Shown: positions 1-64,000 of the stretch, piece after piece
How positions within the stretch are numbered: position 1 is the stretch's first letter
Layout of the letters: every line of letters begins with the position of its first letter
DNA from: Macrostomum lignano
Lineage: Eukaryota
Assembly: GCA_002269645.1 (NCBI GenBank)
Contig: NIVC01000608.1
Span: forward strand, 186,001 to 250,000
DNA: 64,000 bases
Direction: 5' to 3'
Position numbers and translations under genes: made by a program
The notes under the pieces: generated by a model
Databases searched by the model: none
Told to the model about the DNA's origin: nothing
What the model saw: the letters and a program-made list of their open reading frames with translations, nothing else

Positions 1-707
1 TGATTTTGAGCTTTCAGATTGATTTTGATAAGAAAAAGTAGTTTCTATAGCAGAATTTACTTGTGACTCATTATTTTTAATATATTGAAAATATAATACA
101 TGAATTCTTTTTAGGCAGTAATTAGATTAGAAATTTTACGTTAAAAGTAATGACTTTTCTGGAAAAAAATCGAGCTAAGGATGTATACTGGTAACAAAAC
201 ATTTTATTTGGATGAATTCCTTGGTTGATATAAAGATAGAAGTTTCCAGAAAAATTGTCTATTCGTTTTCTACTACGATCGATATTTAATTTTAAGCATA
301 CATATATTTCACTTTTCGTTTTGGTGGGGAGAAAAGATCCCCACCAAAAGAGATTGAGAAAATGTAGCATATTTAGCTTGTACGCATTTCTCTTATGCAT
401 ACTAAGACATCTTGATGTTTTTTTTTTGCGGTGTAATTTTTTCATATTTCCTCCGCCATCATATTAACAGTTCTAGTAGATTTAGATAAATTTCAAGTTA
501 TCATGGCGTAAATTTTTAATGGGTTCAGAGTTTATATGTTGATTTTTGTAGTGAAGTAACAATTGCTTTGTATTATTCTATTTTAACAGCTTGTCAATTA
601 TACACTCTTGTTTAATTTATAGTAAAATTAAGTTAAAAGGCAACGAAGCATGTACTTGTTTTACTAAAATGAAAAATCTATACCTGCCTTAATGCTTGGC
701 TGGCAGC

Positions 708-2573
708 ATGTCTAAAGAGATTGTTCGAGCTGTATCCAGGCAGCTGGACCACTATCTACGAGTGCAGAGACTGGAGGATTCATTTGATCTGTCAGGCGCT
801 GGCCAGCCAATTGTCAATCATCCGAAGCTGCGCGAGCTGACGTTAATCAACACCCTGTCGCGGCATGACAGGCCCTTGAAGCACGAATTCAGCAGCAGCC
901 AGATGCGAATTAAGCTGCGACACATGCATCCGCGCGAGGATCAGGAGGGCGGCAGAGCCGGCAGCAGCGGGCGCCGCCGGCCTACAAAACTGGAACGGTC
1001 TTACACACGCCAGCTAGAGAGCTACCTGAGCCCGCCTCGGCCGCGGCCTCGTTCTGCGGCGGCCTCGTTTGCAGCTGGCGGCCACGGCGGCGGCAGCGGA
1101 GGTCTCGGATGTCCACCAGTGCCGCTGCGCTCGGCGCCGCCGATTCCGTGCAGCCGTCGGGAGCGACGCCAGCTGGTGCGTCGCAGCGGAAAAATTCTCG
1201 GCTATTTGGCCTCGCCGCATCGCGACAAAAACGGCGGCGGTGCCAGTGCCGGAGCAGATCGAGCCGAAGACGCTCGCCCGTTGAACGAGATGATCGAGGA
1301 GCGAGTTCAACGCGAAGTCCGGCGCGGCAGGCGCAGCAGGCGCCACCGACGCGCGAGCAGCGCTGACGGGCATGATTTGTCTCTGCCTCCGTCCCAAAAG
1401 CTGGCGTCGCCAGAGCCGCCGCAAGAAGCCGGGGCCAGCAAAAGGGAAGCCAAGCGGAGTCCCCGCTCGGAACCGCAGGTTGTTTACCCGCTGCGCACCT
1501 ACTCGGTGACGTCCTGCCAGGGCACGCAGACCAGCAGCGAATATGACCAGTCGGCTGGCCCGGCTCCCGGGCCCCGGTGCCACGCCTACATTCTGTATGT
1601 GACCACCGGCGACCGGATCGGGGCGGGCACCAACGCGGCCGTCTCCGCGGTGCTGTACGGCGAGCTCGGCAGCTCCGGCCTGAGGCCGATCCCGCTGGCC
1701 AACAGTCTGACGCACAAGCGGCCGTTCAGGCGCGGTCGAACGGACAAATTCGTGTTGGAAAATCTGCCCGACCTGGGCGGCCTGCGGCGTCTGCGTGTCG
1801 GGCACGCATCCGACGCTTTAAATCACTGGTACCTGCACTCGGCGACGGTCGTCTGCCCTAGCGGCAACCGATGGTTCTTTCCCTGCAGGCAGTGGCTCAG
1901 CGACAAGTCGCCTGATGGCCTGTCGACGAGGACTCTCAACGTTGAGCTGGTGGGCAGCGGCGTCGGCGGAGGCAACAGCGGCGAGGCTGATGTGGAGGCG
2001 CCCTCCCCAGCGGATCTGCTTCCAGCTCCGGGAGACGATGACAGACGCAGCAACGGTGGCAACCACGACAACGAAGACGACAACAATGATGCTGAAGATG
2101 GAGACAAGTTCAGCAGCGACAGCGACATCGATGACGGCGACGGCTTAGCTCAGGTGTCGTTCCGGCATCCGAACCCCGGCGGATCGATTCCGACGAGCAG
2201 TGACAGCTCCGACAATGAAGACAATAACGAGCGGCGTCGGCGGCGGCGTCGTCAGCGCGGCCAGGCTTCGTCGGAGGCGACGCCAACTGCGGCGACCAAA
2301 TCGTCAGCGTCTAGTGGCCGACGACCACCGGCATCGATAGAGTCATCGTCCTCGGTGGCGTCGACGGCCACGAAGTCATCTAAATCGTCAGTGGCACAGT
2401 CAGCCGCCGTCAAGCACAGCAGATGGCGGGGCGGCGTCGGTGGCGGCGGCTTTGTTGGTAGCGACGGCGACTCGGACAACAGCGGCGACAGCGACACGCT
2501 GGAAGAGTCGTCGGCTTCGAGCACCGGCCGAATATCGCCAGACGCCAGTCACCTGCTACTGGATGGTCGCTGA
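708..2573 (+). CDS. Single-exon PLAT/LH2-domain protein with an unrecognised N-terminal module and an acidic/Ser-rich tail
   Basis: ATG at 708 (the track starts at an upstream TTG). The central YILYVTTGDRIGAGTNAAVSAVLYGELG...FRRGRTDKF...DLGGLRRLRVGH...WYLHSATV...FFPCRQWL matches the LOXHD1/PKD1-type PLAT signature. The ORF is GC-rich within AT-rich flanks. Confidence 0.85.
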   Translation: MSKEIVRAVSRQLDHYLRVQRLEDSFDLSGAGQPIVNHPKLRELTLINTLSRHDRPLKHEFSSSQMRIKLRHMHPREDQEGGRAGSSGRRRPTKLERSYTRQLESYLSPPRPRPRSAAASFAAGGHGGGSGGLGCPPVPLRSAPPIPCSRRERRQLVRRSGKILGYLASPHRDKNGGGASAGADRAEDARPLNEMIEERVQREVRRGRRSRRHRRASSADGHDLSLPPSQKLASPEPPQEAGASKREAKRSPRSEPQVVYPLRTYSVTSCQGTQTSSEYDQSAGPAPGPRCHAYILYVTTGDRIGAGTNAAVSAVLYGELGSSGLRPIPLANSLTHKRPFRRGRTDKFVLENLPDLGGLRRLRVGHASDALNHWYLHSATVVCPSGNRWFFPCRQWLSDKSPDGLSTRTLNVELVGSGVGGGNSGEADVEAPSPADLLPAPGDDDRRSNGGNHDNEDDNNDAEDGDKFSSDSDIDDGDGLAQVSFRHPNPGGSIPTSSDSSDNEDNNERRRRRRRQRGQASSEATPTAATKSSASSGRRPPASIESSSSVASTATKSSKSSVAQSAAVKHSRWRGGVGGGGFVGSDGDSDNSGDSDTLEESSASSTGRISPDASHLLLDGR

Positions 2574-2850
2574 ATTTTTTCTGTTATAATGAGTTGATTT
2601 CTTCGTAATTTTTTCCTACTGACGGATTTTGTAACTTTTCCAGCTCTTTTTAGCATGCTTATTTCCTTTGCTTTTGATGAAAAAATTTATAGAGCTGAAT
2701 CAGATTTTGACAACGCCTCTTTAGATAAGGTTTTGAACTGTCTATAGATCAAGGTTCTTATTATTGATTCTATTAGTCAAGTTGATGGTTAAGCTGATCG
2801 AGTGGAGAGTCCCCAATCTCTGAGACAGCAGCCACTTGCCACAGAACTGC

Positions 2851-3054
2851 ACTCGGCCATAGACAATACTCGGCCATAGACAATATTCGGCCATAGACAA
2901 TACTCGGCCATAGACAATACTCGGCCATAGACAATACTCGGCCATAGACAAAACTCGGCCATAGACAATACTCGGCTAAGGACAATACTCGGCCATAGAC
3001 AATACTCGGCCATAGACAATACTCGGCCATAGACAATACTCGGCCATAGACAAT
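2851..3054. repeat. 17-bp tandem repeat (ACTCGGCCATAGACAAT), ~12 copies
   Basis: Visible directly; explains the ORFs at 2742-3093. Confidence 0.95.
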
Positions 3055-4252
3055 AAAACCAATCAAAGGGAAAGCTCGCCATCCAAGCTGCACTCTTTCA
3101 CAGAACTGCGGGCCAAGCCAAGCTGTTCAAGGCTATCCTCTCTGGCTAATAGACTGATTTTTAATGCAATTTATCCAATTGAATGACCGAGCACAGAGTT
3201 CTGTGACAGTGGCTGCTGCTGCAGCGTATGGGGATTCCTAAATAGATTGGCTTTAGTCATCAACTTTACTGACAAAAACAATGCTTAGTAATTTGGCCTT
3301 TTTTAAATAGCTGTGTAAACAACTCTGCCATGTACAAATGGTTATTTTAAACGTTGCTATGGTCTGTTGATTTTCTTTGATACAATTTATTTAGTTTTTT
3401 TAGATTCAACTCTGGTATTTTTTAAGATTACACTTTGCTTACACTTTGCTTACACTTGATTACCGCTTTGCTAGATATTTTAGCCAGAAATTTGAATGCA
3501 ATGAATATTTGGTCTCGACAGACGCTCAATATTCTCAAGCCGGAACTGATGTAAAATGCAGGCATTCTTTAGTTTGCTTTTGTAAAAATTCACGAAAACC
3601 AAAGAGCTTGTCAAAGTGCTTTTTCTTCCTAGAAATATTTGTATAAATAAAAAATCACGATTAATTTAGTGAAGTTTTTAAAAATTACCGTGACGTTTTT
3701 CTCGAACCCTCAACTCTAAGCATAGTTTTAGATTATAATTTTCCTTTGTTTTCCACTGATTTTTGTCTAAATATTTTTGCGACTAAAATAAGTACTGAAG
3801 TATTTGGTATTTTATAATCACAGTTATTGTCAAACCATGGCGCGTCTTCACAGAGTTTTTGTTTTTTTTTGTATTTTTGTTCCAACAGATGTTCAATTTT
3901 AATCTGCTCACTGCCAAGGCTTTTATTACTTGTTGATGCTGCTGATATATTATTTTTGTTTTACATACCCACCTAGCAACTGTTTTTTACTCTTGAATTG
4001 CTTGCAAAGATTAATAGATAAAAATTTATCTATAAATACATATGAAATAGACATAGATGTTCACTCAAGTAGGCCTAGCTAATGCCTTCGCGTATAATTA
4101 TTTATTTAAACAAAAAAGATGCTCATTCCGCCATTCGTTTCAATTGAGGCCTACTGATGTTTCAACTAATAAGATGCTTGAGTTTAATCGCTCCTTAATT
4201 TTTATCACTTCCAGTCGGCGGCTGCTGGCTTCAAAGACACGCAAAGTACACA

Positions 4253-4924
4253 ATGTCCGACGAAATGGTTCGAGCGGTGGCTCGATCTCTCGATCTCTAT
4301 CTGAGAGTCAGGCGACTGGAAGAGGGCTTCGACCTCTCCAGCGTCGGCGCTGTAGGCGTCACCGGCGGCGGCGGCGGCGGCTACGGGTCCGTCATCAGCT
4401 CCCGGCGCCTGCACGACAAGCCGGTGAAGATGCAGTTCCGCAATCCGCTGACCAGGTGCCAAGTCGAAAGCATGTCGGGCGCTCTGTCCGGCCAGCCGGC
4501 GAATGATTCGACGGAAAAATCGAAAACTTCATCGTCGAGCAGGTCGCGTTCAGCCGTTCGACTGCGCCATCGACTGGACATCGTCGAGGCGACAACGGCG
4601 CTGACAACGCCGAGACGAACGCGCGGTCGGGTGCATCATCGCCAACGACAGCGAATGTCGACACGCGGCGGCGATGACAGCGACGACGAGAATCAGCGAA
4701 ACCGTCTGATTGACAACGCGAGCGCCATTCTGGACCTGCTGGCGCCGCCGGCCAGGCCGGGCGCTGAGCATCGCGCTGAGCATCGCGGCCGTCGAGTTGA
4801 TCGCGACGCTGAAACAAGAGAAGAAGATTCAGAGCAAGAAGAAAATGACAAAGAAGGACAAAAGTTGTTGAACAGCAGACGGCGCCTGTCAATTGAACTG
4901 CCCACGGGCTCTTATGGCAACTGA
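4253..4924 (+). CDS. 223-aa protein, tandem paralog of the N-terminal part of 708-2573, without PLAT
   Basis: MSDEMVRAVARSLDLYLRVRRLEEGFDLS aligns with MSKEIVRAVSRQLDHYLRVQRLEDSFDLS. Further shared blocks: HDKPVKMQF/HDRPLKHEF and ILDLLAPP/ILGYLASP. Confidence 0.7.
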   Translation: MSDEMVRAVARSLDLYLRVRRLEEGFDLSSVGAVGVTGGGGGGYGSVISSRRLHDKPVKMQFRNPLTRCQVESMSGALSGQPANDSTEKSKTSSSSRSRSAVRLRHRLDIVEATTALTTPRRTRGRVHHRQRQRMSTRGGDDSDDENQRNRLIDNASAILDLLAPPARPGAEHRAEHRGRRVDRDAETREEDSEQEENDKEGQKLLNSRRRLSIELPTGSYGN

Positions 4925-6069
4925 GTTGCACTTAAATTGAATTTCTATCAGTTTTTTAGACTTTTACTGGATTAAGCCGGCGAGGGATCGAAGAATATTG
5001 GTTTGTACTTTGATACTCTTTTTCCTTGAACTGTTTGCTCCGATAACAAACGCTTGGTCCACCTAGAATTTCACGAAAGTGGAAAGACTTTGCATGAAAT
5101 TTTCTGAGCAAGCAATCAAGTAAAATTGTTGGAGCGCGTCCTTGCCTTAACGAATTAATGATTGATTCAATCAGTCCAGAATTGGCTTTTAATTTCCCGG
5201 AAAATTAATTTCAATTTTTTGTTCGTTTTGTTTATTTACCAGTTCTTAACGTTTTTTCACAGTCGTAATTTTTATAATAAAAACATCACTTTTTTTAGTT
5301 TTTCTTAACTCACTATATGATATATTCACTGTGTGCAATAGTTATAATCACAGTTTTATTCACAGCTTCTGTTGCCTTTTGTATTTTTTGGTTGTGTTTC
5401 CTTTCAAATAGTTTTTCGTTTCTGCCCTTTTTCTTGTTTGACAATCTTTTATGGTTTGACGTAAATAAAACTGCTCTGAGATTGTAAGGCCTTTAATTTT
5501 TTGTTTAAAAAAAACTTGATTTAAACAAATATTTTCTGGAAAGTTTCGCTTCTCCTCTGTTTGTTAATTTAAAATGTTTCTAGGCAGAAATTTTGCACTG
5601 AGTTTTAACAAATAAGAAAGCATGAAATTTTATTCCCAAATTTCCCAACAAATTCAGAATCAATGATGGCTGCATCAGTGAAGCTGAGATCCAGCTGCTC
5701 CAGTTCCAGTCGGGCCAGTCGAATTCAAAAGCGTAGGTTTCTACTTGCGGCTGTAGTTCAGTAGTGTAGAGCGAATATATATTTTCCGCTAGATTACTGT
5801 CAAATTTTCATTAAAATCTCAGATCCTGAGCACCAGTCGGCTCTGTCTCTGGTAGCTGACGAAGCCGAACGCTTGGCAAAAGGACATCGAGTTGCTGAGG
5901 CTCAGGTGCCAGCGGTCACTGCATAGCAGGTTCGAATTTCTTGCTCATTTTTGCTGGATTATTAAGTTTAAAATTATTGAAAATAGCAGAAAAACGGTTG
6001 CTAATTTAATGAGTTTTATGGCTATAAAACAGTTTGTAAATCAAATAGCTTTAGGACTTCAAGAAATGA

Positions 6070-7100
6070 CTTAATCACCTAGTGACAGTCCAGGATAAGG
6101 GACTTAATGACCCACTGACAATATAGGATAAGGGACTTAATGACCCACTGACAATATAGGATAAGTGACTTAATGACCCACTGACAATATAGGATAAGGG
6201 ACTTAATGACCCACTGACAATATAGGATAAGGGACTTAATGACCCACTGACAATATAGGATAAGGGACTTAATGACCCAATGACAAAATAGGATAAGGGA
6301 CTTAATGACCCACTGACAATATAGGATAAGGGACTTAATGACCCACTGACAATATAGGATAAGGGACTTAATGACCCACTGACAATATAGGATAAGGGAC
6401 TTAATGACCCACTGACAATATAGGATAAGGGACTTAATGACCCACTGACAATATAGGATAAGGGACTTAATGACCCACTGACAATATAGGATAAGGGACT
6501 TAATGACCCACTGACAATATAGGATAAGGGACTTAATGACCCACTGACAATATAGGATAAGGGACTTAATGACCCACTGACAATATAGGATAAGGGACTT
6601 AATGACCCACTGACAATATAGGATAAGGGACTTAATGACCCACTGACAATATAGGATAAGGGACTTAATGACCCAATGACAAAATAGGATAAGGGACTTA
6701 ATGACCCACTGACAATATAGGATAAGGGACTTAATGACCCACTGACAATATAGGATAAGGGACTTAATGACCCACTGACAATATAGGATAAGGGACTTAA
6801 TGACCCACTGACAATATAGGATAAGGGACTTAATGACCCACTGACAATATAGGATAAGGGACTTAATGACCCACTGACAATATAGGATAAGGGACTTAAT
6901 GACCCACTGACAATATAGGATAAGGGACTTAATGACCCACTGACAATATAGGATAAGGGACTTAATGACCTAATGAAAAAATAGGATAAGGGACTTAATG
7001 ACCCAATGACAATATAGGATAAGGGACTTAATGACCCAATGAAAAAATTGGATAAGGGACTTTATGACCCAATGACAATATAGGATATGGACTTTATGAC
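6070..7100. repeat. 33-bp minisatellite (TGACAATATAGGATAAGGGACTTAATGACCCAC), ~31 copies
   Basis: Visible directly; copies degenerate at the ends. Confidence 0.95.
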
Positions 7101-7539
7101 AGTCTCAAGGCGCAAGTGCAGTTACAGTGGCTGGCTGCACACAGCAGAGCCGGTGGAGTGGATAGAGAGAAAAAAGTGGCAAGAAAATAATGAATGCCTG
7201 AGCCAAAAAAATGGGATGATGAGGAGCAGATGAAGCTGGATGGGGGACCGATGGGCGCATCTACAGGTTGGAGGACTCAACCTGGCTTCCCCATCACCGC
7301 CCGCCCCTTCCCCATCTGGCTGCTGTGGCAATGAAAGTTAATAAACAGAGTGCAAGATGTGAATAAAAACTGCCATACGGCTGCGTAGAGGGAGCGAGAG
7401 GAGGGCCCGGCAAGCCGCCTCAGGTCCAGCAAAACTACAATAAAAGAAGGTTTGGACAGCAGCAGAGTTGGCTCAACCCCCCCCCCCCGCCACATCGATC
7501 CGGCAAATTGTTGCTTGAATAGCTGCACTGCTTTTGCAG

Positions 7540-10500
7540 TTGAAGAAGAAGACACCCGTAGATTAGGACAAAAACATTCAGAGCGGCTGTTGAGGCAGCA
7601 GATGGCAACGGAGAGAGCTGACAGCGGACCTCAGCTGAACATCAGCCTCATGGTGCGCTCTGTTCAGCGCCGGCACCAGCTGCTGCGAGAGCAGGCGGAC
7701 CAGCAGCGGCGGCCTGGGTTGCCTCCGCGGGAGGACAGCGGTGGACTGGCTGGATTGGCCGATGAAGAGGAAACTGAAAATGATGAGGCTGCCACTCAGC
7801 GGATGGAGAAAGCTGGGGCTTCTATTGATCAGCTGCGGCGGGGAATCCGAGCGCTGATGCGCCAGCAGCAACAGCTGCGGGAAGCTGCGGCTGCCGCCAT
7901 GGCTACCGGGCCTGAGCTGCTCTGGTGAGCCGTCTAGGACACCGCGTCTGACCATCTGACCATCCGACCCCCATTCACCCATCCAACCCATCCATCCATC
8001 CATCCATCCACCCATCAATCCATCCATCCATCCCATCCATCCATCCATCCATCCATCCATCCATCCATCCATCCACCCATCCACCCATCCAACCCATCCA
8101 TCCATCCATCCATCCACCCATCCATTCACCCATCCAACCCATCCATCCATCCATCCATCCATCCACCCATCCATCCACCCATCCACCCATCCATCCTTCC
8201 ATCCACCCATCCATCCACCCATCCACCCATCCATCCACCCATCCATCCACCCATCCATCCACCCATCCATCCATTTATCCACCCATCCATCCATCCATCC
8301 ACCCATCCATCCATCCACCCATCCATCCATTTATCCACCCATCCATCCATCCATCCACCCATCCATCCATCCACCCATCCATCCATCCATCCATCCATCC
8401 ATCCACCCATCCATCCATCCATCCACCCATCCATCCACCCATCCATCCACCCATCCATCCATTTATCCACCCATCCATCCACCCATCCATCCACCCATCC
8501 ATCCATTTATCCACCCATCCATCCATCCATCTATCCATTCATCCACCCATCCATCCATCCATCCATCCATCCACCCATCCATCCATTTATCCACCCATCC
8601 ATCCACCCATCCATCCACCCATCCATCCATCCATCCATCCACCCATCCATCCATCCATCCACCCATCCATCCACCCATCCATCCATCCATCCATCCACCC
8701 ATCCATCCACCCATCCATCCATCCATCTATCCATTCATCCACCCATCCATCCACCCATCCATCCATCCATCCATCCATCCATCCATCTATCCATCCATCC
8801 ACCCATCCATCCATCCATCCATCCATCCATCCATCCATCCATCCACCCATCCATCCATCCATCCATCCATCCATCCATCCATCCACCCATCCATCCACCC
8901 ATCCATCCACCCATCCATCCATCTATCCATCCATCCATCCATCCATCCATCCACCCATCCATCCACCCATCCATCCATCCATCCACCCATCCACTCTTTC
9001 ACCCATCCCGCCCATCACCTTATTTTAATGAGCTCAGCCCTGCCGTGCCCCTATAGGCAGGCAGTCTGGGCACTAATTAAACTAGAAAATACCTGTCGGT
9101 TCGGAACATTTGAGACAATATCCAAGCAGCTAGCAGGAGTTGGACAATGCACTTCGGGTACAACATTACAGCTCTCCCTTCAGCCCAGGTGTTATTGGTT
9201 AGGTAACTAGAAATTAACAGTCAAAGGCTGCCCTACCCTAACCTGCCATTTCCATGTCCAATGAGCCATTGTATTGAGAACCTGCTCAGGTAATCCGCAC
9301 AGGGAGGAGAAAAAAACACTAGTACAGTATGGCATTAATAATTGATGCATCTGGTAGAACTCATGCGCAACATAGAGAATTCGGCGTACTTATAGAAATT
9401 TAGCTCTCGCGCAAAATCTCGCACTTGTTCCAAAAAATTGTCCCAACCTTGCAACTCCAAAAAGTCTCGTTTGGTGGTGGGGCAATGGCTTCTTCTCGTA
9501 GCAGCGACGGCAGCGGCAGCGGGAGAGAGCTGGCCTGCTTCCAGCATTACCTGGACACTTTCTACTTCAATTGTCCGCCTCAGCAGCAGCCCAAGCTGCT
9601 TGGCGTCGGCTTCGGTCGGCGCTGGCGACAAGCGTCGCTGGCGGCCGATGCTGCGGCTGCTGGCGTGGGTGTCCAGGCTCGGCTGCCAAGCAAACTGTCC
9701 CGGCTGCTGCAGGCGCGAGGAGCTTAGTGAGACAGCTGATCCCTGATCCTCGATCCCTGATCCTCGATCCCTGATCCTCGATCCCTGATCCTCGATCCCT
9801 GATCCTCGATCCCTGATCCTCGATCCCTGATCCTCGATCCCTGATCCTCGATCCCTGATCCTCGATCCCTGATCCTCGATCCCTGATCCTCGATCCCTGA
9901 TCCTCGATCCCTGATCCTCGATCCCTGATCCTCGATCCCTGATCCTCGATCCCTGATCCTCGATCCCTGATCCTCGATCCCTGATCCTCGATCCCTGATC
10001 CTCGATCCCTGATCCTCGATCCCTGATCCTCGATCCCTGATCCTCGATCCCTGATCCTCGATCCCTGATCCTCGATCCCTGATCCTCGATCCCTGATCCT
10101 CGATCCCTGATCCTCGATCCCTGATCCTCGATCCCTGATCCTCGATCCCTGATCCTCGATCCCTGATCCTCGATCCCTGATCCTCGATCCCTGATCCTCG
10201 ATCCCTGATCCTCGATCCCTGATCCTCGATCCCTGATCCTCGATCCCTGATCCTCGATCCCTGATCCTCGATCCCTGATCCTCGATCCCTGATCCTCGAT
10301 CCCTGATCCTCGATCCCTGATCCTCGATCCCTGATCCTCGATCCCTGATCCTCGATCCCTGATCCTCGATCCCTGATCCTCGATCCCTGATCCTCGATCC
10401 CTGATCCTCGATCCCTGATCCTCGATCCCTGATCCTCGATCCCTGATCCTCGATCCCTGATCCTCGATCCCTGATCCTCGATCCCTGATCCTCGATCCCT

Positions 10501-13500
10501 GATCCTCGATCCCTGATCCTCGATCCCTGATCCTCGATCCCTGATCCTCGATCCCTGATCCTCGATCCCTGATCCTCGATCCCTGATCCTCGATCCCTGA
10601 TCCTCGATCCCTGATCCTCGATCCCTGATCCTCGATCCCTGATCCTCGATCCCTGATCCTCGATCCCTGATCCTCGCTGTTAGGGGAGTGAAAAATCAAT
10701 CAATGTTAGGAGAGGTGTATAAAATTTTGACTGTTCCACGTTCACGCGATGTGATGTGACCAAAATTCTTTACATCTTGTCACAATGTTTTGTGCAAATA
10801 TTATTCATTAGATATTTCTTGGTTGATATAAAGCCAATTCCTTCAATATGGATGGATTGCTAATCTAGACAACATGGAAATAGGAATAGAATGGACTGAT
10901 AGACTAGCCAACGGATGAGGAACAGAATGGATTGCTAATCCGGCACCACCTTTCCGCTCGCCGAACCCACAGCTCGGGGTTCTCACCGTTTCTATTCACC
11001 AATCAGTCAAGCAACTCGGAGCAGCAGCAGCAGCAGCAGCTTCCCCAGCCGACGCCGCCATCGGAACTCGACCGTCCTTCCAAGCGACGCTCTGGCGCGG
11101 TGGCGGCGCAGTCTCGCACCGGCGGAGCGAGCCGCAGCGTTGAGCTGCCCGACGCAGTCGTCAGCGGCGTCGGGGTCGCCTTCGTTGTTGGCGCCGTCCC
11201 TGGGCTGTCGCTGTCGACTCCGCCAGGAGCGCAGCTGCATCAGCGGCATCAGGGATCGGGGGGCAGCGACGAACGGCAGGGTAGGATTCGAACTCAGGCC
11301 GTGCAGCAGCAGCAGCAGCAACGACTGCCGCAATTTGCGAGTTCAACGATTGGTGAGGCTGAAAAATGCGATGGTATGGGATCTGGGATCTCATACTGTA
11401 TCTGATGGGATCTGGGATCTCATTTTGTATCTGATGGGATCTGGGATCTCATACTGTATCTGATGGGATCTGGGATCTCATTTTGTATCTGATGGGATCT
11501 GGGATCTCATACTGTATCTGATGGGATCTGGGATCTCATACTGTATCTGATGGGATCTGGGATCTCATACTGTATCTGATGGGATCTGGGATCTCATACT
11601 GTATCTGATGGGATCTGGGATCTCATACTGTATCTGATGGGATCTGGGATCTCATACTGTATCTGATGGGATCTGGGATCTCATACTGTATCTGATGGGA
11701 TCTGGGATCTCATTTTGTATCTGATGGGATCTGGGATCTCATACTGTATCTGATGGGATCTGGGATCTCATACTGTATCTGATGGGATCTGGGATCTCAT
11801 ACTGTATCTGATGGGATCTGGGATCTCATACTGTATCTGATGGGATCTGGGATCTCATACTGTATCTGATGGGATCTGGGATCTCATACTGTATCTGATG
11901 GGATCTGGGATCCCATAATGCATCTGAGGGGATCTGGGATCCCATAATGTATCTGAGGGGATCTGGGATCCCATAATGCATCTGAGGGGATCTGGGATCC
12001 CATAATGCATCTGAGGGGATCTGGGATCCCATAATGTATCTGAGGGGATCTGGGATCCCATAATGCATCTGAGGGGATCTGGGATCCCATAATGCATCTG
12101 AGGGGATCTGGGATCCCATAATGCATCTGAGGGGATCTGGGATCCCATAATGCATCTGAGGGGATCTGGGATCCCATAATGCATCTGAGGGGATCTGGGA
12201 TCCCATAATGCATCTGAGGGGATCTGGGATCCCATAATGCATCTGATCGGATCTGGGATCCCATAATTCATTTGAGGGGATCTGGGATCCCATAATCTGA
12301 GGGGATCTGGGATCCCATAATGCATCTGAGGGGATCTGGGATCCCATAATGCATCTGAGGGGATCTGGGATCCCATAATGCATCTGAGGGGATCTGGGAT
12401 CCCATAATGCATCTGAGGGGATCTGGGATCCCATAATGCATCTGAGGGGATCTGGGATCCCATAATGCATCTGAGGGAATCTGGGATCCCATAATGCATC
12501 TGAGGGGATCTGGGATCCCATAATGCATCTGAGGGGATCTGGGATCCCATAATGCATCTGAGGGGATCTGGGATCCCATAATGCATCTGAGGGGATCTGG
12601 GATCCCATAATGCATCTGAGGGGATCTGGGATCCCATAATGCATCTGAGGGGATCTGGGATCCCATAATGCATCTGAGGGGATCTGGGATCCCATAATGC
12701 ATCTGAGGGGATCTGGGATCCCATAATGCATCTGAGGGGATCTGGGATCCCATAATGCATCTAAGGGGATCTGGGATCCCATAATGCATCTGAGGGGATC
12801 TGGGATCCCATAATGCATCTGAGGGGATCTGGGATCCCATAATGCATCTGAGGGGATCTGGGATCCCATAATGCATCTGAGGGGATCTGGGATCCCATAA
12901 TGCATCTGAGGGGATCTGGGATCCCATAATGCATCTGATCGGATCTGGGATCCCATAATTCATTTGAGGGGATCTGGGATCCCATAATCTGAGGGGATCT
13001 GGGATCCCATAATGCATCTGAGGGGATCTGGGATCCCATAATGCATCTGAGGGGATCTGGGATCCCATAATGCATCTGAGGGGATCTGGGATCCCATAAT
13101 GCATCTGAGGGGATCTGGGATCCCATAATGCATCTGAGGGGATCTGGGATCCCATAATGCATCTGAGGGGATCTGGGATCCCATAATGCATCTGAGGGGA
13201 TCTGGGATCCCATAATGCATCTGAGGGGATCTGGGATCCCATAATGCATCTGAGGGGATCTGGGATCCCATAATGCATCTGAGGGGATCTGGGATCCCAT
13301 AATGCATCTGAGGGGATCTGGGATCCCATAATGCATCTGAGGGGATCTGGGATCCCATAATGCATCTGAGGGGATCTGGGATCCCATAATGCATCTGATC
13401 GGATCTGGGATCCCATAATTCATTTGAGGGGATCTGGGATCCCATAATCTGAGGGGATCTGGGATCCCATAATGCATCTGAGGGGATCTGGGATCCCATA

Positions 13501-16500
13501 ATGCATCTGAGGGGATCAGGGATTTCATAATGTATCTGATCGGGGATCTGGGATCCCATATTGTTTCTGATGGAATCTGGGACCCCATATTGTATCTGAT
13601 GGAATCTGGGACCCCATATTGTATCTGATGGGAGCTGGTATCTGAGATTATTAACGTGAAACTGTGAATTCAATTAATTAAAATATGTTAAAAATTAATC
13701 ACATTTTTAACAAACGCACTGTCAAGGCACCAGCCTTAATGGAGCAAAAAATTCATACGAAAAACGCCGTTTCAGATTCCGAAGCAGCGGAAAGCCCGCC
13801 CTACCCGCCTATCAGCCAGTCGCAGATGATTGGATCTCCCGCAGCCAATCAGGTTGGAGCAGCGGCGCAACAGCCGGAGCCGCGTAAGACCGCAGCTCCA
13901 GGCCCAGCCAATCAGCAGAGGCGGTCGTCGAATATTGGCTCTACAGCCAATCAGGGCAAAATGGACGAGACTGGTTAGAGCTATGAGGATTTTACTTTTA
14001 TTGGGATAGGAATGTTGGGTGAAAGCTGCTACATTTGCATAATTATAAGAATTTCATAAACAGGTCTCATTTTTGTTAGACCAGGGGTCAGCAAACTCTG
14101 GCCCGCAGACCACATACGCCACGCAAAGCCTCTCTATCCGGCCCTGGTCCTTTGAATCTTCACAACAGCAATCCGGCCCGCTAAACGTTTATATCTCTTC
14201 TCAGCGTTGTTCTCTCTAATATCCTCTCTCCTTTCCTCTCTCCCCTCCCCTCCTCTCCTCTCCTCTCCTCTCCTCTCCTCTCCTCTCCTCTCCTCTCCTC
14301 TCCTCTCCTCTCCTCTCCTCTCCTCTCCTCTCCTCTCCTCTCCTCTCCCCTTCTCTCCTCTCCCCTCCTTACCTCTCCTCTCCCCTCCTCTCCTCTCCCC
14401 TCCTCTCCTCTCCTCTCCTGAGAAGAGATATAAACGTTTAGCGGGCCGGATTGCTGTTGTGAAGATTCAAAGGACCAGGGCCGGATAGAGAGGCTTTGCG
14501 TGGCGTATGTGGTCTGCGTATGTCCTCTCCTCTCCTCTCCTCTCCTCTCCTCTCCTCTCCTCTCCTCTCCTCTCCTCTCCCCTTCCCTCCTCTCCCATCC
14601 CCTCCTCTCCTCTCCCCTCCTCTCCTCTCCTCTCCTCTCCTCTCCTCTCCTCTCCTCTCCTCTCCTCTCCCCTTCCCTCCTCTCCCATCCCCTCCTCTCC
14701 TCTCCCCTCCTCTTCTCTCCCCTACCCTCCTCTCCTCTCCTCTCCTCTCCTCTCCTCTCCTCTCCTCTCCCCTCCCCTCCTCTCCTCTCCTCTCCTCTCC
14801 TCTCTCCTCTCCTCTCCTCTCCCTCCCCTCCCCTCCTCTCCTCTCCCTTCCTCTCCTCTCCCCTCCTCTCCTCTCCCCTCCTCTCCCCTCCTCTCCTCTC
14901 CCCTCCTCTTCTCTCCCCTCCTCTCCTCTCCCCTCCTCTCCTCTCCCCTCCTCTCCTCTCCTCTCCCCTCCTCTCTCCTCTCTTCTCCCCTTCCCTCATC
15001 TCTCGTCTCCTCTCTTCTGCTTAACTCCCTCGCCTCTCCTCCCCTATCTCCCCAATCTCTTCTCCATTCCCTTGCCTGTCTCCCCTGTTCTGCCCACCCC
15101 CCAGTTATCTTTGACTTACTTGACTTAGCTGCAGGGCTGTCCCGGAGGGGACACAGCGGGAAGGCGCGGGCGCCCATTCCGCTAGTCCCTGAACGGCCGA
15201 CGCGTCGCTATGGACGGAGGGTTGGCGCCGCCCAGGGAGGTCCCCCAGTGTCGCCAGCAGCTATGGTGCTCTCTGGAAAGGAGAGTTCAGCCCAGCGGGT
15301 GGCCCGAAGGTAGCGCATGAGCTGATTAAAGTTTTCGGGTTTGCACGCTTCAGTAATAGATATGTGTGGCCCGAGGTAAGTGAGTCTGGCCCGCGTGAAG
15401 GCGGGACAGATGCTGACGAAATGCTCAGCGGTTTCGTCACCTGAGTTGCAGAAACTACAGGTGGCGTTGGTGGCGTTGCCCTGCAGGTACTGGTGCCTGG
15501 AGAAGCAGCCGTGACCAGAGAGGGTCATGGTGGCAGCCCGGATGTCTCTGCGCGAGAGGCGCAAGAGGAGCTTCCGGAGCTGGTGAGAGGGCTGAGGGAC
15601 AGCGCCTCTGGATTGCCTGCAGTTCGTGCGGTTCGCCCAAGTCGAGCGGTGCTGAGTCCTGATCCACGCTTTGATGCGCGAGTCGATGACACAGCCAGGA
15701 ATCGGGACAAGAGGTTCGGGGCCGAGAGAGGAGCCGGAGGCACCAACTTTTGCAAGGGTGTCAGCCAACTCATTTCCTCGGATCCCCACATGCCCCGGAA
15801 CCCACTTAAGGGTAATTTTGTTGGCGGAACCCAACACGTTGAGGAGTTTGATACAGGGTTTTTTTTTTACCCCAATTAGTACCCCATGGGGTATTAGTCA
15901 ACTGATTTGGGGTACTATTTTGCCCATTAATACCCCAGAATGGGGTACTATTTTTTCGACTTTAATTCAAACAAGTTAAGCTTTTTTCTAAAATTTGCTG
16001 TTCAATTAAAATTCTGACTGGGCTGGTATGGGTCTTTGTACTAAGGTATATCCACTCGTGTGGTGAGTCAGACTGTCAGGCTAAAACTCTAAAAGTGAGA
16101 GAGGGTTGGAATTGGAAACTTGGAATTAGATTTAGATTAGATTGCGATACTGCAACGCCATCTAACTTACTTGAAATTTCGAAATCTAGCTTGTTCAGCC
16201 TTCAACGAAAGACACAAGAATGCAGTCAAACATTAGCAGCTGTGTTTTAACTCTGAATATAGTCTTGATTAAGTTATTTGACTGCGCCAGAATCAATTTT
16301 TATAAGAATTCAAGTAAACTACAGAGGCAAAATTAGAAATTTCATGGGGTATTACTCCTCCAAAATGGGGTACTACTCAGAGGCTTGATACCCCAATTCG
16401 GGTACTAATCAATAGCGAAAAAAAAACACTGGTTTGATACAGTCGAGGACTGTAGCAGAGTTGGTGCTGCAGCCACTGATGGCGTGCAAGGCAGCTTGGC

Positions 16501-19500
16501 TGTCCGAATGGAAAATGATGTTCTTACCAGTAACGCCAGTGGCGAGAAGCTCTGCAGTGCAGGAGCTGATGGCCAGAACTTCATTTTGGAAAACACTGGA
16601 GTTGACCCCAGTGTATTGAGCGTGGGTAGCGATGACCCTCCCGTTCAGAAACACGTTCAGAAGGTGTTGGCTGACTGCTTAGAACCGTCGGTGTAGCAAT
16701 GAAGCTCACCAGGGTTCCATTGGTCATTGATGTTATCGCGCGAGTCGATAGCTACGGAGTAGCGCTGTCTCAGGTTGAGCGTTGAGGCAATGCCATCGAT
16801 GAAGACGCGATTGGCCTGACACTCGTTGAGAAAGTTGAGGCACAGATCGCTATGCGGGACAAAGTTCCGCTTAGCAGGTGCTCTCATGTAAATGAATTTG
16901 ACGCCGGCATCAATTAGACGCCGCGTCGTTCTAGCCGCCTCACCCCTGATGAAGAGGTCAAGAGGCGGAAGATTAAGGAAGGCCCCCATGCCAGCAAAGG
17001 GCGTGGACCTGGTGGCGTTGCAGATGAGCCTACACGCTCTGCCTTGGATCGTGTTGAGCAGGTCTGCATGGCTTTTGACCTGGGTAGCGCTAACCCAAAC
17101 AACAGAGGCGTACGTAATGGCAGGTCTAACTACGGAAGTATAGATCCACCAAAGCCGCTTTAGGGATAGACCCCAAGAAGTGCCAAGTGCTCGTCGGAGC
17201 TGGGCCAGGATGGCTGAGGCACGCTTGGCTTTTGCTTTCACGTGGGAGGACCAGTTGAGCCGGTGGTCAAGTATGACCCCGAGACATCTGGTCTGGTGCG
17301 CGAAGGCAATATCTTTGCCGTAGAGCTGCAGAGGACGTATGTTCCAGCGTAGTCTGCTGGTAAACATAATGGCAACGGTTTTGGGCTCAGAGAGTTCCAG
17401 ACCATTGTCATTGGCCCAGGATTCTGCTTTGCGGATAAAGCTCTGCATCAGATCCCTGAGCGTGCTGGGAGACGGTCCTGCCACAATGGCCGTGACGTCA
17501 TCAGCATACCCGACTTTGAAGACGGGGTCGGGTCGGGAGTCACTCAAAAGAGCGTCCATGACCAGGTTCCAGAGCGTCGGGGTGAGACTCCGCCTTGGGG
17601 TCCACCCTTACAGACTCTGGTGGAGGCAGTTTGCCCAAGAAGTTGGGCAGTGACCGTACGGTTGGAGATCATGTACATGATCCACCGTATGAGGGTAGCA
17701 TGAGCTTTGCGATTTTGAAGGGCCCTCTGAAACGCTTCAAAGATAACGTTGTCGAAGGCGCCAACAATGTCAAGAAAGAGAGCCAGAGCGTAACCGTCAC
17801 CCAGTACCGCCCTTTCAATCTTCTCGACAATCGCATGCAGGGCGCTGTCAGTCGACCTCCCGGTACGGAAGGCGTGCTGATTATTGCTGAGGGGCATCGC
17901 TGTCAGCTCGCAGGACAGCAGCCGCCAGAGAATAAGCCTCTCAGTGAGCTTAAGCATTGCTGACGTTAAGCTAATAGGCCGGAAGGCCTTGACGCTTTGG
18001 TAGTCACCCTTCCCAGGTTTGGGAATAAAGACTACCCGAGCTTCAGTCCAGCATTTGGGAACGTATCCCAGCTGGATAGAGGCCCGCATAAGATTGCGGG
18101 TGAGTCTCAGGAACGAGGGTATCTTGGCTGCTTCACGAAGGAGAACAGGGTAGATACCATCAGGTCCAGGAGATTTGAAGGGTTTGAAGGTTCTGACCGC
18201 ACGAGCGATTAGGTCTTCAGTGACAATGCCCGCCGCTAGGGTGGCTCCATCCATCGAATGGTTGGGCTCCGGTCTAGCAGTAGGTACCCTCGGGAAGAAT
18301 GTGCTAAGCATATGCTGAAGCACTTCTTCAGGGTCTTTAGTAAGGAGCCATCATCTTTTTTGATCATGGCTAATTTGGACATTTTGTCCATTGTAAGGGC
18401 CTTGACAAGCCTAGAAGTAGGTCTGTCTTGATCCAATTCATTGCAGAATTGGCGCCACTTACATTCCTTGGCCTTGCGCACTTCAGATTTGAAATTGCGG
18501 GAGGCTTGCCGGAAAAGCTCCATGTCCTCCGGGTTTCCGGTCTTCATGGCACGGCGATGAAGGCTTTTGGCCTTCCGCCTGAGTTTCCCCAGCTCCGGGT
18601 TCCACCACGGCGCCGAGGTCTTGCCTTTGTAGGCGCGAGCAGGACAAGCCGCTTCGTAGGCTTCAATAATGCAACCTGTCAGCGTCTCAGCCATATGATC
18701 CACATCCTCGCAGGTCTCAATCGGACGTAAGTCCGTGAGTTCCTGCAGGTGCAGATCAAGGGCAGCCTTGTAGGCCGCCCAATCAGTGTTGCGGATATTG
18801 CGTCTCCAAGTGATCGGAGACTGGGTTTTAGTGTCCGCGATGTTAAAGGCGATAAAGCAGTGGTCAGACAGGGAGGGCTCCTCAGACCAGACTCTCCACT
18901 CCTCAACTCTGTCAAAGAGTCTTGGGGTAACGAGTGTGGCGTCGAGGACCTCGGTCCATCTGCCATTATTAAAGGTAGGAGTGCTGCCGCGGTTGCAGAG
19001 CATGAGTTTGTGTTAGAGATGAGGGCCAGAAGCTCCTCTCCTCTAGTGTTGGTATCTTTGCTGCCCCAGTGCTTGTGGTGCGCGTTGAGGTCGCCCCCTA
19101 AGCACAGCTCAGCGTTCTGGGACTCGCAGTACTGCGCGAGGCGCAGTAAACTCTCAGGAGCAGGGTCTCTGTCGCCTGGGATATAAACCGAGGCAACAAG
19201 ACACGTACGCGGAGAGAAATGATTAGATTGGATGACGCAAAGGTCTCCATCAGAGAGATCAGTCCTCAGCCAAGCCTGGAGATGGCTAGCAGCGAGGATA
19301 GCCGCTCTAGGGCGGCTGTTCCCCGGGCCACACACATAAAAATCAGAGTAGCCAGAGGGAATGTTGGGCAACTTACCGTTGCGCATCCAGGGTTCCTGGA
19401 TCAGGATGAGGCCTGGCCTGTACAGCTCAGCAATCTTCATCAGATTTACTGACGCAGATACGCAATGCTGTAAATTAATTTGCAGACAGAATGTCGCTCC

Positions 19501-22500
19501 TTTGGCAGCGTGGAGCTTAGTCATACTGTATTAAATGCAATTTCTGGCTAGAGCCCAGGGCCATCAAGGAGACTTGGACAACAGATCGTCCTCGTCCCAG
19601 GCCGCTGGGGCTTGACTGGGAGATGGGAGTTGGTCGACGTCCATGGCCTCCTCACCCCACCGGCCCCCCCAGCAGAGTCCTCAGGCTCCGATGACAGGAT
19701 GGAGGAAGCTTCCTCATCTGCATCTTTACCTTCAGACCCCACCAGGGTGGCCGAGGAGAGCTCGGATTCCGAAGACCCGGCCTCGTCCTCAACTCCTTCT
19801 CCGACTGGCAGGTTTGGTTCCCGGGGCTTGGCCGGAGCCGTTACCGCGGTCGCCGAACTGCTGCTAGCAGAGGGGCGAGATGCAGCTTTGGCTTTGGGAT
19901 CGGCTTGCGCCTTTCCTTGGGCCTTAGACTGCGCCCCGCTCTTGCCGGAGATGCCGGGTTGGCAGTAGCCTTCCCTTTGGCAGACTTTCCTCGGCGCATC
20001 TTGAGCTTGAGGGCACCTAGCTGGAAAGAGGATCCATTAGGGTACCGACTCGCCCAAGTGCTGGAAAGGCCGAGGACAATTGAGTTGCCCGTCTCCCCCT
20101 GCGGACTTTACGGTGATACACCAGTCCACTAGCAGGGAGGTCGGGGTTCAGACGCAGTAGGACCCGGCGAATAACGTCTGGTCCAGCTGCGGTGCTCTTA
20201 GCAGGGACGAAAACCACATAGGGTATCGTCTTTGGACGCTGGCCCTCGCGAAGAAAAAGAGCTCCGCCAAGGTCAGCATCCAAGGAGACCGTCGGTAGCC
20301 GCTGGAGCAGCTGCCGAGCGTCCTCCTCGCTGCTAGGAGCAATAAGAACGAATGTGCTTCGCAGCACCATCCGCTCAATGCCGATGGAGATTCCCTCCTC
20401 GACAGTCAGCTCAATCAGATAGGAGTCAACAGCACTCCACACTTTTTGAAGCTGATCAGTGGTCCAGTCCTGGTCGCGACCTTGGATGATCACTCCCGGG
20501 ATTTTGGCCTTGGCCTTCGCCGCAAAGGTAGCTCCCGAAGGAACCTCCTTGTTGGCAGTGGCCATTTGTTGCGCCGTGGTTTCGGCCTCAGCAGCCGCAG
20601 CAGCATCTCCAGGGAGCGCCGCCGCTGAACTACCGGAGCTTCCACCGGCCGGCCCGTCTGGTTGCCTTGGGACGCCAGTCGCTTCAGCATCCATGGTGGA
20701 CGCCGCCGCTTTGGCCCCCGCAGCTCCCTTCTTGGCCTGCCTTTTGGCGCGTTGTTTAGCGCGTTTGCGCTCAAGCCGAGCCCGCTGAGCTTCATCGGAT
20801 CTGCCAGATTTGGCCGGTCCTTTAGGCTCAGAGCTCGCGGTTCCCTTAGATCCACCAGCGGAGCTGGCAGGTCTTAGGGTTTTTTGAGTTTGGTAGCTCT
20901 GGTCGGATCTGCCAGCAGAGCCAGCCGGTCCTTCCTTTGCCACAGTTGAATCAGTCGGTTGGGATCTGCCAGCAGGGCCGGCCGGTCCTTCGGACTGAGG
21001 TTGGGGTTTAGAAGGGTCCCCGTCCCTAGAAAAAGCTTTGTTATCCATAATCGGCTCGAAGGCCATGATAAAAGGTTGGTGGGCTACCCTCAAAGGGGCG
21101 CGGTACCCACCCGGCCGCTCCACCTGACCGGGCAGTAGGCCAATAGCACCCTCAAGGCTGGCCCGACACCAGGAGGGGGACCGCTTGCGACCGGACTACT
21201 CCCCGGCCTTCCAGCCCATCGGCACGGTCAACACCTTAGGCATTAGAGAGTACGTTGAGCAGTACCACGGCCTGCAGGTTGGCGAGCCAGACCCGCATAC
21301 CCAAATTCGGCCGAAGCCACTGGATAGAGTCGCCAGCGCCGGAGCCCAGTCTGTCCAGCAGCCCTAGGGACTGCCTTGAACACACGCGGGGACGAGTACC
21401 CTGGGTCGACTTGCGAGACAGCGTGGGGGGGTCTGCGGCTGCCAGAGGCAAATAGAGGGTGCAGACCTCCCACCAGCCTTGACCTGCTGAAGATAGGGGC
21501 AGGCGTGAAGCATCGCAGACCTTAGCCCATGGGCCTAGTCTGTCTCATACTTCACTGGCATGCTGAATACGCCTTCGCGTGCTCTCCTCTCCTCTCCTCT
21601 CCTCTCCTCTCCTCTCCTCTCCTCTCCTCTCCCCTTCCCTCCTCTCCCATCCCCTCCTCTCCTCTCCCCTCCTCTTCTCTCCCCTACCCTCCTCTCCTCT
21701 CCTCTCCCTCCCTCCTCTCCTCTCCTCTCCTCTCCTCTCCTCTCCTCTCCTCTCCTCTCCCCTCCCCTCCCCTCCTCTCCTCTCCTCTCCCCTCGTCTCC
21801 CCTCCTCTCCTCTCCCCTCCTCTTCTCTCCCTCCTCTCCTCTCCCCTCCTCTCCTCTCCCTCCTCTCCTCTCCTCTCCCCTCCCCTCTCTCCCTCCTCTC
21901 CTCTCCCCTCGTCTCCCCTCCTCTCTCCTCTCCCCTCCTCTCCTCTCCTCCTCTCCTCTCCCCTTCCCTCATCTCTCGTCTCCTCTCTTCTGCTTAATTC
22001 CCTCGCCTCTCCTCCCCTATCTCCCCAATCTCTTCTCCATTCCCTTGCCTGTCTCCCCTGTTCTGCCCCCCCCCCCCAGTTATCAGTTATGCTCTAGGTT
22101 GTCTATCAGGCCCTTGAGGTAAACAAAGTTTGCCGAGCCCTGAGTTGAAGTTTTTAGTTAGAGGCGAGGGGCTTTTTGCACCCTAGCGCACTTTAAGCGA
22201 CATTGATTGCATAAGCAGAGCCAAGCAGAGATTCCAATTTAGCCCCAAATTACGAGCTAATGTGACTGCACTTGGAATCGAGCCTGGGCCGCTGGAACAT
22301 CTGAGCGCCGGGCTGGACCTCTGGGCTACGGCCCCCTGGTTATGCAAGCAGATCTTTAGTAGTGTTTTTTTAATGTTTCAAATAATCAGCCCTAAAAATA
22401 CTACTGAAATTGGCCAAACCAAGTAGGCCAGTAGCGAGTATTTCGCGTATAAAAATCTAAGGAAAGTTTAATGTAAGTATAACGGTTCGGAAACAACCTT

Positions 22501-22653
22501 CCCGCAGCGGAGAAGTTTCGCTTCACCGACCCGGCAGTCGGCGCCAGCGCGCCGTCACTGTTTCTGCAGCGCCTCGTCGAGCTCAGCGCACTTCAGGCCG
22601 AGACAGTCCGCCACGAGAAGATGAAGGCCAACAAAAGAAAGCTTCGAAGCTGA
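7540..22653 (+). CDS. Uncharacterised multi-exon protein-coding gene, 5' end unresolved
   Basis: Exons 7540-7924, 9502-9726, 10973-11352, 13776-13973 and 22508-22653 (stop TGA). All four junctions are GT-AG and phase-compatible (2,2,1,1): ELLC|SDG, RGAY|[11 protein letters not shown]|DSEA, DET|AEKFRFTDP. Possible upstream exons 5856-5929 and 7128-7266 need a 1-nt insertion in the A7 run at 7205-7211 and have weak splice sites. Confidence 0.6.
7950..9015. repeat. (CCAT)n/(CCAC) tetranucleotide array, intronic
   Basis: Visible directly; source of the MDGW ORFs. Confidence 0.97.
9738..10676. repeat. 14-bp tandem repeat (GATCCCTGATCCTC), ~67 near-perfect copies, intronic
   Basis: Visible directly; starts about 11 bp after the donor at 9727. 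Confidence 0.97.
11377..13625. repeat. 29-bp minisatellite with two variant domains, intronic
   Basis: GGGATCTGGGATCTCATACTGTATCTGAT up to ~11900, then GGGGATCTGGGATCCCATAATGCATCTGA. Confidence 0.97.
14082..14204. mobile_element. hAT/Charlie-like MITE, left-end fragment
   Basis: Starts CAGGGGTCAGCAAACTCTGGCCCG and contains an internal TCCGGCCCG, typical of Charlie/MER58-type termini. No right end or TSD was found. Confidence 0.5.
14104..14518. repeat. Perfect 101-bp inverted repeat around a (CTCCT)n spacer
   Basis: 14104-14204 is the exact reverse complement of 14418-14518. Confidence 0.95.
14522..15109. repeat. Degenerate (CTCCT)n plus unique tail; left copy of the direct repeat flanking the LINE
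   Basis: Shares diagnostic variants and the tail ...CTTGCCTGTCTCCCCTGTTCTGCCC...CCAGTTATC with 21582-22084. Confidence 0.9.
15208..19524 (-). pseudogene. LINE ORF2 (endonuclease, reverse transcriptase, RNase H), disrupted
   Basis: Track ORFs 18679-19524, 18236-19003, 17544-18323, 16657-17559, 16409-16654 and 15208-15837 join up. Breaks are 1-nt deletions near 19005, 18345 and 17585, a lesion near 16655-16662, and a MITE insertion. Confidence 0.9.
15854..16431. mobile_element. 578-bp non-autonomous hAT element inserted in the LINE RNase H domain
   Basis: 8-bp TSD GTTTGATA at 15846-15853 and 16432-16439. Imperfect TIRs CAG(G/T)GTTTTTTTTT. Removing it restores [21 protein letters not shown] in frame. 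Confidence 0.92.
19564..21066 (-). pseudogene. LINE ORF1 (gag-like), frameshifted
   Basis: ATG at 21066. K/R/A-rich N-terminus followed by a globular region ([10 protein letters not shown]...LRLNPDLP). The frame extends to TGA at 19564 if 1-nt deletions near 20097, 19957 and 19652 are restored. Confidence 0.75.
21582..22084. repeat. Degenerate (CTCCT)n plus unique tail; right copy of the direct repeat flanking the LINE
   Basis: Near-identical to 14522-15109 apart from repeat-number differences and a few substitutions. Confidence 0.9.
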
Positions 22654-23471
22654 GTAGTTAAACTAGTCCTTCCCTAGCTCACTGAACTCTGTGCAAATTA
22701 TAATCCTGCATAATTCGTATTTTAATTAAAAACCAATTGTTATTTAGTCCATGCTACGGTTTAGGCGTAGATCTTTTGATTTACAATTACTGTGAGTTTA
22801 GAGTGCAAATTACAATGATAATAATATTCCAGCAAAGTCGCTCCAAAGTCTGTGTTCCTATTCTATTTTGCTTTGCAGTCAATTGGCAGTTGATGCATCA
22901 CAGAATAATACACAAGAAAAGTAAGAAAGATGTACGTATGCATATACTAGTCATATGCATATACAATCTATTGCACAAATGGCACGATATTCAACGATTC
23001 TCACTCTGATTCTGAGAAGGTTAGATTTTACCTATAAGCACACCCGGGCGCCAATTAGTACTTCTCCTTGGTTTAAAGTTCATCAGCACGTCAAACACAC
23101 GTGTACGAACTATGCGTGATCTCTGGCTTCGGTGGCCGCTGGCCTTCACCTAGGCGGAGCTTCTGGCCCTTCAACAGGTGGTACAGAACCGTTAGTTAAT
23201 TCCCGCATGTTAGATTCTGCAGATAATATGGCTCGCAGATTAATGTCTTTTATCTGCGGCTCAAAATGAAATAAGACGGGAGAATGGGAGTTGTGAAGGA
23301 TGTTTTTAAGCGAATATTTTGGTAATTAATTGTGCCGTTTGTTTTCTATATTATCCAAACCTGTACTCATACATGGCAAAAATAATGTATAGCTCTGATG
23401 AATATTACTCTAAGCAAAACACAATCTCATTTTTGTCAATCAATTTTATTAATCAGTCCTTGCTAGATGCT

Positions 23472-23723
23472 TTAGCCCTTTTTAGCGTAGCACTTTCTGG
23501 CTAAGTGGAGGAGGCGCCTGAAAATCTTACAGGCGCTTTTAATGCGCCACTTCTTCTGCGGCTGGGCGGCCCGCTCCTCCATCTTCTCCGAGTCCTCCAA
23601 CTGCGACAGGGCCTCCAGCGCGTCGATGGCCTCCGCCTCCTCCTCTGAAATATCCTTGTTGGGACTGGCGGCGACAGCCAGGACTGCACAGAGCAGAAGT
23701 CCGAGAGCCAGCTGGTACTTCAT
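23472..23723 (-). CDS. 83-aa secreted prepropeptide, putative amidated cationic antimicrobial or toxin peptide
   Basis: Signal-like MKYQLALGLLLCAVLAVAA, acidic spacer SPNKDISEEEAEAIDALEALSQLEDSEKMEERAAQPQ, and KKWRIKSACKIFRRLLHLARKCYAKKG*. Start context GCGACCATG. TATA-like CATAAATA at 23788-23781 and AATAAA at 23450-23445. Confidence 0.85.
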   Translation of the reverse strand: MKYQLALGLLLCAVLAVAASPNKDISEEEAEAIDALEALSQLEDSEKMEERAAQPQKKWRIKSACKIFRRLLHLARKCYAKKG

Positions 23724-24460
23724 GGTCGCTGAGTTGCTGCTCAGGTGAGGCTTGGCTGTCCCGCTCCGCCACATGCTCCGTATTTATGCAGTTTCAGCCG
23801 GCTGTTTACCCGACGGTTCGGCAACTCAAATCCGTCATTTGCAGTCTCTGAACTCCAGGATTTGCTGCATCATTGGCGTGGCTCACTGCTGTCAGACGGC
23901 TGAATATCTGGGATTCGCAAGCCGGCTCTGCCTCTCTGTTCTGCACTGGAGCCTCACTGATGCTAATTTGTCGGCTTTTTATCAGCGTTTCATTAACCAC
24001 TTCTACCTCTGTCTCTCTTCTTCCCTTGTCTGGCGAGATGTGAAAAAAAACGTTTTTTTAAATTGACTAACTTTCGGCTGCCATAAGTTTGCTCTACGTG
24101 AAGCGATTGACTTGAAACTTAACAAAATTATTCATTGACTTATTCTCTGTCAAAATGTAAAATCTCAACTCTTTAACTCAATCAGAGCGGAAATTGTATG
24201 CATATGAATTTTGCCTGCTTTTTCTGCTGTTTGTGACGCTCACACCAAGGGTCAGGCGATAGGGCTCTGTGTACATGGCAGTGTACAGTGTTTTGGTATA
24301 GCTTAATTTATAGCCTGCTCGGCTCCCCCGTGGGAAGGCTACGTTTAGCCATGACAGTTTGCGAGCTATGACTCGGTCAGTGTGCGAGTCCGAGTTTTGG
24401 GAGGCTGCAATTGTTGCTTCATTAGGCAATGAGACTGGCCTCTGAAGCTGCGCTGTGCGC

Positions 24461-24462
<2 letters not shown>

Positions 24463-24528
<66 letters not shown>
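24463..24528. repeat. (CT)33 microsatellite
   Basis: Visible directly. Confidence 0.97.
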
Positions 24529-24529
<1 letters not shown>

Positions 24530-25039
24530 ACCGCACCGCGTTGCTACGAGTATTGTGACTTAAGATTCCTGAGACTAGGAGATATTCGCCTTGTCTGGAA
24601 TGGCAGTCTGTGCTCTCTCTAACTGCTTTGTGATGCTTTGATATCAGCTCAAATCCTAGCACCGTGTTGCCTTGCTGTGAAATTGAATTCCCGAGACTGG
24701 GAGAATTAAGCTAGGTTTCAATTTCAATTTCAAAGGCTCATCTTTGTACTGAGATTAAAGTTCAGCTTATTTGAAATGTAAAAAATCACTTTTTGTTTAC
24801 TTCTTTTTGCAAGTGATTTTAAAGGTCAAATATTTTTTTGAGAAACAAATAGTTGAAATTTCGTTTAAATAGGCCAAGCTATCAATCACGAATCACTTTT
24901 GAGACCTAAATTTTGGTATTTTACAAAAAAATAACATTCAGTTTTTTTCAAAGTTTTAAAAAATCAAGACAATTCTGGGCTATAAAGAGACAGCCTGAGA
25001 ATATTTGAGTCCGATTAGATTATGCTGCTTAAATTTCCT

Positions 25040-25350
25040 GCCAGGATCATGCGACATAAGTGATTGACGAGATTATAATGCATAATTAATAGTTAGAATC
25101 ATGTTAAATGAGTGTTAGCCAGGATCACGTGACATCAGCAATTTTTTAGGATCAAGTGATTAAGGACATAAGTGATTATTTAGATCACGTGACATAAGTG
25201 ATTAACTAGATCACGTGACATAAGTGATTAGCTAGATCACGTGACATCAGTGAATGACAGGATCAAGTAACATTAATGATTGCCAGGATCAGGTGACCAT
25301 GCAACGGCCACACGGTACGAACAAAATCCTTGCCAGCTAAGTCACGTGAC
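25040..25350. promoter_or_regulatory. Degenerate ~26-bp repeat carrying five TCACGTGA E-boxes (function unproven)
   Basis: CACGTG at 25126, 25186, 25212, 25238 and 25343, plus mismatched variants. Confidence 0.35.
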
Positions 25351-28300
25351 CCGCCCCCCGGCAACCAGGCTTGGCAGCCTAGCGAGCCCGGTCAGGCCGC
25401 TGCTGAGCTCTCTGCAGCTTGTGCCGCCGCCGTTCGAGTCGGCGCCGTCGCCTCGCACGCAGGCGTAGATCTTGGGCAGGAAGAGGCAGGCGCAGCAGGC
25501 GTAGGCGGTCATCAGCAGGCCGGCTATGGACACCACGGCCCGCTGCAGACCGGTTGGCAGGAAGAAGTAGGCGGGAAAGTAGCAGAGCCACAGGCAGGCG
25601 GTGCTGAACGAGCAGACGAAGATGCACATGGACTCTTTGAAATTGTTTGGCAGCTTTCTAGTGAGGTAGGCCAGTGCCAGGGCTCCGACAATGAGCAGCA
25701 GATTCCAGGCTCCCGGAAGCAACATCTGCAGCGGCGATACGGAGCAGATCTCTTCTATGTCGGGCTCGTAGCGAACCAGCTGGCGTTTGAGCACAGCTGG
25801 GGCTCCGGTGAGCAGGGTCAGAGCTGCCAGGATGCCCGCCTGTTGCGGATAAGACAGGAATTAAAGGTATGAAAGTCTTGGCTGGGGTGCTGATTGGATT
25901 GGCGCAGTTCATTTGAGCAGCGCTGATGGACAGGGCCGTTTAATTCAGTAAAAAGGGCGTCTCACTGGGTGGCTGGGGCGCCACATCTTCTCATTGACCA
26001 AATGGATCAAATTTAGAGGAGAGAAGAGGAAAGGAGAGGGGACGAGAGGGGACGAGAGGGGACGAGAGGAGAGGGGACGAGAGGAGAGGGGACGAGAGGG
26101 GACGAGAGGGGACGAGAGGAGAGGGGACGAGAGGGGACGAGAGGAGAGGGGACGAGAGGGGACGAGAGGAGAGGGGACGAGAGGGGACGAGAGGAGAGGG
26201 GACGAGAGGAGAGGGGACGAGAAGAGAGGGACGAGAGGGGACGAGAGGAGAGGGGACGAGAGGGGACGAGAGGGGACGAGAGGGGACGAGAGGGGACGAG
26301 AGGGGACGAGAAGAGAGGGGACGAGAGGGGACGAGAGGAGAGGGGACGAGAGGGGACGAGAGGAGAGGGGACGAGAGGGGACGAGAGGGGACGAGAGGGG
26401 ACGAGAGGGGACGAGAGGGGACGAGAAGAGAGGGGACGAGAGGGGACGAGAGGAGAGGGGACGAGAGGGGACGAGAGGAGAGGGGACGAGAGGGGACGAG
26501 AGGGGACGAGAGGGGACGAGAGGGGACGAGAGGGGACGAGAGGGGACGAGAGGGGACGAGAGGGGACGAGAGGGGACGAGAGGAGAGGGGACGAGAGGAG
26601 AGGGGACGAGAGGAGAGGGGACGAGAAGAGAGGGGACGAGAGGGGACGAGAGGAGAGGGGACGAGAGGGGACGAGAGGAGAGGGGACGAGAGGGGACGAG
26701 AGGAGAGGGGACGAGAGGAGAGGGGACGAGAAGAGAGGGGACGAGAGGGGACGAGAGGAGAGGGGACGAGAGGGGATGAGAGGAGAGGGGACGAGAGGGG
26801 ACGAGAGGAGAGGGGACGAGAGGGGACGAGAGGAGAGGGGACGAGAGGGGACGAGAGGAGAGGGGACGAGAGGGGACGAGAGGAGAGGGGACGAGAGGGG
26901 ACGAGAGGAGAGGGGACGAGAGGGGACGAGAGGAGAGGGGACGAGAGGGGACGAGAGGAGAGGGGACGAGAGGGGACGAGAGGAGAGGGGACGAGAGGGG
27001 ACGAGAGGAGAGGGGACGAGAGGAGAGGGGACGAGAGGAGAGGGGACGAGAGGGGACGAGAGGAGAGGGGACGAGAGGGGACGAGAGGGGACGAGAGGGG
27101 ACGAGAGGGGACGAGAGGAGAGGGGAGGAGAGAGGGGAGAGAGGGAGAGAGGGGAGGAGAGGGGAGGAGAGGAGAGGAGAGGGGAGGAGAGGAGAGGAGA
27201 GGGGAGGAGAGGAGAGGGAGAGGAGAGGAGGAGAGAGAGGGAGAGGAGAGGAGGAGAGGAGAGGAGAGGGGAGGAGAGGGAGGAGAGGAGAGGATCACGG
27301 ATTTTGCTGGAGATGCTGCCTAATATATTTCTAATATTTACTTTTATTTCTGAAGCGGTGCTTTTGTACGAACCCGTATGCTTGTATTTAGTGCTGGCAG
27401 AATGGAGGCAGAGTGGAGGCAGAGTGAGGCGGAGTCCCTCCATTATAGGTTTCTCACCCTCGCCATTATCGCCTCTGAGTTAAGCACAAGTTGTCACAAG
27501 TCTTTCCTTACATTACAAAAAACAACTCAGCAAAAAACTGAGCGGCAAATGTTGTGAGCAGTGCCCGCAATGACCCGAGCTGCTCTCTCATGCGCTCCGC
27601 AAGATGTTTAAGATCTTGTTATTGCCTAACTAACTTGGACTATCTAATCAGTGCTTTGCAATCAGCGCTTGTGTTTCGTCAGCATTTCTATTTGCTAAAC
27701 GTGTCCTCCGCTCTCTTGCTCTACCGCAAAATTTCAGACTCTCTGCTTCATCAATATCAACTAAGATTTTACGAGGATTATCAGCTTTTTCTTGCAAATC
27801 TGTACTTATCTGTTAGGCCTGGTTTTGCCTACTTAAATCCTTGTTACGATCATATTATAGGGGGACCACAGTAGTCAGTAGCTCAGAGATAACGGATTAT
27901 GGCCCTGACTGAGATAGATGGAGTCACAAAACTACTCAAATCTGATGGGCTAGAGATGGCTAGTAGATCCACTATGCTATGCGAACTCAGGATCCAGTTG
28001 CAAGATGGTGCTCAAATCGGATGTCTGCAACCTGGGCTTGAATTCGACCTCGAATCAAATTTCTCCGCAGTGCAGGCAGTAGCAGCCAAGTACCTGCACA
28101 ACTGCCACAGCCCCGGCTCCGGCAAAGATGCAGGCGTCGGAGGCGCACCGAGCCCTGGCCAGGCTGTCCGCCGCTCTGAACAGCCGATAAATTCGCAGCG
28201 CCCTGTTTGACAGCAGGCCGAACAGGGCCGTGTAGAGCAGGTGGAAACCATAGTATTCCAGTCCGCAGGTGACAGTGCTAGCTGGTGCCAGGTAGACCAA

Positions 28301-31300
28301 GGACAAGGCGTCCATGCACAGCAGGCAGGCCAGCACGGCCAGGCTGACTGGCAGCGAGGTGGCCTTCACGATCTTCGCGCCGCGTCTGGCTATGAAATAG
28401 GCGAAACTGGCCATCACCAGGAGAGCGTTCAGCGCGGCTGCTGGACCGGCGACGAGGCAAACCGGGTCACTTAGTTGGATCCGAGTTGGCGTCACGGGCT
28501 GGCAGACTGCCCGACGGCGCTGGTCTGGCCAGGTGCCAATAGGGCAGGTGCGGCAGGCGTTGTTGACGATGTCGACAATCTCGTCGGTGCGGCAGTCGCG
28601 ACAGTCGAAGCAGCAGACGGCTGGCCGGCCGGTCATGCGGATCTGGCCGGGTGCGCAAGGCCCCGGGCAGGCTGACCTGGGCACCTAGGGTCCGGCAAGG
28701 AGGTGGCTGGCCTTGTAGCGATCGGATCCACACTGACATGCAGATCCAGTTTGACAATGGCACCCGTTTGATTCAAAGTGGCACGCATCGGGACCACAAT
28801 GGCACACATCGGGATCACAATGGCACACATCGGGATCTCAATGGCACACATCAGGATCACAATGGCATACATTAGGATCACAATGGCACACATCGGGATC
28901 ACAATGGCACACATCGGAATCTCAATGGCACACATCAGGATCACAATGGCACACATCAGGATCACAATGGCACACATCAGGATCACAATGGCACACATCA
29001 GGATCACAATGGCACACATCAGGATCACAATGGCACTCACTCATTGGGACAACAGTGGAAATCATCTGGTGTAAAAATGACTCCCACCGCCGATTCACTC
29101 ACCGGCAAGCCGTCGGACTTGTGCGGATACCGGGACCAGAGCAGCCGGTCCTGGTCGACAAGCAAGTCGCGGTCGGCCAGATCGCTGAACACCCCCAGCG
29201 ACTCGGTGCTGTAACGGCCATCCTCGGCCACCGAGTCCTGCACCACCAGCATGTAGTTCTCGGGCTCACCGTTGGCCTGAAATCTTACGGGCGTTGAGTA
29301 CCGATTTGAAGAATTGAAGCTGGCATTCAGGATGTCCTTGTACAGCTCAAGGCCGTTCACGCAGCCTAGCAGGGCGCTCCGATTGCCTAGCAGGGCTTGG
29401 GGGCAGCGGGCTGTCACGTGACTGTGCAGGCCGTGCGCAATCGCCATGACGCTGTCGTAAAGCAGGTTGAGATTTTCAACTTTCGGCGTCAGGGGACGCT
29501 CAGACTGCAGTAGGCTTCGGTTAGCGTTGGCCCGGCAGCCGGCCGTGGATGAGGCGTTCGGCCGGGTGATGTCGCAGTTGAACATGTAGCTCAGGTAGGC
29601 CGAGCTCAGCGGATCGAGCATTGCCTCGGCGACCGTGATCGACATGCCCCGTTTGAATCGATCGGGCGGCAAATTAGTCGATACCGGGCGAAAGTAGAGC
29701 GACGGCGCTACCACCTTTGGTTAATTGTTCATTCAATCTAATTTATAGATACAAGTGCTTGATAAACCAAGAAATATTTTCACGGGATCGCTCAGCCTTA
29801 TTAAAAGGAAAGTACGGATATTGATCTACGTGTTATTGGTTCTGATCTAAGATATTTAGGAGTTGTACGAGAATCAATATGTTAGAAACAGCGAACTTTA
29901 TGTCAGAGCCGCCCACCTAGGTGTCACTGAGGCCCAGGTAGGAGATGTCATTGAGTCCCATGTAGAAGATGTCATTGAGTCTCAGCTAGGAGATGTCATT
30001 GAGTCACAGCTAGGAGATGTCATTGAGTCACAGCTAGATGTCATTGAGTCCCATGTAGGAGATGTCATTGAGTCCCATGTAGGAGATGTCACTGAGGCCC
30101 AGGTAGGAGATGTCATTGAGTCCCATGTAGGAGATGTCATTGAGTCTCAGCTAGGAGATGTCACTGAGGCCCAGGTAGGAGATGTCATTGAGTCCCAGCT
30201 AGGAGATGTCACTGAGGCCCAGGTAGATATCTCAACTAGGCGTCATGGAGTCAGAAATAGGTGTCAAAGCAGCCTGAATACAAATAGGATATGTCAAGGA
30301 CGCCCGAATTATGGGTGTCGGTGAAGCAAAAGTTGCTAGGCAAAGCCGAAAGATTTGCATGTTATTTTACTAATTTGAAAACCCTACTCTACAAAACTGC
30401 AGACAAACAATTCGCTGCCAAAGCCGCCGCACCTCTTTATAAGCCTCCAACGATATGATGGCGTCAGCCAGCAGGAAGGTGAACCGGCGACCCCAGGCGC
30501 TGGCGTTGGCCGAGGCCAATTTCAACAGCAGCGGCGCCACGATGTAGTCCGATGCGGCCACGGCCAGCACTCGGAGCCGCGGCATCGACTCCAGCTCCGC
30601 GGCCAGGCTGTCGATTTCCGACTGACTTGTTGGAGTTGGCGAAGTCGACAATGCGCCCGTTAATCCGACGCAGACGCCGTTGCTAGGGGCCAGCGCGGTG
30701 AAGGCCTGTCGAAACGATTCGCCGTAGCTGTCCGCAGCGTACAGCAGGCCGACCAGCTCCCAGCCGAAGTGGCGCGCAAATCGAAGCATCAGCGCGGCCT
30801 GGGCGCCAACTGGCGCCGCCACCCGGGCAAAGTAGGGATGGCGAGACCGGTCGGAGAGCGAGTCGCTGGTGGACATTGACGAGACCATCGGCAGCTCAAG
30901 CAGCTGCAGGTAGGTTGAAGCGAGAATCGAGCTGGCACTGTAGTAGCAGCAAGCCGCTGCCACCACTTTGACCGTCTCGGTGGGGGATTTTCCTCCCACG
31001 CCGGAGTTATAGTAGGTCGGCCAGGGCGGCGCGGCGAACTTGGTCAGGTAGCGGAGGGTCACCCGGTCAAAGTTGCACGAGTCGTAGGCCAGGAAGCCGA
31101 GCCGAATGTTGGGCAGCAGATCCGTTCGATTGTTGGCGTCCTCGATGGCCCAGCGCATGGCCAGGTAGTACAGGTACGGATGGTACACGTCGCTAATGTC
31201 AACACCGTCATCGATGCTGCACCGATAGTAGGTGATCGGAGAGTCCATTACAATGTTAAGATCGCCGGTTACCACGGTGACCACGTCTCGTTGCGGCATC

Positions 31301-31354
31301 TCTAAGCTGCTGCTCAGGCCACCGCTGCACACCAGCAGGAGCAGCAGTTGAAAA
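25342..31354 (-). CDS. Class C GPCR, metabotropic glutamate receptor-like (Venus flytrap, NCD3G Cys-rich, 7tm_3); start exon not found
   Basis: Exons 31354-30433, 29714-29103, 28684-28094 and 25839-25342, joined in phase 0. Motifs LLPNIRLGFLAYDSC, DSYGE, CCFDCRDC...C..CPIGTWP and TRKLPNNFKES...LFLPKIY. Confidence 0.92.
26020..27295. repeat. Purine-rich GAGAGGGGAC/GAGAG array, GPCR intron
   Basis: Visible directly. Confidence 0.95.
28770..29036. repeat. 21-bp repeat (CACAATGGCACACATCAGGAT), ~13 copies, GPCR intron
   Basis: Visible directly. Confidence 0.95.
29915..30228. repeat. 24-bp repeat (GTAGGAGATGTCATTGAGTCCCAT variants), GPCR intron
   Basis: Visible directly. Confidence 0.93.
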
Positions 31355-31504
31355 CTGCAAGGAGAAACGCCTGCAGAGCATTTGGAAATTGTCCAATGTT
31401 ATTTCTATAGATCGATGGGGTTTCACAATCTCTGGACGAGGCAATTGGCTATGGACGAAAGACTTGCGATGTGTTGTCACCTAGATTTCAGGAACTCTTG
31501 GTAT

Positions 31505-31665
31505 TGTCATCAGGGTGTCAGACAGTCTTGGTGTGTCACCTGGGTGTCAGACACTTGTGTCACCTGTGTGTCGTCAGACAGTCTTGCATGATGTGTCACC
31601 TGCGTGTCAGACAGTTTTGGTGCGTCAGCTGGGTGTCACCTGGTGTCAGGTCTTGGGTGTCAGTG
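31505..31665. repeat. Degenerate GTGTCACCTG(G/C)GTGTCAGACAG repeat
   Basis: Several diverged copies visible. Confidence 0.7.
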
Positions 31666-32184
31666 CCAGGTAACTATCAGAATAGACTGTATTGAGTAAG
31701 AGCACAACGTAGGGAAATAAAGCTTGAAAGTAAAAAGTGTTCGTGATGAAAGTAGAACTACAAAATTCAACCATATTTTAAAAAATTCCCGGACAGCAAA
31801 ACTTTCGATGGAGCTTCTTTGTCCGGAAAAGGCTTTATAAGTCAGTCATTTCTTTGTGAATAGCTCTATGAGTCTATGATTGACTCAATGCCCTGGGGGG
31901 GGGGGGCAACTGACAGACAAAGTCAGATTGAAGTTGACGCAGCTGAACCGGTCAGCCCCAGGCCGCGTGGACAATCATCCGCCGGCTTCAGTCAGTCCGG
32001 CTTCCGGCAGATGTAAACATTCTGCGATCGGCAGCCCCTTGGAATGCATTCAACAGCTCGCTCCCAGACTTCTTTACTGACTGCTTTCGGTTGGTAAATG
32101 CGATTAAAGCAGACAAAAAAAAGCCGGGAAAAGCAATATTGGAGGCTTTGAAAGTCCTAATTATTGCTGCAGGTGTGCAGCCAA

Positions 32185-33602
<1,418 letters not shown>

Positions 33603-33959
33603 TTTATCATAGCTAAATGATTAGCCAAATCAGCAGACAGATCAAAAGAAATCGCATAATCCCATGAAGGCATGATTTTACGGCCAGCTATCAGATATTT
33701 TCATTCTGACGATGAGGAGCAAAAATGCAAACTAAGCACGTGCTATATTGACTAAAATGGACGAGAATCACACACACTGACGGCAAAGAAGACTAATAAG
33801 CCCTTATTCTAGAGAATATGGCGCCACCAAAGCGGTCAGTTGGGTCTTTTGGCTTGCAGTCAAAAAATTTACGACATCTTATATACAGAGGCGGCAAGTG
33901 CCGCCTTGCGCTTCTAGAACCAGTAGGGAAAAGAAATCGTGGCCTCTCATACTGCTAGT

Positions 33960-34456
<497 letters not shown>

Positions 34457-35015
34457 TATAACTGCCGGTGTGGTTATTAGAATTCAGCTACGAGTTGATT
34501 CCGGAAGGGGGCGAAACTGCTAGTATAAATATAGTGTCTCATATTCCATCCAGATTGCTAAAAGCCACGCGAGCAAATCTTAATAACGTTGGAGTTTCTC
34601 ATTTTTCAGCTTTTCTTTGTATAGCTGGAGGGTTGAATACTAATGAACTTTTCTCTTCCTTCGCGTGTTAGTCAAATACAAAGTGACAAAATAATCATTT
34701 TGGCCCAATAACACCCCGGGCGAGGCAGCCCAAGCAAAGTGAGACAGTAGATCGTCTTTCAGGACTAACTCAAATTTGATGTATGCCCATGCAGGTCCTG
34801 CTTAGATTTCCAGCGGCCAGATAACCCAGATTTTGCAAAGCAATTGACCGGGAAATATTATATTATCATACAAAATAAGCAGGACGGTAAAATTTCGTTT
34901 TTCAGAAAATATTTGAAGGCTGGCTTTCGCTAACCCTTCCGAGATCGAATATTGGAACTTTCATTTTGGAGGCAAGACTATTATGCACAAAATCCTTCTC
35001 TAAAAGACCTAATAT

Positions 35016-35358
35016 CAGGGGCGTCGCCATGGATTTTATGGTGAGGGGACAAAGCCAAGAATTCAGCATGTCCATGTACATGACTGAATTCCTGCTTTTC
35101 CATTGTTTTGAGAATCGTGTTGTCAGCGCTCATTTTGGCGCCGCAGGCACTCATTTTGGCGCCACAGGCATTTCTTTTGGCGCCGCAGGCATTGTTTTAG
35201 CGCCGCAGGCGCTATATTTTGGCACCCTGAAGAAAAATTATTGATTACCACACGGGTCACAAGGGGGGTGGGGGGACAAAGCATTGGCATGTTCCCCTAA
35301 TAGCTTTTACTGGGGGGGGCATGTCCCCTTGTCCCCCCCCCCGGTGGCGACGCGCCTG
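35016..35358. mobile_element. 343-bp hAT MITE
   Basis: 8-bp TSD CCTAATAT at 35008-35015 and 35359-35366. TIRs CAGGGGCGTCGCCA / TGGCGACGCGCCTG. Confidence 0.9.
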
Positions 35359-35840
35359 CCTAATATCTATTGTTATGTTTATTTATGAAACGCTGGAATA
35401 AAAAACGTAGTGAACAGTGTATGGTTAAAAAAGTCGCGTATAGAGGCTTACCAATACTACATGTAAGGTCCATGTTAATTTAACTGTCTATAGCAGAAAG
35501 CAGAGAAAGCTTTTTAATTAAGTCAAAGAACTATAGCCAGGCGGATGGTGGATGCAAAACGGTTTGCAGTAGCAACTCCTTCTCATGGTTAAAATGCGCA
35601 TGTGCAAGCTAATAAGGCCCCAATATCAAGAGTATGCAGCGTCTTCTCGTGTGATTGGCTGCATGAGACATGCAGCTTTTTAACAGATAGCCTTAAGGGA
35701 ATCATGATAATGCATGGGAACAGTTAGTGACTGCATTAGAAACTGGAAACTGGGCTGTTTCATTATGTGACTGATACGGTACAGCGACTGTAGTTTAGGA
35801 GATCAATCAATAAACTGAAAGCAAATATAGACTGCATGTA

Positions 35841-36472
35841 CGAGGGTTGTCCCAGAAATAGCGGGAAAACCAGTACAGAGGCTGACTGTGATATTCGAAT
35901 CTGATGCAACTTGCGTCATAAGTAGAAAAAATGCAACTATTGTTTTGCTTTTTAAATGGGGTAAAAATGTCAATTCATTCAAAAGTTATGCCTATAATTA
36001 GAGCAAGGGGTAGGGGGTAGAGTTACACCAAGTCGAAAGGTCTGCAAAGTCGGTCACGCAGCATCGCCATCGCCCTTGACTGATGACTTTTCGACGAAGT
36101 CACCCCTCAGCCTGCATCCTGCAGCTGTTCTGCTTCTGCTTCAGATTAGCTTCTGCTTTTTTCGAGGGCTTATGTGCTCTTTTGTTTCTTTTCAGCTTCT
36201 TCGTTTGCTTTTGTTTTCGAATCGATGGTTCTGACTAAACATCAAAAGTTTAGTCCATGGTCAGCATAGTAGGCTCGACTTGGTGTAACTCTACCCCCTA
36301 CCCCTTTTTCTAATTATAGGCATAACTTTTGAATGAATTGACATTTTTACCCCATTTAAAAAGCAAAACAATAGTTGCATTTTTTTCTACTTATGACGCA
36401 AGTTGCATCAAATTCGAATATCACAGTCAGCCTCTGTACCGGTTTTTCCCGCTATTTCTGGGACAACCCTCG
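35841..36472. mobile_element. 632-bp Tc1/mariner-type non-autonomous element with ~197-bp TIRs
   Basis: Ends TA|CGAGGGTTGTCCC...GGGACAACCCTCG|TA. Arms 35841-36036 and 36275-36472 are near-perfect reverse complements. Confidence 0.9.
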
Positions 36473-39400
36473 TACAAAGCTGCACGCGCAGCAGATGCGC
36501 ATCATGAATACAAGAAATATAGATATATATATTTTGCATCTATTCAATTTAAGCTACATGCAGCTATATGAGCGACATGCAAGCAAATGAAGCCTCCTGT
36601 GTGGTATTCTGTAATTGACTGAATTTCACAGGAACACTAATACACTGTACATGTAGCTGTTAAGCCGAATAGTTTATATGTAGCAGCATGCATGGGTGTG
36701 ATTCGCTATACAAACATTATGTAATAATATTACGTTTACACACTTGCGTCGCAGCGTAAAAATTTGAGGAAACTATGGCAAGTGGTTATATACACGAGAT
36801 TAAATGTACATTTATTTGCTTTACATACGTGTTTCATGGACACTAAAGTGCACATCCACATGCAAAAAGAATTTTGCATGACAAAGACCGCATTCAGCGC
36901 AATGCGTTCTCTCTGTAGCATACTAAATGCACTATTATATAGAGGCTATCACTTCAGTTTGCTCATGGCCATGTAAAGTTCTAAAACTAAAATGATATAC
37001 TATAATATCACCCGGTGAGAAAGATTGATTCGCTCAAGGACGACTTAAGTAGACTAAAGTAGAATTAGACGTGATCTTAGTTGCCGCTCGAGACGTTTAT
37101 TAGACGCGCTACTGAAGTCGTCTATCGTCCTTGGACCTTGGCTGAGCTGCATGCACAATGCACATCACACACATCACATATCAAAGCATGCACATCACAC
37201 ACATCACATATCAAAGCATGCACATCACAGATCGAGTTCATACTGCAAAGGGCATTAAAATTGCATGCATGTAAAAAATTCTTAAAGATAGATCCCACCA
37301 CGCAGTGTTCCAACATTCATGTACTACTTTTACTGAAAATGCGTAGTAGTATATATACGAGTGTGTCCCAAAAGTTCCCGGAATCTTTGCTCTAGCTCCT
37401 CAGTACCCCTTGACAAACTAAAGTGTCAAACTAAAGATAATTTTTCAATGAAAAGCTTGTCATTTGAATTTCCTTTCTATCTGGTTTCGGTCAAGCGTTA
37501 CACCAGCAAATGTGAGGGAAGGTCAGTACTACTACTAGTGTTACACAACCTCGACTGTGGTGTGTCCTTTTCTATCATCAATTTTTTTGCAAAACTTAAC
37601 TTTGAATTCGTCAGAAAGATGTGGAAACGTCTATGGATAAAATCAGTAGAATTTCTGATCAGATCTACTGGTGCCAGCCAAAGAGGATGAGGTCGCCTAG
37701 TAGAGTGCCAATAAGGATGAAAATCTGAAGCCGATTTTTAGAATCCACCATGGATGAATGAATGAATAAATGAATGAATGGATCTATTCATTCATCCATG
37801 GAATCCACCCACCCCCTCCGGTCACCAAGCTTTTTAGTCTATGGCACAAGTTGTGGCTAGACACCATGAAGAGATTTATAATACATATTTTTGAAATCTT
37901 GCATGCTGACATGCATATGTCCACAAAATATATCTAGCAATACGAACGTACAGTCACCGACTGCGACTCTGGAAAATAAATCGTCTTCTGCGTCCTATAT
38001 AAGAAAATTTTATTATTTATTAAAGTTATTCAAGGCTAATTTTGATCGTAATTTTTAGACGGCGCAGCAGAAGCAGCTACTATACAAGCTTATGATTATG
38101 TGAATAGCGATATATAATGCTTAGTGCAGAAACCGCTAATAGACATTTCAATAAGGCGTTTGCTCTGCTAAACTCCCTAGAAAAAGGGGGTCCTGTAAAA
38201 AAGCTCACTGCTTCTTTACAAAGCTCACTAGAAATGATTATTGACAAAAATCGATCGAGTTTTGTATCTTGTAGGAGTGATAAATTCTGTACAGGATGGC
38301 GATAAACCAGCTTTCTACGTTCAGTAATAAACTCTAGGGAGCACTAGAAAAAACCAGCCTCCAACTATTTTCTGCATGATTTGGCCAGTTTCCCGTCCCT
38401 AGTTTAAGTAGTCCCTGCTGTATTATGTACATATGTACGAGTTCTATCAATCGATCTTGTACATGTATTCTTGATAGTAAAGACGCTTATTAAATTTGCT
38501 TCATTCAGCTAAAGAGATAAAATATTTAAAACCAAATTTTCTTTTTATTCAGCAGAATTATGAAGCATCTGGCTTCTCTTCTTACAACAATATTCCACAA
38601 ATAATACAATAACTAAATAGTGCTTATAATTTACTACTCGAGTCTTTTGAACCGTTAGTCTTTTCTTTCGTTGTTAAAAACTCGTTCTATCTGTTCTGCA
38701 TGTATCGCAATTCACAAATGTTAAATTAAACTTTTTTACACCAATCATAGCATTTAAGTTTTCAGTCGTTAATAAGCTCTTTCTTTTTGAACATATAGCA
38801 AAAAGTACAGTCGCGTGCTTTCAAATTAAGTATTTACAAAACTTAACTGTCAACCGTTTACACAATAAATTTACTAAAAAGTGTACTTTCAAAACGCAAA
38901 CCCTTACGCATACACTTAATTATATACAAATGTTAAAACAACTTATTTAACAGTTAGAACAAATATTTAAAATGCTATTGTAAAACGGTTATATATGCTT
39001 TGATACATTGACATAAAATACGGTTATTTATCGCTATTCTTATTCGCGATCATTTTAAAACTAGTCTTCATCATTTTTTTCTTTTAGATTTTTCGTTCGA
39101 ACTTCATTCGTACCTTATCTCGTACTCTCGTAATCAAAGCAATACCTCGTAATTCGTACTCAATTTTTGTACTCATATTTGTACTCACCATACTCATATT
39201 CAGACTCATATTATAATTCCCTTATTTAAATACTTTAAATTTGTCGTTTCGTTGTTAGTCGTCACTCTTCGTCCAAAAATCCGTAAAAAATTCTGGCGCG
39301 CTTTCAAATACTTTATCTTTTACAATAACGTCGAATCGTCTTTATAAACTTCTATTTCGAAAAATTTTCCAAATACATTGCCCTATAATATATTGGCCAA

Positions 39401-42261
39401 ACAGGCTAATTCCCCGAGCCAAATTCTTGCTACTAATACTGAACTTCAATAGACGAGACGGTATAGACCCGCGGCGTGTTTTTACTGTCCGTTCAACATA
39501 TTTATAAATGTAAATTGAATTCCATGCACAGTATTTCTAAAGGTATAAATTCCTTTGATTTTACCTTCGTGCTATATTTAAATTGCTTTGAAAATCTGTT
39601 TTTTAAAAGGTACTATTTTTTAAGTCAAAACGTATTGTGACGCGTCACTTCTTTCATCATATAATTCATAGATAGGCCTAGGCCTAGCCAGGTGCATTGC
39701 ATAGGCCGTTGCATAGGCAGGTGGATTTTATTTTAGTAGGATTTTATTAGGATTTATAAATATAAAATGAGGGGGCAGATTTCATTAATCATAAAAGATG
39801 GGCGCCATAATATATTCTATTTTTTAGAAGGGCCAAGAGCTATTCTTTTTTATCTAAACTTAGCTATTCTATCTATGTACTATAGAGACTATGCCAAACC
39901 CAAACAGAAACCTAATCCTTTTTTAAAGCTAGGGCCTAATTATCTTTAGTCTCAAAGATGTTCCTTGTATGCCACAAATTTTTTTGACCTTGTATGCCGC
40001 ATGCCAAGATTAGGCCTATTTAGAAATCTTATGCGTAATACATGCTACACACCAAGGTCAAAGGCCTTATCTGCAACTGCATTGCATGCCACATGTGAGA
40101 CTAGCAGAAAAACTGGTCTTAAAAAGTTAAAAGCAAAATGCACTCACATTTTTTAGCACTTTGCTTAAATAAAAGCAGCAAAGCCTATTGAAAACAAATA
40201 AATTCTTTTTCCATGGACTAGATTAGGTCTATCTATCTTTTATTTTATTGCAAAGTTATAAAAAATATATAATATATTAGGCCCTACAACTTTATTAAAA
40301 AAATGTTGTAGCTAAGTAATTAAAGAAGCTAAATTGAGACATTACTGATTATAATTTATAAATTTCTATAGTCTAACTAAATCCAAACTTCTATTTTATT
40401 TTCGAATCCATTTTGCAATGGGGCAAACAAAATTTTTTTGTACATGCCACTGCGCAAAGTCTCATTGCATATAGTAATGCATATAGTGCAAGGGCCAAAT
40501 ACCCTTATGAATGCCACAATTTTTTTTAACATCTTTGGAAAAGTGGCTTAAATTATATACTTTGATTGGGACTTGGAACTTTGGTCATACCTACTATCTT
40601 AGCAATCTTTGGATATCAAGAGAGCATGCTAGGCCCCTTTATGTATCGAATTTTGTACCAATGGTATACTCTAAATTCTTTTGTAGGCCAGAATATTTAT
40701 ATTAGCATATATATACTATCCTAAATCTGGGAAATAGGAAAGATTTGTGCAAAGGTTAGGTCTAGATAGATTAAAGCTATCTTAATTAGAAATTGCTTGT
40801 TGGCATATAAAATGGCAACTTTTTAATTGCTGAGTATATTTTTGTACATGCCTGATAATATAATATTAGTTAGAATCAAAGTCAAATGAGTATTATAGTA
40901 AACCTAGGCCTAGTCTATAATTAGGAAAATAGCTTTTTAAACTAAAAAATGCAAGGCAAATTTAGCCTAGGAGAGCAAAGCAAAGGAAAGCCAGGTTAGG
41001 GTAAATCAGGGCAAGTCAAAGGCAGGTAAGGCTAGGTCTCAAGATAATGTGAAGTAGCTAATAAAGAGCAGCAAAGTGGTTGACTAGCATGCTAGAGCCA
41101 AGTCATTAGCCCATTTGTTGTTTAAAACTGCAATGTAGATTTGAATAAAAATGACTAAATGACTAAATTGGATGCCTAGGATAGAATTTAGAACTTTATT
41201 TCAAGGGCATTAGGGTTATTTTTAAGTCTCAGTTTCAATGAATTGAGACATTAGGATAGATTTTAAGCTTGAGGTTTAAAGAATTAAGGCATCAAGATAA
41301 AAAGTTTTTTGGTTTTAAATGTATTTTTGGGCATGTCTACCATGATCCTGGGCTAAAAACTGACCTAGGGAGCCTATTCTAATTTACTAATGAAGTCACA
41401 ACACAATGCTCACCTTGGCCTTCAAGTTTGGGTGCAAATTAGGCTAGTGTTTAAGTTTTTATGCAGGGATAAATTTAAAAGGGGAAGCTTTAGGTGGTAG
41501 CCCCCTATTATAGCTGGCAATGATAATGTATCTTTTCTTCTTGGCTGGCAGTTCCAAATATTATCAATATTCTGAACCATAATACTTTGAATAGATGGCA
41601 TGATTAAATCCAAAACAGGAAAAAAGACACAAAAGTGCTAGAAAACAAGCATAGAAGTTGCCTGGCTAACTTCATAGTAGGCCTATTTAATTTTTAGGTC
41701 TATAATAAAATATACAATATATTAAGATTTGAAGCCTTTTAAAAGTAATCTTATTAGGATGTTATCTATATCTTTTACCTTTTATATTTTCTATTAGCTT
41801 CTATTGATTGCTTATGTTATTCTTTTCTATTCCTATTCTATTGACTAATTGGTCTATTTGTGATGCTTTAAAATTTTGCAATTTGAGTAATTTAAGTTAT
41901 TGTTTCAATAGACAAATTTTATTAGCTAGTTTTAATTTAGCTATAAAATTACTTTTAAGAGTATTAAGAGAGCAAATCAAAGCAAAAAGTATACAAGGTA
42001 AGACAAAAGTGCCTAAGGCACTAACAAACAATTTGCACAAACTACTAATTATTAATAATTAATTGTTTTCATGGAACTTGTTTAGATGTAAATTTTAGAA
42101 ATAATTTAATATTAAAATATTAAAATTTAGCAACTAACATTTTATGATAGCTGAATATTTATAAATAATAAAGACTAGCAATTGGTGCCCCCATTGTGGA
42201 GCCTACATAAAAAGAAGTTTTTTTAATAAACTGCGAGCACATGTAGCCTCAGACCTCTCAG

Positions 42262-42640
42262 CTTTGACATCTCAGCAATTCCCCTGTAATCCTTGACATC
42301 TCAGCAATTCCACTGTAAGCCTTGACATCTCAGCAATTCCACTGTAAGCCTTGACATCTCAGCAATTCCCCTGTAAGCCTTGACATCTCAGCAATTCCTC
42401 TGTAATCCTTGACATCTCAGCAATTCCCCTGTAATCCTTGACATCTCAGCAATTCCCTCTGTAATCCTTGACATCTCAGCAATTCCCTCTGTAATCCTTG
42501 ACATCTCAGCAATTCCCTCTGTAATCCTTGACATCTCAGCAATTCCCACTGTAAGCCTTGACATCTCAGCAATTCCCACTGTAAGCCTTGACGTCTCAAC
42601 AATTCCCCTGTAAGCCTTGACATCTCAGCAATTCCCACTA
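42262..42640. repeat. 29-30-bp repeat (TTGACATCTCAGCAATTCCC.CTGTAA.CC), ~13 copies
   Basis: Visible directly, just upstream of C2CD3. Confidence 0.95.
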
Positions 42641-42765
42641 CCTTAGACTATCTTATCTGGAATGACCCAACATCTAGACTAAGGTGGACTAGATGCATTG
42701 TAAGATTGAAACTAATTTATTAGAATCTGTTAGTGTCTCATCTCAATGGATGCCAAATCAATTTC

Positions 42766-45700
42766 ATGCCGCTACCTGCCTCATCATTAACAATGAAGCC
42801 CCGGCGTAAAAGCAAATCGCCAAGCGGTCGGAGTTCCCGCAACTCCACCGGCCTGCAGCAACAGCAGCAGCAGCGACCACCAGACGCAACCGATTCTAAG
42901 CGCATCCTATCAGAAGAGGCTGCCGCCGATCTGATCTCCGTGTTAGTTAATCGGGGTCGCCGCTTGCGCAACGACATGATCGGCTGTGTGCTAGACGGTT
43001 CCTCTACTGCCGAACGCGAGAATCAACCACCGCTTCCTGCAACCGCAACGACTTTGACGCAGCGCAATGAGCATGACGCAACAGGCACAATAGGCGGGCT
43101 AGGCAGTGAGACTCTGCTAGACGACATGATTGGCCAGCTGCTTTCCAATGGCGACGCTTCGGCGGAGATGCGCGCAGTCGACCTCATCATGGGCCAATCG
43201 GACCCCGTGCCGCGTCGCAGCGGCTCCGAGAACAATGACGAGGATAGCAACGAGGATTATAGCGAGCCGGACGATCCCGTCAAGGACGACGATCTTGTGC
43301 AGGAGTTGTTCTTTAATAAAACCGCTAATAATAAAGATTTTGAAGCTGCCGACGGCGACGACTACGACGTAGACGATGGCCAGGGCGAGCCGGCTAAAGG
43401 CGGCAGTCCGGAGCGGGCGGCTCAACTTCGACGCGACCGTCTGGAAGCCGCCGGCCGTGTGGTGCCCAACGTCAGCTCGCCGTCGGCCAGCTCATTCGAC
43501 ATACCGTCTCGGGCGTCGTCAAACGCGGCTGGTCCCGCTGGCCGGCGATTGCGTCGACGCGGCGGCGGCAGCGCCAATTCGGCTACGAAACGGCGCGCCG
43601 CCGGTTCGCGCGATTCGAGCTCCGAGCGAGGCGGCGGTTCCTCGCTTGCGGGCAGCCGCGTCTCCTTCGACGTGCCGTCGGATGCTGAAGTCGGCGGCGC
43701 CGATGCTGCTGGCCCTGTCGATGCAGTCGACGAACAAATGAAAAAGCGACTACCCGGTTTATTTGACGTCGTTTCCACTGAGCGACTGGAAACTCTTCGC
43801 CGGGTGTCGCACATTTTGCTGTCAGCTTCGCAGCTGGTGCTGCGTAAGCAGCCGTACATTGACGCCGGCTCGTCTGCCTCGGCGGCGCCGCGACCTCCGC
43901 GGCCTAGTGCACCTCGCGGACTTCCGCCGCGTCCGCCTGCGCCAGGCTCAACCAGCTGGCGTCGGAAGCCATCAGTTTACTATTTGGAGTACCGGCTGCC
44001 CTCGCATCCGTCTAATAGCACTACTAGTGCCTCTTCAACTCGAGTACTGGCTAAGAAGTTAGACGGTCGCAATGTGAGCTTCCAACACCGGGGCAAGCAC
44101 GCGCTGGTGTTTGACGACGCCTCGTTGCAGCGCTGGTGGCGCGGGAATCTTGAAGTCCGCCTGCTTGGTAGGACTGACGATCAGAGAACTCCGCCCTGTC
44201 TGATTGGCAGCGGAATGTTGCCGATGCACTACCTGCTAACTGGGACCAACCTGCAGCTGACTGACGACATTCCGGTGTACGAGGCACCGGCCGGTGTCAC
44301 CAACAAGCATCAGCAGTTTCCTAACCAGCTGGAGCATCAGCAGAGAAAACTTGTTGGCCATTTGCGAGTCAGCCTGCAACTGGGCTCGGATACTGTGGCC
44401 CTGGGGCCGCTGCTTGAACAGGTTAATATGCTCGGTTACTGACTGACTGACTGACTGACTGACTGACTGACTCACTGACTGACTCACTGACTGACTGACT
44501 GACTGACTGACTCACTGACTGACTGACTGACTCACTGACTGACTGACTGACTGACTGACTGACTGACTGACTCACTGACTGACTGACTGACTGACTCACT
44601 GACTGACTGACTGACTGACTGACTCACTGACTGACTGACTGACTCACTGACTGACTCACTGACTCACTGACTGACTGACTGACTCACTGACTGACTGACT
44701 GACTCACTGACTCACTGACTCACTGACTGACTGACTGACTCACTGACTGACTCACTGACTGACTGACTGACTCACTGACTGACTCACTGACTGACTGACT
44801 GACTCACTGACTGACTGACTGACTCACTGACTGACTGACTGACTCACTGACTGACTGACTGACTCACTGACTCACTGACTCACTGACTGACTCACTGACT
44901 GACTGACTGACTCACTGACTGACTCACTGACTGACTGACTGACTCACTGACTGACTCACTGACTGACTGACTCACTGACTCACTGACTGACTGACTCACT
45001 CACTGACTCACTGACTCACTGACTGACTCACTGACTGACTGACTCACTGACTCACTGACTGACTGACTGACTCACTGACTGACTCACTGACTGACTGACT
45101 GACTCACTGACTGACTCACTGACTGACTGACTGACTCACTGACTGACTCACTGACTGACTGACTGACTCACTGACTCACTGACTGACTGACTGACTCACT
45201 GACTCACTGACTCACTGACTGACTGACTGACTCACTGACTGACTCACTGACTGACTGACTGACTCACTGACTGACTCACTGACTGACTGACTGACTCACT
45301 GACTCACTGACTGACTCACTGACTGACTGACTCACTGACTGACTGACTCACTGACTGACTGACTCACTGACTGACTCACTGACTCACTGACTGACTGACT
45401 CACTGACTGACTCACTGACTGACTCACTGACTGACTCACTGACTGACTGACTCACTGACTCACTGACTGACTGACTCACTGACTGACTCACTGACTGACT
45501 GACTGACCCACTGACTGACTGACTGACTCACTGACTGACTCACTGACTGACTCACTGACTCACTCACTGATTTGAGTGAGTGGGTGACTGACTGACTAAC
45601 AGATTATTCACATCCCATCGCCACCCAAAAATCTAACCTCACTCAGGAACAGCAGCGCGTCGCATCTGACAGAGCGGCCGCCTCCAAGCAGCAGGAGCCG

Positions 45701-46651
45701 CAGCCGCTGTTGGCCCAGGGCCAAGGCGAGTCGGCAGGCTTATCTGACGGCAAACCGCCGCCGCCTCCGCCCCCGCCGCCCCCACTGCCGCCGGCTCCGC
45801 TGTCCCAGCCGACCGCCTCAGCAGCTGCCCCCTCAGAACCCGTGGAGCAGCCGACGGCCCTGTTCGCTCTGCTGCAAATTGTTGAAGCCCGCGGCGTCGC
45901 CTATTCTAGCGTGGCCACTACTACTGGTACTAATAATCACAATGGTAGCGCAGCGTCTCAGCAGCTTCATCTGACTGGCGGTACCACGGCAACCTCAGCT
46001 GGTGGCCGATCCTCCGCTAGGGATCACTGCTCACGGAATCTGTACTGCGCCGTCAGATTATTCTGGCAGTCGGATCGATTTCACACCGAAGTAGTCTGGG
46101 GCAGTTCGGATCCGAAATTTCGTTTCTCCCAAATCTCACCTGTGCTTTACAATGCCGCTCTGTTGGAACGGCTGCGCCAGAACTACGCCATTGTGGAGGT
46201 GTGGGATAAAAAGACCAGCTATCAGCGGGATAGCCTAGTTGGCACTGTGAAATTGCCTCTGCATCAGTTCTACTTGGCCTACAAAGACCCCGCTGTAGCC
46301 GCTGCTATGCTCCGCTCCCAGTATCCTGTAGTTGGCGCCGATGGCTGGCTGCCCATCCGGGATCCGTTTCACGAGGCTCAGCCCGGCTCGGACTTTGGCC
46401 AGCTGCGCGTACTGCTGGCCATGGGCAGCGGCGCCCAGATCGCTCATCTGCAGCGGCTTCGCTCCGATGGGGGCAACGGCATCGATGCCGGCTTGCTGCC
46501 TTATCACGTGCCCTTCGATTCGGTGACCGCTGCCGGGGCTACGGCCTCCGGATCGACTACCGGCGGCCAGGCCCGCGAATTGGAAGAGGTGGTGAGTTCG
46601 AGTTTAATTTATATTTGCCACTTTTCTACTATCTATCTAGCTATCTATCTG

Positions 46652-46730
<79 letters not shown>

Positions 46731-46731
46731 G

Positions 46732-46799
<68 letters not shown>

Positions 46800-49700
46800 A
46801 CTATCTATCTATCTGCCTGTCTATCTATCTATCTATCTATCTATGCTTTCAGACGGAGCACTGTTTCGAAGTTTGCATCGACAGTCTGGAGGATCTGCGC
46901 CTGCCCGAAGACTGCAGCTACGGCGAAGTTGATTGCTTCATTCAGTACTACTTCCCGGCATTGGACCCTGCCGCCAGACCCGGCTCCAGTCCCATGCTGT
47001 GTCTGAAGCCCTACAGGTCTTCCACTACCATTGCCATACCGCATCCGTCATTTCATGATCTGACCCGGCACCGGCTGCAGCTGCCAGTTGATGCGCCGTT
47101 CCAACGGGAGCTGGTCGCTCTAGCCGGCGCCCAGGGCGGCCTGCCATGCGAACTATGGCTAAGAGCATATAGTCCGAATTTGCGCGATCAGTGCATTGCA
47201 AGAGCTCTGTTGCCGTTAGGTCGACTGTGCGCTCTGGTTGCTATGAGCGGTGTTAGCAACGGGGCAGGTTCGTTGCCTTCTGCTTCAACTTCTGCTCATA
47301 CTGGAGCTCCCGCCTCTACCCAGCGCCTGGCCCTGCCATTAGCCGGCATTGATGAAGCGGGCGCGTGCGGCGCTACCGCCTATTTAAGCGTGGCTTATCG
47401 TTCTACAGGCGTGCGAGTCAGCAGGTCCAGCGAGTCGGCCGGCAGCGGGGTAGACTCTTATCCTCGGGGACAGACCGCAGTGCTAGGCGTCTCGCTGCTC
47501 CGCGCCGCAGGTTTGGAAGCCGCCGCTAAGGCCTGCCAGCGCGCTGAAGCTCCTGCCGGTCTGATGGCCGCCAGTCTGGGGCATGCTGTCGCTGGCGGGG
47601 TCAATGCGTTTGCCAGGTGTGCTAGTTTTTTCTTGTCTCGTATTTTTTAACCTAGAAACCTCTCGAGTTTATAATTGCCTTTTCTGTCTTTCGAATCACT
47701 CAATAGCCTCTAGAATCGCCTTTTTTCTAAAATCGCCTGTCTATTGATACTTTTAGAATCGCCTTATACTTGTAGAATTGCCCTTTTACTTGTAGAATCG
47801 CCTTTCTACTTGTAGAATCGCGTTTATACCTGTAGAATCGCGTTTTTTACCTGTAGAATCGCATTTCTACCTGTAGAATCGCATTTCTACCTGTAGAATC
47901 GCATTTCTGTCTGTATAACAATCGCAATTTTACCCTTAAAATCGCCTGTCTACCTTTGAATTCTAGAATCGCCCTTTCTGCGACCTCTATCCACAGCTAA
48001 TTGCAGACAGCCTATGTTCTAGCAATCCAAAATGGTTCCACATTCCAACACTGATCCCCTCCCGTACCCGCAGATACTGGCTCAGCTTCGACCCGAGCGG
48101 CCAACGCCTAACCCGGTGCGTAGCCCGCAGCCATTGTCCAGATTTTCAGCAGCACTCCGACTACGCTATGCCGCTGCACTGGCCCGGCGGCATCTCTCTA
48201 GCCGAACTAATCGAAGAAGGCGGCCTAGAGATTGAATTGTGGCATCAGGTGCCAACGCCGGCTAGGCATCTCACTGTTGGCGCCGGTCCCGAGCCCTTGG
48301 TGACGGCGCCAGGTCAACCGATGTCAATCAATGGCGGCGCCGGCGCCTCTTGTCCTGAGATTCTGCTAGGCCGGCTCCGCCTGCCGCTTGGCCCGCTGTT
48401 AACCTGCAAGTCCGGCCTGCGCGGCTGGTATCCGCTTCTAGCTCCGGCAAAGACTACTAACGCTTCGGCTACTACAACAGAAACGGTTGACGCTGAAGAT
48501 TTGTCAACTACTGCTCAGTTTGTTGGCGCCGTCGAATTGGAGATTCGATTCGGATCGGCCGAGGATCGAGCCAGAGTGTTGGAGAGCGGCCGCGAGCTGG
48601 GATTTGCGCCTCAAGATTTGGAGGATCTCGAGGAACGATGGGAATCGATTGAGGCGCCCGAGTTCCGTAGGATTTGTGTACAGGTTAGTGAGGCTGGTTG
48701 TTGATGAAGAACAGTTGTTTTGGCTGCTACAGGACTAAGTCTGATGTTGATCAAGTGTAGTTAGTTGCGAGGGCCTGAGGCTGATGGGGCATCAAGTGTA
48801 GTTAGTTGCTAGGGCCTGAGGCTGATGGGGCATCAAGTGTAGTTAGTTGCTAGGGCCTGAGGCTGATGGGGCATCAAGTGTAGTTAGTTGCTAGGGCCCT
48901 GAGGCTGATGGGGCATCAAGTGTAGTTAGTTGCTAGGGGCCTGAGGCTGATGGGGCATCAAGTGTAGTTAGTTGCTAGGGTGCTGAGGCTGATGGGGCAT
49001 CAAGTATAGTTGGTTGCTAGGGAGCTGAGGCTGATGGGATTAAGTGTAGTTGGTTGCTAGGGGCCTGAGGCTGATGGGGCATCAAGTGTAGTTAGTTGCT
49101 AGGGTGCTGAGGCTGATGGGGCATCAAGTATAGTTGGTTGCTAGGGAGCTGAGGCTGATGGGATTAAGTGTAGTTGGTTGCTATGGAGGCTGAGGCTGAT
49201 GAGGATCTGGACATTTGGTTGCTAAGGGAGTGGGTCTAATAAGGATCAAGAGTATTAGTTGCTAAGGTACTGATCTGATGTGCATGATTGAGTTTTGGGT
49301 GCTAATAGACGTTAAAGGGAATTATGGATTTGAGAGACATTATTTTTGTTTCAAGTCTATTTCTATAAAAAGATGAACACCCTCCCCACTTTGCACTACT
49401 AAAGGTAATAGACGCCGAATTCCCGCTTCGTTTGGCTCTCCGGGCCGGCCAGGACCGGCTGCCTATCTCCAGCCGGCTGTACTGCCGCTACCGCCTGTAC
49501 ACTCGGCGGTCAGTCCAATCGCCAAAGTATTGCGTGCCGCCGCACGACGAGCACGGCAGCTTGTCAGTCAGCTTCAGTTATAAACGCGTGTTTGCGTTTC
49601 GCACTTCCCTAGCATTGCTGCAGTATCTGCGCGAAGAACGATTGGAAATTCAGTTGTGGATTAGTTACAGCTCGTCTAGCGGTGAGGGGCACGACGATGT

Positions 49701-52700
49701 GGGAGCCGGCGCCTCGGCTCGCGACCTGCTAATTGGCACCTGCTGGATGCCGCTGCGCGATTTGGCCGTTCGTCGGCGTTCGCCGGCTCGCGTAGCCGGC
49801 CGCTACGCTCTGGTGAAGCCGGGCGTTCGCTGCTTCGACGGCGCCTGTCTTCGATTGAAAGCGACGCTGACTGACTCGGACGAGCCGCCGTCGGAGCCGG
49901 AGAATTCCGTTGACGAGGAGGAGGCTGTTGCTGCCGCTGTTGCTGATGCAGGCGTTGACGATAGCGAAGATGTCGGCGGCGGCGTCGGCAGTCAGCGGCG
50001 TCAGCGACATCAGCAGGTGACTCGGCGGCAGCGCCTGGCGCATCAGCACACGGTGCCGCTCCGGGTGGCCATCGAGGAGGCCAAGCGGCTTTGTCCGGTG
50101 CCAGACGCCGCCACTGGAGAGGAGCGACTGCCGCCCAGCGCATACGTTACTGTGAGACTCCTTGGATTGTTCTCTCAAACTTTAGAATCTTCCTTCTGTC
50201 CTTTAAGGATCTCCCTCGAACTTGCCGAGAATCTCTCTCGAACTTGCCGAGAATCTCTCCCGAACTTGCCGAGAATCTCTCTCGAACTTGCCGAGAATCT
50301 CTCCCGAACTTGCCGAGAATCTCCCTCAGACTTCCCGAGGATCTCTTTGAACTTATATTCTCCTTCGACCTTTTAAATTACAAACAGGAGTCTTAAGCGC
50401 AGAAGATTCTACTAGGCTTTTCTCAATCGCTCAAAAGACTGCGTAAAAGAACAAAGAGAAATTCTAAATTTTTTCAGGTACAACCTGCCGACCGATCTAA
50501 GCCGCTAGCCACTGATGTGAAGGCGGCAACTAACAATCCAGCTTGGGGTTTTGTTGCCGAGGCCCGTTTCGACAAAAGCCTGTTCGCTTATCCCGATAGA
50601 GGCTGTCTGCTGACATTCAAGGTAACATTAATTAGGATTACTAATTTGTACTACTAACTGTTGAATTTTAGTTAGTAACTACCGAAAGTGCGGGATTTTA
50701 GTTTAGTTTTGTCACTACCGAAAGTGTGAGATTTTAGTTTAGTTTAGTAGCTACCGGGAGTGTGGGATTTTAGTTTAGTTTAGTAGCTACCGGGAGTGTG
50801 GGATTTTATTTTAGTTTAGTAGCTACCGGGAGTGTGGGATTTTATTTTAGTTTAGTAGCTACCGGGAGTGTGGGATTTTCGTTTAGTTTAGTAGCTACCG
50901 GGAGTGTGGGATTTTATTTTAGTTTAGTAACTACCGGGAGTGTGGGATTTTAGTTTAGTTTAGTAGCTACCGGAAGTGTGGGATTTTAGTTTAGTTTAGT
51001 AGCTATCGGGAGTGTGGGATTTTATTTTAGTTTAGTAACTACCGGGAGTGTGGGATTTTAGTTTAGTTTAGTAACTACCGGAAGTGTGGGATTTTAGTTT
51101 AGTTTAGTAGCTACCGGGAGTGTGGGATTTTATTTTAGTTTAGTAACTACCGGGAGTGTGGGATTTTAGTTAAGTTTAGTAACTACCGGAAGTGTGGGAT
51201 TTTAGTTTAGTTTAGTAGCTACCGGGAGTGTGGGATTTTAGTTTAGTTTAGTAGCTACCGGGAGTGTGGGATTTTATTTTAGTTTAGTAGCTACCGGGAG
51301 TGTGGGATTTTATTTTAGTTTAGTAGCTACCGGGAGTGTGGGATTTTATTTTAGTTTAGTAACTACCGGGAGTGTGGGATTTTAGTTTAGTTTTGTCACT
51401 ACCGAAAGTGTGAGATTTTAGTTTAGTTTAGTAGCTACCGGGAGTGTGGGATTTTAGTTTAGTTTAGTAGCTACCGGGAGTGTGGGATTTTATTTTAGTT
51501 TAGTAGCTACCGGGAGTGTGGGATTTTATTTTAGTTTAGTAGCTACCGGGAGTGTGGGATTTTATTTTAGTTTAGTAACTACCGGGAGTGTGGGATTTTA
51601 GTTTAGTTTTGTCACTACCGAAAGTGTGAGATTTTAGTTTAGTTTAGTAGCTACCGGGAGTGTGGGATTTTAGTTTAGTTTAGTAGCTACCGGGAGTGTG
51701 GGATTTTAGTTTAGTTTAGTAGCTACCGGGAGTGTGGGATTTTATTTTAGTTTAGTAGCTACCGGGAGTGTGGGATTTTAGTTTAGTTTAGTAGCTACCG
51801 GGAGTGTGGGATTTTAGTTTAGTTTAGTAACTACCGGGAGTGTGGGATTTTCGTTTAGTTTAGTAGCTACCGGAAGTGTGGGATTTTAGTTTAGTTTAGT
51901 AGCTACCGGGAGTGTGGGATTTTATTTTAGTTTAGTAACTACCGGGAGTGTGGGATTTTAGTTTAGTTTTGTCACTACCGAAAGTGTGAGATTTTAGTTT
52001 AGTTTAGTAGCTACCGGGAGTGTGGGATTTTATTTTAGTTTAGTAGCTACCGGGAGTGTGGGATTTTATTTTAGTTTAGTAACTACCGGGAGTGTGGGAT
52101 TTTAGTTTAGTTTTGTCACTACCGAAAGTGTGAGATTTTAGTTTAGTTTAGTAGCTACCGGGAGTGTGGGATTTTAGTTTAGTTTAGTAGCTACCGGGAG
52201 TGTGGGATTTTAGTTTAGTTTAGTAGCTACCGGGAGTGTGGGATTTTATTTTAGTTTAGTAGCTACCGGGAGTGTGGGATTTTAGTTTAGTTTAGTAGCT
52301 ACCGGGAGTGTGGGATTTTAGTTTAGTTTAGTAACTACCGGGAGTGTGGGATTTTCGTTTAGTTTAGTAGCTACCGGAAGTGTGGGATTTTAGTTTAGTT
52401 TAGTAGCTACCGGGAGTGTGGGATTTTATTTTAGTTTAGTAACTACCGGGAGTGTGGGATTTTAGTTTAGTTTAGTAACTACCGGAAGTGTGGGATTTTA
52501 GTTTAGTTTAGTAGCTACCGGGAGTGTGGGATTTTATTTTAGTTTAGTAACTACCGGGAGTGTGGGATTTTAGTTTAGTTTAGTAACTACCGGAAGTGTG
52601 GGATTTTAGTTTAGTTTAGTAGCTACCGGGAGTGTGGGATTTTAGTTTAGTTTAGTAGCTACCGGGAGTGTGGGATTTTAGTTTAGTTTAGTAGCTACCG

Positions 52701-55677
52701 GGAGTGTGGGATTTTAGTTTAGTTTAGTAGCTACCGGGAGTGTGGGATTTTAGTTTAGTTTAGTAGCTACCGGGAGTGTGGGATTTTAGTTTAGTTTAGT
52801 AGCTAAGTGTGGGATTTTAGTTTAAGTTTAGTAGAGTGTAAGACTGGGATTTAATTCCAGCTTGCTATACACTCTTTTTCCTGTCCAGGTGTGGCACAGC
52901 TACGGAGACGCGGTCGAGAACGATCGCTTGATTGGCACAGCCTCAGTAGACCTGTCGCCGTTGCTATTCGGTTTCAAGCAGGTGTTAGGCTGGTACGATG
53001 TGCAGGATTACCGGGAGCGCTGCCGCGGGCATCTGTACATTGGCATTACACCTCTGGAGCCGCTGACTGGCTTGGCTAAACAATCGACAGCGCCGATATT
53101 GGCTTCTACCGCGTCGACTGGTTCGTTTAACGACGTCGGTCGGCGTCACGCGACAACAGCGCCGATAGGTTCGGCTATCGTTATTGACGACGGAGCAGCG
53201 GCAGCGGCTGACGGAGGAACGTCGCGTTCGATGCTACATCGTAGCCTGCAGCACCAGATGGCCGAGTTGGACAATCTCACTACTAGACTGCGGCGTCGGC
53301 TGTTGAATCCGAACGCTGACAACGGCGACGATGATAGCCATGTTGATGATAGCGGCGGCGCTAGCGTCGGTTCTAACAACTCTGCGCCGCTGGTCAGGTC
53401 GCCGCCTTTGCCTGCTGCTCCGCCGCCTCCGGCTGCTCGAGTTCAGGCGAGCGTCACTAACAGCGGCGGAGATGGCGGCAACAGTAGCAGCAATCCGTAC
53501 GGACTGGATTTCGATATCCGTTCGGTAAGTTTTATTACTTTGTGGAAAGTAGTTGTGTGGAGGTATAAAGCAAAGACTACTCCAGTAGGACGGAAAACCT
53601 TGTTTCTTGGAAAGTTTTACGAGCTAGGTTTTCGAAACGAAAAGCTTTATGAATATCGATAGAGCTATAAGAAAGGCACAACATATCAAAGGATAAACAT
53701 TGGGTCTGCTTCCTATCGAAAGTAATAATAATTTTTGTGCTGAAAAAATGAAAACTTTCAATCTTCGCAGTGTATTTTTTTCGAGAAAACCAGCTTGCTA
53801 CAATTTTTCAAGAAATGAGGTTTCCCATCCCTCTACTTAAGTAGTCCTTGGTATAAAGTTGATTGATTAATGTAGCTGTACATCCTACTACAACTACTAT
53901 AACTACTACTACTACTACTGCTACTGCTACTACTACTACTACTACTGCTACTGCTACTACTACTACTACTACTGCTACTGCTACTACTACTACTACTACT
54001 ACTAATAACAGTATATCTATACTTTCCAGGTGCTGGATCAGGCCAGGAAGCTATTAGAATCGCCAGAACAAGAAGTTACTGAAGCAACATCTAGCGGCGG
54101 TTTCGCCAGTCAGCAACAGCAGCAGCAGAATCAGCAGCGAGCCGGCAGAGATCAAAGCCATCGTTCTACAGTAGAGAAATCTGCCAGCTCTACTGGCAAA
54201 GATTTGTCAGGCGCCGCCTACGACTACGACTACGATTTTGACGACGACGAAGATGGCGAAGGCGAAGGCTTGGTGCCGGTGAAGCCGTTGAACGACATCT
54301 CCGGTATGCTGGCGGCGATGCAACCGCACGTTGGCAAGAGTCCAACTGCCGAGGAAGAGGAACGGGAAGGTTCGCCGGTAGATCGGGATCGCGATGATGA
54401 TGCTGAGAATGATGATGAAGACGACGAAGGAGGTCGAACTCCGGTGAACTCGAAAACAACAGACGATGGCGAGGACGAAGAAGTGAGCGAGATTATTGAT
54501 GAATTGCCGCCAGCTGAGAACAACGAAGCTGAGTATGACGATGACCAGCGAACTGATTCGATTGTCCGCGCCAACGAGACCCCTTCTCAGTTGGATGAGA
54601 ATGAGTCTGAAGCTGAGGATGATGATGAAGACGCAGTTTCGGCATCGCCTCCGCCAGTGGCCAGCGTGCCGCAGTCGGCTAGAAGCGAGAATCTGGCCGC
54701 CAGGCGGGCAGTGGACATCCGTCTGGGCCAGCAGACTGTTGATCTGGAGGCCGGTGAGCCGCCTCTGTCTAATAGCGCCGACTGCCTATTGCCGAGCTTC
54801 TTCGGACCGCCTAGCGATCTGCTGTCTAGACTGCGCCACTCCAGGATGGTCGCCGAGAATGCCGGGGTGAGCTTGGGCCCCTGTCACAGATAGAGTCAGT
54901 GCTGTCTTGGCCACTGTCACATATAGAGTCAGTGCTGTCTTTGTCACTGTCACAGATAGAGTCAGTGCTGTCTTTGTCACTGTCACAGATAGAGTCATTG
55001 CTGTCTTGGCCACTGTCACATATAGAGTCAGTGCTGTCTTGGTCACTGTCACAGATAGAGTCAGTGCTGTCTTGGTCACTGTCACAGATAGAGTCATTGC
55101 TGTCTTGGCCACTGTCACATATAGAGTCAGTGCTGTGTTGGTCACTGTCACAGATAGAGTCAGTGCTGTCTTGGCCACTGTCACATATAGAGTCAGTGCT
55201 GTCTTGGTCACTGTCACAGATAGAGTCAGTGCTGTCTTGGTCACTGTCACAGATAGAGTCAGTGCTGTCTTGGTCACTGTCACAGATAGAGTCATTGCTG
55301 TCTTGGCCACTGTCACATATAGAGTCAGTGCTGTCTTGGCCACTGTCACATATAGAGTCAGTGCTGTCTTTGTCACTGTCACAGATAGAGTCAGTGCTGT
55401 CTTGGTCGCTATCTTAGTTATTTACCTTAGTAACGAGCAGCCATTCTCCCAATCATCCCCACTGCAGCACGAGGCAGCTGCCTCCGCAGCCGCAGCCGCC
55501 GGTCCAACAGTTGACCCGGCAAAAGTTGCCGAAGCCCGTCAGCTGGTGGAACGAGTCGAACAGCGTCGACGAAACCGGCTGTTTCAGGTGGCGGAGGCTG
55601 CGGCTGTTGATGATGCGGAACGGGCAGCTTCCACCAGCCGGTTGGCCAGGGTGTTCAATGCCAAATTCGCTCACTAA
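42766..55677 (+). CDS. C2CD3: C2 domain-containing protein 3 (centriole distal-end and ciliogenesis factor)
   Basis: Exons 42766-44421, 45647-46591, 46853-47616, 48074-48683, 49405-50151, 50478-50621, 52889-53524, 54030-54866 and 55468 (or 55441)-55677; all junctions GT-AG and in phase; ~2180 aa. Motifs [14 protein letters not shown]...[12 protein letters not shown]...[21 protein letters not shown] and [15 protein letters not shown]...GWY match vertebrate C2CD3 as recalled. Confidence 0.92.
44438..45570. repeat. (ACTG)n/(ACTC) array, C2CD3 intron 1
   Basis: Visible directly. Confidence 0.97.
46629..46843. repeat. (ATCT)n array, C2CD3 intron 2
   Basis: Visible directly; gives the IYLS tract inside the 45710-47650 ORF. 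Confidence 0.96.
47715..47985. repeat. Degenerate 20-21-bp repeat (TGTAGAATCGCATTTCTACC), C2CD3 intron 3
   Basis: Visible directly. Confidence 0.85.
48750..49205. repeat. ~41-bp repeat (CATCAAGTGTAGTTAGTTGCTAGGGCCTGAGGCTGATGGGG), C2CD3 intron 4
   Basis: Visible directly, ~11 copies. Confidence 0.93.
50210..50345. repeat. 22-bp repeat (CTCGAACTTGCCGAGAATCTCT), C2CD3 intron 5
   Basis: Visible directly. Confidence 0.9.
50680..52820. repeat. 36-bp minisatellite (AGCTACCGGGAGTGTGGGATTTTAGTTTAGTTTAGT), ~59 copies, C2CD3 intron 6
   Basis: Visible directly. Confidence 0.97.
53571..53850. mobile_element. 280-bp hAT MITE, C2CD3 intron 7
   Basis: 8-bp TSD GTATAAAG at 53563-53570 and 53851-53858. Imperfect TIRs CAA(A/G)GACTACT..AGTAG. 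Confidence 0.85.
53886..54003. repeat. (ACT/GCT)n trinucleotide array
   Basis: Visible directly. Confidence 0.95.
54880..55408. repeat. 33-bp repeat (CACTGTCACAGATAGAGTCAGTGCTGTCTTGGT), ~16 copies, last C2CD3 intron
   Basis: Visible directly. Confidence 0.96.
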
Positions 55678-56364
55678 TGATGAAAATGGTTCATGCTGTA
55701 ATCGTTTATTGAATTATGTATCACCGTTCTGTGCAGATGTTTTAAACCATACATTTATTGCTGTTAGAGATTTTTCCGTCCTTTATTATAAATCATTTCA
55801 TTCACTGTACCCGTATCACTGTCGTTTTGTTTAATGATTCTTGTAAAATATTGTTTTACAAGTAAGCACATATAGCTTAGTAGGTTTATAATCATATATG
55901 GTAATAATGTATGTCCTGGTGGCAACAAATGTACATGCGGAATTATTGCTCATTGTTTTATATTGACTTATGTCTGACTCAACATTCGATAAATATAAAA
56001 AATGATTACAATTTTTTCCACTTTGCGCTCTTCCGCACTCGCGTGTTTCTACTTACAGTAAGTAGTGTGTATAGAGTAATGAAACCTTTCTCTAATGTAT
56101 TTTTGTAGCTCTACGCTATTTTTTCTAATTATCTTTGCCAAGCAGGTCTGCATTAAATTCTCTTTTTTCTTATCTTATTTTATAGCTTATATAAGCTTAG
56201 TTAACAGGCATATAAAATTTTCTTTTTACTGTATTTACTTAACGAGAGCCCTGTGTAGTCGGCTGGAACCGCACTACTGTTGAGTTTGTCAACTTGTGTA
56301 CAACTGTTTTTTTGTGACAAGAAGCAGTATTTGGCCAATCCGACCACACTTTGTTCACTCTGAC

Positions 56365-57185
56365 CCCATCTCACCAGATCCCTCCTGACTCATTCCTATC
56401 TGACCAGATCCCATCTGACTCATTCCTATCTGATCAGATCCCTCCTGACTCATTCCTATCTGACCAGATCCCATCTGACTCATTCCTATCTGATCAGATC
56501 CCTCCTGACTCATTCCTATCTGACCTGATCCCTCCTGACTCATTCCTATCTGACCTGATCCCTCCTGACTCATTCCTATCTGACCTGATCCCTCCTGACT
56601 CATTCCTATCTGACCAGATCCCACCTGACTGATTCCTATCTGACCAGATCCCTCCTGACTCATTCCTATCTGACTTGATCCCTCCTGACTGATTCCTATC
56701 TGTCCAGATCCCTCCTGACTCATTCCTATCTGACTTGATCCCTCCTGACTCATTCCTATCTGACCAGATCCCATCTCCTATCTGACCAGATCCCACCTGA
56801 CTGATTCCTATCTGACCAGATCCCTCCTGACTCATTCCTATCTGACCAGATCCCATCTGACTCATTCCTATCTGAACAGATCCCATCTGACTCATTCCTA
56901 TCTGATCAGATCCCTCCTGACTCATTCCTATCTGACCAGATCCCATCTGACTCAATTCTATGTGACCAGATCCCTTCTGACTTATTTCTTTCTGATCAGA
57001 TCCCACATGACTCATTCCTGACTAATCTCTCTTGACTCGTTCCTATCTGACCAGATCCCTCCTGACTCATTCCTATCTGACCAGATCCCATCTAACTCAT
57101 TCCTATATGACCAAATCCCTCCTGACTCATTCCTGTCTTACTAGATCCTTCTTGACCCATTCCCATCTGATCAGATCCCATTTGA
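56365..57185. repeat. 30-bp minisatellite (TGACCAGATCCCTCCTGACTCATTCCTATC), ~27 copies
   Basis: Visible directly. Confidence 0.95.
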
Positions 57186-57594
57186 CCTACTCGTACTACC
57201 CCAGGTACATGATGCCATTGTTCTGTGCTATTTTTATGAATATCTGAAACGGTACATCAGTAAGTTACGAGTATACCATATTCTGCTTTAGCATAACTAG
57301 AAATGCCCGTCCAACGCACAGGAGGCTTAGTGGAGCTGCGCATTCTTAAAAATCTCCTTATTTATTATTTTTCCATTTTTCTGATTTTATAATTTTTCTG
57401 TCCATGTCAAGTGTAATAGCAAGTAAAACATTAATAAGGAGCTGGCTGCCGCGGGCTGTGTGGTCCTGTCACTGGGCACACAAATTGACTAATTTTTTTT
57501 TTCTGTTGCTTGCTGCCCTCGGTTAATCTTTTAGGATTTTTATAATTTAAAATCAAATCAGAGAAAATCTGTCTGTGTTTTATTGTCTTTGTTC

Positions 57595-59205
57595 ACTCGG
57601 ACAGGCTGTTCCCCATCTTAATTCCCCTGTGATGAGTATCCCTACTCGGACAGGCTGTTCCCCATCTTAATTCCCCTGTGATAAGTATCCCTACTCGGAC
57701 AGGCTGTTACCCACCTTAATTCCCCTGTGATGAGTATCCCTACCCGGACAGGCTGTTCCCCATCTTAATTCCCCTGTGATGAGTATCCCTACTCGGACAG
57801 GCTGTTCCCCATCTTAATTCCCCTGTGATGAGTATCCCTACTCGGACAGGCTGTTCCCCATCTTAATTCCCCTGTGATGAGTATCCCTACTCGGACAGGC
57901 TGTTCCCCATCTTAATTCCCCTGTGATGAGTATCCCTACTCGGACAGGCTGTTCCCCATCTTAATTCCCCTGTGATGAGTATCCCTACTCGGACAGGCTG
58001 TTCCCCATCTTAATTCCCCTGTGATGAGAGTATTCCTACTCGGACAGGCTGTTCCCCACCTTAATTCCCCTGTGATGTGAGTATCCCTACTCGGACAGGC
58101 TGTTCCCCACCTTAATTCCCCTGTGATGAGAGTATTCCTACTCGCACAGGCTGTTCCCCATCTTAATTCCCCTGTGATGTGAGTATCCCTACTCGGACAG
58201 GCTGTTCCCCATCTTAATTCCCCTGTGATGAGAGTATTCCTACTCGGACAGGCTGTTCCCCACCTTAATTCCCCTGTGATGTGAGTATCCCTACTCGGAC
58301 AGGCTGTTCCCCATCTTAATTCCCCTGTGATGAGAGTATTCCTACTCGGACAGGCTGTTCCCCACCTTAATTCCCCTGTGATGTGAGTATCCCTACCCGG
58401 ACAGGCTGTTACCCACCTTAATTTCCCTGTGATGTGAGTATCCCTACCCGGACAGGCTGTTACCCACCTTAATTTCCCTGTGATGTGATTATCCCTACTC
58501 GGACAGGCTGTTCCCCATCTTAATTCCCCTGTGATGAGAGTATCTCTACTCGGACAGGCTGTTACCCACCTTAATTTCCCTGTGATGTGAGTATCCCTAC
58601 TCGGACAGGCTGTTCCCCATCTTAATTCCCCTGTGATGAGAGTATTCCTACTCGGACAGGCTGTTCCCCACCTTAATTCCCCTGTGATGTGAGTATCCCT
58701 ACTCGGACAGGCTGTTCCCATCTTAATTCCCCTGTGATGAGAGTATTCCTACTCGGACAGGCTGTTCCCCACCTTAATTCCCCTGTGATGTGAGTATCCC
58801 TACCGGACAGGCTGTTACCCACCTTAATTTCCCTGTGATGTGAGTATCCCTACCCGGACAGGCTGTTACCCATCTTAATTCCCCTGTGATGAGAGTATTC
58901 CTACTCGGACAGGCTGTTCCCACCTTAATTCCCCTGTGATGTGAGTATCCCTACCCGGACAGGCTGTTATCCACCTTAATTTCCCTGTGATGTGAGTATC
59001 CCTACCCGGACAGGCTGTTACCCACCTTAATTTCCCTGTGATGTGAGTATCCCTACTCGGACAGGCTGTTCCCCACTTAATTCCCCTGTGATGTGAGTAT
59101 CCCTACTCGGACAGGCTGTTACCCCCTGTGATGAGAGTATCCTACTAAGGCTTTCCCTGTGATGTGAGTATCCCTACTCGAACAGGCTGTTCCCCATCTT
59201 AATTC
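57595..59205. repeat. 49/51-bp minisatellite (ACTCGGACAGGCTGTTCCCCATCTTAATTCCCCTGTGATG[AG/TG]AGTATCCCT)
   Basis: Visible directly, about 32 copies; the unit lengthens from 49 to 51 bp after ~58020. Confidence 0.96.
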
Positions 59206-59440
59206 ATTATTCTTATGGGTATTAGAAATCTATGCTCGTAATTTCTTTATGTTTGTTCTCTAGGAGTGGTGGGATTTTGGAGATCCCAATTCACAGGGAT
59301 TTTAAGTATCCATATTTAATTAGGCTCTAAATGCGTCAATAAAATTTGCACATCTGCCCCCCCCCCCTTTTCAGCTGCAAGAATTTGGCAAGCCAACGCA
59401 GATAAGCTCGAATTAGTTTTAGTAGATTATATCAAATATA

Positions 59441-62219
59441 ATGGCACTCACAGCCAGCGCTATAAGGCAGTACACCTACAGCAGACTGGCCGACATAACA
59501 GTGGAGAGGAACTGCCTGAACGTCATCGCCGTAGTGTCGGACATTGTCCGGCCGCAGCGTCTGTCTCGCGGCTCGCATCGCGACGCCCTGATATTGGTGG
59601 CGCTGGCTGACGAGTCGTGCGACCGGCTTCTCACCACAGTGTTCGCGTCATCGCCAGACAAGTTGCCGAAATTTGTTCCCGGCTGCATTGTGATCGGGCA
59701 TCGGCTGAAATCTGAAGTGTTTAACGGTGAGATGCGTCTTGCTGTGGTGCCAAGAATTGGCGGCACCTTGTACGTATTGCCCGCGTCTAGCGACACGGAG
59801 ACTGGCAACAATCTTGATGAGGATAGCGATGAGCAGCTGGCCAAGTCTATTATGTCGGATAGGAGACAGTTTCCCCAGACTGCCGGCATCACGGATGTGG
59901 ATCTGGCTCGCGTTAGGGTGAGTGGATTTATACCTGTGTGTGTCGCTAAGGGAATGTCGGGCCTGTGTGTGTCGCCAAGGGAATGTCGCATCTGTGTGTG
60001 TCGATAAGGGAATGCCGGACCTGCGTGTGTCGCTAAGGGAATGTCGCACCTGTGTGTGTTGCTAAGGGAATGTCAGACCTGTGTGTGTCGCTAAGGGAAT
60101 GTCGGACCTGCGTGTGTCGCTAAGGGAATGTCGGACCTGCGTGTGTCGCTAAGGGAATGTCGGACCTGCGTGTGTCGCTAAGGGAATGTCGGACCTGTGT
60201 GTCGCTAAGGGAATGTCGGACCTGTGTGTGTCGGAGGTAAGGGAGTGTAAGTGAATGCCTCTGTTAAGACTAATCCCAATTGTTAAACACCCAAATCCCA
60301 GGAGCTGCGCCGCTGGTTTCGCAATTACCAAGCAGCTCCATCTGGCCAGCGGCCTCAATCCGCCGCATCGAGCAGCGGCGCCTCCTCCTCCTCCTCCTGC
60401 CCGCGAATCCAGCTGTCTGAGCTGTCGAAACTCCGTCTTCAATCCGGCGGCAGTCGCAAGTTTGTCGACCTAGTCGCCCAAATTGTTGGCATCGGTCGGC
60501 TTGACGATACCTGCACCGTAGCGCGCGTCTGGGACGGCAGCGAAGTGTCCGCTGAGACCTTCCGGCCGGATCCTGCAGTGACTAACATAGAGATTGCTAC
60601 CTGGCCCGAGCTGCCAGCTGACTGGCTAGCTGACAGGTACAGTGTCGACATATTCGTTTACGACGAGCACCAGGAGCCGTTGCTAACCAGCGTGCAGCTT
60701 GGCGACTTAGTGGAATTCGGCAACCTATCTGTGAAGCTGTTCAGAACCTCTGACTCCTCTAACAATGGCCTAGGCAACTGGCGCGAGCACCTGCTGTTGA
60801 CTCTCAACGGTGGCGGTCGGAATTACAATCGGAGACTGTGCACATTGGATCCGACATTCTGCAGCTTAGCCGCCAAGACTCATAAACAGTTGATGTTTGT
60901 GCGCAGCAGCTGGCTGCCAAAGAAACCACAGCCGCCGACTTCAGAGGCGGGTGGCGCCGCTGCAATCGATGCTGCAACAACTACCGTGGCAACGACTACT
61001 GCGCTTGTGACTAAGGCGGACGAGCGATTTGATGATGTTGAACGAATTGGCCTAGCCGAGCTGATCAAGTAGGTTTTCTTGGGGGCTTACCTGAGTCCTC
61101 AATAATCCTTAATTCCCTGTCTCTTCTCTAATCCTCAGCTTCCTATCTTCAGTAATGCCTAATTTACAAATTTCAACTCTGCTCATTTAAACCCCAACTC
61201 TCTACTCACTTCCTCACGAATATCAACTCTCTACTCCCTAATCCCAACTCTCTGCACACTAATCCCCACTCTCTCCACACTAATCCCAACTCTCTACTCA
61301 CTAATCCCAACTCTCTACTCACTAATACCAACTCTACTCCCTAATCCCAACTCTACTCACTAATCCCAACTCTACTCCCTAATCCCAACTCTCTACTCAC
61401 TAATCTCAACTCTACTCACTAATCCCAACTCTCTACTCACTAATCCCAACTCTACTCACTAATCCCAACTCTCTACTCACTAATCCCAACTCTCTGCTCA
61501 CTAATCCCAACTCTCTGCACACTAATCCTCAATCCCCGAAAGATATCCTATTTTATTTCCATACCTTCACACCTGATTCCTCCTCCCCCCCCAGCTCGGC
61601 CAGCCAGTCGGATGCCGGGCGCAAGGTGGTTCGCGCCACCCTGATCCGCCTGCTGCCAACCACAGCCGATCGTTTAGTGTGGCTGCTGTGCCCCAACTGC
61701 CCGGACAGGGCTTGGGGACCGGAGGAGTTCTCTCTAGACGACAGCGAACACTTCGACAACAGCCAGCATCCGCCGAACGTCGATTTAGACGCCGATAATC
61801 GACGTCAATGTCGGAGATGTCGACGTAATGGCAGCGACGGCGAATCTCGTTTAAGCGCCTCGCTGTGCCTCTGCCTGCACCTGACTGACCCTGAGGCCGA
61901 GCTGCTCGCGTTCGTTTGGGACGCCGAAGTGTTGCGCTTGCTAGCCGGTTGCTATGACAACCAAGAAGATTATAATAGTAGCAATATTAATGCGGAGCGG
62001 CTAGGTCAGGACGCCGATTTGAGGCGTCGAGTTTTTGGTCGATTGCGCGACCGCCTACCGACCGGGGCCAGGGTTGAACTGTCCCTACTGCACTATCGGG
62101 CCGCCAATGGTACTCTGGTGTTCTCCGTCTGCGACACAAGTCTGCTGCCTGAGTCTGCGGTTGCCGCCTGCACAGCTGCTGATCAGAGTACTTACTCTAG
62201 CGTTGATGAAGATGATTAA
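59441..62219 (+). CDS. POT1: Protection of telomeres 1 (OB1, OB2, Zn-binding C-terminal OB fold), 622 aa
   Basis: Exons 59441-59917, 60302-61068 and 61595-62219, in phase. OB1: YTYSRL...LNVIAVV...IVIGHRLK. Junction DLARVR|ELRRW. OB2: FVDLVAQI...VWDGS...SVDIFVYDEH...LNGGGRNYNR. C-terminus: VRATL...LLCPNC...CRRC...LTDPEAELLAFVWD. Confidence 0.92.
59930..60235. repeat. ~29-bp repeat (GTGTGTCGCTAAGGGAATGTCGGACCTGC), POT1 intron 1
   Basis: Visible directly. Confidence 0.94.
61190..61530. repeat. 19-21-bp repeat (ACTAATCCCAACTCTCTACTC), POT1 intron 2
   Basis: Visible directly; includes CCCTAA at 61236, 61339 and 61377. Confidence 0.9.
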
Positions 62220-62489
62220 ACTTTGCCTGTCATATTTTCAGCTTTTAATAATCTCCGATGCATTATGCACAATTTTAAAAGTTTAAAAACAAATTTATGC
62301 ATTTTTGTGTTGGCGTTTAATGGTGCTGTATTATAATAACTATTGCAATTTAATAAAGTACATGCTTTTTAATACGAGAAAGGTCAACGTGTTTTGATTT
62401 TGATGTTTGACTTGATTTTCATATCATTTCTACGCTAATTTGGGTTATTTTATCTATGCATGCATAGTAATAGGGTTTGTAGGCTTCTG

Positions 62490-64000
62490 AGGATCTGGAA
62501 GGCTGGCCCAGCAACTGAGGATCTGGGAGGGCGGCCCAGCAACTGAGGATCTGGGAGGGAGGCCCAGTAACTGAGGATCTGAGAGGGAGGCCCAGTAACT
62601 GAGTATCTGAGAGGGAGGCCCAGTAACTGAGTATCTGAGAGGGAGGCCCAGCAACTGAGGATCTGGGAGGCTGACCCAGAAACTGAGGATCTGGGAGGCT
62701 GGCCCAGCAACTGATGATCTGGGAGGCTGGCCCAGAAACTGAGGATCTGGGAGGGTGGCCCAGCAAGTGAGGATCTGGGAGGGAGGCCCAGCAACTGAGG
62801 ATCTGGGAGGGAGGCCCAGCAAGTGAGGATCTGAGTAACTGAGGATCTGGGAGGGCGGCCCAGCAACTGAGAATCTGGGAGGGCGGCCCAGCAACTGAGG
62901 ATCTGGGAGGCTGGCCCAGCAACTGAGGATCTGGGAGGGCGGCCCAGCAACTGAGGATCTGGGAGGGCGGCCCAGCAACTGATGATCTGGGAGGGCGGCC
63001 CAGCAACTGAGAATCTGGGAGGGCGGCCCAGCAACTGAGAATCTGGGAGGGAGGCCCAGCAAGTGAGGATCTGAGTAACTGAGGATCTGGGAGGGCGGCC
63101 CAGCAACTGAGAATCTGGGAGGGCGGCCCAGCAACTGAGGATCTGGGAGGCTGGCCCAGCAACTGAGGATCTGGGAGGGCGGCCCAGCAACTGAGGATCT
63201 GGGAGGGCGGCCCAGCAACTGATGATCTGGGAGGGCGGCCCAGCAACTGAGAATCTGGGAGGGCGGCCCAGCAACTGAGAATCTGGGAGGGAGGCCCAGC
63301 AAGTGAGGATCTGAGTAACTGAGGATCTGGGAGGGCGGCCCAGCAACTGAGAATCTGGGAGGGCGGCCCAGCAACTGAGGATCTGGGAGGCTGGCCCAGC
63401 AACTGAGGATCTGGGAGGGCGGCCCAGCAACTGAGGATCTGGGAGGGCGGCCCAGCAACTGATGATCTGGGAGGGCGGCCCAGCAACTGAGAATCTGGGA
63501 GGGCGGCCCAGCAACTGAGAATCTGGGAGGGCGGCCCAGCAACTGAGAATCTGGGAGGGCGGCCCAGCAACTGAGAATCTGGGAGGGCGGCCCAGCAACT
63601 GAGGATCTGGGAGGCTGGCCCAGCAACTGAGGATCTGGGAGGCTGGCCCAGCAACTGAGAATCTGGGAGGCTGGCCCAGCAACTGAAAATCTGGGAGGGC
63701 GGCCCAGCAACTGAGGATCTGGGAGGGAGGCCCAGCAACTGAGGATCTGGGAGGGAGGCCCAGCAACTGAGAATCTGGGAGGGCGGCCCAGCAACTGAGG
63801 ATCTGGGAGGGAGGCCCAGCAACTGAGAATCTGGGAGGGCGGCCCAGCAACTGAGGATCTGGGAGGGAGGCCCAGCAACTGAGGATCTGGGAGGGAGGCC
63901 CAGCAACTGAGGATCTGGGAGGGAGGCCCAGCAACTGAGTATCTGAGAGGGAGGCCCAGCAACTGAGGATCTGGGAGGCTGGCCCAGCAGCTGAGGATCT
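62490..64000. repeat. 28-bp minisatellite (GGCCCAGCAACTGAGGATCTGGGAGGGC), runs off the window
   Basis: Visible directly; source of the three ~500-aa ORFs. Confidence 0.97.

Follow-up and report, generated by a model that had tools for sequence, protein, structure and literature searches.

The window analysed here comprises 64,000 nt of contig NIVC01000608.1 of Macrostomum lignano, a host that agrees with the flatworm origin proposed in a preliminary description of this DNA. On its minus strand lies an intact ORF of 83 codons plus TAA, with the ATG at 23723 and the stop codon at 23474-23472 (Table 1). The predicted precursor of 83 aa reads, in order, MKYQLALGLLLCAVLAVAA (a 19-aa signal-like N-terminus), SPNKDISEEEAEAIDALEALSQLEDSEKMEERAAQPQ (a 37-aa acidic spacer), Lys-Lys and WRIKSACKIFRRLLHLARKCYAKKG (a 25-aa tail). 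These lengths, the 11 K/R and zero D/E of the C-terminal 27 aa (KK included) and the spacing of 13 between the two cysteines, at tail positions 7 and 20, repeat the counts of the preliminary description, which were right on re-reading. The TATA-like box, the good start context (gcgACCATGa, with A at -3) and the AATAAA that it had noted can likewise all be read directly in the sequence. The locus has a class C receptor gene on one side and a broken retrotransposon on the other, and its surroundings are repeat-rich. An Rfam scan found no known RNA families in the window; a scan for bacterial-type promoters and terminators was uninformative, the gene being eukaryotic.

Table 1. Features of the prepro-peptide gene, in window coordinates
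Feature	Position	Strand	Comment
Degenerate family promoter motif	23798..23811	-	reads GGGTAAACAGCCGG; same aligned place as paralog GGAAA[A/C]ACGTGCC
TATA-like box CATAAATA	23781..23788	-	65 nt before ATG
Likely 5' untranslated leader	23724..23753	-	GenBank 5'-partial CDS begins at 23753
Coding sequence	23472..23723	-	one exon, 83 codons + TAA; homologues found
Signal peptide, residues 1-19 (predicted)	23667..23723	-	n/h/c-region layout; family consensus
Anionic propiece, residues 20-56	23556..23666	-	family motif EE.AEA..ALEAL
Lys57-Lys58, predicted dibasic processing site	23550..23555	-	conserved in family
Predicted mature peptide, residues 59-82, WRIKSACKIFRRLLHLARKCYAKK	23478..23549	-	9 K/R + His, no acidic residue
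Gly83, predicted amide donor	23475..23477	-	adjoins stop codon; family tails end alike
AATAAA polyadenylation signal	23445..23450	-	21 nt 3' of stop

GenBank already holds a CDS for this gene, the 5'-partial P0001, whose 93-aa product (KPHLSSNSAT-MKYQ...) was placed on L002:3001-3282, that is, on window positions 23753-23472. Counted from the first base of the TATA-like box, this CDS starts 35 nt further downstream; transcription would begin near this point. The NIVC01 annotation was built from RNA-seq-based transcript models (PMC5730564), and the existence of the annotated CDS is the one line of evidence from which we infer that the window gene is transcribed. Exact look-ups with the 83-aa and 100-aa forms of the protein matched no independent transcript contig. 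Values of dN/dS for the signal and spacer, measured against the paralogs described below, range from 0.38 to 0.71 and indicate that this prepro region is under purifying selection. Together with the intact ORF, TATA box, good start context, AATAAA and a CDS based on transcript models, this argues that the window holds a real, compact gene of M. lignano.

Homologues of the window protein that possess the same signal and spacer were found at E = 4.7e-10 to 1e-44, and the window protein matches the family profile at E = 1.4e-24 to 1.8e-39. The paralog search that the preliminary description had recommended was empty close by, since tblastn with the prepro region found no further copies in the 64,000-nt window, but profile searches brought the number of paralogs to about 30. 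They form 29 clusters at 90% identity, and every cluster with a named source is from M. lignano. When 1.84 billion representative proteins were searched with a profile, 10 true matches came back and nothing credible beyond the family; 6 of the 8 new profile matches were traced to Mlig_3_7 scaffolds. These comparisons place the window gene, as a divergent member, in a family of about 30 genes that is known so far from Macrostomum alone. The copies are scattered over many scaffolds, including one tandem pair (L003) and one inverted pair (L004), and one copy, L005, contains a frameshift between signal and spacer. We define the family in the present analysis by its signal pattern, acidic spacer motif, KK with cationic tail, and promoter module, and refer to it as the Macrostomum 'MKWQLALGLLLC' prepro-peptide family.

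This family has never before been described as a family. The window gene is not a lone new one, however, and its M. lignano paralogs are already annotated as "hypothetical proteins". Five of these paralogs (BOX15_Mlig024774g1, Mlig024774g2, Mlig001477g4, Mlig008283g1 and Mlig025063g1) are listed in the S5 file of Irvine et al. 2023 as computational 'AMP-like peptides', with 73-100% agreement in an 11-tool AMP prediction pipeline (PMC10414684). In that file they are tagged 'Same genome' or 'Ungrouped'; they were dropped as species-specific and not seen as one family (PMC10414684). The peptide boundaries in the S5 entries come from ProP, which cut within stretches of Arg instead of at the conserved KK, and the window protein was not found among the S5 entries examined (PMC10414684).

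The signal peptide of the window protein is almost identical to the family consensus, MKWQLALGLLLCAALAVA, and its MKYQLALGLLLC fits the family pattern M-[KR]-[WY]-Q-[LIF]-[AV]-L-G-L-L-L-C. Cleavage is predicted after VAA, before SP, and paralogs that share this N-terminus cleared the SignalP 4.1 filter applied by Irvine et al. 2023 (PMC10414684). The spacer has 12 D/E and a net charge of about -9.5; its SEEEAEAIDALEALSQLEDSE fits the motif EE.AEA..ALEAL...(D/E), by which, with a length of ~35-40 aa, the family spacer is defined. K57 and K58 are each kept in at least 90% of 20 aligned members. An AlphaFold model of the precursor, of moderate confidence (mean pLDDT 63.7), consists of three isolated helices, over residues 2-19 (signal), 28-46 (spacer) and 58-82 (tail), with block-mean pLDDT values of 69 for residues 61-70 and 79 for residues 71-80.

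Signal, acidic spacer and KK site are common to the paralogs, whereas the tails are unalignable and always cationic. The layout of signal, anionic spacer and cationic, Gly-ended tail that had been proposed for the window gene is real. By the family definition a tail opens on an aromatic or aliphatic residue and closes with an amidation signal (G, GK or GKR), which 21 of 24 members have; the window protein, which reads KK-WRIK...AKKG, has an aromatic start and the final Gly. Spacer charge and tail charge are inversely related across 24 members (Spearman -0.81, a statistic that ignores kinship among paralogs). At the DNA level the window gene and its paralogs are homologous as far as 23542-23543, immediately 3' of the KK codons, and the tandem pair L003a/b has 5 differences in 33 tail-coding nt versus 3 in the other 417 nt. 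Paralog tails range from 7 to 34 aa and differ in length, sequence and predicted structure. They include alternating Arg-Val strands, Tyr/Arg/His-rich tails, Pro/Arg repeats (as in P0002) and helices; a Lys-rich tail with two Cys occurs in the window protein alone. The resemblance of this tail to the long Arg-rich paralog tails, a common WRI start and a (F/W)RR in the middle, is marginal (p = 0.02-0.08). The family appears to rewrite its tails quickly while the export and processing module is retained.

The TGCATAAAT box is also present upstream of seven other family copies, as (T/C)GCATAAAT at 87-124 nt before the ATG in L001, L003 (two copies), L004 (two copies), L005 and L006, and the TATA part of the window copy, CTGCATAAATACG, is identical to that of L005. 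In an alignment of eight family copies from -60 to +45 around the TATA box, these seven retain GGAAA(A/C)ACGTG(C/G)C at 10-12 nt ahead of GCATAAAT. The family promoter module is accordingly defined as GGAAA(A/C)ACGTGCC, 10-12 nt, then GCATAAAT. Because the gap length varies, a fixed-spacing pattern had failed to show this module, and it was the alignment that revealed the motif. At the aligned position the window copy is without the ACGTG core, and no match to the motif with three or fewer mismatches was found near the gene; with the core lost, the window copy may be differently regulated or weakly expressed. At the other end of the gene, the paralogs have AATATA-type hexamers ~120-145 nt past the stop codon, which differ in type and distance from the AATAAA of the window copy, so that the 3' UTR is not conserved.

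The 25-aa tail of the window protein contains 9 K/R, no D/E and a terminal Gly, and has a charge of about +9. A terminal Gly is the amide donor for peptidylglycine alpha-amidating monooxygenase, and Gly83 is predicted to act as such. The best 18-residue helical hydrophobic moment of the tail is 0.77, a value matched by 0.5% of shuffles (p = 0.005). Over the whole tail the moment is 0.42 and not significant (p = 0.11); significance is confined to core residues 3-23. With the modelled helix, these values agree with the amphipathic helix suggested in the preliminary description. Short paralog tails such as FVRVRARIRL and IFRVRVRI display instead a perfect cationic/hydrophobic alternation, with strand moments of 1.3-1.45. 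Since the window tail scores as an amphipathic helix and these short tails as amphipathic strands, the trait common to the tails is cationic amphipathicity, not sequence.

The single disulfide also proposed for the peptide was an inference from its two cysteines and fares less well. A Cys pair is absent from 23/23 other family tails, and one of them, P0008, has a single Cys. In the modelled helix, standard geometry separates residues i and i+13 by about 19.5 Å, so one continuous helix cannot hold a Cys7-Cys20 disulfide. A hairpin closed by this bond would have polar and apolar residues mixed on both faces and so lack the amphipathicity of the helix. On this modelling an intramolecular disulfide in the tail is doubtful.

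No Pfam family matched; the dermaseptin/brevinin-type models in particular gave no hit at E <= 10 for the window protein or at E <= 1 for 10 paralogs. Among PDB sequences, neither the tail nor the family profile had a meaningful match. These results bear out the earlier statement that no family could be recognised; nor did Pfam or PDB yield the match to a known neuropeptide or structural family that had been named as evidence against a new defence peptide. Three weak Pfam matches were rejected as compositional: a sub-threshold match of the window protein to papillomavirus E7, a short and spurious match of paralogs to 'Lock_Gag1-like', and a match to the latarcin precursor (PF10279) that scored 14.1 bits, short of the 25-bit cut-off (E = 0.059), and was limited to residues 22-50, in the low-complexity acidic spacer. 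A literature search by peptide sequence and locus tag produced no relevant paper, the sole match being an unrelated 1992 Xenopus paper. Searches on antimicrobial peptides of Macrostomum, on its amidated or cationic ones and on its cell atlases yielded nothing specific, and the supplements of a gut-gene paper held nothing on the family.

Several known systems share the architecture of these precursors. In the frog-skin dermaseptin/brevinin 'FSAP' precursors, as in the window family, a conserved signal and acidic spacer extend to a dibasic site and are followed by one hypervariable cationic C-terminal peptide, often amidated via Gly; both families are multigene, with divergence concentrated in the mature part. 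They differ in that the sequences are not similar, KK takes the place of KR as processing site, the Macrostomum genes are single-exon with a family-specific promoter in a flatworm host, and their tails may be not only helices but also Pro/Arg repeats or alternating (R-V)n strands. Spider latarcin precursors similarly combine a signal, an acidic propiece and a cationic amphipathic helix often ending in Gly, but the spider processing motif (Arg with Glu within three residues before it) is absent from the window protein, which has QPQKK instead. The arminins of Hydra, a taxon-restricted and multi-copy family like the present one, are likewise made as short precursors for secretion, anionic in the N-terminal half and cationic in the C-terminal half, the latter being set free as the active peptide; among the 1.84 billion representatives the profile search recovered no cnidarian proteins, and no sequence similarity to arminins was seen. 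Myticalins and other lophotrochozoan linear AMPs resemble the family in being linear, cationic, often Arg- or Pro/Arg-rich and multigene. In myticalin precursors the mature peptide comes right after the signal and is followed by an anionic C-terminal extension, the reverse of the order in the window protein. Flatworms lack homologues of myticalins, big defensins and CS-alpha-beta peptides according to Irvine et al. 2023 (PMC10414684). In cecropins the mature peptide follows the signal at once or after a short gap and forms a helix-hinge-helix; the window protein differs in both, with its 37-aa acidic spacer and single predicted helix, and membership was rejected, there being no Pfam match. Precursors of the arenicin type, known from annelids, pair a BRICHOS propiece with a one-disulfide beta-hairpin, and were rejected as well: the window protein has no BRICHOS match and its tail is predicted helical. 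The likeness to cecropin-, dermaseptin- and venom-type peptides noted in the preliminary description is confined to architecture and does not extend to homology.

Conserved prepro regions, hypervariable cationic tails, amidation signals and charge compensation are, by analogy, the pattern of defence and toxin families, and the diversification of tails behind a constant export module resembles that of frog-skin, venom and other defence-peptide families. Our preferred reading, held with moderate confidence, is that the window gene encodes a processed, amidated, membrane-active secreted peptide, probably for host defence. Sequence and family comparison suggest the following course. The 19-residue signal peptide would direct the precursor into the secretory pathway and then be removed. 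The acidic, helical propiece (about -9.5) would neutralise the tail (about +9), which would stay harmless during transport and storage. A protease of the prohormone-convertase type would cleave after Lys57-Lys58, and the terminal Gly would be converted to a C-terminal amide, giving the 24-mer WRIKSACKIFRRLLHLARKCYAKK-NH2 from a Gly-extended form with a calculated mass of 3044.76 Da. On an anionic membrane residues 3-23 would form an amphipathic helix, with both Cys on the apolar side, and this helix would permeabilise the membrane. The most likely role would be antimicrobial host defence via mucus, epidermis or gut. The tail contains other dibasic sites (RR, RK and KK), so that a convertase could also fragment the peptide.

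The peptide might instead be membrane-active or otherwise bioactive against other organisms than microbes, as a lytic or toxic gland secretion acting on prey (diatoms) or predators, from pharyngeal, gut or rhabdite glands, or as a seminal-fluid allohormone directed at the mate. A secreted, processed, lineage-restricted peptide with fast-diverging tails fits such roles equally, and rapid divergence of secreted peptides is just as much a property of toxins and reproductive proteins; reproductive and venom peptides display this very pattern. The paralogs ending FVRVHVRFG and IFRVHVRFG would yield ...VRF-amide, which resembles the C-terminus of flatworm FMRFamide-like peptides and could act on receptors of a partner or prey. 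Many secreted M. lignano proteins are limited to the prostate and without known homologues (PMC5977470). Nevertheless, nothing links the family to prostate or pharynx; supplements of a seminal-fluid screen contained no family sequence, a weak point given the few sequences there. Tail charge, amphipathicity and amidation are nearer to AMPs than to known flatworm toxins or seminal proteins, and the RF-amide end is not conserved, other paralogs ending in RL, RI, HI, HF, FH or KK. We consider a non-microbial target rather unlikely.

It is improbable that the family is functional in general but that its window copy has fallen silent or is decaying. The missing ACGTG core, kept by seven other copies, would agree with silence, as would the sole Lys-rich, two-Cys tail of the family and a repeat-rich location with a receptor gene on one side and a broken retrotransposon on the other; the frameshift of L005 provides a precedent. 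Against this, the ORF is intact, TATA box, start context and AATAAA are present, a transcript-based annotated CDS exists and the prepro region has a dN/dS of less than 1. In addition, the amphipathic helix beats 99.5% of its own shuffles, which is unexpected for a drifting sequence.

Slighter still is the chance that the gene encodes a neuropeptide or peptide-hormone precursor whose amidated C-terminal peptide signals via a receptor. Amidated neuropeptides are numerous in flatworms, and signal, acidic spacer, dibasic site and Gly amide donor are the grammar of neuropeptide precursors too. Conservation in the family is reversed, however, since signal and spacer are kept while the peptide is wholly different among recent paralogs. 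A charge of +9 with an amphipathic helix would be unusual in a receptor ligand, there is no match to a known peptide family, and the literature search found none of the sequences. Membership among flatworm neuropeptide precursors (FMRFamide-like, NPF and other npp genes) was rejected for this reversed conservation and for the want of a conserved C-terminal motif such as RF-amide. A chance ORF without a gene, as might be suspected from a mere 83 codons in repeat-rich non-coding surroundings, is refuted by ~30 paralogs with the same signal, spacer (E to 1e-44) and TATA box, and can be practically dismissed.

With a common signal and acidic spacer ahead of widely differing cationic peptides, the family members make good candidates for flatworm antimicrobial peptides. 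The antimicrobial-peptide repertoire of flatworms has not been described, according to Irvine et al. 2023 (PMC10414684), and a lineage-specific family with all the hallmarks of defence precursors would fill this gap. It is conceivable, if short of probable, that the family represents the first arsenal of gene-encoded antimicrobials in a free-living flatworm, with ~30+ single-exon genes that combine a common cassette and promoter with warheads swapped or quickly rewritten among structurally unrelated classes. M. lignano is already amenable to transgenesis and RNAi. If the proposal is true and the promoter module proves infection-responsive, the species would become a tractable system for flatworm immune effectors and for the birth of AMPs; the conserved promoter offers a handle on regulation. 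Even if the peptides are inactive, so large a group of rapidly evolving secreted amidated peptides would still call for an explanation. The family also provides a clean natural case of one secretion and processing cassette joined to unrelated peptide 'warheads', relevant to the evolution of bioactive peptides. The precursors supply ~20 different short amidated peptides as a ready list for synthesis; for the amidated 24-mer of the window gene the calculated monoisotopic mass is 2986.76 Da in the reduced and 2984.74 Da in the bridged form.

The 83-residue window precursor, translated from the minus-strand ORF listed in the Table, reads MKYQLALGLLLCAVLAVAA-SPNKDISEEEAEAIDALEALSQLEDSEKMEERAAQPQ-KK-WRIKSACKIFRRLLHLARKCYAKKG. 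The first 19 residues form a hydrophobic N-terminus; the next 37 are a spacer that has 12 acidic residues and a net charge of about -9.5. A Lys-Lys pair separates this spacer from the 25-residue tail, in which there are 9 K/R and no acidic residues; the cysteines are tail residues 7 and 20, and the last residue is a Gly directly before the stop. A recount on the sequence found all residue counts of the preliminary description correct; the gene itself is real. Around the start codon the sequence is ACCATGA. A second in-frame ATG occurs further upstream, at 23774, past the TATA box but ahead of the likely transcription start. The paralogs have no counterpart of it, and the Met at 23723 was therefore taken as the start. 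The scaffold, NIVC01000608.1 (437,349 bp), belongs to the Mlig_3_7 genome (GCA_002269645.1) of the free-living flatworm Macrostomum lignano (a flatworm, as the preliminary description had supposed), whose GenBank annotation derives from RNA-seq-based transcript models (PMC5730564). The annotated CDS thus implies a transcript model for the window gene, and support for its transcription is indirect only. This CDS is 5'-partial (93 residues) and begins at 23753; the first base of the TATA-like box is 35 nt upstream of that position, a spacing that fits a TATA-driven transcription start.

Features of the peptide gene and its surroundings in the window
Feature	Position	Strand	Remarks
ORF with PLAT/LH2 domain	696-2573	plus	long ORF
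Second ORF	4253-4924	plus	3.5 kb downstream of the PLAT/LH2 ORF
(CTCTC/TCCTC)n arrays	14226-15045, 21582-21991		flanks of the retrotransposon
Non-LTR retrotransposon	21123-15208	minus	ORF1-like region, endonuclease, reverse transcriptase, RNase H domains; downstream of peptide gene
Element of ~185 nt	22151-22336
AATAAA	23450-23445	minus	21 nt past window stop
Window ORF	ATG at 23723, TAA at 23474-23472	minus	read from sequence
TATA-like box CATAAATA	23788-23781	minus	65 nt before window ATG
Class C G-protein-coupled receptor gene	exons 31332-25342	minus	ANF_receptor, NCD3G, 7tm_3 domains
Repeat-dense spots (among others)	11378-13642, 32185-33602, 50667-52834, 57595-59125, 62487-64000

A single-sequence search with the window protein recovered one relative, P0002 (from a Logan contig of run SRR31628392), with 60% identity over signal and spacer. 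A profile including P0002 added one UniRef protein of M. lignano, exhaustive HMMER searching of 1.84 billion representative proteins yielded 10 true hits, and a third search, with an 11-sequence alignment as query, gave 29 clusters at 90% identity. All source-named clusters among the 29 are "hypothetical protein BOX15_Mlig..." of M. lignano. Look-ups placed family members on at least seven scaffolds besides that of the window. Locus L003 holds a tandem pair of family genes and L004 an inverted pair, and at L008 a second annotated gene (77 aa) lies about 3 kb upstream; no second copy was found within the 64-kb window. No relatives outside Macrostomum were recovered from these databases, in which other Macrostomum genomes and transcriptomes may not be present as proteins, so that the label "species-specific" is not established. 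Of the new family first proposed, what stands is a family with no detectable relatives, within which the window gene is one of many paralogs (29 clusters).

Some copies are irregular. The paralog at L005:3068-3340 (NIVC01001664.1), encoding WRMRHRIHFRWRRVYGVVHRVYRGYRRIICGKR, lacks one base in a GCGCGC run, which shifts the frame between signal and spacer, and its GenBank annotation covers the downstream frame only; the copy is either a pseudogene or the product of an assembly error or indel. P0015 (BOX15_Mlig001477g4) repeats the signal and the beginning of the spacer internally, and in P0016 (BOX15_Mlig004661g1) a stretch of 21 spacer residues occurs twice; the duplications may be real, or tandem copies may have been collapsed in the transcript models.

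The alignment shows a signal, M(K/R)(W/Y)Q(L/I/F)(A/V)LGLLLC(A)ALAVA, and an acidic spacer with EE.AEA..ALEAL...(D/E)ES..SEE, both common to all members, and a KK site conserved in at least 90% of those aligned. Beyond KK the sequences are unalignable. Nucleotide similarity between the window gene and its paralogs begins about 18 nt ahead of the ATG and stops at 23542, just beyond the KK codons, with none past that point. In the near-identical tandem pair at L003, 5 differences fall in the 33 nt of tail coding and 3 in the remaining 417 nt (promoter, prepro region and proximal 3' flank). Over signal and spacer, dN/dS between the window gene and 8 paralogs is 0.38-0.71 at dS 0.45-0.82, and this region is under constraint.

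One group of tails is short, at 7-11 residues (FVRVRARIRLG, FVRVRVRLG, FIRARVRVRLG, IFRVHVRFG, FVRVHVRFG, IFRVRVRIG, IFRVRVHIG, IFRVRARIHIG, WLRVRARVRIG, FIHIHFG and GFHVHFHG); a second is Arg-rich and has 20-34 residues (e.g. WRIRFRRIRIRWRRVYRVVRTAYRIYRHLPFPGK, WLLRRIRIRWRRVLRVASRVYRIYRYLPIGK and FRIRIRWGRVARNVLRLLGK). Singletons include WRRRRRFRWRKAIRVAGKVAKAVL, the Pro/Arg repeat FLRVRLPRVRMPRVRLPRVRLPRLRVRFRWSKK and WFSRWFRITYRRRGGERRYLRSYFRLG, and one outlier, AVYKPNYYKD, is weakly basic (net +1). The window tail alone is Lys-rich and alone has two cysteines. G, GK or GKR ends 21 of the 24 tails, the classical signal for C-terminal amidation after trimming of basic residues. Spacer acidity rises with the positive charge of the tail (Spearman -0.81, a value that ignores kinship among the paralogs). 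Once amidated, the tails of P0006 (IFRVHVRFG) and P0020 (FVRVHVRFG) would end in ...VRF-amide, resembling the C-terminus of flatworm FMRFamide-like neuropeptides; this may be coincidence or mimicry.

The amphipathic helix proposed for the window tail holds for its core. On a helical wheel of residues 3-23, Ile, Ala, Cys, Ile, Phe, Leu, Leu, Leu, Ala, Cys and Tyr lie on one side and Lys, Arg and His on the other. The best 18-residue hydrophobic moment, 0.77, is reached by 0.5% of shuffles of the same peptide and is within the range computed for classical helical antimicrobial peptides. The moment of the whole 24-mer does not reach significance (0.42, p = 0.11), since Arg2 and Lys24 lie on the apolar side. 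AlphaFold2, with the family alignment as input, gave a modest model of the precursor (mean pLDDT 63.7) with three helices, at 2-19 (signal), 28-46 (spacer) and 58-82 (tail). The short paralog tails show near-maximal strand periodicity (moment 1.3-1.45 at 180 degrees). Thus, with a predicted helix in the window tail and strand periodicity in the short paralogs, the tails conserve cationic amphipathicity in whatever fold, not sequence, which points to a membrane or the like as target, not to a specific receptor.

The single disulfide of the preliminary description has in its favor two cysteines 13 residues apart. In one continuous helix they would be ~19.5 A apart (1.5 A rise per residue), making a Cys7-Cys20 bond impossible there. 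As read from the sequence, a hairpin closed by this bond would lack turn-forming residues and would put charged and apolar side chains together on both faces. No paralog tail has a Cys pair. For these reasons we do not take an intramolecular bridge as established; the cysteines may just as well be free thiols or link two peptides into a dimer.

The statement that the family is not a recognized one was borne out. Pfam gave only two matches to the window protein, both sub-threshold, and nothing meaningful for ten paralogs; the spider latarcin precursor (14.1 bits versus a cut-off of 25) aligned to the acidic spacer only and was rejected. PDB sequence searches were empty. The precursor is built like those of frog-skin peptides, latarcins and Hydra arminins, by analogy and not by membership. 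A literature search with these sequences and locus tags found no relevant paper, the sole match being an unrelated 1992 Xenopus paper. According to Irvine et al. 2023 (PMC10414684), the flatworm antimicrobial peptide repertoire is undescribed, and big defensins, CS-alpha-beta peptides and myticalins are absent from flatworms. Among the entries of their S5 table of computational "AMP-like peptides" examined here are five paralogs of the family, with 73-100% agreement among 11 predictors, labeled "Same genome" or "Ungrouped" and therefore removed from prioritization under the rules of that study. The window protein is not among the entries examined, possibly because its 5'-extended annotated CDS leaves the signal peptide not N-terminal. 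The four flatworm peptides synthesized in that study are different sequences. The family has thus been touched by one screen and neither recognized nor described as a family.

Seven other copies (at L001, L003, L004, L005 and L006) have a promoter module in common: GGAAA(A/C)ACGTG(C/G)C and, 10-12 nt further on, (T/C)GCATAAAT. The TATA part of the window copy, CTGCATAAATACG, is identical to that of L005. At the upstream motif (23798-23811) the window copy reads GGGTAAACAGCCGG; the ACGTG core is lost, which may mean different regulation or weaker expression.

On balance we favor a secreted precursor whose acidic spacer would mask the cationic tail; released at KK and amidated, the tail would act on membranes, most likely in defense against microbes. 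The precursor is of a well-known type, and by lineage the family is new; its host species allows direct testing and belongs to a phylum in which effectors of this kind are still to be settled. The main rival is that the same kind of peptide serves as a toxin, in digestion or in reproduction; this is possible but decidedly less probable. That the window copy is a silent paralog is improbable. A neuropeptide role is slightly less likely again, since the pattern of conservation, with a constant prepro region and variable tails, is inverted.

The class C receptor gene, which shares the strand of the peptide gene, ends about 1.6 kb upstream of it; minisatellites fill the introns of the receptor gene. 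The retrotransposon copy is probably decayed, its domains being split over several frames, and the similar arrays on both sides look as if it had inserted into a pentanucleotide array. The ~185-nt element recurs at L006:4210-4568 and L003:5720-5976 (83-87% identical between loci). Each of the three copies follows a family gene at a distance of 1-2.5 kb, with the relative orientation unchanged; the element may be a dispersed repeat, or what is left of the duplicated segment. Micro- and minisatellites are extremely dense in the window (51 Tandem Repeats Finder rows), and include (AGAC) x355, a 29-mer x78, a 36-mer x60, a 51-mer x30 and a 28-mer x55. Many fall in introns of a long plus-strand gene (42.7-55.7 kb), and the tandem repeats give rise to long spurious ORFs. 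The PLAT/LH2 ORF and the ORF downstream of it have similar N-termini (MSKEIVRAVSRQLDHYLRVQRLEDSFDLS and MSDEMVRAVARSLDLYLRVRRLEEGFDLS), which suggests that they are tandem paralogs.
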